A program made the translations under genes and the position numbers. Below the pieces are notes generated by a model. That model saw nothing but the letters and a program-made list of their open reading frames with translations. It did not search any database and had not been told where the DNA came from. A stretch of 64,000 bases of DNA from Botryllus schlosseri (taxonomy: Eukaryota), in assembly GCA_051294905.1 (NCBI GenBank), contig CM119372.1, positions 36,582,001-36,646,000 of the forward strand. Reading direction: 5' to 3'. Position 1 is the first letter of the stretch; every line of letters begins with the position of its first letter. Shown here piece by piece: positions 1 through 64,000 of this stretch.

Positions 1-189
1 AATGTGTAAAGTAGTTTGTAAACGGATTTACCACACTCTTACGACCTTATTAATCAGACACCAAAATCCTGCTCGTCTCGCTAGACAGTGGGGATCGATC
101 ATACATAAAAACACTTGATAACCAGGCGGTATGTTCGCCACTTTGACCGAATGTAGCACTTTTGACCTATCCGGTCTCCATTCAGATGC

Positions 190-750
190 GACCACGTGGA
201 CCTGGTAAAATAACTGTATAATTAACGATTGATTAGGTCAATAATATTGATAATTGCGTGTATATTGCTATAAATTTTGTATCCTCTCAGCCCGACTTCC
301 TGTGCGGTATGTAATCAAAAGATATTGAACTCGCCTACAGACTACTAAACTAAAAGAAGCGCACGATTCAAAATTGGTATTTCTTCACTATAATAATTCG
401 GGATGTCAGTTGCCCTGTGGGGTCCAGATTACCACGACATAATTATTCGGTGCCAGCACTTTAGGCACCCATACATTTATATCGAAGTTTACGGTCAACA
501 TAAGGGCAATCCTTTTCGACCCATGTTTTCTCGCTGACGATCTTTTTGACACTCTTCTATGAGGCCCATGTTGGTCCAAACTTCATATGTCTTCTTACAT
601 CTTGGCGTGGTAATGGGCAACGCTTAGATTCCTACTCTCATAAATGATGCGTATTTTTTGTGAAGGAAGGGTGCCTAATAATCAAAACATTTATCTACAT
701 GAAATCGTGTACAGTGCGAGCAAAATTAAAAAGTTGCAGAAATTGATATA
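190..750. repeat. Internal fragment of a dispersed hAT-type non-autonomous element
   Basis: Segments such as tttcttcact...gtttacggtcaacataagggcaatccttttcg align by eye with 38500-38790, 26560-26980 and (inverted) 14070-14330; boundaries approximate. Confidence 0.7.
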
Positions 751-765
751 TACGTATATATTCTT

Positions 766-961
766 CATTATGATTGCGTATTGCAGTTCAAGCATGTGCA
801 GTAATGATTACGTCATTATGATTGCGTAGTCGATTACTCTAGTTATTACGAGAGCGGCTTTGCTTGGTTTCAGTAACGCTGAGATATGATTACGTCATTA
901 TTGCGTAAGTTGATCGCCTTATTTGTTATTGTAGTTGAACCGAGTGCAAGGCAATATATAA
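766..961 (+). promoter_or_regulatory. Putative promoter: repeated bZIP (ATF/CREB- and C/EBP/PAR-like) sites plus TATA-like box
   Basis: atgattacgtcatta occurs at 804 and 886; ttgcgta occurs three times in 766-908; aatatataa at 953-961, about 50 nt before the ATG at 1010. Confidence 0.4.
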
Positions 962-1009
962 CGTGTAATATTTATTACATGATTATTCGCTGTACACTAT
1001 AGATCGAAT

Positions 1010-1297
1010 ATGTCCAAGATTACTGCTAGTGATATATACGTCATAATGGATCGGATTGACCCGATGAACTGGTATAGGTTTGCACGTGAAAAACTTGAGC
1101 TATCTGACAATGAAATGGCCGAATGCCAATACACGGATTGCTATAACTTAACTGAGCAACGATATCAAATGATACAGTTATGGATTCGTAAAAATGGTCG
1201 TTACGCTACGATGAACAAACTTAAAGAATTAGTTTGTCTGTATCAGATACTTTCGAATAGCAATTCAACTGTTGGATTGAGAGACATAAAGTACTAA
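1010..1297 (+). CDS. Intronless single death-domain protein (95 aa)
   Basis: WYRFAREKLELSDNEMAEC...NLTEQRYQMIQLWIRKNGRYATMNKLKELV matches the death-domain pattern W..laR.L.ls..ei..i...l.Eq.yqML..W....G..AT...L...L; ATG to stop intact; AATAAA at about 1524. Confidence 0.8.
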   Translation: MSKITASDIYVIMDRIDPMNWYRFAREKLELSDNEMAECQYTDCYNLTEQRYQMIQLWIRKNGRYATMNKLKELVCLYQILSNSNSTVGLRDIKY

Positions 1298-3972
1298 GAG
1301 GAAAATAATATTGTGTAGACTAGAGAATAATGAAGATGCTCTCAGAAGACTTCAATATCGGTTTATACGCAATCATATGCTCGTGTATGCGAAGCTGGTA
1401 TTGCTTTCACGTCGCAAATCAAAAAAAAAGGATTCTGATATCAAGAAAGTATGCCAAGATCTGAAAGAAGCTCTACACCTTGTTCTGGACGATTAGTTAA
1501 TGTGCTTGCCCGTTATTACTTCAAATAAACTGAACATGTGTATTTGTGTAAAATGTGTTATAAAAGTCAGTCTACGGAAGTGAATAGACAAGTCTGGACC
1601 TGTCTATATTACAGCATATTAGAGATAGATTGTGCAATAACCTCAAAATACGGAGAGTACTGAACCTTTTGAGAAATGGCTCAGCTATCCCATACCACGG
1701 ACGGTCGGGGAGTTGGCAAAACAAGGTTTATCTCGGTGACCTAGACAGAACGCAGTGCTTCAGCTGGTCCGGTGTTCTCCGCAATTGGAGGTCTACAGAC
1801 GATGTATCTGAAATACACTTGACGTATCTCCTGGATTGTTGTTTTCCTTGAGGGCTGTATTACTGGTTAGTATTTTTATGGATGATCGACAACCGCTAGC
1901 TGTCGCTATTGTATCATTTACGTGTTACACAAGGGGGGGGGGGCGGGCAACTTCTTCGGTCGGCGGGCCGGAGAAAATTAAGTACTTGGCGTACCGAATT
2001 GCTGAATCGATACATTATTCGCCCATTGATCCCCATATACGAGGGATAAATCGTATTTAATCAATGTATTTTAACAACCGCAATGTCACTGCAAAGCCAT
2101 ATCTCGCCGATAATAACGAAGACAATGTGGGTTTGAGAACAGCCTTGTTATACAGACACCACCGTGTCTGCTTCTCTCTAATCAATGAACACATCGTGCA
2201 ACCCATAAGATTTACAAATTACTGGGTTGCTTCGAAACTGTATTTTGGCTCGACAGTTTTATGGGGACCTACTCTTTATCATTAGGATAGAAAGCGATTT
2301 CACGACATTTCTTTAACACTACTTCTACTTGAGTACTTCAAAGCTATATTTTGTCCTTCCATTAGAAGTAAATGTAGCATGTATTGTGAATCGCTCCAGC
2401 TATTTCGATAACCTCGCCAGAACGCGTAGTTTCGTCTGGATCGTTGTGTATACACAGAGAGAGTGCAGTGGCGACTTGCTTCAGTCGAGTAACGGAGGAT
2501 GTCGATTTCACACGCATTCCAAAGTACATCTCGTGCGAATGATGTACCACCACCCCGGCTATTCTCGGTACGACATGGGATCATTTGGCTGTACTATGGT
2601 GGGCCCCGACATAGTCGAGTACGCTCGATCTTTTTCACGATAGTTTGGGGCGCTTTTACTATTCACGTGTTTACACAGGTCCCCCGTATCCACGTGATAG
2701 CCTGCACAATGCCATCATAGCGTCATTTTTCCGATTTGGCTACGTACCCGACTTTCGTAATCTAGACCCGCATTTTGCGTTACTCGTGGTGTTTTTTTGG
2801 AAATGTTGAGCTAACAAGGAGGACAAACTGACAGAAAGAGAGTACATTTAGGTGAATTGGGTGACATATCTGGGAAAAGGAGGACATATGCTCCCCTAAA
2901 GGAGGCCGCATGGTAACCCTATTAGGAGGGTCGATGGGGACAACAAATGTATCGTATCGTGTTGCTATCAACCAGAAAACGAGAGTTTTGTCAAACAAGC
3001 GGATTGATGACTGACATCGACTGTGTCACGCTCGATTGATCACAGCTGATTTGCGTACAGCACAGTACATCAAAATTACAAGTATTCGAATGACAAGTCA
3101 TGAGATGCCGTCGGTGTGATCATCGTTCCTGTCGAAAAATTAAGCGATTTTCTCGAATACCCCCAACGGTTGTATTGCTAGCCTATTCCCGGACTCTTTG
3201 GACCTGGATTCACAGCCCCCTGTTAGTGATCACCATGTTACAATACTAGCGTAAACAACCCTGTCAAAGGAGTCGTATGAAATATTATCGTGTGAACGTG
3301 GTGGATTAGCTTTTTCATAATAATATGAATGAAATTTACATGGATATATATCCCGTTGGAGTTGTTGGCGGGTAAAGTTGTTATCGTTGTGTGATTTTGC
3401 CAATATACTCCCCGTGGTGGCAAATCTAATTACACTAATAATACCTGTACAGACAAACAGAAGCCCGCCGATGAGTCGATACAAAGTCTCTCTGTACGTA
3501 AATGAATGTACAACGACACTCCCCTTACAGCAGAACTATTTTGTCTGGACGGGGGTGGTCACGATTCGTTTCCGGCGCGGATTTCATCAGTTTTGGTTAA
3601 ACCCGGGCTGGATGCGGCCAAGTGTCTTTGAGAGTCGGATTTATGATACATTTTACCAGCCTAATACATGGAAATACCAGGACTTTACGGGCCAGTCGGA
3701 TTTTTTGGACTTTGATTTTGCAACCCTATAGTCGCAGTGGATTCCGATTTCGAAATCTCCCCCTCTACTTTACACCTCACCTCAGGCTATAGATCGCATC
3801 ACGTATGATCTGTCACAATTCATTCCCATTATTGCACCACCGAGCGCGTTTCAGCCAAATAAGGTCACTGATCCCCGATGAAGCGAGCTACCCCGATTCG
3901 TTTCGTGGACAATTGAAATACCATCGTACTCGCAGTTACCGAGCGGAAAATGCAAGGCCCGAAGGCGACACA

Positions 3973-4655
3973 GCAATTCTCTGACGGTAATACTCTGCCG
4001 AGTCAATATATCCGTAGTACGATGCTGCAAATATGCTTGGGGGTGTTGACATGTGTTGAGGATATGTTTCGATCCTCGGCACAGCAGGATGGATCACAAA
4101 ACAAAATGGCGCTATGCAGTCTACGCGGCCGCATGTCATTTTCGACAGCGAGATTGATTATCGTGAATTAGGTCTTGGACAAAGCAACGATAGCGTATCC
4201 GAGCTAAGTAGTTATAGTATACTATAAACCTGATCCTCGCACCGCCAACGAGCCGTAACCACAATTCTAATACCGCGACAATCCATACACATTACACAAT
4301 TATACACCATACCGGGAGCTTTCAAAATACCAGTTGACGGGAGCAATTCTCTGACGGTAACACTTCGCCGGTTCAATATATCCGTAGTATGATGCTGCCA
4401 ATATGCTCGGTGGTGTTGGCATAACATGTGTTGAGGATATGTTACGACACACACGAGCACAACTGATTGTCTGCGGCGAAATTAGTCGAATTCGAACGAC
4501 AGTGCGTGGCTGCCGAAGCAATAGTTCCTTAGCATGATATTGTAAATATGCTTGGAGGTGTTGTCATAACAAGTGTTGAGGATATGTTACGGTACACGCG
4601 AACACAACTGATTGCCTATAGCGAAATGAGTCGCTCTCGAACGACAAGTGCGTGG
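3973..4655 (+). repeat. Three imperfect direct copies of a ~100-165 nt coding-like module
   Basis: Copies at about 3973-4070, 4343-4509 and 4530-4655 share aatatgct(t/c)gg.ggtgttg...gtgttgaggatatgtt. Confidence 0.85.
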
Positions 4656-5761
4656 TGAGCTCGTGATCGATAGTACATACCGGTAAAGCATGAGTTCGAC
4701 AACTGATCGATTCAAGCATACAAAAATAATATGCCGCGGTAAATTGTATATCATTTACAAGCACCGGTACGATTACGCCTGACCAGACGTGAAGCAGTAA
4801 AAGAACCCATCATAAATACATTGTTTGGTTGGGACTGTCTGTCCTTATGAAGACGCTAGAACGCGGTATAGGTATGGAACAGCCACATTTGTTGCTTGCA
4901 CCGAATACTAGGTACGTAATACCGGGAGCGTTGATGCGAGCAAAATTGAGAATCAGCTATTTGTTTAATTACTTATTATATTCATAATGTTACTTTATTT
5001 AAGCTAATCTATGTCGGGTCGCCTAATACAAATTTCTACTAGGACATTCATTCTGATTCTCGGTATGACTCGAAATGACACACATATTTATAATAATAAC
5101 AGATCATTTCTCGTTACTGTCTGGGTGGACAACAAAGCAAGCGGGTTCAAGTACGACAGTATGAGACAGACCACAAGCGTCACCTTACACAGCCGAACGT
5201 ATGGACACCTAAAACACGCACCAGGATCTCATGGATCAGACGAAAACTATACTGACGTCACGACCGGCAATTATTCCTATGACCCCCCCCCCCCCGTACA
5301 CGAAATTGAATCAACCGCGGAACGATAAGTCAACCAGTTTGACGGGCTATTGCTCCCAGGTCATGAAATTGGACCACGGAACAACGGGTCAGGGCAGGCA
5401 ACTATTATCAAGCTTCGTGTACGACCGAGGTCAGCTATGGATCGTGGAAAAATACAGTAAAATTACAATGTATTATAATCAGGAGGCGAGTGGAAAAGTA
5501 CAAGTAGAATGACTCATGTCTGAGTACAAAGGTCAATCCAGATTCTTTGTTCGTTTTCTCTCTATCGTTAATTATTCCCCCTTTTTTTATTGCCGCACAC
5601 AAGGTCATAAAAGTATTGCTGCAAAATTGAGAATGAGCACTAATTCTTACACTGTTTATTATCTTGATAATGTTTGTTTGTTCTTTATAAATCGCGAATG
5701 GGCGTCGATCGCACATCTATATTACTACTATTATGAATGCGAAGCATTCGATATCACCGAG

Positions 5762-6000
5762 TAGAGTTGTAAAAACTAGGTTTCACATGACATTAACTCG
5801 GAACTGAACAGTCAATACAGTGACTTAGACTCTGACTCGAGTCAAAACACTCTGACTCGAACTCGACACTCTACTCCGTTACTTGGACTCGCACTTGACT
5901 CGGTGGTGAATTGAAAATGACTCGACTTGACTCGAGTCAAAACTATAAGATTGAGATTGACTTGTGAATCGGAACCTTGTGAATTGCGGTTACAACCCTG
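5762..6000. mobile_element. Truncated MITE with gactcga/gactcgg subterminal repeats
   Basis: Ends ...ttacaaccctg; related copies at 43440-43980 and 60770-61250. Confidence 0.65.
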
Positions 6001-6027
6001 ATATTATCTATACCTGTTATACGTTAG

Positions 6028-6164
6028 CTGCTATACACATCTACAGAACGACTCCGATGCCATTACCATTACATCACGCATTCTGAATACGAAGTATCTT
6101 CGGGGGAATACGTACACTGGAAAAGCAATCCGGAAAGCAATTGCTATGATGCACCACGACAGAG
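6028..6164 (+). CDS. VWA gene exon (YLRGNTYTGKAIRKA motif)
   Basis: ttag|...|gttgga; reads CYTHLQNDSDAITITSRILNTKYLRGNTYTGKAIRKAIAMMHHDR, the typical VWA Y.gG.T.TG.Al segment. Confidence 0.75.
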
Positions 6165-9100
6165 GTTGGATTGACTTGAACATCAAGTTTCACTGGGAAT
6201 CCTGTTGTCCGAATACGTTGGCAGTGCAGACGTATATAATATAAGATAGAACGGACTGTATGGTTGGTATAAACACCATACTGCTCAGTCTGTCTGCATT
6301 TTTCGATGATTCCAGAGCAAAATAGAATGCGTATGAAACCATTTATTTGTATTTGAGGCGACTCGTCAAGGCAGCACTCACTGGCGGTTCAGAGTCTGGT
6401 GTTGGTAACGGATGGAAAAAGCTCGGACAACGTCAAGCACATCAACGACATAGCCCTTGAACATGGAATAAATATTTTCGCAATCGGTGTAAGTCTATTT
6501 TCACGAATAGCCATCGTATATACATTGAATATATGTCCTGCAGCAATGACCGCATAGCCATAGACAAGTGCTGCAGAAACAAATTCGTTAATTCTTATTC
6601 TTATGTAGAAAACAGAAATCTATCGTGATATCGATATGGGGAATTTGATTTGATAGTGGGTGTTAATTTGTTGTATATTCTACCATGATAGCACCAGAAT
6701 TGGAGAACCGGTAATCTAATTCTCATCTAATGAGTGAAATATTTCTATGTCATAATTTTTCATTCTAATGTAAATTTGATTTCTGGTTTCATGGAAATGC
6801 GCAGGAGAACTGCGCAGTGCAAAAATTAGCTAAGCTTGGGGTACAAACATTTACCATTCTCATGCATATGGGAATGAGCTGTGATTTGATATGAACTGAA
6901 CTATTGATTTAAAAATTATATTACTTTGTAAGTCAAGATCTCATTCCAATTCCAAGTTTTTGCGAATTTAGTAATTCGAATTCTATTATAATTTGGAAAT
7001 AAATTTTTAGCTACAATTCTATATCAGTCTAGATCAGGGGTCTCAAACTCAAATATGCTCGCGGGCCAATTTCCTGGTTTTTGATGGCTCCGCGGGCCGC
7101 AGCATTATTAACAGGGGTATTCAATGTATTTCCAAGTAGGCCTTATCTGACGGGATTTCGCAGACTGGCATTCCACAAGCATCGGGAAAATTTAATTTAC
7201 TCTTGTGAATTCGAGCCTGGCACGAAAAAAAATCACAATTTAAATATTTGAATGAATTTTTTGTTGTACTTGGCATAGTTTGCCAAAATTATTTGTTATA
7301 GGAACCATGCTAGCGTACAAATGCATCATGACGTGCATGCATATAAGTTGGATTTACATTCGTGATCAACAACAGCTTGAATACAATGATGAATGTGCCA
7401 TAGCATTGAAACAGTCCAATAGCCGAGCAATCCGTCATTGTTACAGCGGTGAAGCGCATCTCTACCTCACTCCCCACCTTTAATTGGCTATAATAACATG
7501 GATAAACGGAACCAAGACGACGCAGGATGTAACTAACTATACATCAAGTGGAAACAGATTGCCAATGGTTGCCATTGTCATTCCGACCTGCTTAGATAGC
7601 TAAATACACTACGCTACGCAACGCAAGCTACGGCCTTTTGATATATTATTATTCCCAGTCTGGTAATAGTCCGTGGTTGTACCAAGTCACAGCGTTCTGA
7701 GTCACAAGTCATTCTCTGGTTGTAAAGTTTGACCCCACTAAAGTCGAGTTCTTTTTATTTTATCACCCATTTAGTCCAAGTTCGAGTAATTCTACTAAAG
7801 GTCGCGCCCAAGTCCAAATTACAATTTTCAGTCACGAATCATTAACGGATTAACGGATCATATCTTACCATCATCAACAGGTAATGTGACGTAATAGCTG
7901 ATCTTCCCCTCGCATGGTAACTTTTGAAAGTGCTGATGTTGTAGTGAAATTTGATGAGTAGTTTCAGGTTTTTGGAGTAGTCTTAAAGCGGATTTCAAGT
8001 TCTCAAATCTCAAAAATATTTGTGGCAGTTTAATATTGTCGAATACTTCAAAATCCCAAAACGACGACGCGGGCCGCACAAAACGATCTCGCGGGCCGCG
8101 TGTTTGAGACATCTGATCTAGATTGCACACTGTGAAATATAAAGCCGTACATGAATGCAGCTCGCAATCCAGGCCAGGTGATAAATTGGAAAATAATAAG
8201 CAATTCATCATATCTCCATTGGTTCAGGCTCAGTTGATTTTTAACATCGTTTCCATTCATTTCTATAGGTCGGGGGCGAAATCGACTTGAACACCCTACT
8301 AACCATAGTGGATGGTGACAACTCGAGGGTGTTTCAAGCACAGGACTACTCCAACCTCGCATCATCAATGCGCGACGTTATGATCGAAAGGGCTTGTTCC
8401 ACACCCACCCTCTTGAACATTCGACAGCAACACGACACGTTCAGCGAAAAGCTGCCGTCTGCAGCAGACCAGCCTTTGGAGACTACCGACGAGAGTAGAT
8501 ACCAACTTCGAACGACCGCAAACAGTGCAGTTCTCATTACTTTCAAAATTCAAAACGACAGTGATTACTCAACCGCGTGCTCCCAACGTCCCTTAAGTGA
8601 CGTTACTGTGTTTGCATCTCCAGACAACCAGTTTGTTAACTCTGCGTTTTATACCAGCATTCACAAAGTAAACATTGGATGCGCAAATGCCGACACTCCA
8701 AAGTGTCAACCAGAGAATGGAAATTGCAAGCAGAGTAATTCGGTGCGGTTATGGTGGCCACAAAAACGTTCGGCTGGTTACGCGAATATAACTTGTAACA
8801 GTACCGGCAATAATCACTCGTGTTCCGCCGGAGGATTGGATCTGACAACTACCAGTTTTTCTGTTTTATCAAGCAGCAGAGAGGCATTGTTGATGGTTGT
8901 TTCTACTGATAATATTAGTATTGAGTCTCAAGCAACTTCAAGTGCCCGTCTCACGTCTAAGGTATGCACTGCGCAATGGTTCTGGGCACTCATTACGTAA
9001 CCGAGGCTTGACTTGAACAACCAGATAAATTAAATTGTAATTTGTGAAATGTTTCTAGGCTCCAATTTTTATTCTAATATAATCAGAGTTGGTCAGTAAC

Positions 9101-12100
9101 GAAGTACTTCTACTTGTTTAAATAACTCAAGTAGTTTTCCTCTACTTCTGGTACTTACTAAAGTAGATCTTTTTTTTACTTCTACTTCCACTTCGTAATA
9201 TTTTGTGAACCACTCACTTGCTTTTCGCTATTTTCAGTTTGTCAAGTAGAAGTAGTTTATTCCCCCATTAAGAAAGATGGCCTAAGGAATTTCGGGGCTG
9301 TTTTCACGTAGTACCAACATTTAATTTTCATAAAAGTCATGTAATACCCGGAATTTTCGTTGTGCTTCGCGCACAGTAGATATGACACAACTTCTCCGTA
9401 TTGTTCTTCGACTGAACTAGGGGTCATATAATATGGGGGAGGGCGCCATGCCATAATGTTCTTTAAAACGGGGTGTTCTAGTAAACAAAGGATTAGTATC
9501 GCACTTCCATATCAATACTATCATTTACATCCCCTGTTGTGGACGACTGCTTATTCTGTCAAAAATTGACACTTCCAGGTATGCATCAATATGAATCAAG
9601 CTCTCTACACCTTCCGCATAGCTCCATTTGCAGCTTTTGACAGTCCATGCGAACGAATTACGATCGTTTTCACTACTACTTACTTACTTGAGTGGATTTA
9701 AAGTCAGTCAATTCTACTTCTACCTCAAGTAGTTTTAGGTTGCTTATGTAAGAAGCACTTCTACTCGTACCTGAGTAGATTTTTTCGTCGCTACTTCTAC
9801 CTTTACTCGAGCCTTCTCGACTACTTTGACCACCTCTGAATATAATTACAATTTTTTTCGAAAATGATACTTTGTCAGCGGCGTTTTCCAGCAAGTTATA
9901 CGAGAATATCGCCCGAGCAGGGAAAACCTGTGCCCATTCGCTATCAGCCATCTAACGTGTCTGACAGTTAGAACTCTGATTTGATATGAACTGAACTTGA
10001 TTTTTGTGGTATCTCTCTAGTTCGGAATTTAATTCAATTTACAAGTTATTGTGAATTCAGAAATTTCAATCTAATTTGGAAAAAACGGTGCAGTTATATT
10101 TCTAATTCTAATCTAATTTGGAGGAGCTGAAAATGTTGAAGGCTTCCAGCTCCGACCGAGGATACGGTAACCCGTGACCGATCACCCCCTGTTTTGTTCC
10201 GCTCCGTAAATAAGTCGCGAGGTCCCCGACACAAATTCTGTTATGCTCTGTATTATTATAATAATTCGTTTCATAACACACCGTCTCTAAGAAATAAAGT
10301 GAAGTTAAACTCACCTGGGGACTTCGAAAAAGTAAAGGTACGCCTTTAGCGAATACCTAGCTGGACCACCCTGCTAAAAGGTTCCACGCCCCTAATGTTA
10401 CAGACATTTTGATAGGGTGGTAAACTGGGTGAACAATGAAGTACTTCTAATCTTCCGACTGGTGGTAAGTTTTATTTACTTGTCGTTTATATAAATCCCG
10501 ACCAATATCAGAATTCAACACAGCCCTTAATTCCAAACACCGAAAATGGCTTCGTAAATGACAGATTTGTTAGCATTCTAGTTTTGTACTTCTATTTGAA
10601 GTACCTTTGGCCTGTCGTTTGAATTAACACTACACTGAACAGCATCATTACCTGCCTCTTTTAACAGGACTGGTTATGATCAAACTGTATTGCAGATGCT
10701 TACATCTACTGCCAAAGAAAGAGATGATATTAGCATCTCTACACTTTCATACGAAAGTCAACAAACTGCGCATGTACCAACTGAGAACGACGGAACAAGC
10801 TCTACATTTGGAAACATCATTCGTAGAAGTTACGAATTTCAGAAGACAGGTATTCTGCAGTTTGCTAACGCATAGGTGGCGACGTGGGGCAGAAATCTTC
10901 ACCATGCCGAAGCACATTAGTCAAAGTGGTCCATTTCGCTACGCAAGCATAGAGAAGCAGAAGTAAGGTGTAAATTTCTATTCAATTAGAAGAAGAAGTG
11001 GGACATGAACGGTATTGAAAGTACTCATGTGAGTGGTTTTTAAAGTAGATTTTATTGATGTATGACGTACCTGAAATAGTGAATAGGAGGTGGGCTTCAT
11101 ACGAAATTGCAACACAAAACTATAAAAATAACTGATGACACAACCAATAGACTAGAGCAATCGTCGAAAATTGTCTAAAATATATACTGTTACCACGAGT
11201 TTATGGTTATTACGATTGTTTAGTCTCGGATAGCATGCTATTTTATCTGACACAAGTGACGCAAACCAATCCAAAAACTGTACTTTTTACTTTAAAAAAT
11301 CTAAAGCGTAGAATAAGTTTTGATTCAATAAATAGTTGAGTAGAAGTGGAAGTCGTATGGAAACGTCACTGCTCACGTACGCAGGGAATTGCAGACAAGG
11401 CCCACTTAAGTAGGCTACTCGAGAAAATAAGATTTACTTAGCTACTGACCGCCTCTGATTATCACTCGTACATTTTCTTTTGTACTCAAGAAATCACGAC
11501 AACCAGCACTGATGCATTTCAATCGACTGACCATGTGGGTGACGAACAAACTATCGAAGTCATTGTAATTTGTGGAATTGCCGGATTCGCGTCATTGGCG
11601 ATGGCACTCTATCTGGTGATCAGGTAAACGTGAGGAAATACCAGAATACTATAGATCAGCGCTTTTCAACCTTTTTGAGCTCCGTTCGCACTTTTTTTGT
11701 AAAATAATTTTCATTCGCACGAACTAATCGAAAATTGTTTTACAAAAAGAAAATGACGATAGGCCTACTTAACAATAATTTGTTCAGATGTGCAACAAAT
11801 TGGCAGAATTTTTTGCAATAAATTAAATAATTACAGCATACATATTAACAGATAGCTCTGGCACCGTGTCGACCAAAAATTATACCCTTTGCGGTCAATA
11901 CTTTCATAACCCTTGAAAGGGTAAAAATTTGCGTAACAGTAACTTGCAAATGTGAGTCTGTAATGATGGTATGTACTACTATCCCCGTGCCTCGCGTTAA
12001 TCGAACAGTTATTACCAACGTATGATGATTGTTCAGCGAAAGAAAGCAGAAAGTCAATTTGATGTCATTTTTCCAGCCTGTCACAGGCTCAGACGGGCTG

Positions 12101-15100
12101 ATATACTGTATGTCTGCCACTATAGAGATTGTAGAGATCTCTATACTATCACTACACCAGCTTTCAAACCAGGCTTTTGGTTACGGAATAATGATAGTGC
12201 GGGAATATTAATTCACTACGACTTGTGAGAGCTACGATTAGTATAGTGCGTCGTATTAAGTTTTTTTAATTGCGTCGCAACTACAAATGTTACACTGATC
12301 TTAAATTTCCTATTAGGTTTATTTGAGTTATTCCACGTTAGAAAAGTTTGCAATTAATCACGATTTTCATTCGCACTTGATCTGGATTTTCATTCGCACC
12401 ATTCGCATCACCTTCGTCATTCGCACTTGATCCGGATTTTCATTCGCACTATTCACACCACCTTCGTCATTCGCAGTGCAATTTTTTCATTCGCACAAGT
12501 GCGAACTGTCACACAGGTTGAAAAGCACTGCTATAGATAATTTCACATGTTTTGATGAATGCCCCAATATCGTAGAATCTTGGCAGGGCTTTTTCGGCTG
12601 ACTGTACCAACTGCCAAGTAGTTTCGATGAGGACAGACTCGTAAATCGATGCCAAGTATAGAAACGGTTGAATCTTGATGAAATAATTCAAGTTCAGTTA
12701 GTTTCAGGATCATTTGAAAAACAAATACCGATAATGTTTTGGATTTGGGTTAGGGTATGACCTCATTCACTTACATTACATAGAGCAGTGATTCCCAACC
12801 ACGGCCCCGAGGGCCGCATGCGGCCCCCAGCTAGCCTTCTTGCGGCCCCCACAAAAATATTGAGAAATCGATTTATGAAAAAAATATATATATTTATAAA
12901 ATAGCCTACTCTTGCTTGGCTTGGAGTCTGGAGTTTTCAATTAGGATTGCAGGAAAGTTGTGAGTAGACTGCTAAGATTACGTCACTGCTGTTTCAATGC
13001 AATGTGCCCCAACTTTCTAATTGAACTAGCAGCAGTGTTGGGATCAAGTCACTACCTTCGAGTCGCGAGTCATTTCGAGTCATTGCACATTTTGACTCGA
13101 GTCAAGTCAAGTCACTCGATTTTTGGAGGTGACTCGAGTCAAGTTGAGTCAAGTCAAGTCAAGTCACGAGTCAAGTCACAATTCAAGTCAAGTTGCCTTT
13201 TCGGGGTATGAGGCATGATTACGTCATTGCATTTTGCTAGCTGTCTGAAATACAGATTGAGTGGTCATTGATTTTGAACCAATGAACGAATATAGAGTTA
13301 AATATACACGCAAGAAGGCGCTGTATCGCTCACATATACGTAAGTAATTGCAGAGCCTCAGTTTATATAGTTACCAGCCAAAATAGAGAATAGAGAAACG
13401 AATTGATAAGATACTCAATACATACCATTTACAAATTGATATGATGCAATCTGAGCCTGCGCCAATGGTTGAGGACTATATAAAGTATATTCGAATTCAA
13501 TTTCAATAAAACAAAAAGGTTTGGTTAAGGTAAGAAGAGAGAACAGAAATATACATTTTGCTATTAAATTACTATACCATACTATACTAGTTTACGACAA
13601 CGTAAGCATCGATCACTTCGTTTGCGGTCAATTTATTTGTGAGAGAACAATGTAAGCTCAGTAAAACGCACGATCATTGAATGATTGGTCGCTCTCACGG
13701 GTTACACCAGCGTTTCGCCAAAAATCCGACCATATGCAAGATACAGTGATTTTTATCGACACCGATTATTATATAATGACTTGAAATTGACTCGTGAATT
13801 TAGCTCCGAGTCACGAATCAATTCACATTTCTGATACGCCGAGTCAAGTCAAGTCAAGTCATTTTAGCAAAGTGACTCGAGTCAAGTCAAGTCATACGAA
13901 AAAGGTGACTCGAGTCATCCCAACACTGACGAGCAGCACCTATAGATATAGGTATTGACAGGACTGTAACTGCCGCACCCCAAGCCCCCAATTTGGGGGG
14001 AGCGAGCTCGAAGGGGGCCCAAAATTATTTAGTGAATTAGCATAAATTATAGCGTATTTTATGAAGTTTTACGCAGCGAGAAAACCTTGGCCAAAAAGGA
14101 CTGCCCTTACGCTGACCAAAAACTTCATTATGTATATACAAAATACATGTAGGTATAATTGACCATAGGCGCCTAAATGACTGGCGCCGAATGTTCCTGT
14201 CTTGTCAACCTGAACCTCACGAGACAAATAGGCTACCATCCCGCAGGGAAGAATTATATGCCAGTGAAGAACTACCAATTTGAAATCGTGTGCATCTTTT
14301 AGTTTAGTACGTTTGGGCGATTCTATATTTTTTGATATAGCAGACTGGAGCTCACAAAATAACATCATGTAACGAAGTCGTACCAACGGGGCCGCCCGTC
14401 CGAATATGTTTAAATATTATTTACGGGCCCTACGGTTTCCATGACACCTCACTCAGCTCTACCCTATGGGAGCTCAAGACCTAAGTGTTTTGGGGGGTCT
14501 GACGAAGTATTGTGTCGTTCCTGCCAACGGGTATACGCCCGAAGATGTTTAATTATTATTTAGTGGTCATACGTTTTCAAACACAACTCACTCGGCTCAA
14601 CCGGTCAATCTGATTACCTGAGCAGAGAGAGGATGAAAATTGATACCAATATATATGCAATTCCCGATTATATTGACCGATTCAATCATGAATTATCGAA
14701 ATTTTTCGCGCCTGGCGCGATTAGTCGAGATAAGCTGCCTAAAATGGACACCCGATTTAGATGATGAATAGCGGTAAACAGCCATCTAGCCTGAGGGGGG
14801 TCTGGGGGCTTCGAAGTTCGGTTTATCACCCTGTGGGGGCCCCAAGAGCAACGTTTGTTTGGGGGGGGGGCTGACGAAGTGCTGTTACGGCCCTGGGTAT
14901 TGATAACTAATTTACGGATAGATGTGCAGCAAGTGACTCACGATTGAATACGCCGAGATGCGTACTGCTTAGCCGGCAAAAAGCAGCATAATTGGTAGTC
15001 CTATAGCTCGCGACCCAAGCGTCCGAATAATTTGATATGTCGGTGTTTATCGAAAGCAAGTGTCGAACTGATTCCAAAAATCTGAATTGAAATCTCGCCA

Positions 15101-15675
15101 AGGGCAATAAAACTACTCCGAAATAGCCAGCAAAGGTTGATTGTTCTGAACAACGGGAGCGCGGCAATACAATGGCCAATGGCATCAAGCGAATGATCGG
15201 AACAATGCCAATTTTCATATTTTGGTGACTATTTTGGGTCCCTTTCATTGCCCTGGTATTCGTGCGGCCCCGACCGCACTCTGCAGTTCTAAATTTGGCC
15301 CTGCCACCGAAAAAGGTTGGGAACCACTGACATAGAGTCTTTCAACGTGCCACTCAAATGATTTATCACTGAAACGAATGAAACACCAGAGTACTATGTA
15401 AGTAAGACCACCTAACGCTTGGGATGGCTTGGTGCATATGTGATCAGGCAATAGCCTACATCCTCCCATCGCACCAAAAGTGTTTAATGTAACATCGGAC
15501 AGTAAAATGTCCAGTATTTACAAAGATTCATGTTGAAATACGCGAATAAATGACAGAGCAAAGATATTATGTCAGCTCGAAAATACAATTCTCAATTCCT
15601 TGCAGACGCTACAAAAATAAGAAAAAACGACGAGCGAAAGTTGAGGATGAAACAACAGAAACCACTACAGTCTGA
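6028..15675 (+). CDS. Spliced gene (5' end not in window or lost) for a VWA-domain type I membrane protein; mid-domain exons appear damaged
   Basis: Exons 6028-6164, degenerate 6692-6860, 8269-8961, 10696-10849, 11491-11623, 15606-15675. The last four splice in frame with GT-AG (phases 0,1,2). AATAAA at 15787. Confidence 0.75.
6692..6860 (+). pseudogene. Degenerate VWA segment (beta-D to beta-E region)
   Basis: TRIGEPVI then a stop or frameshift (LILI in the shifted frame); downstream GNAQENCAVQKLAKLGVQTFTI is VWA-like but lacks clean AG/GT borders. Confidence 0.45.
7035..8115. mobile_element. hAT (Buster/Charlie-like) MITE
   Basis: TIR caggggtctcaaac / gtttgagacatctg; 8-bp TSD gtctagat/atctagat. 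Confidence 0.9.
8269..8961 (+). CDS. VWA gene exon: end of VWA domain plus Cys-rich extracellular region
   Basis: ttctatag|GTC...AAG|gtatgc, 231 codons; starts VGGEIDLNTLLTIVDGDNSRVFQAQDYSNLASSMRDVMIERAC (VWA C-terminus). Confidence 0.85.
9084..9838. mobile_element. hAT-type MITE with tacttc/agtaga subterminal repeats
   Basis: TIR cagagttggtca / tgaccacctctg; perfect TSD aatataat; longer inverted copy at 55610-56910. Confidence 0.9.
10696..10849 (+). CDS. VWA gene exon: Ser/Thr-rich stalk
   Basis: ttgcag|ATG...ACA G|gtattc; phase 0 in and phase 1 out, matching both neighbours. Confidence 0.7.
11491..11623 (+). CDS. VWA gene exon: transmembrane helix
   Basis: ttttgtactcaag|...AG|gtaaac; encodes IEVIVICGIAGFASLAMALYLVIR. 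Confidence 0.85.
11657..12530. mobile_element. hAT MITE with attcgcac subterminal repeats
   Basis: TIR cagcgcttttcaacc / ggttgaaaagcactg; perfect TSD ctatagat; partial copy at 57130-57271. Confidence 0.9.
12786..15329. mobile_element. hAT non-autonomous element containing a nested MITE
   Basis: TIR cagtgattcccaacc / ggttgggaaccactg; perfect TSD acatagag; inverted copy without the insert at 37518-39153. Confidence 0.9.
13033..13928. mobile_element. hAT-type MITE with gactcgagtc/caagt repeats (nested)
   Basis: TIR cagtgttgggat / atcccaacactg; TSD actagcag/acgagcag. Confidence 0.9.
15606..15675 (+). CDS. VWA gene terminal exon: basic cytoplasmic tail
   Basis: ttccttgcag|A CGC...; reads (R)RYKNKKKRRAKVEDETTETTTV-stop, in phase with the TM exon. 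Confidence 0.8.
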
Positions 15676-16216
15676 TGTTGATTTGATGAAGATGATTTGA
15701 CAGAGTTGTATCGACCATTTTTGTCAAACCGTATTTTGATTTCGACTTGGAATTTATAATAATTCCGTAGGTTTGTGTGAATTTTAAATAAATGCGATTC
15801 AGCACAGGTTGTGCACTTGGGTTTGAACACTTTGATTAAGACAGGATTGAGATCCGAAAACGATACGTGACATATTTACCAGCTCCGTATTTTTGTCGAA
15901 ATATGTATACGATTGTACGATTTATATGTACGATCACACGATTTTGTGATACGATTGTTGATATACGATGTCGTTTTGCATTCTCTACTATTCTCTACGA
16001 TTACCCCTGACGAGTGTCCGCCGAAAATATTTGGGTTCATTTTAATATGAATATAGCCTACTATTCAATTGTATATTGAAGTTCTGTACCTCCAAGAAGC
16101 TGTTCAAATATGTATCTATATCGTGAATGTTTAAAAAAAGATCCCGACTTTCTCATACCTCTTAAAAAATTAACGTGACTAAGCCTGAGTACAATTATTC
16201 GAGCAGTACTCGAATC

Positions 16217-17284
16217 TAAGGATGGTGTGAACGTAAGGTTCACGTTCGCGTTCTGTGTGTGAACCTCGGAAATTTGGAGGTTGACGTTCACAAACGAACC
16301 TTGGTAGTTTCTGCACTGTGAACCTTTTTCATATATCAAAATTTTCACGTCATTATAACATTTTTGGTTGAAATTTAATTCATTTCAACTGCGGGCCACT
16401 CTATGCATGGCACTGGCAACATAAAAAATCAACACTAAACCAGCATGCACCTTGACAAGTTCAGAAATTTTTCCTGCTTTGTTGCAAAAGTTTGCTCGAA
16501 ATATCCAGCTGTCTGATCGTGAATATTTAATGACCCTCTGCTGTGACCCGAAATCACACAATATCAAGAGTGAAATACGCTACATGTATAGGTAGTCAGT
16601 GAATGATGCTTATTCAACCAAACAAGTTGATATCGTTGTCTGATAACATAACATAACATAACATGATTGGGTTATATTTTTATCTGAACAAGTCACACAC
16701 AATGTACAATGCGATAAGACACAATGCGATAAAATATCTAGCAAGCGTACGGGATCCATCTCGATTTCATATGTTTATTGTATCCTAAAAACCAAATCGG
16801 TGCGATTGGGATGTTGGCTACTGCTGTATAATTTGTTAATGGGGTAAACCCGTTTCACACTTTGCTCAATATCAACGTAGCACAACTGACTGAGACGCCG
16901 AATACATTGTCCCGTCTGGCCTAGACCGTTAGGGCGTAAGCTTATATTCCCTTGCAAGTCCTCGTCGAAATTGTTGGCAAAGCGACGGACGATATTGATC
17001 CTATGGTATTATTATATCATTTAATAGCCCCAGTTGATACATTTAGCGATGATTAAAACGTCAATAAGTAGGCCTATACATCAGCATTGTGGCATTATGT
17101 GGTCCGAGTCGTCGCTAGGTATCGTGTACATTAATATATATCACTTCACTGAAATGTAGGGTTAGAATTAGCAATATGACGACACGTGACGTCATGAGGT
17201 TCACGTTCGCGTTCACACAGAACCGGTCAAAAAGGTTCGCGTTCACACGAACCTGAACCTTTCATAGGTTCACACCATCCCCAC
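16217..17284. mobile_element. hAT-type MITE with ggttcac/gtgaac repeats
   Basis: TIR ggatggtgtgaac / gttcacaccatcc; TSD ctcgaatc; inverted copy at 31946-32851. Confidence 0.85.
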
Positions 17285-17433
17285 CTCGAATCCATTTTAA
17301 TTGTAGTGATTCGAGTCAGTAATGAGAGACGAGATTTCCGTGTTCTGAAATTATACGTCCTAGTTCTATTTAATAATTATTATGAACTAGTATTATAGTT
17401 TCGATGCTTGTTCCCCTCCTGGAGTGTTGACAC

Positions 17434-19027
17434 CAGAGTTGGATCAAATGTAATTTGTGATTGAGCTGAATGTAATTAATTACGTTTTTTCATGTAATTG
17501 TAATTGTAATTTGATCAAAATTTTGCTCAATTACAATCTCAATTACATTTTCATTGAAACCTGACAATCACAACATAAAATAATCATTTAATCAATCATT
17601 TATTCGTCGCACCAGTGAAAATCCGGTACGAACCAGGATGACGACGAGGGGCCTTATAAGGCCTTAGTAAACAGTCACCACATGTGATAATCAGCCTATT
17701 TACATCGGTGTTCTATGCGTGCTTTACTATAACTGGATAATTCAGTCACGCTAAACTGTTTCCCATACTTCAGTAGCAACAGAAAACTTTGTGAATTACA
17801 ATATAGGCTAAACCAGTGGATCTCAAACTGAGGTCTTGTCTCCTTATGGGCGGCGTGAAAGCATCTGAACGGGGCGCGACGCTCCAGTGAACTGAAATCT
17901 TTCCCGCGCTTGGCCCGATCCACCTCTGTTTTATGGTTATTGCTCGGTGTATAGTCTGAATTTCGTATTGGAGAATTCTCTCATCAACAGTCATATCCTT
18001 CCATACCATCAAACTATATGTAAGGATTGCTAACTTTCTGGTTTCATTGTTTGCTATGACGATAAGGGGGGCACGAAATATTCACTGTCATAAAGGGGGA
18101 CGTGTCTAAAAAAGTTAGAGAACCAGTGGGATAAACTAAATCTTAATATTTCAAAAATGGATGAACAGTAAATAAACTCTTCTGAAACCTGTGCTGAACC
18201 ATTTCCTACACCACGGTCAAAGTTTTTTTTAATCTCTGACCAGTACCGAGGCTTGTTGCAACAATAGCAAAAAAATTCAAGTTTCCAACCAAGGGTTCAT
18301 CAAACTTGATCACGCATTTGTAGAGATGTTATCCCAATCTTACCTTCAATCTTGGCCAAATTTACTGGGGCCAGAAACTTTTCGCACCCTAATGTTCATC
18401 AAATGCAATCTAACAGTTTCCGAGCAAGTGAAAATGTAAATGCGAACCAAAATATTGTAATTCTTAGTTATCAGGAGGTTCTTTCCTTTTGCATTTATTT
18501 TAATTTTACGCACCTTATCGGTATCATCCTTATCGCTGACGCCTTACCAATTACATTCCATTATCCTCACTCAGCTCTGAGTAGCCTAATCGTTTTATTA
18601 CATTTCATTGACTGTCCTGTAGCCTATTCGCTGTTAGTCGCTCAAACCTTTGGTTGTTAACAGTCGCTTGAAACATTTTTCTGTGCTTATAGTTTTCAGT
18701 ACTCATGATTAGGAATAGTTCGAATACGTTCGAGTTTTTTTAAGGGTATTCTACATATCAGGAATGAAACATGAATAGCTTGAAATTGTTGCTAATTACG
18801 TCGCTACGGTTGTCAAAGAACACCTCTTTACTGAATCAATTACCTGTTTAAAAGTAATTGTAATTGTAATTATAATTGTAATTATTACATGTTTAACAGT
18901 AATTGTAATTGTAATTTGATATTTTTAGCATTGAGTAATTGTAATTGTAATGTAATTGAAACATGCAAGGTAGTAATTGTAATTGTAATTGTAATTGAAT
19001 TAAAATATTGTAATTGATCCAACTCTG
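17434..19027. mobile_element. hAT-type MITE with gtaatt repeats; nested hAT MITE at 17814-18128
   Basis: TIR cagagttggatcaa / ttgatccaactctg; TSD gttgacac/gttgacat; inner TSD ggctaaac/ggataaac. Confidence 0.9.
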
Positions 19028-19108
19028 GTTGACATCCCGTAAGGTCGTATCTCGGCATTCAAGACTTGTAGTAAACATCTGCGCACGTTGGTGCAAGCGA
19101 CTGTTATG

Positions 19109-20551
19109 CAGTGCTGAGATGATTCGAGTCAACTTTTTCGTATGACTCGAGTCACTTTAAAAAATTGAATGGACTTGACTTGACTCGATGCTTCAGATAT
19201 GGCTTAAATCGTGACTCGCAGCGATATTTACGAGTCAATTTCAAGTCATCAAGTAATTGGTGTCGACGAAATCGCCGTATCTTGTATGAGTTCGGATAGT
19301 TCGCGACATAGGCTACTATGTTGTCACATGTGAGAGCTAGCTACCAAACATTCAATGAATATGCGTTTTACCGAGCCTCCATTGTTATAACACAAATAAA
19401 TTGACCGCAAACACTGTGTCTGGAGCTTACAGCTTACGCTGTCGTGAACTAGTAGTAAAGTAATATAATAGCAATGTATCTCCTTTCTATAACCTGCTCA
19501 CAGTGCCAGTGCTGGTATAATCAACACTCTCGTATGATTTATATCAGGGGTGTCAAACTCAAATCACGTCGCGGGCCGGACCAGTCAAATCATTCCAAAA
19601 TGTTACCTCGTGCCCTTGCTTTTCAATTGCATACTTTATTATCAAGCATAATTAACTGATCATATAAGGTTTCATTCAAGCAAGTCGCAATACCTTTATG
19701 TGCGAACAATGGAATTGACAAAAATACGATGATTGTCCGGTTGAATGCAGTTAAGATGAACCGACAAAACAGTTGCACTAACGGCGATATAAGTTGGCAT
19801 ATTTCCATGCTCCCTTTGCTGTAGTCGTAATCTGGCGTTAGCAGATGTGATCATAGATATTTGACTTGAGTATTTGTGTAACTAATATATTTTCCATGTA
19901 AACTGCATATAGCGGTTGCGCCATGGTGTTTACGCTTCTGCGAATAGGTAATTTTTGTCCATGTTTCCATAAAACTCTGAAATCAGTGTGTACTTTTAGC
20001 CTTCTGGAATTAGAGTGTAACAGCAACGCCTTAGTCAGGTGGATATATAGTGGTATATGAGCAAGCCCGACATTAGGTGTCTTGGAGGGATATTTATAAT
20101 GAAAGTATTTCCTGCAAAAAATCACAACATTTTTTACAAATATGCTGTTTAGTATAAAAAAATGTTCGAACTACTCAGAATTGCATCGCGGGCCGGATGA
20201 AATCGTCTGGCGGGCCGGATGCGGCCCGCAGGCCGTATATTTCACACCCTGATTTAAATCAAACGAATATCGTTTATTCGTGCATATCAATCGTAAACAA
20301 TATCATGAATGTGTAGGTGGGTTTCGTGGGTAGGGTAATTGCATTATATGAATTTGCTACAACTTTCTGAGGTTCCCTCTTCTATCTTCTTGTCTCAAAT
20401 GTTGGATCGGCTCGGCTAGGCTCGGCTCGGCTCGGCTCGACTCGACTCGACTCATCTCCAGAAATCGAGTGACTTGACTTCACTCGAGTCAAAATGTGCA
20501 ATGACTCGAGATAACTTGTGACTCGAAGGCAGTGACTTGATCTCAATGTTG
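19109..20551. mobile_element. Older gactcgagtc-family MITE with nested Buster-like MITE at 19545-20251
   Basis: Similar to 13033-13928 and 59381-60220; inner element caggggtgtcaaac...tttcacaccctg with TSD atttatat/atttaaat. Confidence 0.8.
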
Positions 20552-22551
20552 TGCTATGTGCGGTCGTCATCAATGGACAGTATCACCACAAAATGCAATA
20601 ACACTGATATGGTCGAAAAAATCTCAAATTATATTTAATGTTGCAATATTTTCTTTGTAGTCGCATAAAAGGTACGTATTTATGTGAGCTTCACGCATTA
20701 GCCACACCGTTATGGCATCATAATGAGCCATGCATGACCCACCTCGAAGCCTAATACTCGATTAGGAATCGAATGGTTCAATTGCTCAATTTTGCCGGTC
20801 CTATAGCCGTAGCCTAATCACGAAGTTTTCGCCAGAGGTATTCATGGTGCTGTTCGACTACAGTTGTCTTACGGGTTGTCCAAAATATCAAGAATTTAAA
20901 AAATGCTGTTCGGCAAAGGGCCATCTGCAGACTCCATTTCGCACAACGCGTGTAAAAGTAGCTGGTGAAGAGTGAGTGGGTGAGCAACCAACCAACCAAC
21001 CGACCTACCTGAGAATAGTGGTCATTTCCAGCCTGCGGATATTATTTATTTTGATTTCTTGTCTGCCGAATTGTAGCACAGTCCACTTCTAGGTTTTTTA
21101 AGAAACCGCTTACGCCGGGAGTGGCCAATCCTTTCGGGCAAAGGACCACATGAAATTTACAAACCATTGCGCGGTCCACTTGAATGTTGATGACCTTTTG
21201 TTTAGTCGCCCGATAGGAGTGAGCCGGATTAGGTAACGTTGAAAATGAGTCTTATCTTACTACGTGTCAAAATCGGTAAGACATACGTCATGAAAACGCA
21301 GAAAATCCATCGATGCACTAACCGCGAAAATTTCCCAAGTTAATAAATGAATTTGATCAATAATATTGTTACTTGCATATATTGCGGGTCGCCTCTATAT
21401 ACCGCTGGGCTAAGTTTGCAAGGATATGACTATTCCGCGCTGGACATATTCAATGTCGAAGGTTTCGGCCAACGTATGCGTCTATCATTTTGTGTCACGG
21501 TTTCGTGGTCGACGATGTTTTAGCAAGCGCATACACGAAGTCACCTGTTGAATGACGCGCCCTGTCATAATTGCGAATAGCCGGCATACAGAATTCGGTG
21601 AATTTTGCTCATTTTTTATTTTCACCACCATTAAGAGCAAGATATTGAGTGACAACAAATCCACGAACAAAAATATCAAGTTAAATAAATCTGCCGCAAA
21701 ATATTCTACTTTATGGAAACGTACGAAGACCTACGACAATTGTCGCCAGCCTCTGGCTACATCAATGCTTCGTACTGCTATTTGAGTCATCAACATCCCA
21801 AATTTCGCGATCAGGCTAATCCACTTTCGGGTTGGCCTTGCAAGTTCACGATAAACTACCTGGGCAATTCATTTTTTATAATAAAAATAATTTCGAAAAT
21901 TACCTCGGGGGCCACGTGTTGGCCACCCCTGACTTACGCGGATGAGATGAAGAAAAAGGACTTGTATAAACCTCCAATACTTGGATAGGAGTTCTGTAGT
22001 CAACCTCGGTCGGACTTCAACCCGCAACCCATTGGTGTTGCAGCCAGGGTTGCCATCCACATGGACCCAAAAATAAGGACAGTCGAAAAATTAGATTAGC
22101 ATCAAACAGCGTTTATGTACATACTTTGTATTTACACGAGGCGTGGCATATCACATTCCATACTTTTCGCCAGAAATAATCTGCTCCAGCAACTCCTTGT
22201 CATTAGAAAGTGCTTCATGGATCTCACGACAGATCAGGTCTAGGTTAACCTTTACTCAGGGCCGAAACCATCGCCCTTCGAGCTTCACTCTCGTTTTACC
22301 AGACAGAATTGTTGCGTCACAAAGCCAAACGTCGATCACAATCCAAATTTCGAGGCAGATTTTTGGGGGTTCCAGGACAATGAGCAGAATAATATTTATG
22401 TTTTCGTAATCAGTACAGTAGCAGCTTTCCATTGATACACGTTTTATCGAATCGGCAAGCCGGTCAAAAATGGCCGTAAAGTTGCCTCTCGTCAAATGGA
22501 AAGTATGACGTAACGCAAATGCAGTGAGCCGTTCAGTCTCGCTGTGTTCAC

Positions 22552-22977
22552 CAGAGATGAGCATGGATTAGGATTAGGTTTTGAAAAAACAGGATTTGTG
22601 AAATTTTGTCGGATTTGGATTGGATTTGGATTAGACATTTTTTCAGAACGGATTAGGATTTGGATTGGATTTACCTATTTTCTGGGAGATTGAAATGTCG
22701 TGTGGCGAATGGCGACAAATTTTATTCAGATCAGTTATTAATGTAATTGTGGTTACCAAGTTATCTTGAATCAAGTGAATCGTTGGTTGTGAAAGAAAAT
22801 TTTCGAATCCCTCCATTGCATAAATTAGTATTTTTTCTGAATTTCCAGTTGGAAGCAGATTAGGATTGGACATGGACTTGAATATGAAAAAGTTATGGAT
22901 TAGGATTTGGATTTGGATTTGAAGGTTCGGATTTGGATTGGATTAGGACATAGAAATTTCAAATCCGCTCATCTCTG
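22552..22977. mobile_element. hAT-type MITE with ggatt repeats
   Basis: TIR cagagatgagc / gctcatctctg; perfect TSD gtgttcac. Confidence 0.9.
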
Positions 22978-22986
22978 GTGTTCACT

Positions 22987-23585
22987 CTATAGATTACAAA
23001 CGTACTGATAGATACGCAAGTCCCGCAAAACCCGTCGTTACGCTCGGGCAAGCAGTTACTCATATTGCTGAGCTAGTGAGCAATCTAAATGTAGCATAAT
23101 TGGTAATGCTGTAACTAGCGACCATAACGATGAAAATTAATAAAACTGGTCTTAATCGAAAGCTAGTATCGCATTGATTCCGACAATACACATTAAAATT
23201 TTGTCAGTTCAAATGAACCTCCCTAAACAGTCAAAGTCTAAAAATCGGCATTGTTCAGAACAATCGCTGGACGAAATTGGCCATTGTTCTGCTCATTGCG
23301 TCGCGGCGCTGCCAATGTTGGAACAATGCCGATTTACAGATTTTTACGGGCTGTTTAGGGAGGTTTCATTGCCCTGACAAGATTTTAATTTGTACTTTTT
23401 GGAATCAGTGCGACTCTAGCTTTTGATTAAAACCAATTATAATTATATTAAATTTCAGCGCCCTAGTCGCCAGCTATAGCACTACCAATCACGCTACTTT
23501 TAGATTGCTCAGCAATACGAAACACTGCTTGCCCAAGCGTAACCACCAGAAGTTGCGTATCTATCCGTAGGTTAGTAATCTATAG
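22987..23585. mobile_element. MITE-like element with ~35-bp imperfect TIR
   Basis: ctatagattacaaacgtactgatagatacgcaa versus ttgcgtatctatccgtaggttagtaatctatag; interior resembles 14910-15240. Confidence 0.6.
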
Positions 23586-24573
23586 TTTAAACCATATAGG
23601 ACACCATGGTTAGATACCTTTGAATTCTCTCATAATCGTCACGAAAAACGTTTTTACGACTGCTCATTTTAACTAATCAGATTTAGCCTTATTAGCAGCT
23701 AAAACTATATGCGCAAGTGCAATATAGTTTAGAAAAGTTATCAATGATTTATAGCTTTACTACTTTCTAGCCAATGTGTCGACTGCATTGCGTCTTTTTT
23801 TACTACGAAATAAATGCTGCCTTCCACACAGCTTGGGCTTATTCTGCTGTAGACCAAACAGCAGCTGAAACCTGGTACGGCTGTTTACTGCTAAATTGAC
23901 CTCCGCTGCGGTAGCTTGGTACAGACGAAGCTGCTATACCACTACCAGACATGGGGTGATTACTTTATGAATGTAATCGATTACGATTACGATTACTTCG
24001 GAATCACGCGATTACGATTACGATTACGATTACAGCAAAGTCAGGAAGTAGTCGATTACGATTACGATTACATTGAAAAAGTAATCACGATTACTCACGA
24101 TTACATTTGCTTTGCTTAGGACTATAATCTTAAATGATATATGGGAAGAAAATACAAGGATTGCGATGAAAAGGCTTAATGAGATATCAACTTTCTTCAT
24201 CATGCGTCATTTGCTTATTACGTCATAATATATCGATTGCCCAACTTTATAGTGGATGATTTATCGCATCCAACGATTTGCATTATTGCCAGGTCTTTAC
24301 CTGCCGCGCCCCAAATTCCTTAATAGAGTGGGGAGCGTGCTCGAAGGGGACCCAAAAGTATTTCGTAAACAAACATATATTATAGAGCATTTTCGAGAAT
24401 TTAATAAATTCCTGTCAATGTTTTTCGAGCTTTGCGATTCAAATATATCTAGAACAGGGGTCACCAACGCGGACCAAATGAGTCGCCCGCGGCTTTTGAG
24501 GTGGGCGGTCGCCAGGGGGGCTGGCCGAAGGGCTCCCCTATTTGGATTATGCGCTTTTTTCAAGGATAATAAC

Positions 24574-25452
24574 TAGGGCAATTTTTTTTTTGACATGTCA
24601 AAAAAAGTCAAAATTAGGTCAAAATTGTAGCGTTAGGTCAAAATTTGTCAAAATTATTTACAAAGTCAAACATTTTTTGACCTCTGCATTTCGTTTGTAT
24701 CGTAGATTTTGCGCTGTCGGTGAACTTATCATTTGATATTTTACAGCTTGTAGCCTACTTTATAGGCCTACCGTTGTAAACGGACCATCGTCTGCTCATT
24801 GTGAATCATAAATGGTCAAATGAAACAAATAGTGACATGGTTTTATGGTCAACGTACTGCAATATCCTAGCTGAAGCAAGACTGCTTGGACATTGCATGG
24901 TTCTTATATCAAGAAGTGCAAGCTGAAAAATTGTGATATAGACAACATTGTCAGAATGAAGCAACACGGTTTGTCACCAGCAGTGTGCACACAACTTGAG
25001 TGTTGTCAGCCAACAAATGCTGCTGTTGAACGTTCTTTCTCCGTTCTTGGCAAGCTACGTAGTAACGACAGACACTTTCTACCCGAGAATGTAGGAAAGG
25101 ATCTTTCGTTGTACTACAACAAATTTTAATTATTTCCACCAGAATACGTAATGGAACTACTGGAATTCTTCATAGGGCCAGATTTCGTTAAAATACTAGT
25201 TTTTCATGTAAAAATCTGTCAGTTTTTGAGCCAAAAACGTTTTTTCAGGCCAATCTACTTTTTAAGGACAGACAGTTCCAACCAGAAATGAAGATAAGTA
25301 GTACAATTTTAACATTATATGCGAAAACACCTAATTTGCATACGTGAGGTCAAAATTTGGTCAAATTTCAGTTTTTTTAGGTCAAAAAAGGTCAAAATTT
25401 AGATTTTTTAGTTCAAAATCTTCCGTTTTTTAGGTCAAAAAAAATTGCTCTA
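24574..25452 (+). mobile_element. hAT deletion derivative carrying a transposase C-terminal dimerisation fragment
   Basis: TIR tagggcaattttt / aaaaattgctcta; perfect TSD ataataac; ORF 24893-25129 has QPTNAAVERSFSVLGKL (hAT ER.FS motif). Confidence 0.9.
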
Positions 25453-26125
25453 ATAATAACGAATAAACATGGAAATCCGTGTAAGGCAAGAATAGGATTC
25501 CGTACAGATGTGTCAATCATCATGAAATCTCTGCATTTGTTAGAAAAGTACCATATCCCGATAATCATCACGTCTCTGCATGCGGTAGAATTACTTAGTT
25601 TTAATGTCGTGTATCTGTGCACACATGAAAAAATAGACATGGCCGAATCCAGCACCTGGCCGAACCTTGATAGATAGATAATAATAAAAGATGCGAAAGA
25701 GAGGTCTGGGGGGCGAAGCCCCCCATAAGTTACGGATAGATACTTATAGGGGGCCCCCGGTAAGTCTCGTCCAGCCCCCCCCCCGTTCGTATGGCCACCA
25801 CTGCGCTGTAGCAAATATCCAAATGAGAGATTTGATAGTTGAATCTCGTTTCATATGAGCAGCAGTTGAACATGGGTCGGCCGACGCCAAGGAACATACG
25901 AACGCAGTCGCTCGGGGCATTGCTTGCCTTCGCCCACGCGGCGGCTCAACGGGAATCTATATAGTTAACATTCCCGAGTCTAGACGCGGAGATCGGCGCT
26001 TCTGCGCGCACTGCAGCAACGCAACTGAGCTTGGAGGAGCTGGTGTGAGTCCCTGCGAGTGAGCGTTTTTTTTCTTGGTAAGGGGCGGAAACCCGGCCCA
26101 GTGCTCTGATTGTCTTACCCTCAGT

Positions 26126-27276
26126 CAGTGGTTCCCAACCTTTTTCGACTCATCGCCCCCTTTTGAAGCTCCGCACCGATCATCGCCCCCCAAATATTGG
26201 GAACCGAAAAACAGCACTTCGTCAGCCCCCCCCCAAAAGAAACGTTGGTATTTGGCCCCAGACCCCTGACCCCCCTCAGCCAGTGGGCTTTTTGTCGCTA
26301 CATATCAGCTATACCCTATTCCCTGTACTGTTTGGTGAGTCACCGTATTTCGCCAAAACGCGTGAAGCGCGACAAATTTATATAATTCATGTTTGAATCG
26401 GTAAATATGGTGGATGTGGTATGTTGGAAAAGGTAGGGCCCCTAAATAATAATTAAACATCTTCGGGCGGAATCATTGTTATATTTACTTCTTTACATGA
26501 TGCTATTTCATGACCTCCTATATCTGCTATGTCAGAAGATATGCAAACCGTCAAAACGTACCAAACTAAACGACGCACAGGATTTCTTTACTGGCAAGTA
26601 ATTTTTTCCTTGCGGGATGGCATTTGTCCTGTAGCGTTAAGGTCGCCAGGACAGAAACATTCGACGCCAGCCATTGAGGCGCCTATGGACAATTAAACAT
26701 ATATGTATTGTATATATATGGAAGTTTTCGGTCAGCACGAGGGCATTCCTTTTCGGCCAAGGTCTTCTCGCTTCTGATCGTTCTGGCACACTTCTCGGAG
26801 TCGCATGTTACATGGCCTCTAACTTCATACGTCTTGGTGCGTCGCGGCGCAGTAATAACCGACGCCGAAGTCTCCCATTTTAAATCATACGTATTTTTGT
26901 TGGGTGACGGGGCCCCCAACATCAAAATAAATGAAAATATTAAATCGCGCGCAGCGCTAAAAATTTTTGAGAAAGTCGCATGAATTTCTAGAAAATTACT
27001 CTATCATTCATGTTAATTCACCAAATAATTTTGGGCTTCCTTCGATTTCGGGCTCCCCACCCCAATTGGGGGTTTGGGATGCAATAGTTACGGTCCCGAC
27101 TCCAATATAGCCGTTTTAAAGCACCATCACCCCTATCGCTCCCTTCGTTGTTTTCGCCCCCTATCGCCCCCTTCGTCCGTTTTCGCCCCCCTATCGCCCC
27201 CTTCGTCCGTTTTCGCCCCCCCTAAACCGTCAAATCGCCCCCTGGGGGGCGATATCGCCCACGTTGGGAACCACTG
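26126..27276. mobile_element. hAT MITE with tcgccccc repeats
   Basis: TIR cagtggttcccaac / gttgggaaccactg; TSD ccctcagt/ctctaagt. Confidence 0.8.
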
Positions 27277-30200
27277 CTCTAAGTGAAGAAATCCAACTGA
27301 ACATGGATAAACGACGAGAGTACGAGGTAACCCGTCGGTCGTCGCAATAATCAGTACACACTACACAAGAAGTAGCTTTTTGTTTCAAAACAGTTGGTGA
27401 CCCCTGCTCCAGTACATAGCTGGGTTTGAAATGCATACCTCTTCCCCTCAAGAAAAAACATACATAGGCTATATTTTATGGGAACAGGCATTTCGTAGCC
27501 GGTCATTACCGCGCCACGATCCCACAACACACCAAAACGCATATGCAGTTTCGGCCAACACGCAACTCCACGGGATGTGATACCAAAGAAATACCTTGGC
27601 CGAAACTTAGGGTATTCGTCCATTGTCAATAGCCGCGCTGAGTGGGCGGGACTAATAACTCCTGTCCTTCCAATCTGGGCCCACAATGCAAATGTCACCC
27701 GGCGCATCCAAGAAAGAATAAACCCATGACAATTTGTGTGTGCGTCTCACAAAAGATATTCTTTTAGTCTGCTACGTTTGGGCGAGTACAATATCTTGTG
27801 ATTATACAACGGACTGGAGGTCGCGAATTAACAACATACAGTAATTATAACAACATACCAAATGCTATGAATATGAATTACGTGCCACAGCTTTACAGGT
27901 AAATCTGACACTCGGGGCTCAGAGAGGTTATAAATGAATAGTAATATAATGCAATTTCCAATATTATTGACGAAATTCACTTTTGAAAATTGACCAACGG
28001 TTGGACTGGGGAATTGCTGTTTTGGCTGAATTGCTGATTCTAGCTACAACCCACGCTAACATGTCAGGCTATATAAGCGGATGGTTATGGCGGCAGGTCC
28101 AAATGCTAAGTAACGAACTGTGAAATAACGATTGACGCCCGTTTCAAGTAGTTATATGAGAATAAGATATGGTTAACATAAAAATTCTGCCTTCAACTTA
28201 ATACATATACAGCGAGCTGCTGTTACGAGAAACGGCTAAGCACGGCTCGGTTATGATATATATCAGCAGCTGTTCATTTGTAATGCTTCGTTGTGGAAAC
28301 TGCAATGTCTTAATCGACGAGTACAAAATTCCGAATCTTCGTCAGGTGCACGTGCGTACGTAGGCCTCCTGCTCGCCAAGCAGCAATGGTAAACTGCGTT
28401 TAACTAAGCACAACCAAACATTAATACATAAGTTACTATTTGAAACTATAGGCAGAGTGGTGAACAATATCCTGCTGCGAGGTAGCGGCTTGTGTAGTGT
28501 ATTGATAACCTGATATACACCACGGGAGGTGTTCTTACAATCACACTACAATGTCCATCGCATGTCTGTTTACTATGTGTGGATACTTGTTACGCAATGA
28601 CGAGCGGAGCTAATACTTCTGACGTAATAATGAGTCAGTGGCGTTTGAAAACAGACGTTTGTGCTAACGCTAACGTGGTATATTATCTCATTCTTGTTCA
28701 CGAATATTCAGTTTATGTCATAGTCCTTGTACAAACAAAAAGTAATCGTTCTTTCACAAACAAATCGATTAGATTTGGGAAGTAGTCGATTACGATTACG
28801 ATTACTTCGGATTTTTTTCGAATGTAATCGATTGCGATTACGATTACTTCAAAATGCTGTAATCGTCGTAATCGATTACGATTACTAATCGCGATTACCC
28901 CATGTCTGACCACTACTCACTGCCCTAGCTATCTCACCACTTAGAAGTCAAATCTTATGGTGTGTACGTCGCGAGAGTTCCTTTCATTTATGATGTCATA
29001 AAATCTCGACGCAAAAGTATAATTTCAGAATATTATGCAAGACAGACACCAGAGGAAAACGATCGAAGTTCAGTAATGGTTGAAAGTAAGACAAAATAAG
29101 GACGCAAGTCGAAAATAAGGACATTTCTTAGAAATAAGGACAGTCGAGTTTTCTAAGACGTGCCCCTTTAAAATAAGGACAAATCTTAGAAATAAGGACG
29201 GTATGGCAACCCTGGTTGCAGCTCTGGATCATACCGTTATAATAGGGTTACCATACGAATGAATGACGCTAAATAGCAAATACGGACGTTCGAGCGGGTA
29301 ATTCGGGAGTCGATCGAAAGTGCCGACCTTTTATTCTCAACAAATTTTCCAGCAAAAATAACAAACTCCGCTTACATGGTCGACTAACTTTTCCGATCCT
29401 AAAATATGGTAACTCTGCGTTAAACGCTATCACACCACTGGGATTTACAGTCGGATCATCAATGAGAAGCGCAAATACATCTCCGACACATAGAAACTTG
29501 GTCACGGCGACGTTCAAGTCAGCCGTATGGATGTCGTTACTGCCGCATGGGTGCCGTCTTCTTGCAGAATCTACAAAGCTGGAACGAGCTACGTTTCAAT
29601 ATTTTCGATGTACGGCAAACAGTTTCAATAACCACTCAGAAGCATGGCGGCTGGACTCTGCATGAAAAATGAATGATCGAAATGCATTGATATATTTACG
29701 AATATTACCTACTTGATGACATGCTGAGAACATAGCAAATTGATTTGAATCCCAAGTGGTAGTTTCGTATACCTGTTCATAATCGGAAACAAAACCAACT
29801 TAAGGACGTTATTTATTTTTGTTTTCTCGCGCCTTACACTTCACACGGCGTACTCAGTTTATAGTCCAGGCGGTGCTTTGCTAATCCCATTAAATATGGC
29901 ATATCACTGGAATGAAGTCATCAGGGAAGTAGATACTAAGACGTGTCCATACTACTCCATAGAGCAGGCAAGTCAATCGCATATCAAACCATTGAGGCTA
30001 ATGAAATACAGCTACTGCTCATTGTCACATCTATGGCACCAAAAACAAATCGTATTCGCTTGAGTTTCGAAATTCCACCTAGTGAAACGATGGCTCAGTA
30101 ACGATTACGTTATATCAATAATTCATTCCATTCATGTGAAGGTCGTTTATTACAGCGCAATATGGCAAAGAGCACATGAAGTTCCAAAGGTAGGTTGGGG

Positions 30201-30679
30201 TCGTCCTTATTAGTCGGGGAAGGTATAGTTATTATATGTGGAGATGACTCTTGTACATGTTAAGGTCACTCCGAAGCGCATTGATCTTCAAATCTTGATT
30301 CTGAAACGACAAAAAGACAGCATGTATCACAGCAAGCATTTCTGCTAAGTTCAGTCCAACATAATCATCAACAGGGGTAGTTAAGGATACAATTAGCAGA
30401 CGAAAATTGTGCGGTCCACGAAGATATATCAAGTAAGTATCGTGTGCAGCCTGCGAAAGGGCATTTAATTTAGTTGATCTGGTCTGGGATTTCAGGAAAG
30501 CTAAAAAAACTTGAAATCACGAAAGTATAGTTATGCCGATTTTATATATAAATATTTTCGAGGGAGAAAATGTAGGTGATCTGCATTTCCGTAATTCACT
30601 TATGAGTATCCAAGACTGCTGTGGGTAGTCCGATGTAATGGAAATTTGATAAAAAGCTTCGATCTGACGACATTTGTTT

Positions 30680-31500
30680 ACCTAAAAACGGAATATTTTG
30701 ATCTAAAAAAATCACAATTTTGGCATTTCTTTACCTTAAAAAAACTTAATTTTGACAAAATATTGACCTCGCGCAAGTAAATTAGATGTTTTCGCACATA
30801 ATGTTAGAATTGCACTACTCATCTTCGTTTTTGGTGGGAACTGTCTGTCCTTGCATATTAGTTTGGTCTGAAAAACTTTCTTTAAAACTGACAAATTTTT
30901 ACATGAAAAAACTTTAATTCAACAAAATCTGAACCTATGAAGAATTCCAGTAGTTACATCACTCATTATGTAAAAATAATTAAAATTTGTTGTCGGACAA
31001 GAAAAGATACTTTCCTACATTCTCGGGTAGGAAGTGTCTGTCCTTACTAAGTAGCTTGCCAAGAATGGAGAAAGAACGTTCAACAGCAGCAGTTGTTGGC
31101 TGACAACACTGAAGTTGTGCGTACACTACTGGTGACACATTGTGTTGCTTCAATGTTGTTTACATCATCATTTTCCATCTTGCTCTTCTTGATACAACAA
31201 TTGCCCATGCACTCAGTCTTGCTTCAGTTAGGGTACTGCGATACGTTGAGCATAACACCACGTCAACTTATATGTTTCATTTGAACGTTTATGATTCACA
31301 ATGAGCCAACAATGTGCTGTCTACAACGGTACGCCTAGAAATAGGCTGCAAGCTGTAAAATGATAAGCACACCGACAGTGCAAACATCTACTATACAAAC
31401 GAAATGCAGGTTGCAAAATGATTTTGACTTTGTAATTTTTCGACCTAACGCTACAATTTTGACGAAATTTTGACTTTTTTTGACATGTCAAAAAAATTCG
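30680..31500 (-). mobile_element. Second, inverted copy of the hAT dimerisation-domain derivative
   Basis: Minus strand reads QPTTAAVERSFSILGKLLSKDRHFLPENVGK; collinear with 24574-25452; ends approximate. Confidence 0.85.
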
Positions 31501-31945
31501 CCATATTAATAAGATATAGTGGTAAGTTGACTGTACTATAAACCCCGTGTGCGGGCCACGGTTCAATCCCATTATTCACGTCTAATTTGCTTGTTAAAAA
31601 GCCTGCACAGTAACACAACCCTGGTTTATCTGATTCAACAGTTTCTTACGAAACGACATTAAGAGCGTTCAAAAATACGCAATACAGTCAACGTAATAAT
31701 TTGCGTTCGCCCCACATCGAAATTTGAAATCTGAACATTACGACGTCATTTAGGTAGCTATGATCAAAATGAATTCTGCACTTGCTGATATATATTCTAT
31801 ACCCAGTTTTCATAGTGACTACGTCAATGCACGCTGTCGTCATATCTCACCACAATAGTACGCCAAACTAATGTTTTTGCAATTGCTTTTGTGTAGTCGT
31901 ATACTGGGATGGGCAACAAAAGTTTCGGAAAAAATACAAAATAAG

Positions 31946-32851
31946 TTGGGATGGTGGTAAAGGTTCAGGTTCGTGTGAACGTGAACTTTTTTGAAAGGTT
32001 CTGTGTGAACGCGAACGTGAACCTAATGACGTCACGTGACGTCATATTGCTAATTCCAACCGTACATTTCAGTGAAGTGATAGCCTATATTAATGTAGAG
32101 ATTGTACACGATGCCTAACGACGACCCGGACCACATAATGCCACAATGCTGATGTATAGGCCTACTTATTGACGTTTTAATCGTCGTCAAATGTATCAAC
32201 TGGGGCAATCAAGTAATATAATGATACCATGAAATCAATATCTTCCGTCGCTTTGCCAACATATAAGCTTGCGCCTTAACAGTCTAGGCTAGACCAGACA
32301 ATGTATTTGGCGTCCTAGTACTGCTACGTTGATATTGACCAGAATTTGAAACGGGTTTCTATACTTGGTACCGCTATTACCCTATTAACAAGTTATACAG
32401 CAGTAGCCCACACCCCAATCGCACAGATTTCGTTCTTATGATACAATAAACATATGAAGTCAAGATTGACCCCGTACGCCTGCTAGATTTGAAATCAATT
32501 TCATTGATTGGTTGAATAAGCATCATTCGCTGACTACCGACATGTAGTGTATTTTGCTTATGATGTTGTGTGATTGCGGGTTAAGCTCACAGCAGAAAAT
32601 TTTGAGAAAGGCAAGGTGCATGCTCGTTTTGTGTTGATTTTTTTTACCCTGCCAGCGCCATGTATAGAGTGACCCGCAGTTAAAATGCAATAGATTTCAA
32701 CCAAAGATGTTATGATGAAGTGAAAATTGTAATATATGAAAAAGGCTCACAGTGCAGAACCTACCAAGGTTCGTTTGTGAACGTGAACCTCTGAGTTTCT
32801 GAGGTTCACACACAAAACGCGAACGTGAACCTCAAGTTCACACCATCCCTA
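31946..32851. mobile_element. hAT-type MITE (ggttcac family)
   Basis: TIR ttgggatggtg / caccatcccta; perfect TSD aaaataag. Confidence 0.9.
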
Positions 32852-33878
32852 AAAATAAGGCCCGAGGGCAGATGTATCCTAAAGCATTGCAGCACCTTGA
32901 AACTACATCACAGTCGTCGTTGTTATGAGTCATATTGAATGTATGCAGGCTAAATGTTGTAAATCGCTCTAGGAGCAGAAACGTCGCAGAAAAGTAATGC
33001 CTATGGCGGGGTGAATTTAGGGTTGGAATGGGTTAGGTTCATGGCCAGGGTTAGAGCAAAATTTGCGATAATCTTAGGTTAGCTTGGGCTAGTATTGCCG
33101 ATGGGGTTAGGGGTAAGATTAGGGCCAGCTTGGGTTGGATTGAATAACTCGCTATCCTTACACGCTTTGTTTGGACACTCGCTGTCTCGAATGACTCGAC
33201 ATATAAAGTAACATGCTCCTTCATCAAGAGTTGCATGCTCAAATGTCGGGAAGCCATCCAATTCCAGTGCCATATGGCGTATACTTATCAAGGGCGAACT
33301 GTATCCCATGGGCCAATCGATAGCGTATTGTTTTTATAAACTTGAATCACGCCGCATATATGAAAATGATTTTATTCGGACATACGCACCCCCTTCGAAC
33401 AAATTGAAAACCAATTTCACTAGACGCAGACCAATAAACGTTAGCATTTCCTCGCGATGTTATCATTCTCTTTGTGACTAGGTGTGACCCGCGGGCCACA
33501 GGTTTCACATCAATGTTCTTCAAGGTATTAGGTCAGTAACTAATATATAGTGTTTGAATTTAAGTTATTTGGCCGAGCCTTAAGCGAGACCGCCTTGGAT
33601 CACCCGTTTCAATTTGGATTGACCGTTTTTGACAGTGAATGTAACTGTACATCACAAAACTTCGTATTTCAACTGATAACCCACCTCTAGTTGATAAATC
33701 AGATGGCTGATGACTTGTTTGGTGTATCTATCAATCACCATTTTTCCGAAACGCGCGGCCAATAAAAACGATAGGTAGTCTCGTTCGGCGTGTAACGTAC
33801 ATTTCCGAGTGCTGCCAGAAGATAACGACAAGAATCTGTACTTCTTGAGGGATTTGAGTGCTGCGACGGTGTGCGGTT

Positions 33879-34078
33879 TCAGTTCAGTTCAGTGAGCAAA
33901 TATCTAGAGTCCTTACTATTGCGATTCACATTCTCTTTACTTCTCGCGCACAGCGTTAAATTCCCAGTTGAATTCTTCACTTTGACGCTGCTATGAAGGT
34001 GTACTGGCAGGTGTCTATGGCGGTATCTTCTCATGGAGAATCTTATCGGAAGCGTGTTGCCAGAAGGGTTGTATATTC
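33879..34078 (-). CDS. Lyase terminal exon
   Basis: ctccag|GA ATA TAC: (G)IYNPSGNTLPIRFSMRRY...LLTELN-stop; completes YFKIGIY. Confidence 0.9.
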
Positions 34079-37000
34079 CTGGAGATGTAAATGCTAATAC
34101 AGCTGTCGCGAATAAGTTGGGTGGATATCGAGTCCGATTAACATGTTTAAAGTATCAGTTTATGACGGGAAAGATTTACACAATTTAATATTGTACTGGT
34201 TAAAATTATAATTAAAACTAAAATTATAGTTATAAATATTGTCGTTCCATCGTATTATCAAACATATTCGACCTGCAAATTATAGGCCTCTACTCTCGCA
34301 AGTGTGTTTGCTAATTTAGAATATTCAATATTTCCCCATATAAACAGCCTCTTGGGGTTACAAAACTTCGGTAAATAATTAAATAATACGGCGGAAATGC
34401 TAAGATATACTTGTATGTTGAATTTTAGTATGGGCTTTTATAGGTCGCCAGACGTGTCAGACATGTTTACTAATTTTCAAGACTGACAAAAATAGGGTTA
34501 TGCCGATTCTAGTTCACAAGTTCCGAAACTATGTGGAGTGGAAGAGGGGCGAGAACTCTTCGCAGACAAGACGTCACAACACACGACCACAAAAGTGTAC
34601 CTCACTGCGCTTGGGTCGCATCATTCTGTCCATTCGACCAAAAGCAATTTACGACAATATTTGGACTGGCTTGCCGAGCACGAAACTCGATAAAATGTAA
34701 TGAATCAAAAGCTATAGGTACTGATTACGAAAACATAGATTTTACTCTTCTCATAGCCTTGGATAAAAAAAATCAGCCCCGAATTTTTCGTTGCGCCTAA
34801 TATTGACCAGTCTTTTCATGTATATTCTTGTACCGGTTTCTCCAATAAAAATAGCCGCCCCCTGATGTATTTAGGCAAGACTTATTATTGATGTAGCGTA
34901 GTGAGCACAAACACAAATTTACCCAATCCAATGGGAAGTAGACATACGAAGTTCACATCGATCATATACAGCAATTGACCTTAGACTCTGGAAATAGCAT
35001 GATAGCACTATAGGCGTTATTGGCAGATTCGTGTTGGGACGCTGAGTCCCAACCGGTGCGGCATTCCATACTAGTAGGGAATTCAATGCTTTCTCGTGGT
35101 GAACAGACGCACTTGCAAAACAATTACAAACAGTATATACAGATGTGCGAAGGTTACCAGTTCACAGCTCTTGGATGTATGCGTCGCTAATTTATATCGA
35201 GTAATTGTTCGCAAAAACTCATTTTGACATCTGGGAAACAAATTTGGGGCCACAAACACGTTTAGCACGAGGAGCATGCGCAATACCGCTTTTGCAGAAT
35301 TTTGGCGGTATACTATGACACAAGAAGTTTTGTGCTGCAGTTTATGTTTACTTTCTGACGTCCCAGAGATATTGAGTGCACTCAAATGAGCAAATAGCTT
35401 GTCCGCGCTATACCGGATATGACTTTGGTGAGCGTGAAGCTTGATAAAACCAAGTGACTAAAGTTAAAACAAAATACGACCATAGTTATCTCGATATAGG
35501 GTCAACTTTAGGCCAGATAAATTGGTTTTCCTCATTGGTTTTCCCTACATGACTCTTCTCTATCAGTTCCTGTGCGTTTGTACTTGCACCGATATCAAGT
35601 CGCTACTATACAAAATCTTACAAAATTTTATTTGAGGGAGCATATTTGAAGGTTAGATAGAGGGTTTTATGTAGTGGGGAATGAAGACTAGGAAGTATTT
35701 AGAAGTGGGGAAGAAAAAGGTTGGGATAGGGTATAGCTCCGAGGTTCGCAAACTGGTGTACTCATTACCCCAAGCGAACACGAGCTATTTCCAGGGCAAG
35801 TGAGTATATTCTAACAATTTCACAATTTTCTGTTACAGCGACTTTAACGTATACATGACATGTGAGAAAAAGGTTCAAGTTTATACCAAATGCGGAGCTT
35901 TTTAAGACTAAAAAATCTTGCGTTTACATCGCCGTGTACCGTTACTCGCTTCATCTATAACCGTAATAGTGAATTTCTGTTTCTCCAATGCATAGGCGAT
36001 GAGAGTTAATTACTACTAAGCCGACTGTAGGCTCAAATCTTGGATTGCTTATACCATAGGGTTGCCATACGTCTGGAATTTCCCGGACATGTCCGGAATT
36101 TCACTGAAAAATCTGCGTCCGGGAGGAATTTTTAAAATAAGCCTAAATGTCCGGAATTTTGAAGGCTTGGAGTAGGCTAAAAATTTTTCGTAAATAAACA
36201 TAAACAATATTATTTTCTAGCTGATTTATGCTATTCAAAATTCTTCTTCGTGCCGCGCGCGCATTAATGCAACGTATATTGATATAGGTATGGGCACCAG
36301 GCATCACCCTCGCAGAAAATGCAATCGAAATAAATATAAATAACCATCATTTACTGAAATAAGTTTGATTGTAATCGCAACGATAAGCTAACGGTATATT
36401 CCTAGAGCTGATTGGATGCTTCAGTCACCGACAATGGTTCCAAATCTTGGGGTCGTTTGTCTTCATCTGGGATCGCGATGATGTTGGACGTAATCAGCTT
36501 CCTTGGCCGTGAATAAGTTTGGGCAAGCTGATATTTTTAAGTAATCAGCTTCAGCTTATCAAGTTTTTAGCTAAGCCACTTGGAAATGAGGTCGCGACCA
36601 TAAAAGTTGGAAATCACCGGATGTGCAAGCTGCTGGTGCATTTCATACTAGCTTAAAATATGGAAGAATCAATATTATTGAAATAATTAATTCATAGATT
36701 TTAACAGCCAAATGTGCATATAGTAAGTTCCCAAGATGGTGCATCGATTACCGTGTGGTGGGCCCCAACATCGGTGCCTTTTTTGGGTGGAAGGGGGCAA
36801 AATAAAATGTTGTTTCGGCCCAGATTTAAAAAAAAAACAGATAGCCGCACCGAACCAACAGTATAGCAGGGCTGTCAAACACTATTCCGGTAGGCCAGAC
36901 ACGGCCCGCCAGACGATTTCAGCCGGCCCGTGGAGACATTTATTGCAGACCGTAGCAAGTAGCAATCAACAGAGCTCATATTACAGATGGCCCAATTCAT

Positions 37001-40000
37001 GACCCACGGTCCACTCCATTCGTATACAGTTGAGGGGCAATGCTTTGCTAGTGTGACGTCATATTGACAGACAACGTTTTACTGCTCATTTCGAATCCGT
37101 TAGTGGGCGCTAAAGAGTGTCCGGAATTGGCTTCACGAAAATATGGTAACCCTATACCAGAACCAGTAGCATCTGCTTATTACGAAGACTACTTGAATAG
37201 CGCTATTGCAATCTTCTGTACTCTGCCTATGCACAATGATAAGTGGTTATAGTGTATAGTGTAGGGTTACCATATTTTTGTTTCACAAATTCCGGACGCT
37301 CTTTAGCGCCCACTAGCGGATTTCAAAACGAGTTGTGAGCGCATTGTCGATCAATATGACGTCACGCCAGCAAGGCTTTGTCTATCGACTAGAGGTGGTC
37401 GCGATCCGGTTCAGGATTATGTGGTTGTGTATTGTATGTTGTAACCTGGACCGAAGCCACATATTTTCAACCTCATCCCGCTCAAATAAACACTGATCTT
37501 GGGCCCATCGTATAGGGCAGTGGTTCCCAAACTTTTTCGGTGTCAGGGCCAAATTCAGAATTTCAGAGCACGGTCGGGGCCGCACGAATACCAGGGCAAT
37601 TAAACGGACCCAAAATGTCATCAAAATATGAAAATTTGCATTGTTCCGATCAATCACTTGACGCCATTGGCCATTGTGTTGCTGCGCTCCCATTGCTCAG
37701 AGCAGTCGACCTTTGGAGGCTATTTCGGAGTAGTTTTATTGCCCTGGCGAGATTTCAATTGGCATTTTTGGAACCAATGCGAAACTAGCTTTCGATAAAG
37801 ACCGGACCTATCAAATTATGCAGACGCTTGGGTCGTGAGCTATAGGACTACCAATTATGCTGCTTTCGGTGCGATTTAGTGAGTCAGGTTTTATCGCCTG
37901 GACGCCCTAAGCGCGAAAATTTTCTGTAACTCATGATTGAATCGGTCAATATGATCGGAAATTGCATATATATTGCCATCAATTTTTATTCTCTCTCTGC
38001 TCACGTAATCAGTTTTACAGGTAGAGCCGAGGGAAGTGTGTTTGAAAAGGTAGGGCCCCTCAATAATAATTAAATATCTTCCCGCGTATATACCGGTTGG
38101 CAGGAACGAAATCGCACTCCGTCAGCCCCCCAAAAGTAAAATGGTAAACTTGGGTTTTGGCTCCCATAGGGTGATAAACCTATCCCTATCACTTTGTTCG
38201 CTTTTGCCACGAAACTAGTTGTACTGTTAAGTGAGCCAGCGCGATGCGCGAAAATTTACGATAATTCATGATAAAATCGGTCAATATGATCGGGAATTGC
38301 ATATATATTGCTATCAATTTCTTGTCCATCGCTGCTCACGTAATCAGATTTACCGGTAGAGCTGAATGAGGTGTCTTGGAAACTGTAGGGCCCATTACTA
38401 TGATTCCGTAACATGTTATTTCGTGACCTCCTGTCTGCTAGGTCAAAAAATATAAAATCGCCCAAACGTAGGCTTCTAAACTAAGAGACGCACACGATTT
38501 CAAATTAGTATTTCTTCACTGGAATATAATTTTTCCCTGCGGGATGGTATTTGTCTCGTGAGGTTAAGATTGCCAAGACAGTATTTTGTATATATACGAC
38601 GTTTACGGTCAGCATAAGGGCAGTCCTGTTCGGCCAAGGTTTTCTCGCTGGGTGCGTCGTGGCGCGGTTAAGGCTAACGCCGATATGGCCAATGCCCATT
38701 TTTATAAGTCTTGCGCATTTCTTCTTGGGGATGAGTACCCAAAAATCAAGATATTTGGCAGCATGAAATCACGCTTACAGAAAAAAAATTGAAAAAGATG
38801 CATAAATTTGCCAAAAAACACTTTATAATTTATGCTAATTCACGAAACATTTTGAGCCACGTTCGAGCTCGCCCCCCTCTTTCATTGGGGGTTTGGCGTG
38901 CGGCAGTTACAGTCCTGTCTTTACCTATATCTATAGCTACTGCTCGTTCAACTGGACGTAACGATAGCAGTCTATACTCACGACTTTCCTGCAATCTTAA
39001 TTTAAAACTCCAGACTCCAAGTCAAGCTAGTGTATTATATAAATATAAATTTATATTTCTGTCATACCTCGATTTCTTAATATTTTGGGGGGGCCGCAAG
39101 AAGGCTAGCTGGGGGCCGCATGCGGCCCTCAGGGCCGCGCTTGGGAATCACTGGTATAGGGTATTCGATGCAACTTCTGGGGGTTTACTATATGCATCTG
39201 GTCGTTAAATCATTTGAATGAATTGTGTCAATAATATTGTTTCTTCCATATATTACTGTATAATTTTAATCCTCTCTCCGCCCACATAATCAGAGTCAGC
39301 GGTAGAATAGAGCTGGTGGAGGATGATGACTTCGAAAATGCAAGGGGCGTAATTATACATCGTTAAATCATGTTCATGTCACGCCGATAAGATTATTTAT
39401 CAGCCTAATGCGGGTGTGCACTTCACCATTGAGCTATATAAACATCGCACGTCCGGTGGTTTCCAACCTTTTATGGTCGCGAATCCATTTCCAATTTGAA
39501 AATGTGCCGTGGCCCAGCTCAAAATTCGATGAACTGATAACTAATTAAAGGTCGGCATATTTGCCCAGGCTTACCAACAGCCTACTTTGGAAGCTAATTT
39601 CGTTCAACATCTTCGCGAACCCAGGAATAAAGGCAAACTACCCCCAGGTTTAGAACCGCCATCTTTGAATAAAACATCCAGACGACCTAAAACGACGACT
39701 CTATGAATACCGTTATCTTGTAATTGCGATTACAATTAGACTTCTTTTTGCAAATGAATGTTATTTTATATTTATTTTTTGATCGCAGTTTTGCGAGGGC
39801 GGTAGTCCCCATATTAAAACCAATATATATGATACTAAATCGCGCCCAGCGCGAAGAAAAATTTCATGTAGCAAAAATCTACCCAAAAATAATCTTGTTT
39901 AGGTTGATTTACAAAAAAAAAAAGTATGAGCTTACTTCAAGCCTTCAAAATTCCGGACATTTAGGCATATTTTAGAAATTCCTCCCGGACGCAGTTTTAA

Positions 40001-43000
40001 CAGTGAAATTCTGGACATGTCTGGGAAATTCCGGACGTATGGCAACCCTAGTATAGTGTATCTCGTTTCCCCCATTGTGACAGGCATGAATGCAAAATTT
40101 GGTATCATCAAATGCCGACAGCTTGATTTGCACTTTACGCTATGATGAAATTATTGTATATACACCATTACACCTTTTTCCCACACATGCATTTACATTG
40201 TATGCTGTTCGCAGGTTAACCACTATTGGTCACGAGAGTAACTCACCAATTTTGAAGTAAGGGATTCTGTTGCCATCATTCCTTCCGCACGGACCGCTCC
40301 AGTCTACAATCATTTCGTCATTTATCCACACTCTTATCAAAGCATGGGACGTGAGAATGCCAGGGTTGGTATCTAAACACAGACGCAGCGATTGACTATA
40401 ACACCGTCGCTCACTGCAGTAGGCCTACGTTACTTCATCTAATGTGATGCACAGGAGATGCGGGTAAATTGCAAGAAGGAAAAGAGTTCTTATTCGTCTG
40501 CATTATTGAGGCTCTTGGATGGCAAAGATGCAAAGAAACCGTATGATCATACTGTCATTAATGCGATTTGTCATCTCCAGGCTCGAAACCATAACATACA
40601 GAGGAACAGTCAAACGCTCTCACACAGTGATTCTTAATATATGAGTAATTACGCCCAACGAGCAATTTATCATTTCCTGACGGGTGATTTGACCGAATAA
40701 AACCAAATGCACTTAATATTCAGAAATTTCATTCTACTATTTACTATTAGTTTCGAAAGGAATCTTTTTTGATACTACAAAAAGCCTATGTTACATAACC
40801 GTGCAGGCCGCGTTTTCTCACAGCCGTACCCCTCAGGCCCATCTGTAATCCAGTTTCCACACCTCATACGTGAAACCGGAAAGCAAAAATATGGGAATTG
40901 CATGGGAATTGATAACATTGGAAATGTATATAAGATCCTTTTCAGAAAAGCGCCAGAGATTAATTAGCTTTACCTATGCTACCACTTTAAACAGATCCTA
41001 GAATGTAGGGTAGAGTGGAGGTTGTTACTGTGGGCATTTCATGTTAATCTTAGGGGATTCAATAATTTAGGAGCCATACTTGTATTCGCTAGATGGCGTA
41101 TGCTTGACGATACTTCCTGGTCTGGTCTAAGCGAATATTCTGGATATAGCTGTGATAGGGTACAGTTTGTCAATAGTAGGCTTACCATACGTCCTCTTTT
41201 AAGAGGATTTGTCCTTTTTTTTGACTTTTTTGAAAGTGTCCTCGGAGGACGCCCTTTTGTCCTCTTTTTTGAGATTTTGTCCTCTTTTTTGAAAATTTAG
41301 GTCAGATTTAGAGGAAATTGCGAGTGATAAGCCGCAAATTAGCGCAGAAGTGAAGCTCCGGCGGGCATTTCGGAGGGAAAAGCGGTGATATCAGCTCTGA
41401 GCGAAAAGAAGACCTTTATTTATTTTTTTATTTTTTTTTTAATCATCCACCTTGCAATGTGGAGTGAAAAACGTGATTTTGAGCTCTGAGCGGAAGTGAT
41501 GACCTTTTTTTTTTTTTTTTTTAGTCAACCGATCATGAAGTGGGAAAAATTTACCGGTTTTTGAGAATTCTTCTCCAGTTTTGCATGTCTGAAATTTCTG
41601 AAAAAGTGTCCTCTTTTTTCATTTCCGAAATATGGTAAGCCTAGTCAATAGTAATTGGCCCACCGGACGTTTCCCCACTGTATCTACCGATCTTGTTGGG
41701 ACAATATCTTATTCGTGCTACTATCGTGTCTTATTATATTTGGATATAAGGAAATTCGATCAATTGGAACTTTAAGCAATACACTGTTTTCTACCGTACT
41801 TCAAGATCGCGTATATTTACATCGGGAAACTATAATAGGACTTTGCGGCGCTGTAAGTTGAAGGGAAGACAGCTTACACAGAATCATATAGGCAGTTCAG
41901 CGGCCGCAACAGAGGTCGACCGATTATAATTATCGACCTGGCCGATTATCGAGACCGATATTTGGAACTTTCCCGATTATCGATATCGGCCTATGAAGGC
42001 CGATATTGCGGCCGATATTTTATATATAAAAAAATTCGAAAATATTGGAAATTCAATGCTCCGTGTTCTCAATCTCAATAAATCGATGACGCAAAAGGCG
42101 ATACGTGACAGATTTACCCGTGCAGAACGAGTTTAACTGGCGAGCATGCAGAGAAGCTGCTTCCTGCATTACAATGTACCTCGACTGGACTGATCTGTAT
42201 CACGTTTTGCTTTTTGGGTCATCCCAAATTTCAATGAATGTGCACAATTAGGCAATAATTCTTTTTAATTTCAGTTTTCTCGTTTGTTTTTCAGTTTTCT
42301 ATGGCATGTGCAAGTGCCACCTTGGCTAATAAATAATATTTTAGGCGAAATGGTTCTCTGCTCTTTCCATATTAATATCAGCCTATGATATCAGTTATCG
42401 GCCTTGTGAGTGCGTCGATAATCGGTATAGGTATCGGCCTGCAAAAATCAATATCGGTCGACCTCTAGTGTAGATTCCCAACCGCGGCTTCAAGGTAGCC
42501 TTTCTACGGCTTTGATTGATCTCTAAATATGCTACAAAGTTATATAATAGACAACAGCCGTTGTTCGTATCTATGAATAGTTCTAGTCAATTTATGTATA
42601 TGAATGCTAAAGTGAGATATATTAGTTATGTCTAAAGCCGTCGAATACCAAGAGAATTCTTACAGCAGACTAGCGTCAAACGCAGGTATGAATATCCCGT
42701 CAGCAAGGATATATCTTGAGTTCTGCTTAGCATAGACCTTTATGTGTATTCTCCCGGAAGAGAAAATTACGACAATTTTACTAGCATCAGAGTAACGGCT
42801 CAAGCTAAGTATAAATTGCAGTAAGTCCAATATTACTCGGCGTATAATCCCCCGCAAACCTGTGCATTAAGTGCTGGAATGTATGAAGAGCTATTACCTG
42901 ACGACATAATAGTATGTTGTAGTAATGCTATGCATTACAGTTTATTTCAATGTATAGTAGGGTGGAGTGAAAATGACTTTTTTTTTTTCAAATCAAAAAA

Positions 43001-46000
43001 GGGCTTCCTCAATCCTGACAAATGACCTAAAACAGTGGTTCCCAACCTTTTTCATCTGGTGCCTCCCTTGGCCGAAATTTAAGCCAAAATTCCCCCCTTA
43101 GGATAAATCTGCCCGATGATTAAAAAAGGTCATTTTTACCGCGCAAACACCTGTTGACTGAGAGAATAAGACGGGCGGTACCGAGTGTTTGTTTCTAGCA
43201 GTGCTGTAATAACACTTTGTAGACCTTTAAAAACAATGGTCTTGATCCCAATCAAACAAATTCTGGAAGGCTTGACTCAACAAACCCCCACACTTGCATT
43301 TGTGTTTTCGGCTTACCATGCACCAATCGCTAATATAACTGTTGTGAAAAATCACTATGCATAAATTTACTGGTCTTGCGATTTTTTTCTCAAGTTTGCG
43401 TATGCATTTGGCCGATAATATTAGTACTTTCATATATAGGAGGGTTGACCAGACTAGAGTCTGACTCGAGTCACCATTTTCTGATGACTCGACTCGACTC
43501 GAGTCATTTTCTCAAAATACAGAAGCGACTCGACTCGAGACAATCTGGGTATTGACTCGACTTGGACTCGAGTCATTGTTCATGACTCGAACCAAGCCAT
43601 ATGATTTAAGACTATAAGACGGCCAAGACCGACATTTCATTGTAATTTCGAAGAACAGTAAAGTGACCAGTGTGACCACCCTATTGGAATTTCGTCTATT
43701 GATCCTGGTATTTGACAATGGGACAAGAAACTGCTCAAAGTGAGGAAAATTAGTATATCATAAATCCAAATCATTCAATATCACCAAACAGTGTTGACTG
43801 GAGTGTGACTTGGACTCGGACTCGAGACATAATACACTGACTCGGACTCGATCCTCTGCTCGGTGACTTGGACTCGGACTTGACTCAATGGTGAATTGAA
43901 AATGACTCGACTTGACTCGAGTAAAAACTATGAAAGTGAGATTGAGTTGTGACTCGGAGCCTCGTGATTTGGTTTCGGCGTTGATATATAACATACACGT
44001 GATCAGATACCCTGCTGGAGCTCATTGAAATTTAGGACACCCATTACGTTTCGGCAACATTGCACCAAGTTTACCATGTATTTTTTCGATCGGGTAGCTG
44101 TTCACTAAAAATAAAGCAAGGCTAGCGATCTCTTTGACTTGAATCGATGACGTTGAAATATTTTGTCACTGTCTGAAAATGTTGACTTGAAAATATAAGA
44201 TAAATACTTTCACTAGAGGCCCTGTTGTGATAGATACGGCACGACATTTGCTCGCTTCGGATATATTTGATTGAGAGGCCGTCGCTGGCCTACAAAATTG
44301 TCTTGCAAACTGCAGCACATCTGAACTAATTTTAAAAAATGGGGGGGGGGGATTTGTATGTGAAAAAGAGATTTCAAATAGCATTTGAACATACTTTCAG
44401 CAAACAAACAAAAAAAACATAAGGAGCATACGTTCAGATATAACTGGTTGACTACATGACAGTTCAGACATGAACAATTTAGGAAATCCAATTCCAAAGT
44501 GGAATTCCTCCCTAAAAATTGCAAAATTCCCCCCAAGGGGGGAATTCCTCCCCGGTTGGGAACCACTGACCTAAAACTTCAATAAAAAGTGACTTGAGGG
44601 TATTACCCCCATTTTCCACCCGGCAACCCCCCAATTTCTGCGCGTGGGGGGAGGGGGTAAAATGGCCCATCTCGGCAACCGCTGGTCGTAGAGTCATGAT
44701 ATATAGCTCAAAATATGCGGAAGCGTCATGTTTCTATCTGTCTTAAGAAGAAAGATTTCTCTATTGTGAACTCAAAATGAGTTATAGCCACAAAACAATA
44801 TATACGCACATTTTTGTTGAAATTCAGCATTCATTCTGACGAATTGTGATCGGTCATCAGTTTTTTTTAATCTAAAAGTAACACACTGACAATACCGAAT
44901 ATTGGGCCCATAATACAAATATATTCACAACACAGTCCTTTTAAAATCGGTTCAAAACATCATAATGAAACACTCACATTTAACGACTTATTGAAAATGC
45001 ATTTTTGTGTCAAATTTTTTCATCAGTTTACGAGACTTAATTTTTTGGCAATTGAGAGGCCATCTCGTCTTTCAAATCCCGAAACTTGTGCTGATGCTTC
45101 TGTTACGAGCTTTACATGTCCTTCCACTGTTTGATTGTAGCATGGATGAAACAAAATCAGAGGCTTCTCGCGGCATTCTTCCAACTCTGCATCAGTTAAG
45201 TGCTCAATCGCTGGAGGAAGTTGTTGATAAGGTTCAATATCAACCAACTCGTGGTATGCCTTTGCCTCCAAGTTCAACTTTGTGACACAGAATAAACGAA
45301 TAGGACCCCAGTTCAATTGTTTGGGACTGCTATGACTCTCAATGTCCATAAGTGAATTTTGTTCAGCGGCATGTTTTCGAATCGCCAGCACCTTGGTCAC
45401 CTTGGAGGTTGGACCAGTTGTGCATTCAAGATGGCTAACTTTAGAATGCAGTGCAGAGTTTTACGGTATTATGTGACAGTTGATGAACCGCCTTTGAACC
45501 TGGAGATTTTGGTTCGTTTTTGCTTTGAAGTATATTTTCCGACTTGGTTTGAGATCAAGCGAAACGGACATATAACACATGGATCCAGAAACTTCTTCAA
45601 CTTGATTCAACAGGTTTTGAATTTTTCTGACCGAAACGTTCGGAAAATTGCTTTGAATGTGGTGATAAGAAACGGTTATTTCGCACACCCCGAAAATATT
45701 ATGATTGCAATGCTGGTAGATGATAATGAAGACATACGAAATAAGGGTGTGACCACTGACCAAGGTGCTTGCGTTTCGAAAACATGCCGCTGAACAAAAT
45801 TCACTTATGGACATTGAGAGTCATAGCAGTCCCAACCAATTGAACTGGGGTCCTATTCGTTTATTCTGTGTCACAAAGTTGATCTTGGAAGCAAAGGCAT
45901 ACCACGAGTTGGTTGATATTGAACCTTATCAACAACTTCCTCCAGCGATTGAGCACTTAACTGATGCAGAGTTGGAAGAATGCCGCGAGAAGCCTCTGAT

Positions 46001-49000
46001 TTGTTTCATCCATGCTACAATCAAACAGTGGAACGACATGTAACGCTCGTAACAGAAGCATCAGCACAAGTTTCGGGATTTGAAAGACGAGATGGCCTCT
46101 CAATTGCCAAAGAATTAAGTCTCGTAAACTGATGAAAAAATTTGCCACAAAAATGCATTTTCAATAAGTCGTTAAATGTGAGTGTTTCATTATGATGTTT
46201 TGAACCGATTTTAAAAGGACTGTGTTGTGAATATATTTGTATTATGGGCCCAATATTCGGTAATGTCAGTGTGTTACTTTTAGATTCAATAAAACTGATG
46301 ACAGATCACAATTCGTCAGAATAAATGCTGAATTTCAACAAAAATGTGCGTATATATTGTTTTGTGGCTATAACTCATTTTGAGTTCACAATAGAGAAAT
46401 CTTTCTTCTTAAGACAGATAGAAACATGAGGAAGCCCCTTTTTGATTTGAAAAAAAGGCATTTTCACTCCACCCTAAATTGTATAGCAGTCGCCAATCCA
46501 CGTCTATCAATGCTTGAATACCCGATATAGAATCTATTGAAGTATTCGTGCATGTTTTTGAATTGGCTTGACGGTGAGATCCAGAGGTAGGCTAGCTACC
46601 TTTAAATTTTCGTTGTAAGTAACGTATACTCGAGTGTTTTCATGCGTCTCCATTGGTACTTTGAGGTTTGAAATGCGGCTCCGACATCCGAAAAGATTGA
46701 GAACCACCGGTGTAGACAATGACCCTGGGGCTTGCTGAATATTTAATACGTTGGCCCCGTGACACCATAATTTTATATAGCAATTGCTGGATAATCAGGT
46801 ATTTCATGATTGAGAGTAGTTGAAGTCCTTCGGGGGTAAGAAACACTGGCCTAACATACCATCTCTTCAGCAAAACATTATTGAATATCAGTATATTTTC
46901 AATCAATATGTAACAAAAAAGTGACTTACGTGTATCTCCGCTGGTGCTGTATTTGCTCCATTTTATCTCCCACTTCATTTTTACCCAGCGATCAAATTGG
47001 AAGCTCCGAGCAGGCATAGTCCAGAGGACGTTGTACTTAGAAAATAAATATGGAATCAGGAATAACCGTAGGAAGAGGCGATTGAAGAGGTTCGTGTTGC
47101 TACTTGGGTAGAAGTAGAGGTAACGCCATGCTACTCAATTACAAGTAGAAATGGTAATTACTGAGACTTCAAAACTGCTGTAAGTAGAAGTAGAAAATGA
47201 ACGATCTTTACCATAGGCCTACTCCACGTAGTTTCAAAATGTATCTTTGGTTGCAATGAGAACTCACATACTTTTGGTAATTAATTGGGGGTGGTCACTT
47301 TGGAAATGGAAGGCTGCAGTGTCGTGACTAAGACCGTATAACTAAAGACGCTGAAAATTGGTGGAATATTCGATAATATAGTCAGCAGTCACCGTGATAG
47401 CTATTTTGTTAGGTTCTTACGACGATTTCACACAAAGAAGTGATGCAGACATATTCCAAACTGCTTTTCTACTTTCTCATATTCAAAGATTAAAAAAGTT
47501 ACTTGTTTTGATAGAAAACTGTTCTAGCAGAAGTGGAAACAGTCACCTCATGAGTGAGCATGTGAAAGTACGCAAAACCAAATTAAGTACTTCGAAAAAG
47601 TATAAGTACTTCGTTACTGACCAACAGTGCATAGCGTACAGGTCAAACTTTGTTGAAGTAAGATTTTGACTACCACACAGAGTCATATGAAACCAACTTG
47701 TTGCCGAGGATGATCCGGGCACCTAACTGATGCTAAACCAGATTTCGGACACCCTCCTTTTTCTATGAACAACCTTTCATCCGACATGGCTGTTATCATG
47801 AAGTGCCCTTGCTTCAAGGACATCACCAACGGCGGATACCCGCCCTGGTTGTAATTTATCCCAATAAACTTGTTGTGATCGTCGAATATGTCACCTGCAA
47901 CGAAGCAATCTTGAAATTAGGAATATGAAAGGAGAAGTGTTCTATCTGCAATTGCATGCATATGGACTAAATCGAATCACAATGGGATCGTACTCTACCT
48001 GCAGTATTCACGCTAGAATAAGCAAATGCAGTCAATCTAGTCCAGTGTTTCTCAAACATATTTCAAACACGCCCCCCCCCCCCCCCTTGTAGATAGAGAA
48101 AAATTGGGCGCCCTCCTTTTCGTCGTATCAAAAAATATTAAAAAGAGCAACCAGAAGGTTTGAAATCAAAATGCACAGTTTGATAGTAGGTAAGATCATC
48201 ACTGTTGGTAGACCTCTCAAATATCAAATCCGGACAGCACACAGAGCAATATATTTATGAGCTGGAAGCAAATCGCGAAAAAACTTTCAGTTGAATATTT
48301 TGTCAAGAATAAAGGTGTGGCATGCGGGTAGCGCGTTCGATACACATATTTTAGCGATTTTGGAGTCTAATCCCTCTATTTCCTGACGTGGGCTTGGCTT
48401 AAACGTACCTGACCAGTGACCATATAGGGTAAATCAGAAACCTATGGCGCCGGCCGCACGCCATCAAAACTTGGCACTATATACCATGTACAAACGATTT
48501 TTCTCTTCGAGTCGCAGGTGTTCAACAAGAGAGTAGTCGGAGACGTTTTAAGCCACTTTGATGGGAATCCTTGCTTTTCGCTGCATATTATACGTGGCAT
48601 ATGACATGACCTTACAAGCACATATCTTATTTCTTCATAACTTTGTTTCTTTCTACGCACTCCATACAGATGCCTCACAGACAGACCATAAAAGCATCAG
48701 CGAACACTTACACGTGTTCTCCAGCCAATCCTTATTCAGAGACATCTACTGATTGGTGCTAAGTCCGGTATAAGTCACAATATATAGCATCGGTGTATGG
48801 ATAGCACGACGCTATATACCAGGGGTCGGGAACCCTTTTTGACCAAAGAGCCATAGTGACCCAATATTTTCAATAGTAACTCCCGAAAAGCCATACATGT
48901 CAATCAACTGCTACGTCACAATTGGAAATTCGTGACGTATTGGTGGCACTAATATATGGGATTCGTATAGTGTGTGCCATATTTTTCTGTCCACATGCGT

Positions 49001-52000
49001 AGGTGGAGCCAAACATGGTCACTATATCAGTACATAGGCTACCCACTGCAGGGTGTGATACGTCAGTGACTTGGGGTTAAGGGAGGCAAGTGAGGCAGTG
49101 CCTCACATGTCGTCAGGGATGTGTGAGGGAAAATTGTGAAACCTTCAATGATTATTGGTATTTTTTATCGATGTTTATGATTGATTAGATTTTAAACATT
49201 TTCATTCCCAAAATCATTGGAATTTTCATATTTATTTCGAAAATAAAGCGCGAAAGGGCCAAGCCTCACCAGTGATAGCGCAACTCATCGGAAATACCTT
49301 AGAATTTATCATCACTGATATTACTCGAACGAAATTGTCGCGCTGATTCCGAAAATCATAATATTGATCGACTGCTAAAGTATTTGGCGTAACATAACGC
49401 TACACAGCTACATTTTACGGTGGTTCTAGAAAGCTACTTGCGTTACCAATCAAGAACTTGGATAGCTATGGCGTTGTTTTTAATTTGAATTTGTAATTGG
49501 TAATGTCACTTCAAAGGAAGTTCATTTATCGGCGTAGATCAGGAACACAATGTGTATTTGAAAGCTGCATTTTCCTACAAACGTCGACATGTCAATGTAT
49601 CAATCAAGGTATTGTACAATCCAAGATTTCGAGGCGCGCGATGGCGGGTGGATCGAATTCGCTAGTGGTGTCAGTCGCCGGCGCGACAGCTACTTCAGTT
49701 TGAGGATTTTGAAAAGGGGGGTATGAGCCCCTAACCCTGGTTACCCCACTGTCTTGACCTCTCAAAGACATGTTTATGTTGTCACGAGAATAATTATTTG
49801 GGCCGTCATGAAAATCTACCAACAGGTTGCTGCAATTTTGATAAATTAAGAAGAAAATTAAAAATTTATCAAAGGGCCATATCTTATACCCAAAAGAGCC
49901 ATATATGGCTCGCGAGCAATAGGTTCCCGACAACTGCTATATACTATGACATTCGACACTCGACACACAGCGTTTGGGCGGGCTGACAAAGTATAAATTC
50001 AGTTCCTGGATAGGGGGTACGAGATACATTTCAGGAAAACTCAAGTGGGACGAGCGCTAGAAAGGTTAAGAAACAATGGATTGGAGGTTTGAAATGCTCG
50101 ATAATACACAGAAGCGATGTTTATATTCACGGTATATCTCAAATAGGAAGGTCTCCCGTATTGAAGAACCCCTGATCTATCGAAGTCGGTACATGTATAA
50201 TGCAAAATGATTCGATATCGAGGTATTGCTCGAATACTAACAATTTTTGCCCAATTTTCTGACAATAGAGCATATCATCATTTTGGAAACCACAAACAGG
50301 TATACCTACAGGGCAGGGGTTGGGAACCAATGGCTCGCGAGTCAAATACTACTCTTTTGATGATATAATATGGCTCTTCGATAAATTTCCAATTCCCATT
50401 TTATTTATCAATATTGCCGCACGTTAAAATAAAATTAAAATGTGAAGCTTGCAAAAGGTTTCCGACCCCTAATGCTAAGCTTAATTTTCTCATGTTCAAC
50501 TGTCGTTTTTCATTACGTCGAGCGCGCTCAAATATTTACCATATTTTGAGATTGGGAAAGAAGGACATTTTCACAGTCTCCAGAGGTTACTGAAGCGGAA
50601 TAGAAAACCATATTTATGCAGGGTTAGGGTTGATTACAAATAAAAAAAAATAAAAAAGGCCATTTTCCGATTTGACTCCCGAAATACCCGCCTATCTTTT
50701 AGGCCAAAATTTAACGTCTTTCGTGGAATTTTGGGGCATTTAAGGCTAAGAAGGAGGACGAATTGTCAAAAAATGAGACATCTGGGCGGAGGAAAGATAT
50801 TTCATCAAAAAGGAAGACAAATCCTTCTAAAGGAGGAGGTATGGTAACCCTATATATCATCACATCTGCGTATACACGGAAATATGGTGCACACGACGGA
50901 TATCATGTAGTGAGCTTCGATTTCGGACCACGGTGACGTCACAAATCGTCAGTTGTGACGTACCAGTCAATTGAACTCATGGTATGGCCCTTTCAGAATT
51001 ACAATTGACAATATGAGGTAAACATTACTCTTTGAGGAAAAAGGTTCCCGACCCCTCTACATACATACTTTGGTCACAGTAGCCTTTGGAACACAGTCTG
51101 TGAACATCCACAGCAGATACCTTTGCGATGCATTTGTTGTTGTCTCGTAACAATGTAGGGTCGGCCGATCCGTGCCATTGAGTGATTATATACTGAGCAC
51201 CGAAATTAATGTCATCTTTCCCGATGTATATCTCATATTCGTATACGTGCAGGTGGTCAAGCGGTAAGTGGGAAATGGGACACATGGTCTTCACAAGTAT
51301 TTCTGTATTCAAAATGAAGTGTAATGATGTAAGCCAGTATTGAGATATAAGTTTTCATTGCAGTTGTTTTGTTGGGGAAGGGTGAATAATACACTAATAC
51401 TACGCACCAGGGATAAATATATCTAATATTGGTTCTCATTCTAGGGAAATGGCACCATTTTTCTTCAGCGCCCCCATTACCGCGCCAATGTGCCCAGCGC
51501 CCCCCCCCCCCCATATCAACCCCCGAGTGTTTCCGCCACCTTCAAATTTCAAATCGCCCCTTGTCGGCGCTGGAGACAAGGTTGAAAAGAACTGGTTTAG
51601 AATTTGACGTGTACAAATATCTGATGTTTATTTTGTTAAATCGAGGCAAGGGCAGTATAATGTCAATACTCGAAGAAGGTGACTCTCATTAGTCGACTCG
51701 AATTATCCGAGTACCCGAATGATTGTGACCAGCATTAGCAGACAATACCCGTTATTTTCGGAGGAGGTGCATCCGTATCTGTAGACAATTCCGTTGTTCC
51801 CTCCCTGTACCATGTTGAATACAAACTTACCAAATTCGTTCGGTACCTCCCCGTACTTCTTGATCACTTCCTCCTCCTCATTGTAACAAGTGGTAAGTTC
51901 CAATCTGGATTTTCCACCCACGTTATTTGGTACGAATGAAAACCTAGGTAGTAAAACATGGAGTTACAGAAAAATTGCAGGAATCGAACTCATATTTAAA

Positions 52001-55000
52001 CCTGGAGATTGAGCTTATACGGTTTCGTACTGCAAGACCTTAAACGAGTCTACGATTTGGACGCTCTCAGTAACCTACTGCAAAATAGACATCTGAAACG
52101 ATTCTCCCATTTGCTCTCCAAATGGAAGGCATACCAGTCAAATGGACAGAAAAGGTTCAGTGAAGACAAAATTCCTCCAGAATCCAGACACACATCAAAC
52201 CTGTTAACTTCTATATTTTAACTGCCGACAACACTGTAAAACTATTCGTGTAAGAAAAATGAGGTGCATTGGACTTTTTGTCCGATTCGGAAGAATGGAT
52301 ATATTTGTAATTTCGACATGTATCCCTCAGAATGACAAACATGCCAACGAAATAATATCTACTTAACTGAATCCAAAGGACAAAATTTAGTAAATTGTGG
52401 AATACTGCGCAGTAAATAGGTGCAGTCTAAAACACGACCACTTGAAGAACTAGTGCAGGTAGACAAATTCTACTTGAGTACACCTAGCAAGCGAAATTAT
52501 TTTGTCATTGACCACCATATCACACCGTTCAAAATATTTAAATTTGTTGTCTGCTACGGTTACACTCATCATGTTGTGTTTTGTGTTGCCAACAACTAAC
52601 AGTTTAAATGAGAGAAATGCGATGCATTATCGATCATGTAGAATTTGAAGCACTGTGATTTAATCCTATCCGTGTCGTCACGATGTGAATGGTAGACGTT
52701 CGGTTGCTGACAGGGCTTTGCAGCTGGAGCCGGAGCAATGAGCCGGAGCCCCGGAGCTGTGCATTTTCAACGGAGCCGGAGCTGGATCCGGAGATCTAAA
52801 TAAAATTCTGATGGAGCCGGAGCTGAAGCCGGTTATTTAAAAAGTAGCTCCGGCTCCGATCAATTTTATAAAATGCTATGCTAATAACTTCGGCTGAATT
52901 CACAAAATTTTACGGTAATCGCTCAAAAAATTAAGAATTGTTGGCTCGTTGGCGCCACCTTTTTTAAACTAAGCATGTTCAAATTGTTCAATGTTCATAC
53001 ATAACGCGCAAAACCTGGGTATGCGAGATATGTAGTACATTACTATATACTGGGACGTGGTTACTCGTCATACCCGCAATTTCGTCATCAGCACAACACT
53101 GATGGCCAATAGGGCGGTTCGAAAATATTGATCACTTTGTATTTCACAAAATGGGACTGGTGCTTATGTCAGCTGAGCAAACTAAGTAATGAGTAATTAG
53201 CCAGTGGTTCGCAAAGTGTGGTACGAGTACCTACGGTGGTACACGAGAGCTTGTCAAGTGGTACGCAAAGAGTGCCGTGAGTAATGTCGTATCTCAGATT
53301 GACGAGCTTCTGCATAAGAAACAGATGCAATTATCTCATTATCTCTTGTTATCCGTTGGTGTTGCCGTAAAGTACTAACAGGAATAACCAAAAAACACCG
53401 GTACATTCAAGTAAAATAAGTGATTCAGGTGGTACGACCTGTAGTGAAGAACAAGTTAGTGGTACGCCATGTGGTAAAAAAAAAACTAATTATTGGTACG
53501 CGACGGGAAAAATTTTGAGAAACACTGCATTAGACGAAGCGACGCCAGAGGCTAAACGTGACCTTGCTACACTTGCACATGTCGATTTGGAGGCGCGCAC
53601 GCAGATATACTGTACTCCGTCTATACTCTCGGAATTAGGCGAGCAATATGCCCGTTTTTTGGTGATAGCTTTATAATCATACGTTGAAATTTAACAGTGT
53701 GATAGTGTGTGCCTGCGAATTGGAATTCAATCTTGCGCATGATCGTGTATTGCTGTAAGGATCTGCGAACGTAATTAGAGAAACGCATCCCAGAACGCGA
53801 ATTAGTAGAAAACGAATTTCTACTGATATGGCTGCGACATGGGCAATTAAACAATCCCACAATTTCAAGATTTCAGTCAACTGTATGGCTTGATATAGCA
53901 AGTGCAGCGCCGGTAATAAAACGTCGCATTCGTGTTTTGGGATGCGGTACGCAGCAATGCCCTGGCGTGAGTTCTCATGCGGGTATGACGTTTTCGACAG
54001 TCAACATGGAGTAATTATGACGTCACAGAACTGTGCCACAAAATAACGGGTCGGCTCGACGGCCCCCGGCGCAACGGTAGTTATTGACTACATGACTGAA
54101 CCATTCGATAGTTTACCGAGGTTAAGCTGGAGCCGGAGCAGCGGTATCAATGAGCTCCGGAGCTTGGAGCCGGAGCCAATTCATCATAGAAGAGAGCTGC
54201 GGAGCCGGAGCTGGAGCAGTTTAAAATTTGTGCCAGCTTCAAAGCCCTGGTTACTGAGCGTATTGGTGATATCTGTGCACTTATACAGAGATTAAACAAA
54301 GCTGGACATCTCACCTATAAACGTTGGAGCCTCGACCGCTCCGTTCTTTCGCAGTGCCAAGTTCGCTGTTTGTCCCATTGATACCATAAGATACGATTGC
54401 GAATTGTTCATCGAAGATATGTTCTGCGCAGATAACTGATACATTGATGTAACTCTAACCCATATAGTTGTAACAGTATTTTGTTATTCGATCGCATGTG
54501 GTGAATAAACATATAAAATCGTGTAATCAAAGCAGTTATCGATGCTACTCAAGTATAATCTGGAGCAGGGGTGGGCAGTTATTTTTCCCCGCGGGCCAAA
54601 TGAAGTAGAAAATACATTGGCGGGCCGAGTCAACATTTTAAACTACATTCTGTGGTGTAGTAATTGTATTTCTAAATTGAAAGCAGTGAATAACATTGTA
54701 AATACATGGCGCTCAGTGGATGTATTGAAATTAGGCAGCGAGAAAGTGACGGTTAATTAACAAAAACAATATTTATTCGTCGTCATAATTCAAAACGATG
54801 GTAGGCATGATACATTTTAAATTCTTTTGTTAACCCGGAGACGCGTTTTTGAGATAGGCCTACTATACAAAGCTTTTCTTGGTCGCCTTTCTTTTTTTTT
54901 TGACATCGTTTCATCACGAGCACTGATTGACTTGTTTTAGGAATTAGGGATTTGGAAACGTGTCGCGTAGCAATTCGAAGCACGGATTGTGTAAATGTGT

Positions 55001-58000
55001 CACTGGCAACAAAGAAGGCTTGAACGACACTATGTAAACAGTGACTTTTCGCGTCTTCAATTGTTACGACGCACTTCGCTACATTGGCTTTATTTTGACT
55101 CTCTATTACTCGTATGACGTACGTAGGCTACGTGGTCGACGCAAATAAATAGACAGACTAAATAGTGAACGAATGTCCGGTTCAGTTGATGCAGCCTACG
55201 ATTCTAGTTCACGGATTTACATTCCAAAGTAGGTTTTATGTACTGAATTCCTGGCAACTTTGCGCGAGCCACTGAAAATCGCGTCGCGGGCCACTCAAAA
55301 CGGCGTTGCGGGCCGCATTTGGCCCGCGGGCCGCACTTTGCCCAGGTCTGATCTGGAGTACGGATATCGGAGATGCGCTAACACTACTGGAAGTAGAAGT
55401 ATATCGAAAGGTTCCGAGTGAAATCGAGTGCGTTGATATTATTGGAAAATTATCTTGGGGCAAGGCGTGGTGAACGTTTGCTACTCGATCGCCAGTGGAA
55501 ACTCTAAAATTAAAAGCATGTACTTCTCGACTAAGACAGAATGAACAAAGAAGCAACAATTGTATAAGGTGCAGTGTCGCCCTTTTATTTGCGATGAGGG
55601 AACTATATACAGAGGTGGTCAAAGTAGTCAAGAAAGCTACTCAAGTAGAAGTAGAAGTAGCGACGAAAAAATCTACTCAAGTACAAGTAGAAGTACTTCT
55701 TTCATGAGCAACCTAAAACTACTTGAAGTAGAAGTAGAATTGACTGACTCTAGAAGTACTCAAGTAAGTAAGTAGTTGTGAAAACGATCCTGATTGGATG
55801 GATTATAAAAAGGTGCAAATTGAGCTATGTGATAGGTGACGAGCTTGATTGATATTGATGCATACCAGCAGGTATCCACTTTTCTATAGCATAAGCATTC
55901 GTCCACATCATGGGATGAAAATGATAGTATGGATAAGGAAATGCGATACTAATCCTCTGTTTTCTCGAACAACACGTTTTGGAAAATAGCATGGTATGGC
56001 GTCATCCCCCATATTATAAGGCCCGTAGTTTAGTCGAAGAGCAATATGGAGAAGTTGTATAGGATACAGTGTAAACACTTTGTGCGATTAGTAAACGTTA
56101 ATAAAAGATATGGTGGACCGTAAAATAGCCATATTGTGTAGCTTTATTTCCAGAAATTTAAGGCATTACGGCACTTACTTTTATACTTCAACATGTATGT
56201 TATTCGGATAACAGAACTGATATTAATTATAACTCAAAGTATATGATACTGGGAATTTAAAGTGAAATATAAATACTACTTCTAAAAGCAGAATATGTAT
56301 TTCATGTTTTTAGTCAAGAAAGTTTCAAAGGTGGTATGCTAAAACAGCTCTAAAATTAAAAAAAAAAAACAAAGTTCACTCTTCCAGATTAGGACACGCC
56401 ATGGACATATATGCTAGATTACGATATGACAAGAAAATGCTAGATTGCGAAACATCAGCTTCAAAGGTTATGATGAGCCATACGTACTGTGATGAATTAT
56501 TTCATATGGGTGAAGGGCGACAGTGTGGTGTGAACGGAACCACGCCAACCTTCCACCTAAGTTATATTCACCGATACTTTCGTGAAATCATACTGCATGG
56601 TCACTCCGTATTTACTGGTCGCGAAGCGCGACGAACATTCTGTGCTTTACTAAACGTTTATGAAAATTAAATGGTAATACTCCTTGAAAACAGCCCCGAA
56701 ATTCATCAGGCTATCTTCCTGATTGGAAGATTTAACTACTTCTACTTGACAAACTGAAAATAGCGAAAAGTAAGTAAGTAGATCACAAAATATTAACAAG
56801 TAGAAGTAGAAGTAGCGAAAATCAGATCTACTTGAGTGAGTACCAGAAGTAGAGGAAAACTACTTGAGTACTTCGAAAAAGTAGAAGTACTTCGTTACTG
56901 ACCACCTCTGACTATATATCGGACATACTTGTTAGATTTTGTTTCTTATATCCACATCCAGGAATGACGTTTTAATTGACAGATTTAGACATCTAGCATA
57001 CTTCGTTTCGCAAACTGTTGAAATAGAAATGTTAACATGAAATAAAGAAAACTCCAGACGAGCAAGTATAGGCTATAGAGAAAACTTAATTGAGCATCAG
57101 TTGATCACTCCATACCTAATTTATAGTAGCCAATTTGTTGCACATCTGAAAAAAATACTTATAAGTATTATTATCTTTTTTTTTGTACAACAATTTTTAG
57201 TTGGTTTGTGCGAATGAAATTTATGTTCCAAAAAAAGTGCGAATTGAGCTCAAAAAGGTTGAAAAGCACTGCTCTGTAGCAGTGTTTCCCCAAACTTTTT
57301 GAACGAATAAAGTGCCAGCGTCCCCCGACCCCCTTGCCACGCCTAAATCATAAAACGAAAATTTTTCTGCGTTTATTACAGCTAATCATGAGACATATGA
57401 AGCTGGAATATTATTATCATCATCCTCGTCATATTGGGATGAGTTTTGATAAGAGCAATTTCATTCTAAAATTTCCAGTCTCTATGTACCGTAGGCCTAC
57501 TGTCAATAATTTTGTGGGATTTTCAACCGATGGTATCTGCTGTGATTCAGAAATTTTGTCATGCTCTGGAAACACGTTCTATCAAATATGAGTGGGGAAG
57601 GGCAACGACGAAAAAGTCAACTCGACTTCAGTCAGAGTATTTCAATTTTAGTTAATTGTGCATCAAGAACGATCGACTGGATATATTGAACTTTGAGTTG
57701 AACTCAAAATTGTTCTACACTCAATGTAATCAGCTCGCATCAATCATTTCATGCTTGGAAACTTTACACAATGAATTGATTATCCTGTAAGGAATTTCTA
57801 ATTTGAATATATCTTGTAATCAAATCGCCATATCCTCGTGGAGTGTTCTAAAATTAAGTTTTGTACCCCAAATGGCTTGTTCTAAGATGATTGATTAATT
57901 TTCTCCATCAAAATCGGGTAGCCTTACTCCAGCTGGACCGGTAGCTCATGCAAGCTTGAGAATTGGAACAGTTCACGAGTCTCAGAATTTCGGTGAAATA

Positions 58001-61000
58001 TCACGGTCTTATCACTGAATCCAGACAGTGCCATTTCAGCTTTATCAGGTTTCATCATTACTAAGAACTGATATATTCTACTCATAAATTTTGCAAAATA
58101 TGCCCATCAAGTAGAAGCGATATCGTTTCTAGCAACCAGAACGTCGTGTCGCAGCACAGTGGAAAATCCACGATAGGTTAAAAAATTGAAATAGAGAATA
58201 AACTCACGCAATACAGTTTCTCTTAAAAATCCATCACACCTTGCAGTGAGCAATAACTGCTCAAATACTTCGTAGTTTTCACAGCACACTATGAATCACG
58301 CTTTCTAGGGATTCCACCGACTGCTAATTAGTCCATTGATGGCAGGATCAACATTGTTATGTAGCAATGGAGTTTTCCTGTACAGCTGATTAAATAGACG
58401 GACGACCTTGAATTGTCTTGACTGGATCGATTTTTCATTTTTACTGGTGCTTTTTTCGTCAATCGTTTCAACACTACGCAGCAGTTGCCTTCTAAACCTA
58501 CACCGCCCCATTTGCTCTCCCAGCACCCCCTACCACCCAATTTTATAGCGAGCCCCCCCCCCCCCATTTGATGGTCAGCACCACCTTCACGCTCGCGAAT
58601 GCCCCCAGGGGGCGCTGGCACCAACTTTCGGAACCACTGCTCTATAGAGTATAGTGCCCTTTCGCAATGGAGAGTAGCAGCATTTGTGAATTCTACTTCC
58701 ATACGCCAATGTGGGGCCGGTTCAAGTCCGACCGAGGTATAGACTCCAGTATTCCTCCAAAATGTTGGAGGTTTATCTATCTATCCTCGACCTCCGATTC
58801 GTAAGCAGTGTCTTGAAGGCTATTGCACAATAAAGCGGACCGTGCGATAAGTTGGAATCATAAAATAGGATTATTGGCATGGTGCAAGCAGGGATATCTA
58901 GATATCCCTGGGTGCAAATGACCAGAGATGTCGAAACACTAAGGCTGTTCATCTGTTTTGTTACTTGACCACGTCGAATTACTAATAGGAATATCCTTAC
59001 CTGTGGACACAGGCGACTTCGAAGGCACGGAGTATAAGCGACGCGGAATGATTTTCCATCGTAATTTATCCAATCGTGACTTCGACCAAACTGCAACGGA
59101 AGCGAGTAATTCAGTCAACTTTAGTAGTCAATTGATACCATTATTCGGATTAAGGCGCCGAATTTTTCCATATATTTTTCTGCTTTTATTATTTTTCGGA
59201 AGAGACTCATACCGTGATGAGATTCGACGACTACGAAAATAAAACCTTAGATAATGTCATAGATGTGATATGTATGCGCAGATTTAGCAAAATATGACTT
59301 TCATAGGCAGTTCGCGATTTTTGAAACAAATGCCCAAACTTGGATAAGCTCTATATGACATTGCAATAATTGATATTAATCAGTGTTGGGATGACTCGAG
59401 TCAGGCTCGAGTCAAATTTTTTGCATGACTTGACTTGACTCGAGTCATTTTGCAAAAGTGACTTGACTTGACTCGGCGTGCGTCTCAAAAATGCGGATTG
59501 ACTCGTGACTCGGAGCTAAATTTACGAGTCAATTTCAAGTTATCAAGTAATCGCTGTCGATAAAAATCGCTGTACTTTACAAATGTTCGGATTGTTCTCG
59601 ATGCGCTGGTGTGACTTGTGAGAGCGACAAATCTCCTTCATTCAATGATTTTGCGTTTTACTGCGCCTTCATTGTTTTATCACAAATTATTGACCGCTTA
59701 CAGCGTACGTTGTCGCAGTAGTAAAGTAATATAATAGCAAGGCATCTATCTCTGTTCTCTAGACTGGTCATTAGTATGCTCGGTTAGTCATTAATCACCC
59801 TAATCAAATATCTTGTATGATCTAAATCGAATTCGAATATAGTTTACAAGTTTATATTACTAGTCAAGCATTGGCACAGGCTTAAATCCCATGGATAAGT
59901 AGTTGGGTATGCATCACATCAATTCGTTGCCCCTATCTGAGGTTTCGTATTCTATTCTCTATTTTTGGCGAATTAATAAAGACTGAGGTTATGCAACAGT
60001 TACGTAATTTAGTAGTACTACGCATTCGTGACCTGTACACCGCCATTTTGCATTTAACTCTATATTCATCCCTCGATTTAAAATGAATTACTTGACTTGA
60101 CTCGAGACACCTCCAAAATCGAGTAACTTGACTTGACTCCAGTCACTTTCAAAAATCTATTGACTTGACTTGACTCGAGACGACTTGTGGCTCGAAGGTA
60201 GTGACTTGATCCCAACACCGATAACAATGTCGGCAAGTCGTGTTCATGTAGTTAGATAATATGAAAAAGATTTCGATGCGTAATATCGAAAAATGGGTGA
60301 TATTATTTGATATATATTTTCTATTCAAGTCTTTTTCTGCTGCAAGCACTATAAAGTTGGATGTTGACCTACTTATGCCACGCATTTGAAAAAACTCCTA
60401 GATTTGAACTTAAACACAATTCCAACTGACGGGGTGTAGTCTCCTCCTTTCCGTCTGCAATCGTAGAATCGTAAGCGATGGCACCATATCCTGATCCTGA
60501 GGTCTCTGTCAAGTACGGACACACACTAAGTGACATTTAACCGAACTCATTATAGAACACGCATCCGCTGGACCGATGTCAGTTTTATTGCGAATGAGAT
60601 CGGGTTACGAATAGAAAAACAACTCAAATATATCCGAGGCAATTCCTCGTGGTTGGAGAAACGAAAGTGACTCATTCTTCGTGAATCATAAGGCTCGTTA
60701 CCATACTTTTACAAGAATGCAACTTATCTACAATTTTTATCACAACACAAGTCGTATAATATAATTTTCGTATTGAATTGACTTGTGCAGGACTCGAACA
60801 ACTTATATGATTCGAGACTTGAGCGGCCAGGACGGGCATTTCATTACAACCTCGAAGAAGAGTAAAGTTACAACATTATAATTACAATAATTATTGGTAT
60901 TTCGTATGTAATTAATGGTATTTAAAAAACCCGACCAGAAGCAGTTGAGAGTGAGTAAAATTAGAGTATTACGAATGTGGAGTGTTCGATATTAGCCAAG

Positions 61001-63840
61001 CCTCCATGTAAAAGGCGAGCTGAACATTACTTGATCTCGAAGAATAAAAGTGAACGAACACAGTGACTTGGACTCTGACTAGAGTGTCAATACTATGACT
61101 GGAACTCGAGTTTTAACACAATGACCCGGACTTGCCCTGCGCCTTCCTAATAGGACTTGGACATTACTCGGTAGTAAATGAAAAGGTTTCGACATGACTC
61201 GAGTCAAAACTATATGAGTGAGATTGACTTGTGATTTGGCTACAACCCTGGAGATAGTACGATGTATAGGCAGCTGATAACAAAAACGTTTAGGCGTTAC
61301 CTTATGTAATTCTGTAAAATATATTTCTGCACCGATTCCATGTTAAACAATAGATTTTCGTCGCTTGCCTTTCGTCCTGAGCCCTCATCCATTTTTGCGA
61401 ACACTCACCAAACGTGGGTTCACGAATATAAAACTATATCCCACCAATATCCGGCGAAGTTTCAATTACCAGTATGAACAACTGAGATAATAAATCACTA
61501 TATTCTTGGCAGGTCGCCTAAAAATACGTGCGTGCTGCAGTCTACCCAGATTTTAGATAGGAAATTATTAATTTCTATACCTATCCATCAACTTTAGAGC
61601 TCACGAAATAATGCAACAACAAACTCAAAGCCAACACAGCAGTAACGAAATATTCCTTGGGCCATAAGTCGATGACGATCAAAAGTTTGTTTGCATGACA
61701 CTTTGACTCCGCCAACACAGATTTCATTCAATATTTCGAGCATAGGTATGATTTCGACCACGGAATGCTGCGGATTGCGACGGTTAAAAGCGCTTCTTTA
61801 GACAAAATTAATCAGTACTTAGCCATAAATGAACTAAACTTTATTGTGCTAGCGGAGATTGCAACTGGGAAATGCACCAATTACCGGTCATACAGCTTAT
61901 GTATCACAAGGGCGTTAAACCCGACATGAACTACCTTCCCCTTTGAGGCATAGTATTTCGATTTGCCATTCGAATGTTCGGCTACTGAAATTAAAGTTCA
62001 TCAAAATATCTGAATAATACGCTTCATCAAAAGCGATATGTATAAAGCAAGAGATTATTATGCAAGACCAAAAGATCCGTGTTGTAAATATCAACATAGG
62101 AAGTTAAGGGGACTAGCAACCCAAAAAATCAAAGTTTTTGATTATTTTTTGTGGTAAGAAATATTGACATTGTATCTCTGATGTCACCTTATGGCCATTT
62201 TTCACCCAAACAATAACTAAAAACTGCAAAATTTCTATTTTATTTTCCTTCGATGATTGTGGGGGGGGGGGTGTTTTTTTTCAAGCTCCAACCAAAAGAT
62301 CGCATGTTTCGTCCGATGACACTATAAAATATATGGTTTGACAGTTATAAAATATATCTATCTATATTATCTCCGGGTACAAATTTGTTAGATTGTTGTC
62401 AGTTGGCATTCTAGCATTCTGGCACTCATTCTTATCATAACATCGGTAACACTTATTCATTGACTTTTTACGTTTCAAGTGTTTGATAGTCGTTTTATCA
62501 ATTGTAAAATTTTGTTACGTTGCATCACGGCAAACCAAAACTTTGTGTGAAATATGTGTCGTAAATGCGTCACTCAAGGTTTTTTGAAAAGCTGAGATTC
62601 AGACTTGTGCTATGCTAAAAGTTTTTAGTCATAGGTCTACCATGTCAAGAGGTACAGAACGTCACAGCAAACTTACAGCAAATATATGACAAAATTTGCG
62701 ATTTTTTTGAATTTTTGAATTTCGAAATGAAATTTCTCCGAGGTGGGTTGCATGTAATCCTTCAAATTTTAGCATAGCACAGTACTGTCCTAGTACTTCC
62801 TAAAGAAGACGTTAGATCGGAAAAAGGGCTTCACAATATCGAGATTTTGCATTCCCCGTGTCGGTGCATTTTCTGTCCTTGAAATACTAAAAAATCCACA
62901 ATCTGCAAGGTAGAACGAAAATTGTTGGTTTTTTGTTTATAGCATAGCGACATCCAGCAACTGTGAAAATTTCATGGTGATGGGGGTAGCCATCCGAAAT
63001 TTAGGTTTTTTGGTTGCCAGTCCCCTTAAATGCAATATTGCTCTTTTTTCTGTCTTTATGATATTTGTTTGCATAATATTAACAATTTATATCGAAGTGC
63101 TCATCATGTTTACAATTCCCCATCTATTACCTCCATCTCCTGAAAATTCCCTCCTCGAGTCGCCAATTCCTTCAGTCACTGAAAATAAAGACACGAAAAT
63201 TCGAGTCAATTTCAAGGTGGCTCTGGGTGTGTGGCTGTATTATGATAGTATCAATTGGAATAGTTCCGCGAAACTCAGAGCAGTTTGTGAAATTACCAGC
63301 GTGGCCTCACGTGACGTCAGAGCTTCGTGTTCACGTTCCCATTCACACCAAACCTTTTATTGAAGTTCGTGTTTACACGATCCGGAACTATCTAGGGGTT
63401 CGCACCATCCCTATATATACATGCCACATTTCCTGAGTGGAGACTGGCTGTGATGATAGGTATTCATTTTCAAACGATCATGACTCTTCCGGGTCTCTCA
63501 CATTGATTTGCCGGGCCATATTTGGCCTAGGGGCCACAGTGTATACATTTCTTCAGTGCCCGATTACATATGGGAAGTACTGATTTTATCGATCAATTAT
63601 GGTGAGTTTACTTTACTTAGCACAGTAAAACAAGAATCAATGCATTAGCATTTAGCGTAGGCCACTCACATATAATATCGCAAATCTTTCCTTTATAGCC
63701 ATAATCGCAAATGCAAGTCTTATTGATACTTGGGATTCCGTAGATGCAAGCATTAGCCACCCCACTGCCAGATTCCTCGCTTCTACGTGAAGGGTACACG
63801 GCAGAGGTCGATGCATCCTGTGGCAGTGATCGAACAATTT
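33879..63840 (-). CDS. Multi-exon gene: heparin lyase I-like (PL13-like) polysaccharide lyase with upstream EGF-like exon; 5' end beyond the window
   Basis: Exons 63670-63840, 61885-61984, 60373-60525, 59001-59090, 54315-54423, 51831-51943, 51069-51302, 47698-47894, 46930-47035, 40247-40372, 33879-34078, all with AG/GT borders. All phases are compatible except the 60373-to-59090 join. Motif order matches bacterial heparinase I. Confidence 0.85.
36057..37154. mobile_element. hAT-type element with tccgga repeats
   Basis: TIR tagggttgccata / tatggtaacccta; flanking tacca repeated. Confidence 0.8.
37262..40050. mobile_element. Inverted sister of 36057-37154 with nested hAT element at 37518-39153
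   Basis: TIR tagggttaccata / tatggcaacccta; perfect TSD gtatagtg; inner element has perfect TSD gtataggg. Confidence 0.9.
40247..40372 (-). CDS. Lyase exon (GRND...YFKI)
   Basis: gtttag|...G|gtgagt; (H)TNPGILTSHALIRVWINDEMIVDWSGPCGRNDGNRIPYFKI. Confidence 0.9.
41177..41643. mobile_element. hAT-type MITE with gtcctc repeats
   Basis: TIR taggcttaccata / tatggtaagccta; perfect TSD gtcaatag. Confidence 0.9.
41910..42466. mobile_element. MITE with ccgata/tatcgg repeats
   Basis: TIR agaggtcgaccgat / atcggtcgacctct; no matching TSD seen. Confidence 0.7.
43033..44568. mobile_element. Buster-like hAT MITE nested in the hATm-like element, itself carrying a gactcg MITE (about 43440-43980)
   Basis: TIR cagtggttcccaacc / ggttgggaaccactg; perfect TSD acctaaaa. 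Confidence 0.9.
44726..46429. repeat. Long inverted repeat: arms 44726-45399 and 45757-46429, spacer ~357 nt
   Basis: The arms are reverse complements with only scattered differences; ORFs 45023-45400(-) and 45765-46043(+) encode nearly the same peptide. Confidence 0.95.
46930..47035 (-). CDS. Lyase exon
   Basis: ttttctaag|TAC...C|gtaagt; YNVLWTMPARSFQFDRWVKMKWEIKWSKYSTSGDT. Confidence 0.9.
47698..47894 (-). CDS. Lyase exon (QGGYPPL)
   Basis: ttgcag|...CAA|gttggt; (S)DIFDDHNKFIGINYNQGGYPPLVMSLKQGHFMITAMSDERLFIEKGGCPKSGLASVRCPDHPRQQ. Confidence 0.9.
48820..49936. mobile_element. Buster-like hAT MITE
   Basis: TIR caggggtcgggaacc / ggttcccgacaactg; perfect TSD ctatatac. Confidence 0.85.
51069..51302 (-). 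CDS. Lyase exon (catalytic QWHG)
   Basis: aatacag|...A|gtatgt; (E)ILVKTMCPISHLPLDHLHVYEYEIYIGKDDINFGAQYIITQWHGSADPTLLRDNNKCIAKVSAVDVHRLCSKGYCDQ. Confidence 0.9.
51831..51943 (-). CDS. Lyase exon (KSRLEL)
   Basis: acctag|...G|gtaagt; (R)FSFVPNNVGGKSRLELTTCYNEEEEVIKKYGEVPNEF. Confidence 0.9.
52711..54249. mobile_element. hAT-type MITE with gagccg repeats; nested element at about 53202-53527
   Basis: TIR cagggctttg / caaagccctg; TSD gttgctga/gttactga. Confidence 0.9.
54315..54423 (-). CDS. Lyase exon (start of catalytic domain)
   Basis: gcgcag|...AG|gtgaga; HIFDEQFAIVSYGINGTNSELGTAKERSGRGSNVYR, phase 2 into FSF. Confidence 0.8.
54566..55350. mobile_element. Buster-like hAT MITE
   Basis: TIR caggggtgggca / tgcccaggtctg; perfect TSD atctggag. 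Confidence 0.85.
55610..56910. mobile_element. hAT-type MITE (agtaga family), longer form
   Basis: TIR cagaggtggtca / tgaccacctctg; perfect TSD actatata. Confidence 0.9.
57280..58639 (-). mobile_element. Buster-like hAT derivative with decayed transposase
   Basis: TIR cagtgtttccc / ggaaccactg; TSD ctctgtag/ctctatag; minus strand near 57560-57620 reads FFVVALPHSYLIERVSRA (cf. Buster-type FPSSYLVERGFS). Confidence 0.75.
59001..59090 (-). CDS. Probable lyase-gene exon (linker)
   Basis: ttccgttgcag|...CAG|gtaagg; the phase-1 frame WSKSRLDKLRWKIIPRRLYSVPSKSPVST joins the 54423 exon in frame. Confidence 0.6.
59381..60220. mobile_element. gactcgagtc-family MITE
   Basis: TIR cagtgttgggat / atcccaacaccg; TSD atattaat/ataacaat; inverted relative to 13033-13928. 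Confidence 0.85.
60373..60525 (-). CDS. Probable lyase-gene exon
   Basis: cacttag|...AA|gtaggt; VCPYLTETSGSGYGAIAYDSTIADGKEETTPRQLELCLSSNLGVFSNAWH, in phase with the 61885 exon. Confidence 0.6.
   Translation of the reverse strand, partial: CVSVLDRDLRIRIWCHRLRFYDCRRKGGDYTPSVGIVFKFKSRSFFKCVA
61885..61984 (-). CDS. Probable lyase-gene exon
   Basis: taatttcag|...CG|gtaatt; (L)AEHSNGKSKYYASKGKVVHVGFNALVIHKLYD(R); phase 1 in, phase 2 out. Confidence 0.6.
62108..63025. mobile_element. Non-autonomous TTAA-target DNA transposon (Kolobok-like ends)
   Basis: ttaa|ggggactagcaacccaaaaa ... tttttggttgccagtcccc|ttaa. Confidence 0.7.
63670..63840 (-). CDS. EGF-like exon (phase 1-1)
   Basis: tttctacag|...T|gtgagt; ...NACIYGIPSINKTCICDYGYKGKICDII contains CxCxxGYxGxxC. 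Confidence 0.8.
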
Positions 63841-64000
63841 CTGTAGAAATAGTCTCTGATCAATCCCACTGATGAAAAAAGTAGTTGAATTTGATGTAGG
63901 GCCTATTTCGCTATTTGTATTCACTTTGATACAAACGCACAATTAATATTTTCTTAACTCTATACAACAGTAATAATAAAAAGAGACCATCCATTTTATT

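What the first reader, a model, noticed from the sequence alone, without database searches (positions are those of the whole stretch)
59001..63840. EGF-like module apparently grafted onto the bacterial-type lyase
Seen: upstream on the same strand is a symmetric phase 1-1 exon with a 4-Cys EGF-like motif, followed by three more exons leading towards the lyase domain; no start codon or signal peptide was seen in between. Established: phase 1-1 EGF exons are the classic substrate of metazoan exon shuffling. Inference: the acquired enzyme was fused to a host extracellular module, giving a chimeric secreted or type II membrane GAG-remodelling enzyme.
Basis: partly seen in the sequence, partly recalled or inferred. 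Interest (0 to 1): 0.7.

Follow-up and report, generated by a model that had tools for sequence, protein, structure and literature searches.

The report
Sea-squirt EGF–proteoglycan–heparin lyase chimera
A sea-squirt gene joins an animal-type EGF-like module and a proteoglycan-like stalk to an enzyme domain of the bacterial heparinase I type, which, if it proves active, would let an animal cut its own heparin by a chemistry so far described in microbes.

Summary
Confirmed and extended. The 171-nt phase 1-1 exon 63840-63670 encodes a 4-Cys EGF-like motif. It is the first visible exon of a 13-exon minus-strand gene (63840-30232; 558 aa, 5' end outside the window). One transcript-type contig (run X2, record 9) holds the EGF exon and four lyase exons in order. 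Orthologues in Styela, Ciona and Phallusia share the layout: signal-like N-terminus, 2-3 EGF-like modules, Ser-Gly-rich acidic stalk, heparin lyase I (PL13) domain, C-terminal coiled coil. So the fusion is old and conserved in ascidians. Nine of 11 checked heparinase I active-site and calcium residues are kept. New here: the linker exons carry SGxG glycosaminoglycan-attachment-like motifs (4 against 0.21 expected), and the Ciona tail models as a trimer. Caveats: no internal membrane segment, so secreted is likelier than type II; phase 1-1 is weak proof of shuffling (10 of 13 introns are phase 1); the nearest non-tunicate relatives are unnamed GC-rich marine sequences, not bacteria, so the donor is open. 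Activity is untested. No paper found in the library searched.

The parts
63670..63840 (-). Exon 1 of 13 visible (phase 1-1): Ser-rich linker with SGSG motif, then 4-Cys EGF-like module
   Evidence: covered by contigs X1 record 7 and X2 record 9
63131..63178 (-). Exon 2 (phase 1-1): stalk, SGDG motif
   Evidence: joint 63178/63670 CT..AC in X1 and X2, side 48 in X2
62104..63029 (.). Element with 33-nt terminal inverted repeats (MITE-like) in intron 2; may supply an alternative 3' end
   Evidence: X1 contigs tile 62276-63178; AATAAA at 62244
60431..60505 (-). Exon 3 (phase 1-1, inferred): stalk, SGSG motif
   Evidence: best of 8 candidates of 75 nt; fills the 213-nt contig gap; similar motif in Styela
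59001..59090 (-). Exon 4 (phase 1-1, inferred): start of the folded lyase region (W..S.LD.L.W motif shared with orthologues)
54315..54423 (-). Exon 5 (phase 1-2): lyase N-terminal strands
   Evidence: contig piece and joint 51941/54313 in X1 and X2
51831..51943 (-). Exon 6: holds R178 (= heparinase I R83)
51069..51302 (-). Exon 7: QWH motif, Q244/H246/D250 (= Q149/H151/D155)
47698..47894 (-). Exon 8: QGGYPPL motif
46930..47035 (-). Exon 9: lyase strands
   Evidence: homology; length fits contig bookkeeping
40247..40372 (-). Exon 10: R412/N413/D414 and K422 (= R344/N345/D346, K353)
   Evidence: outside the stretch on which reads were laid
33917..34078 (-). Exon 11: Y426 (= Y357) and start of the tunicate-specific tail
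   Evidence: inferred by homology
33685..33860 (-). Exon 12, after a 56-nt GT-AG intron (33916-33861): tail domain and start of coiled coil
   Evidence: 45% identity to the Styela tail over 58 aa, E 1e-15 among 11 proteins; inferred
30232..30300 (-). Exon 13, coding part with stop: end of coiled coil; AATAAA at 30151-30146
   Evidence: best of 1085 acceptor candidates (score 43; mean -92, sd 41; next 32); contig length predicts an end at 30132; inferred

Best explanation
The EGF exon is the first visible exon of an expressed ascidian gene for a secreted modular enzyme: [signal peptide, outside the window] - 4-Cys EGF-like module(s) - disordered acidic Ser-Gly stalk - heparin lyase I (PL13) beta-jelly-roll domain - short tail ending in a coiled coil. 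Shown: exon order, frame, linkage in one contig, conservation of layout and of active-site residues. Inferred mechanism: the protein is secreted and self-associates, probably as a trimer, through the tail. [quoted passage not shown] The EGF/Ser-Gly part is host-type: it probably carries glycosaminoglycan chains and positions the enzyme in matrix or granule contents. The lyase entered the tunicate lineage once from outside (donor unresolved) and was joined to these modules before stolidobranchs and phlebobranchs split. Step odds: one gene 0.95; secreted rather than type II 0.8; active heparin/HS lyase 0.7; stalk glycanated 0.5; trimer 0.5; substrate is host rather than food glycan 0.55.
For: Contig X2 record 9 (1991 nt, depth 15.8) carries 63670-63841 and four lyase exons in collinear order; X2 depth in bin 63447-64000 (4.9) equals that exon alone. 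The 13-exon model has no internal stop and only AG/GT ends. Styela clava LOC120347141, Ciona intestinalis LOC100183141, Phallusia CAB3262777.1, C. savignyi H2ZIW5 and unnamed P0029, P0038 have EGF-like motif plus lyase in one chain; the window model is 40% identical to Styela and P0029 from the EGF onward and groups with them at 99/98. B. thetaiotaomicron R83, Q149, H151, D155, R344, N345, D346, K353, Y357 align to identical residues (9 of 11 checked); roles of H151, R83, R344, K353 from bioRxiv 2023.02.14.528460 section 10, calcium ligands from PMC6688311 section 17. The model of orthologue P0029 gives heparinase I as the top 7 Foldseek hits, E 5e-22 to 1.5e-20, next family 2e-9. SGxG is enriched in the N-region of 6 of 6 proteins tested (p 0.003 or less), a region of pLDDT under 50 in P0029 (83-183); Ser-Gly in unstructured, acidic context is the GAG attachment signal (PMC10570366 passages). 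Three copies of the Ciona tail (722-800) score 0.68 against a best control of 0.06, runs agree in at least 63% of contacts, pLDDT at least 55; the mark was reached by 21 of 30 proteins solved as pairs and 0 of 23 solved as single chains (microbes; on eukaryotes 17 of 29 and 0 of 30); its heptad positions are kept in the window (alignment). Styela plicata makes IdoA2S-rich heparin/HS (PMC6627333 passages).
Against: A contig is not a molecule: the two raw-read runs gave depth 0.06/0.03 and 0/0 on the EGF bin and no listed joints. Three of the joints between exon 2 and exon 5, and all joints 3' of 46801, were not seen. X1 record 7 shows the EGF exon spliced to exon 2 and then running unspliced into intron 2, which stops after 15 more codons. 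Calcium ligands E222 and W248 are N296 and L322. Identity to Bacteroidota heparinase I is only about 26%, with large loop differences, so the substrate may have shifted. The fold, the trimer and the signal peptide were tested on orthologues, not on the window's own protein. The trimer job held three copies, unlike its calibration, was not compared with a dimer, and coiled coils may pass from memory. No signal-peptide predictor was run. The window's EGF exon is below Pfam's cut-off.
Confidence: 0.7

Rival explanations
1. The EGF exon belongs to a separate short gene, or mainly to a lyase-less transcript that ends in intron 2.
For: X1 record 7: EGF exon spliced to exon 2, then unspliced to 62961; X1 contigs tile the TIR element down to 62276, next to an AATAAA at 62244.
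Against: X2 record 9 links EGF and lyase exons; orthologues in four named ascidians are fused; no convincing separate start for the lyase (1 weak candidate of 170 ATGs). At most this is a minor isoform or pre-mRNA.
Confidence: 0.04
2. Same chimera, but a digestive or defensive lyase for foreign sulfated polyuronides (algal, bacterial or mucus-net glycans), not for host heparin.
For: The closest non-tunicate relatives are GC-rich marine sequences of probable unicellular eukaryotes, which need not meet heparin. Ascidians are filter feeders, and other foreign Ciona genes are discussed as digestive (PMC13390645 passage). An animal PL14 alginate lyase exists (5gmt).
Against: All checked heparin-contact and catalytic residues are kept; EGF and Ser-Gly modules suit matrix placement; ascidians make heparin-type chains.
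Confidence: 0.2
3. A non-catalytic heparin-binding proteoglycan: the lyase fold serves as a lectin.
For: The Clavelina protein LOC143465657 has H151 to Q, Y357 to N and K353 to R, so dead copies exist in the family; two calcium-site residues differ in the window.
Against: H151 is kept in 10 of 11 and Y357 in 10 of 11 eukaryote-type homologues aligned, and in the window.
Confidence: 0.1
4. Type II membrane (or Golgi) enzyme with an uncleaved N-terminal anchor, the EGF/Ser-Gly part being a stem.
For: P0029 has a strongly hydrophobic N-terminal stretch (mean hydropathy 3.56 over 10 residues) after two basic residues; the window's own N-terminus is not visible.
Against: In Ciona, Phallusia and Styela the hydrophobic stretch is short and followed by small residues, as in cleaved signals (my reading); no later membrane segment (19-residue maximum 0.88-1.31).
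Confidence: 0.15
5. No transfer into tunicates: an old eukaryotic PL13 branch kept in tunicates and some protists and lost in other animals.
For: Tunicate-type and GC-rich sequences score higher with each other (mean 120 bits, 30%) than either does with Bacteroidota (77 and 73 bits, about 25%) and share the GIYNP and cysteine pattern.
Against: No named non-tunicate animal protein among the 18, 7 and 7 hits (names checked for 20 of them, plus those printed in 35 and 41); many losses would be needed. The tree has no outgroup, and long branches meet.
Confidence: 0.15

Closest known systems
Heparin lyase I / heparinase I, CAZy PL13 (Bacteroides thetaiotaomicron, PDB 3IKW/3ILR/3INA; B. eggerthii 9GRW)
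   Same: Fold (top 7 Foldseek hits for the orthologue model); R83, Q149, H151, D155, R344, N345, D346, K353, Y357 identical.
   Different: About 26% identity; intron-rich animal gene; EGF-like module and Ser-Gly stalk in front, coiled-coil tail behind; extra cysteines; E222 and W248 replaced; activity untested.
Ascidian 'uncharacterized' proteins LOC100183141 (Ciona intestinalis, Phallusia), LOC120347141 (Styela clava), H2ZIW5 (C. savignyi)
   Same: Orthologues with the same layout; Pfam PF14099 plus EGF hits are precomputed in the databases.
   Different: They carry 2-3 EGF-like modules, the window shows 1 (P0029 also 1). None of the four identifiers searched occurs in the paper library.
EGF-like modules with two disulfides (Pfam EGF_Teneurin PF23106, JAG1-like_EGF2 PF21795 as nearest profiles)
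   Same: C-x-C-x-G[YF]xGxxC core; exon ends three residues after the last Cys in phase 1.
   Different: Four, not six, cysteines; window copy below Pfam cut-offs.
Secreted modular proteoglycan cores (Ser-Gly sequons of syndecan, glypican, betaglycan type)
   Same: Clustered SG/SGxG in an acidic disordered region.
   Different: Here on an enzyme that would cleave such chains; glycanation not shown.
Tunicate foreign genes (cellulose synthase, GH6-1 and the eight groups of PMC13390645); mollusc PL14 alginate lyase (PDB 5GMT)
   Same: Microbial-type carbohydrate enzyme fixed in an animal genome with introns.
   Different: Not among the groups in Table 1 of that survey; predicted substrate is an animal glycosaminoglycan; fused to host-type modules.

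Membership tests
PL13 heparin lyase I | beta-jelly-roll fold closest to heparinase I | tested here: met
   On orthologue P0029 as stand-in: Foldseek ranks 1-7 heparinase I, E 5e-22 to 1.5e-20; next family 2e-9
PL13 heparin lyase I | His/Tyr catalytic pair (H151, Y357) and Q149 | tested here: met
   H246, Y426, Q244; H151 role; roles of Y357 and Q149 recalled
PL13 heparin lyase I | Basic substrate-site residues R83, R344, K353 | tested here: met
   R178, R412, K422
PL13 heparin lyase I | Calcium site D155, E222, W248, N345, D346 | tested here: inconclusive
   3 of 5 identical; E222 is N296, W248 is L322
PL13 heparin lyase I | Pfam PF14099 above cut-off | tested here: met
   Orthologues 44.9-67.2 bits against 29.9; the single window exon scores 12.6; the joined window protein was not scanned
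PL13 heparin lyase I | beta-eliminative cleavage of heparin | not testable with these tools
   needs an assay
Canonical EGF domain | Six cysteines, three disulfides | tested here: not met
   Four cysteines in the window and in all 16 motif copies listed that were found with a 4-Cys pattern; one Ciona copy in each species has a further Cys-free N-flank
EGF-like module (broad) | Profile match to an EGF-clan family | tested here: inconclusive
   Window 17 bits, below 24.3; whole Ciona and Phallusia proteins pass (26.8, 26.9)
Exon-shuffled class 1-1 module | Module bounded by phase 1 introns | tested here: met
   weakly diagnostic, as 10 of 13 introns are phase 1 and the exon also holds 31 residues of linker
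Exon-shuffled class 1-1 module | Identifiable host donor gene with the same module and intron positions | not tested
Proteoglycan core protein | Ser-Gly sequons in an unstructured acidic region | tested here: met
Proteoglycan core protein | Covalent GAG chains | not testable with these tools
   needs glycoproteomics
Type II membrane protein | Uncleaved N-terminal signal anchor | tested here: inconclusive
   N-terminus outside the window; orthologues look signal-peptide-like by hydropathy only
Gene transferred from bacteria | Nested among bacterial sequences in a rooted tree | tested here: inconclusive
   Unrooted tree of three groups; nearest group is unnamed GC-rich marine sequences; 0 of 84 GTDB motif loci hold a homologue

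The most novel reading that the evidence does not exclude
Tunicates secrete an active, trimeric heparin/heparan-sulfate lyase that is itself a proteoglycan: a foreign PL13 domain, perhaps taken from a marine protist, was set between a host EGF/Ser-Gly core and a coiled coil. It would give a chordate lineage an eliminative route to remodel its own heparin and basement-membrane HS, and might trim or be held back by its own chains.
Probability: 0.3. Interest if true: 0.85.

Novelty: new variant of a known kind. Interest (0 to 1): 0.63.

Why it matters
Glycosaminoglycan lyases are treated as microbial tools (opening of the abstract of PMC11848413, seen in the listing); animals are thought to cut heparan sulfate with hydrolases (recalled). 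A conserved, expressed, residue-complete PL13 enzyme in the sister group of vertebrates, wired to EGF and proteoglycan-like modules, would be a clear case of a foreign enzyme domesticated by fusion to host extracellular parts. It is directly testable in Ciona (one named gene). It was missed by a 2026 survey of foreign genes that used a 1e-25 threshold. It also points to an unsampled eukaryote-type branch of PL13 at about 26% identity to the heparinases in use, which may cut with another specificity.

Tried and rejected
No genome is held, so the upstream exon and paralogues could not be read. The run search listed no holder on record as RNA; the two raw-read runs laid gave almost no depth on the exons and no listed joints. 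A word-index protein search with exon 7 found 0 of 13 candidates. PDB searches with exons 10 and 6 found nothing, exon 12 one chance-level hit. My first linker model (exon 61984-61935 with 59090-59001 in phase 0) was dropped once exon 54423-54315 proved to need phase 1; a candidate exon at 52074-52021 was dropped because the joint 51941/54313 skips it. An apparent frameshift near 33885 was rejected in favour of a 56-nt intron. Scans for close prokaryotic relatives were blank: 0 of 21 pattern stretches, 0 of 84 motif loci; the scan with P0033 in metagenomes gave 0 of 69. Pfam on 3 neighbour ORFs of the metagenome loci gave nothing, so their taxon is unresolved. The Atlas gave only generic PF14099 clusters for the lyase and no usable hit for the tail. 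The tree (32 rows: window, 8 tunicate-type, 6 GC-rich, 17 of 81 bacterial proteins; fragments and L166 left out) has no outgroup and cannot name a donor. Paper searches that found no description of this gene or of an animal PL13: searches (0 papers; 5; 5; 6; 0; 1; 42, 20 listed), judged from listings; searches did not find the original heparinase I structure paper.

Full report
Observation. The minus strand at 63840-63670 holds a 171-nt exon with CAG and GTGAGT ends, entered and left in phase 1, that ends in a four-cysteine EGF-like motif. The motif is found once in the window's six frames and in 0 of 100 shuffles. Pfam places it with EGF_Teneurin at E 0.006, below cut-off. It lacks one cysteine pair of the canonical EGF, so I call it EGF-like.

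Linkage. I laid two raw-read runs and two contig runs on 46801-64000. Contig X2 record 9 (1991 nt, depth 15.8) has listed pieces at 47698-47891, 51067-51302, 51831-51941, 54313-54423 and 63670-63841, in collinear record order. The joint 63178/63670 is in X1 and X2, with 48 letters on the short side in X2; the joint 51941/54313 is in both too. The unlisted record stretch between 54423 and 63670 is 213 nt, equal to exons of 48, 75 and 90 nt. The tables were cut, so three joints there were not seen. The 75-nt exon is the best of 8 candidates. The 739 record letters 3' of 47698 fit exons 9-13 and predict an end at 30132, 14 nt past an AATAAA at 30151-30146. About 214 letters lie upstream, beyond the window. 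A contig is not one molecule, and X1 and X2 are only guessed to be RNA, though their GT-AG joints argue for it. The raw-read runs gave next to no depth on the EGF exon. Against a single form: X1 record 7 shows the EGF exon spliced to exon 2 and continuing unspliced into an element with terminal inverted repeats, which would stop after 15 codons; this is pre-mRNA or a minor lyase-less isoform.

Gene model. Thirteen exons from 63840 to 30232 give 558 residues, no internal stop, all AG/GT. An apparent early stop at 33879 is resolved by a 56-nt intron; the peptide behind it is 45% identical to the Styela tail. The last exon is the top of 1085 candidates. Exons 10-13 lie outside the stretch on which reads were laid and rest on homology and length bookkeeping.

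Relatives. A full scan with exon 7 gave 18 hits. Named ones are Ciona intestinalis LOC100183141, Phallusia mammillata CAB3262777.1 and C. savignyi H2ZIW5; later searches added Clavelina LOC143465657 and Styela clava LOC120347141. The full-length ones read: hydrophobic N-terminus, EGF-like modules (Styela 2, Ciona 3, Phallusia 3, unnamed P0029 1, Clavelina 0), Ser-Gly stalk, PF14099 domain, helical tail. The window groups with Styela and P0029 at 99/98, so the organism is most likely a stolidobranch ascidian (inference). The fusion is therefore older than the split of two ascidian orders.

Lyase domain. Exons 7 and 8 alone hit heparin lyase I weakly and in order; the Ciona protein hits it at 1e-16. 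A model of P0029 (mean pLDDT 62.6, high over the lyase core) returns heparinase I as the first 7 fold hits. Against B. thetaiotaomicron (locus L016, numbering checked at all 11 positions), 9 residues are identical: R83, Q149, H151, D155, R344, N345, D346, K353, Y357; E222 and W248 differ. H151 as base and R83, R344, K353 come from section 10 of bioRxiv 2023.02.14.528460 (passages and that section read); the calcium ligands from section 17 of PMC6688311 (passages and that section). The roles of Y357 and Q149 are recalled. The Clavelina protein has lost H151 and Y357 and has no EGF.

Stalk and tail. The 99 residues before the lyase hold 4 SGxG against 0.21 in shuffles; the enrichment holds in 6 of 6 proteins tested, and the region is low-confidence in the P0029 model. 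Ser-Gly in unstructured acidic regions is the xylosylation signal (PMC10570366, passages). Three copies of the Ciona tail scored 0.68 against a best control of 0.06, contacts agreeing at 63% or more, pLDDT 55 or more; the mark was reached by 21 of 30 solved pairs and 0 of 23 single chains in microbes, 17 of 29 and 0 of 30 in eukaryotes. I chose three copies from a recalled trimer motif; a dimer was not tested, and the pass may come from likeness to solved coiled coils. No internal membrane segment appears in the window model or 8 relatives.

Shuffling. The exon is class 1-1 and the module varies in number, which fits duplication of a module. But 10 of 13 introns are phase 1, including those around lyase exons 7, 10 and 11, and I did not find a donor gene. 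Shuffling is plausible, not shown.

Origin. Bacterial heparinase I (loci) is about 26% identical to the window model, best E 1e-22 among 81 proteins. A separate group, P0032, P0033, P0039 and four marine metagenome loci of 58-66% GC without introns over the gene, has a signal-like start and no EGF, and scores higher with the tunicate set (mean 120 bits) than bacteria do (77). None of 84 prokaryote loci with the same motif holds a homologue. I take this group to be unicellular eukaryotes (inference; Pfam on neighbours was blank). The tree is unrooted with long branches, so the donor stays open.

Literature. Searches showed no paper on this gene or on an animal PL13 (listings only, unless named). 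The 2026 Ciona survey PMC13390645 (abstract, outline, section 6, term search of main text and of 1 supplement file) lists eight groups, none a lyase, and notes that weak homologues fall below its threshold; its supplement may list RefSeq ids without names, and I searched for only one isoform accession. PMC3494510 (term search of 2 supplement files) and PMC7540406 (passages) do not name a lyase. PMC6627333 (passages) documents heparin and HS in ascidians. Subscription papers are not covered. An earlier AI note on the lyase part of this window agrees; it is not independent support.

Verdict. Best reading: a secreted, probably trimeric, proteoglycan-like heparin/HS lyase of tunicates (0.7). It is a new variant of a known kind, present in databases as 'uncharacterized'. 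Interest 0.63.

Noticed in passing
window 62104-63029: Element with 33-nt inverted arms 100 nt below exon 2; X1 contigs tile it from exon 2 down to 62276, near an AATAAA, so a short EGF-only isoform is possible.
   Followed up: partly
P0030 (Clavelina LOC143465657): Signal-like start, no EGF, H151 to Q, Y357 to N, K353 to R: probably a catalytically dead paralogue.
   Followed up: partly
L166-L169; P0032, P0033, P0039: A GC-rich marine branch of PL13-like proteins without EGF, with catalytic residues kept; taxon unknown, probably unicellular eukaryotes.
   Followed up: partly
window 51830-51703 (-); P0024, P0026: The frame stays open about 40 codons past the donor of exon 6; Ciona isoforms X1 and X2 carry a 20-residue insert at the matching place, so this junction may be alternatively spliced.
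   Followed up: no
window 47892: Contig X2 record 9 reads another letter here, which would change Asp282 to His; probably an allele.
   Followed up: no
window 983-1294, 6002-6241, 8269-8997 (+): Neighbouring plus-strand coding pieces: Death domain (PF00531, E 2e-10), a weak VWA match (E 0.1) and a 243-codon open stretch with no family.
   Followed up: no
window 44871-46305: A stretch that appears duplicated in inverted orientation, with transposase-like frames, in intron 9; Pfam blank.
   Followed up: partly
window 59418-60196, 55610-56910, 43500-43960: Dispersed short-repeat elements in introns draw most of the RNA depth and many false joints.
   Followed up: no
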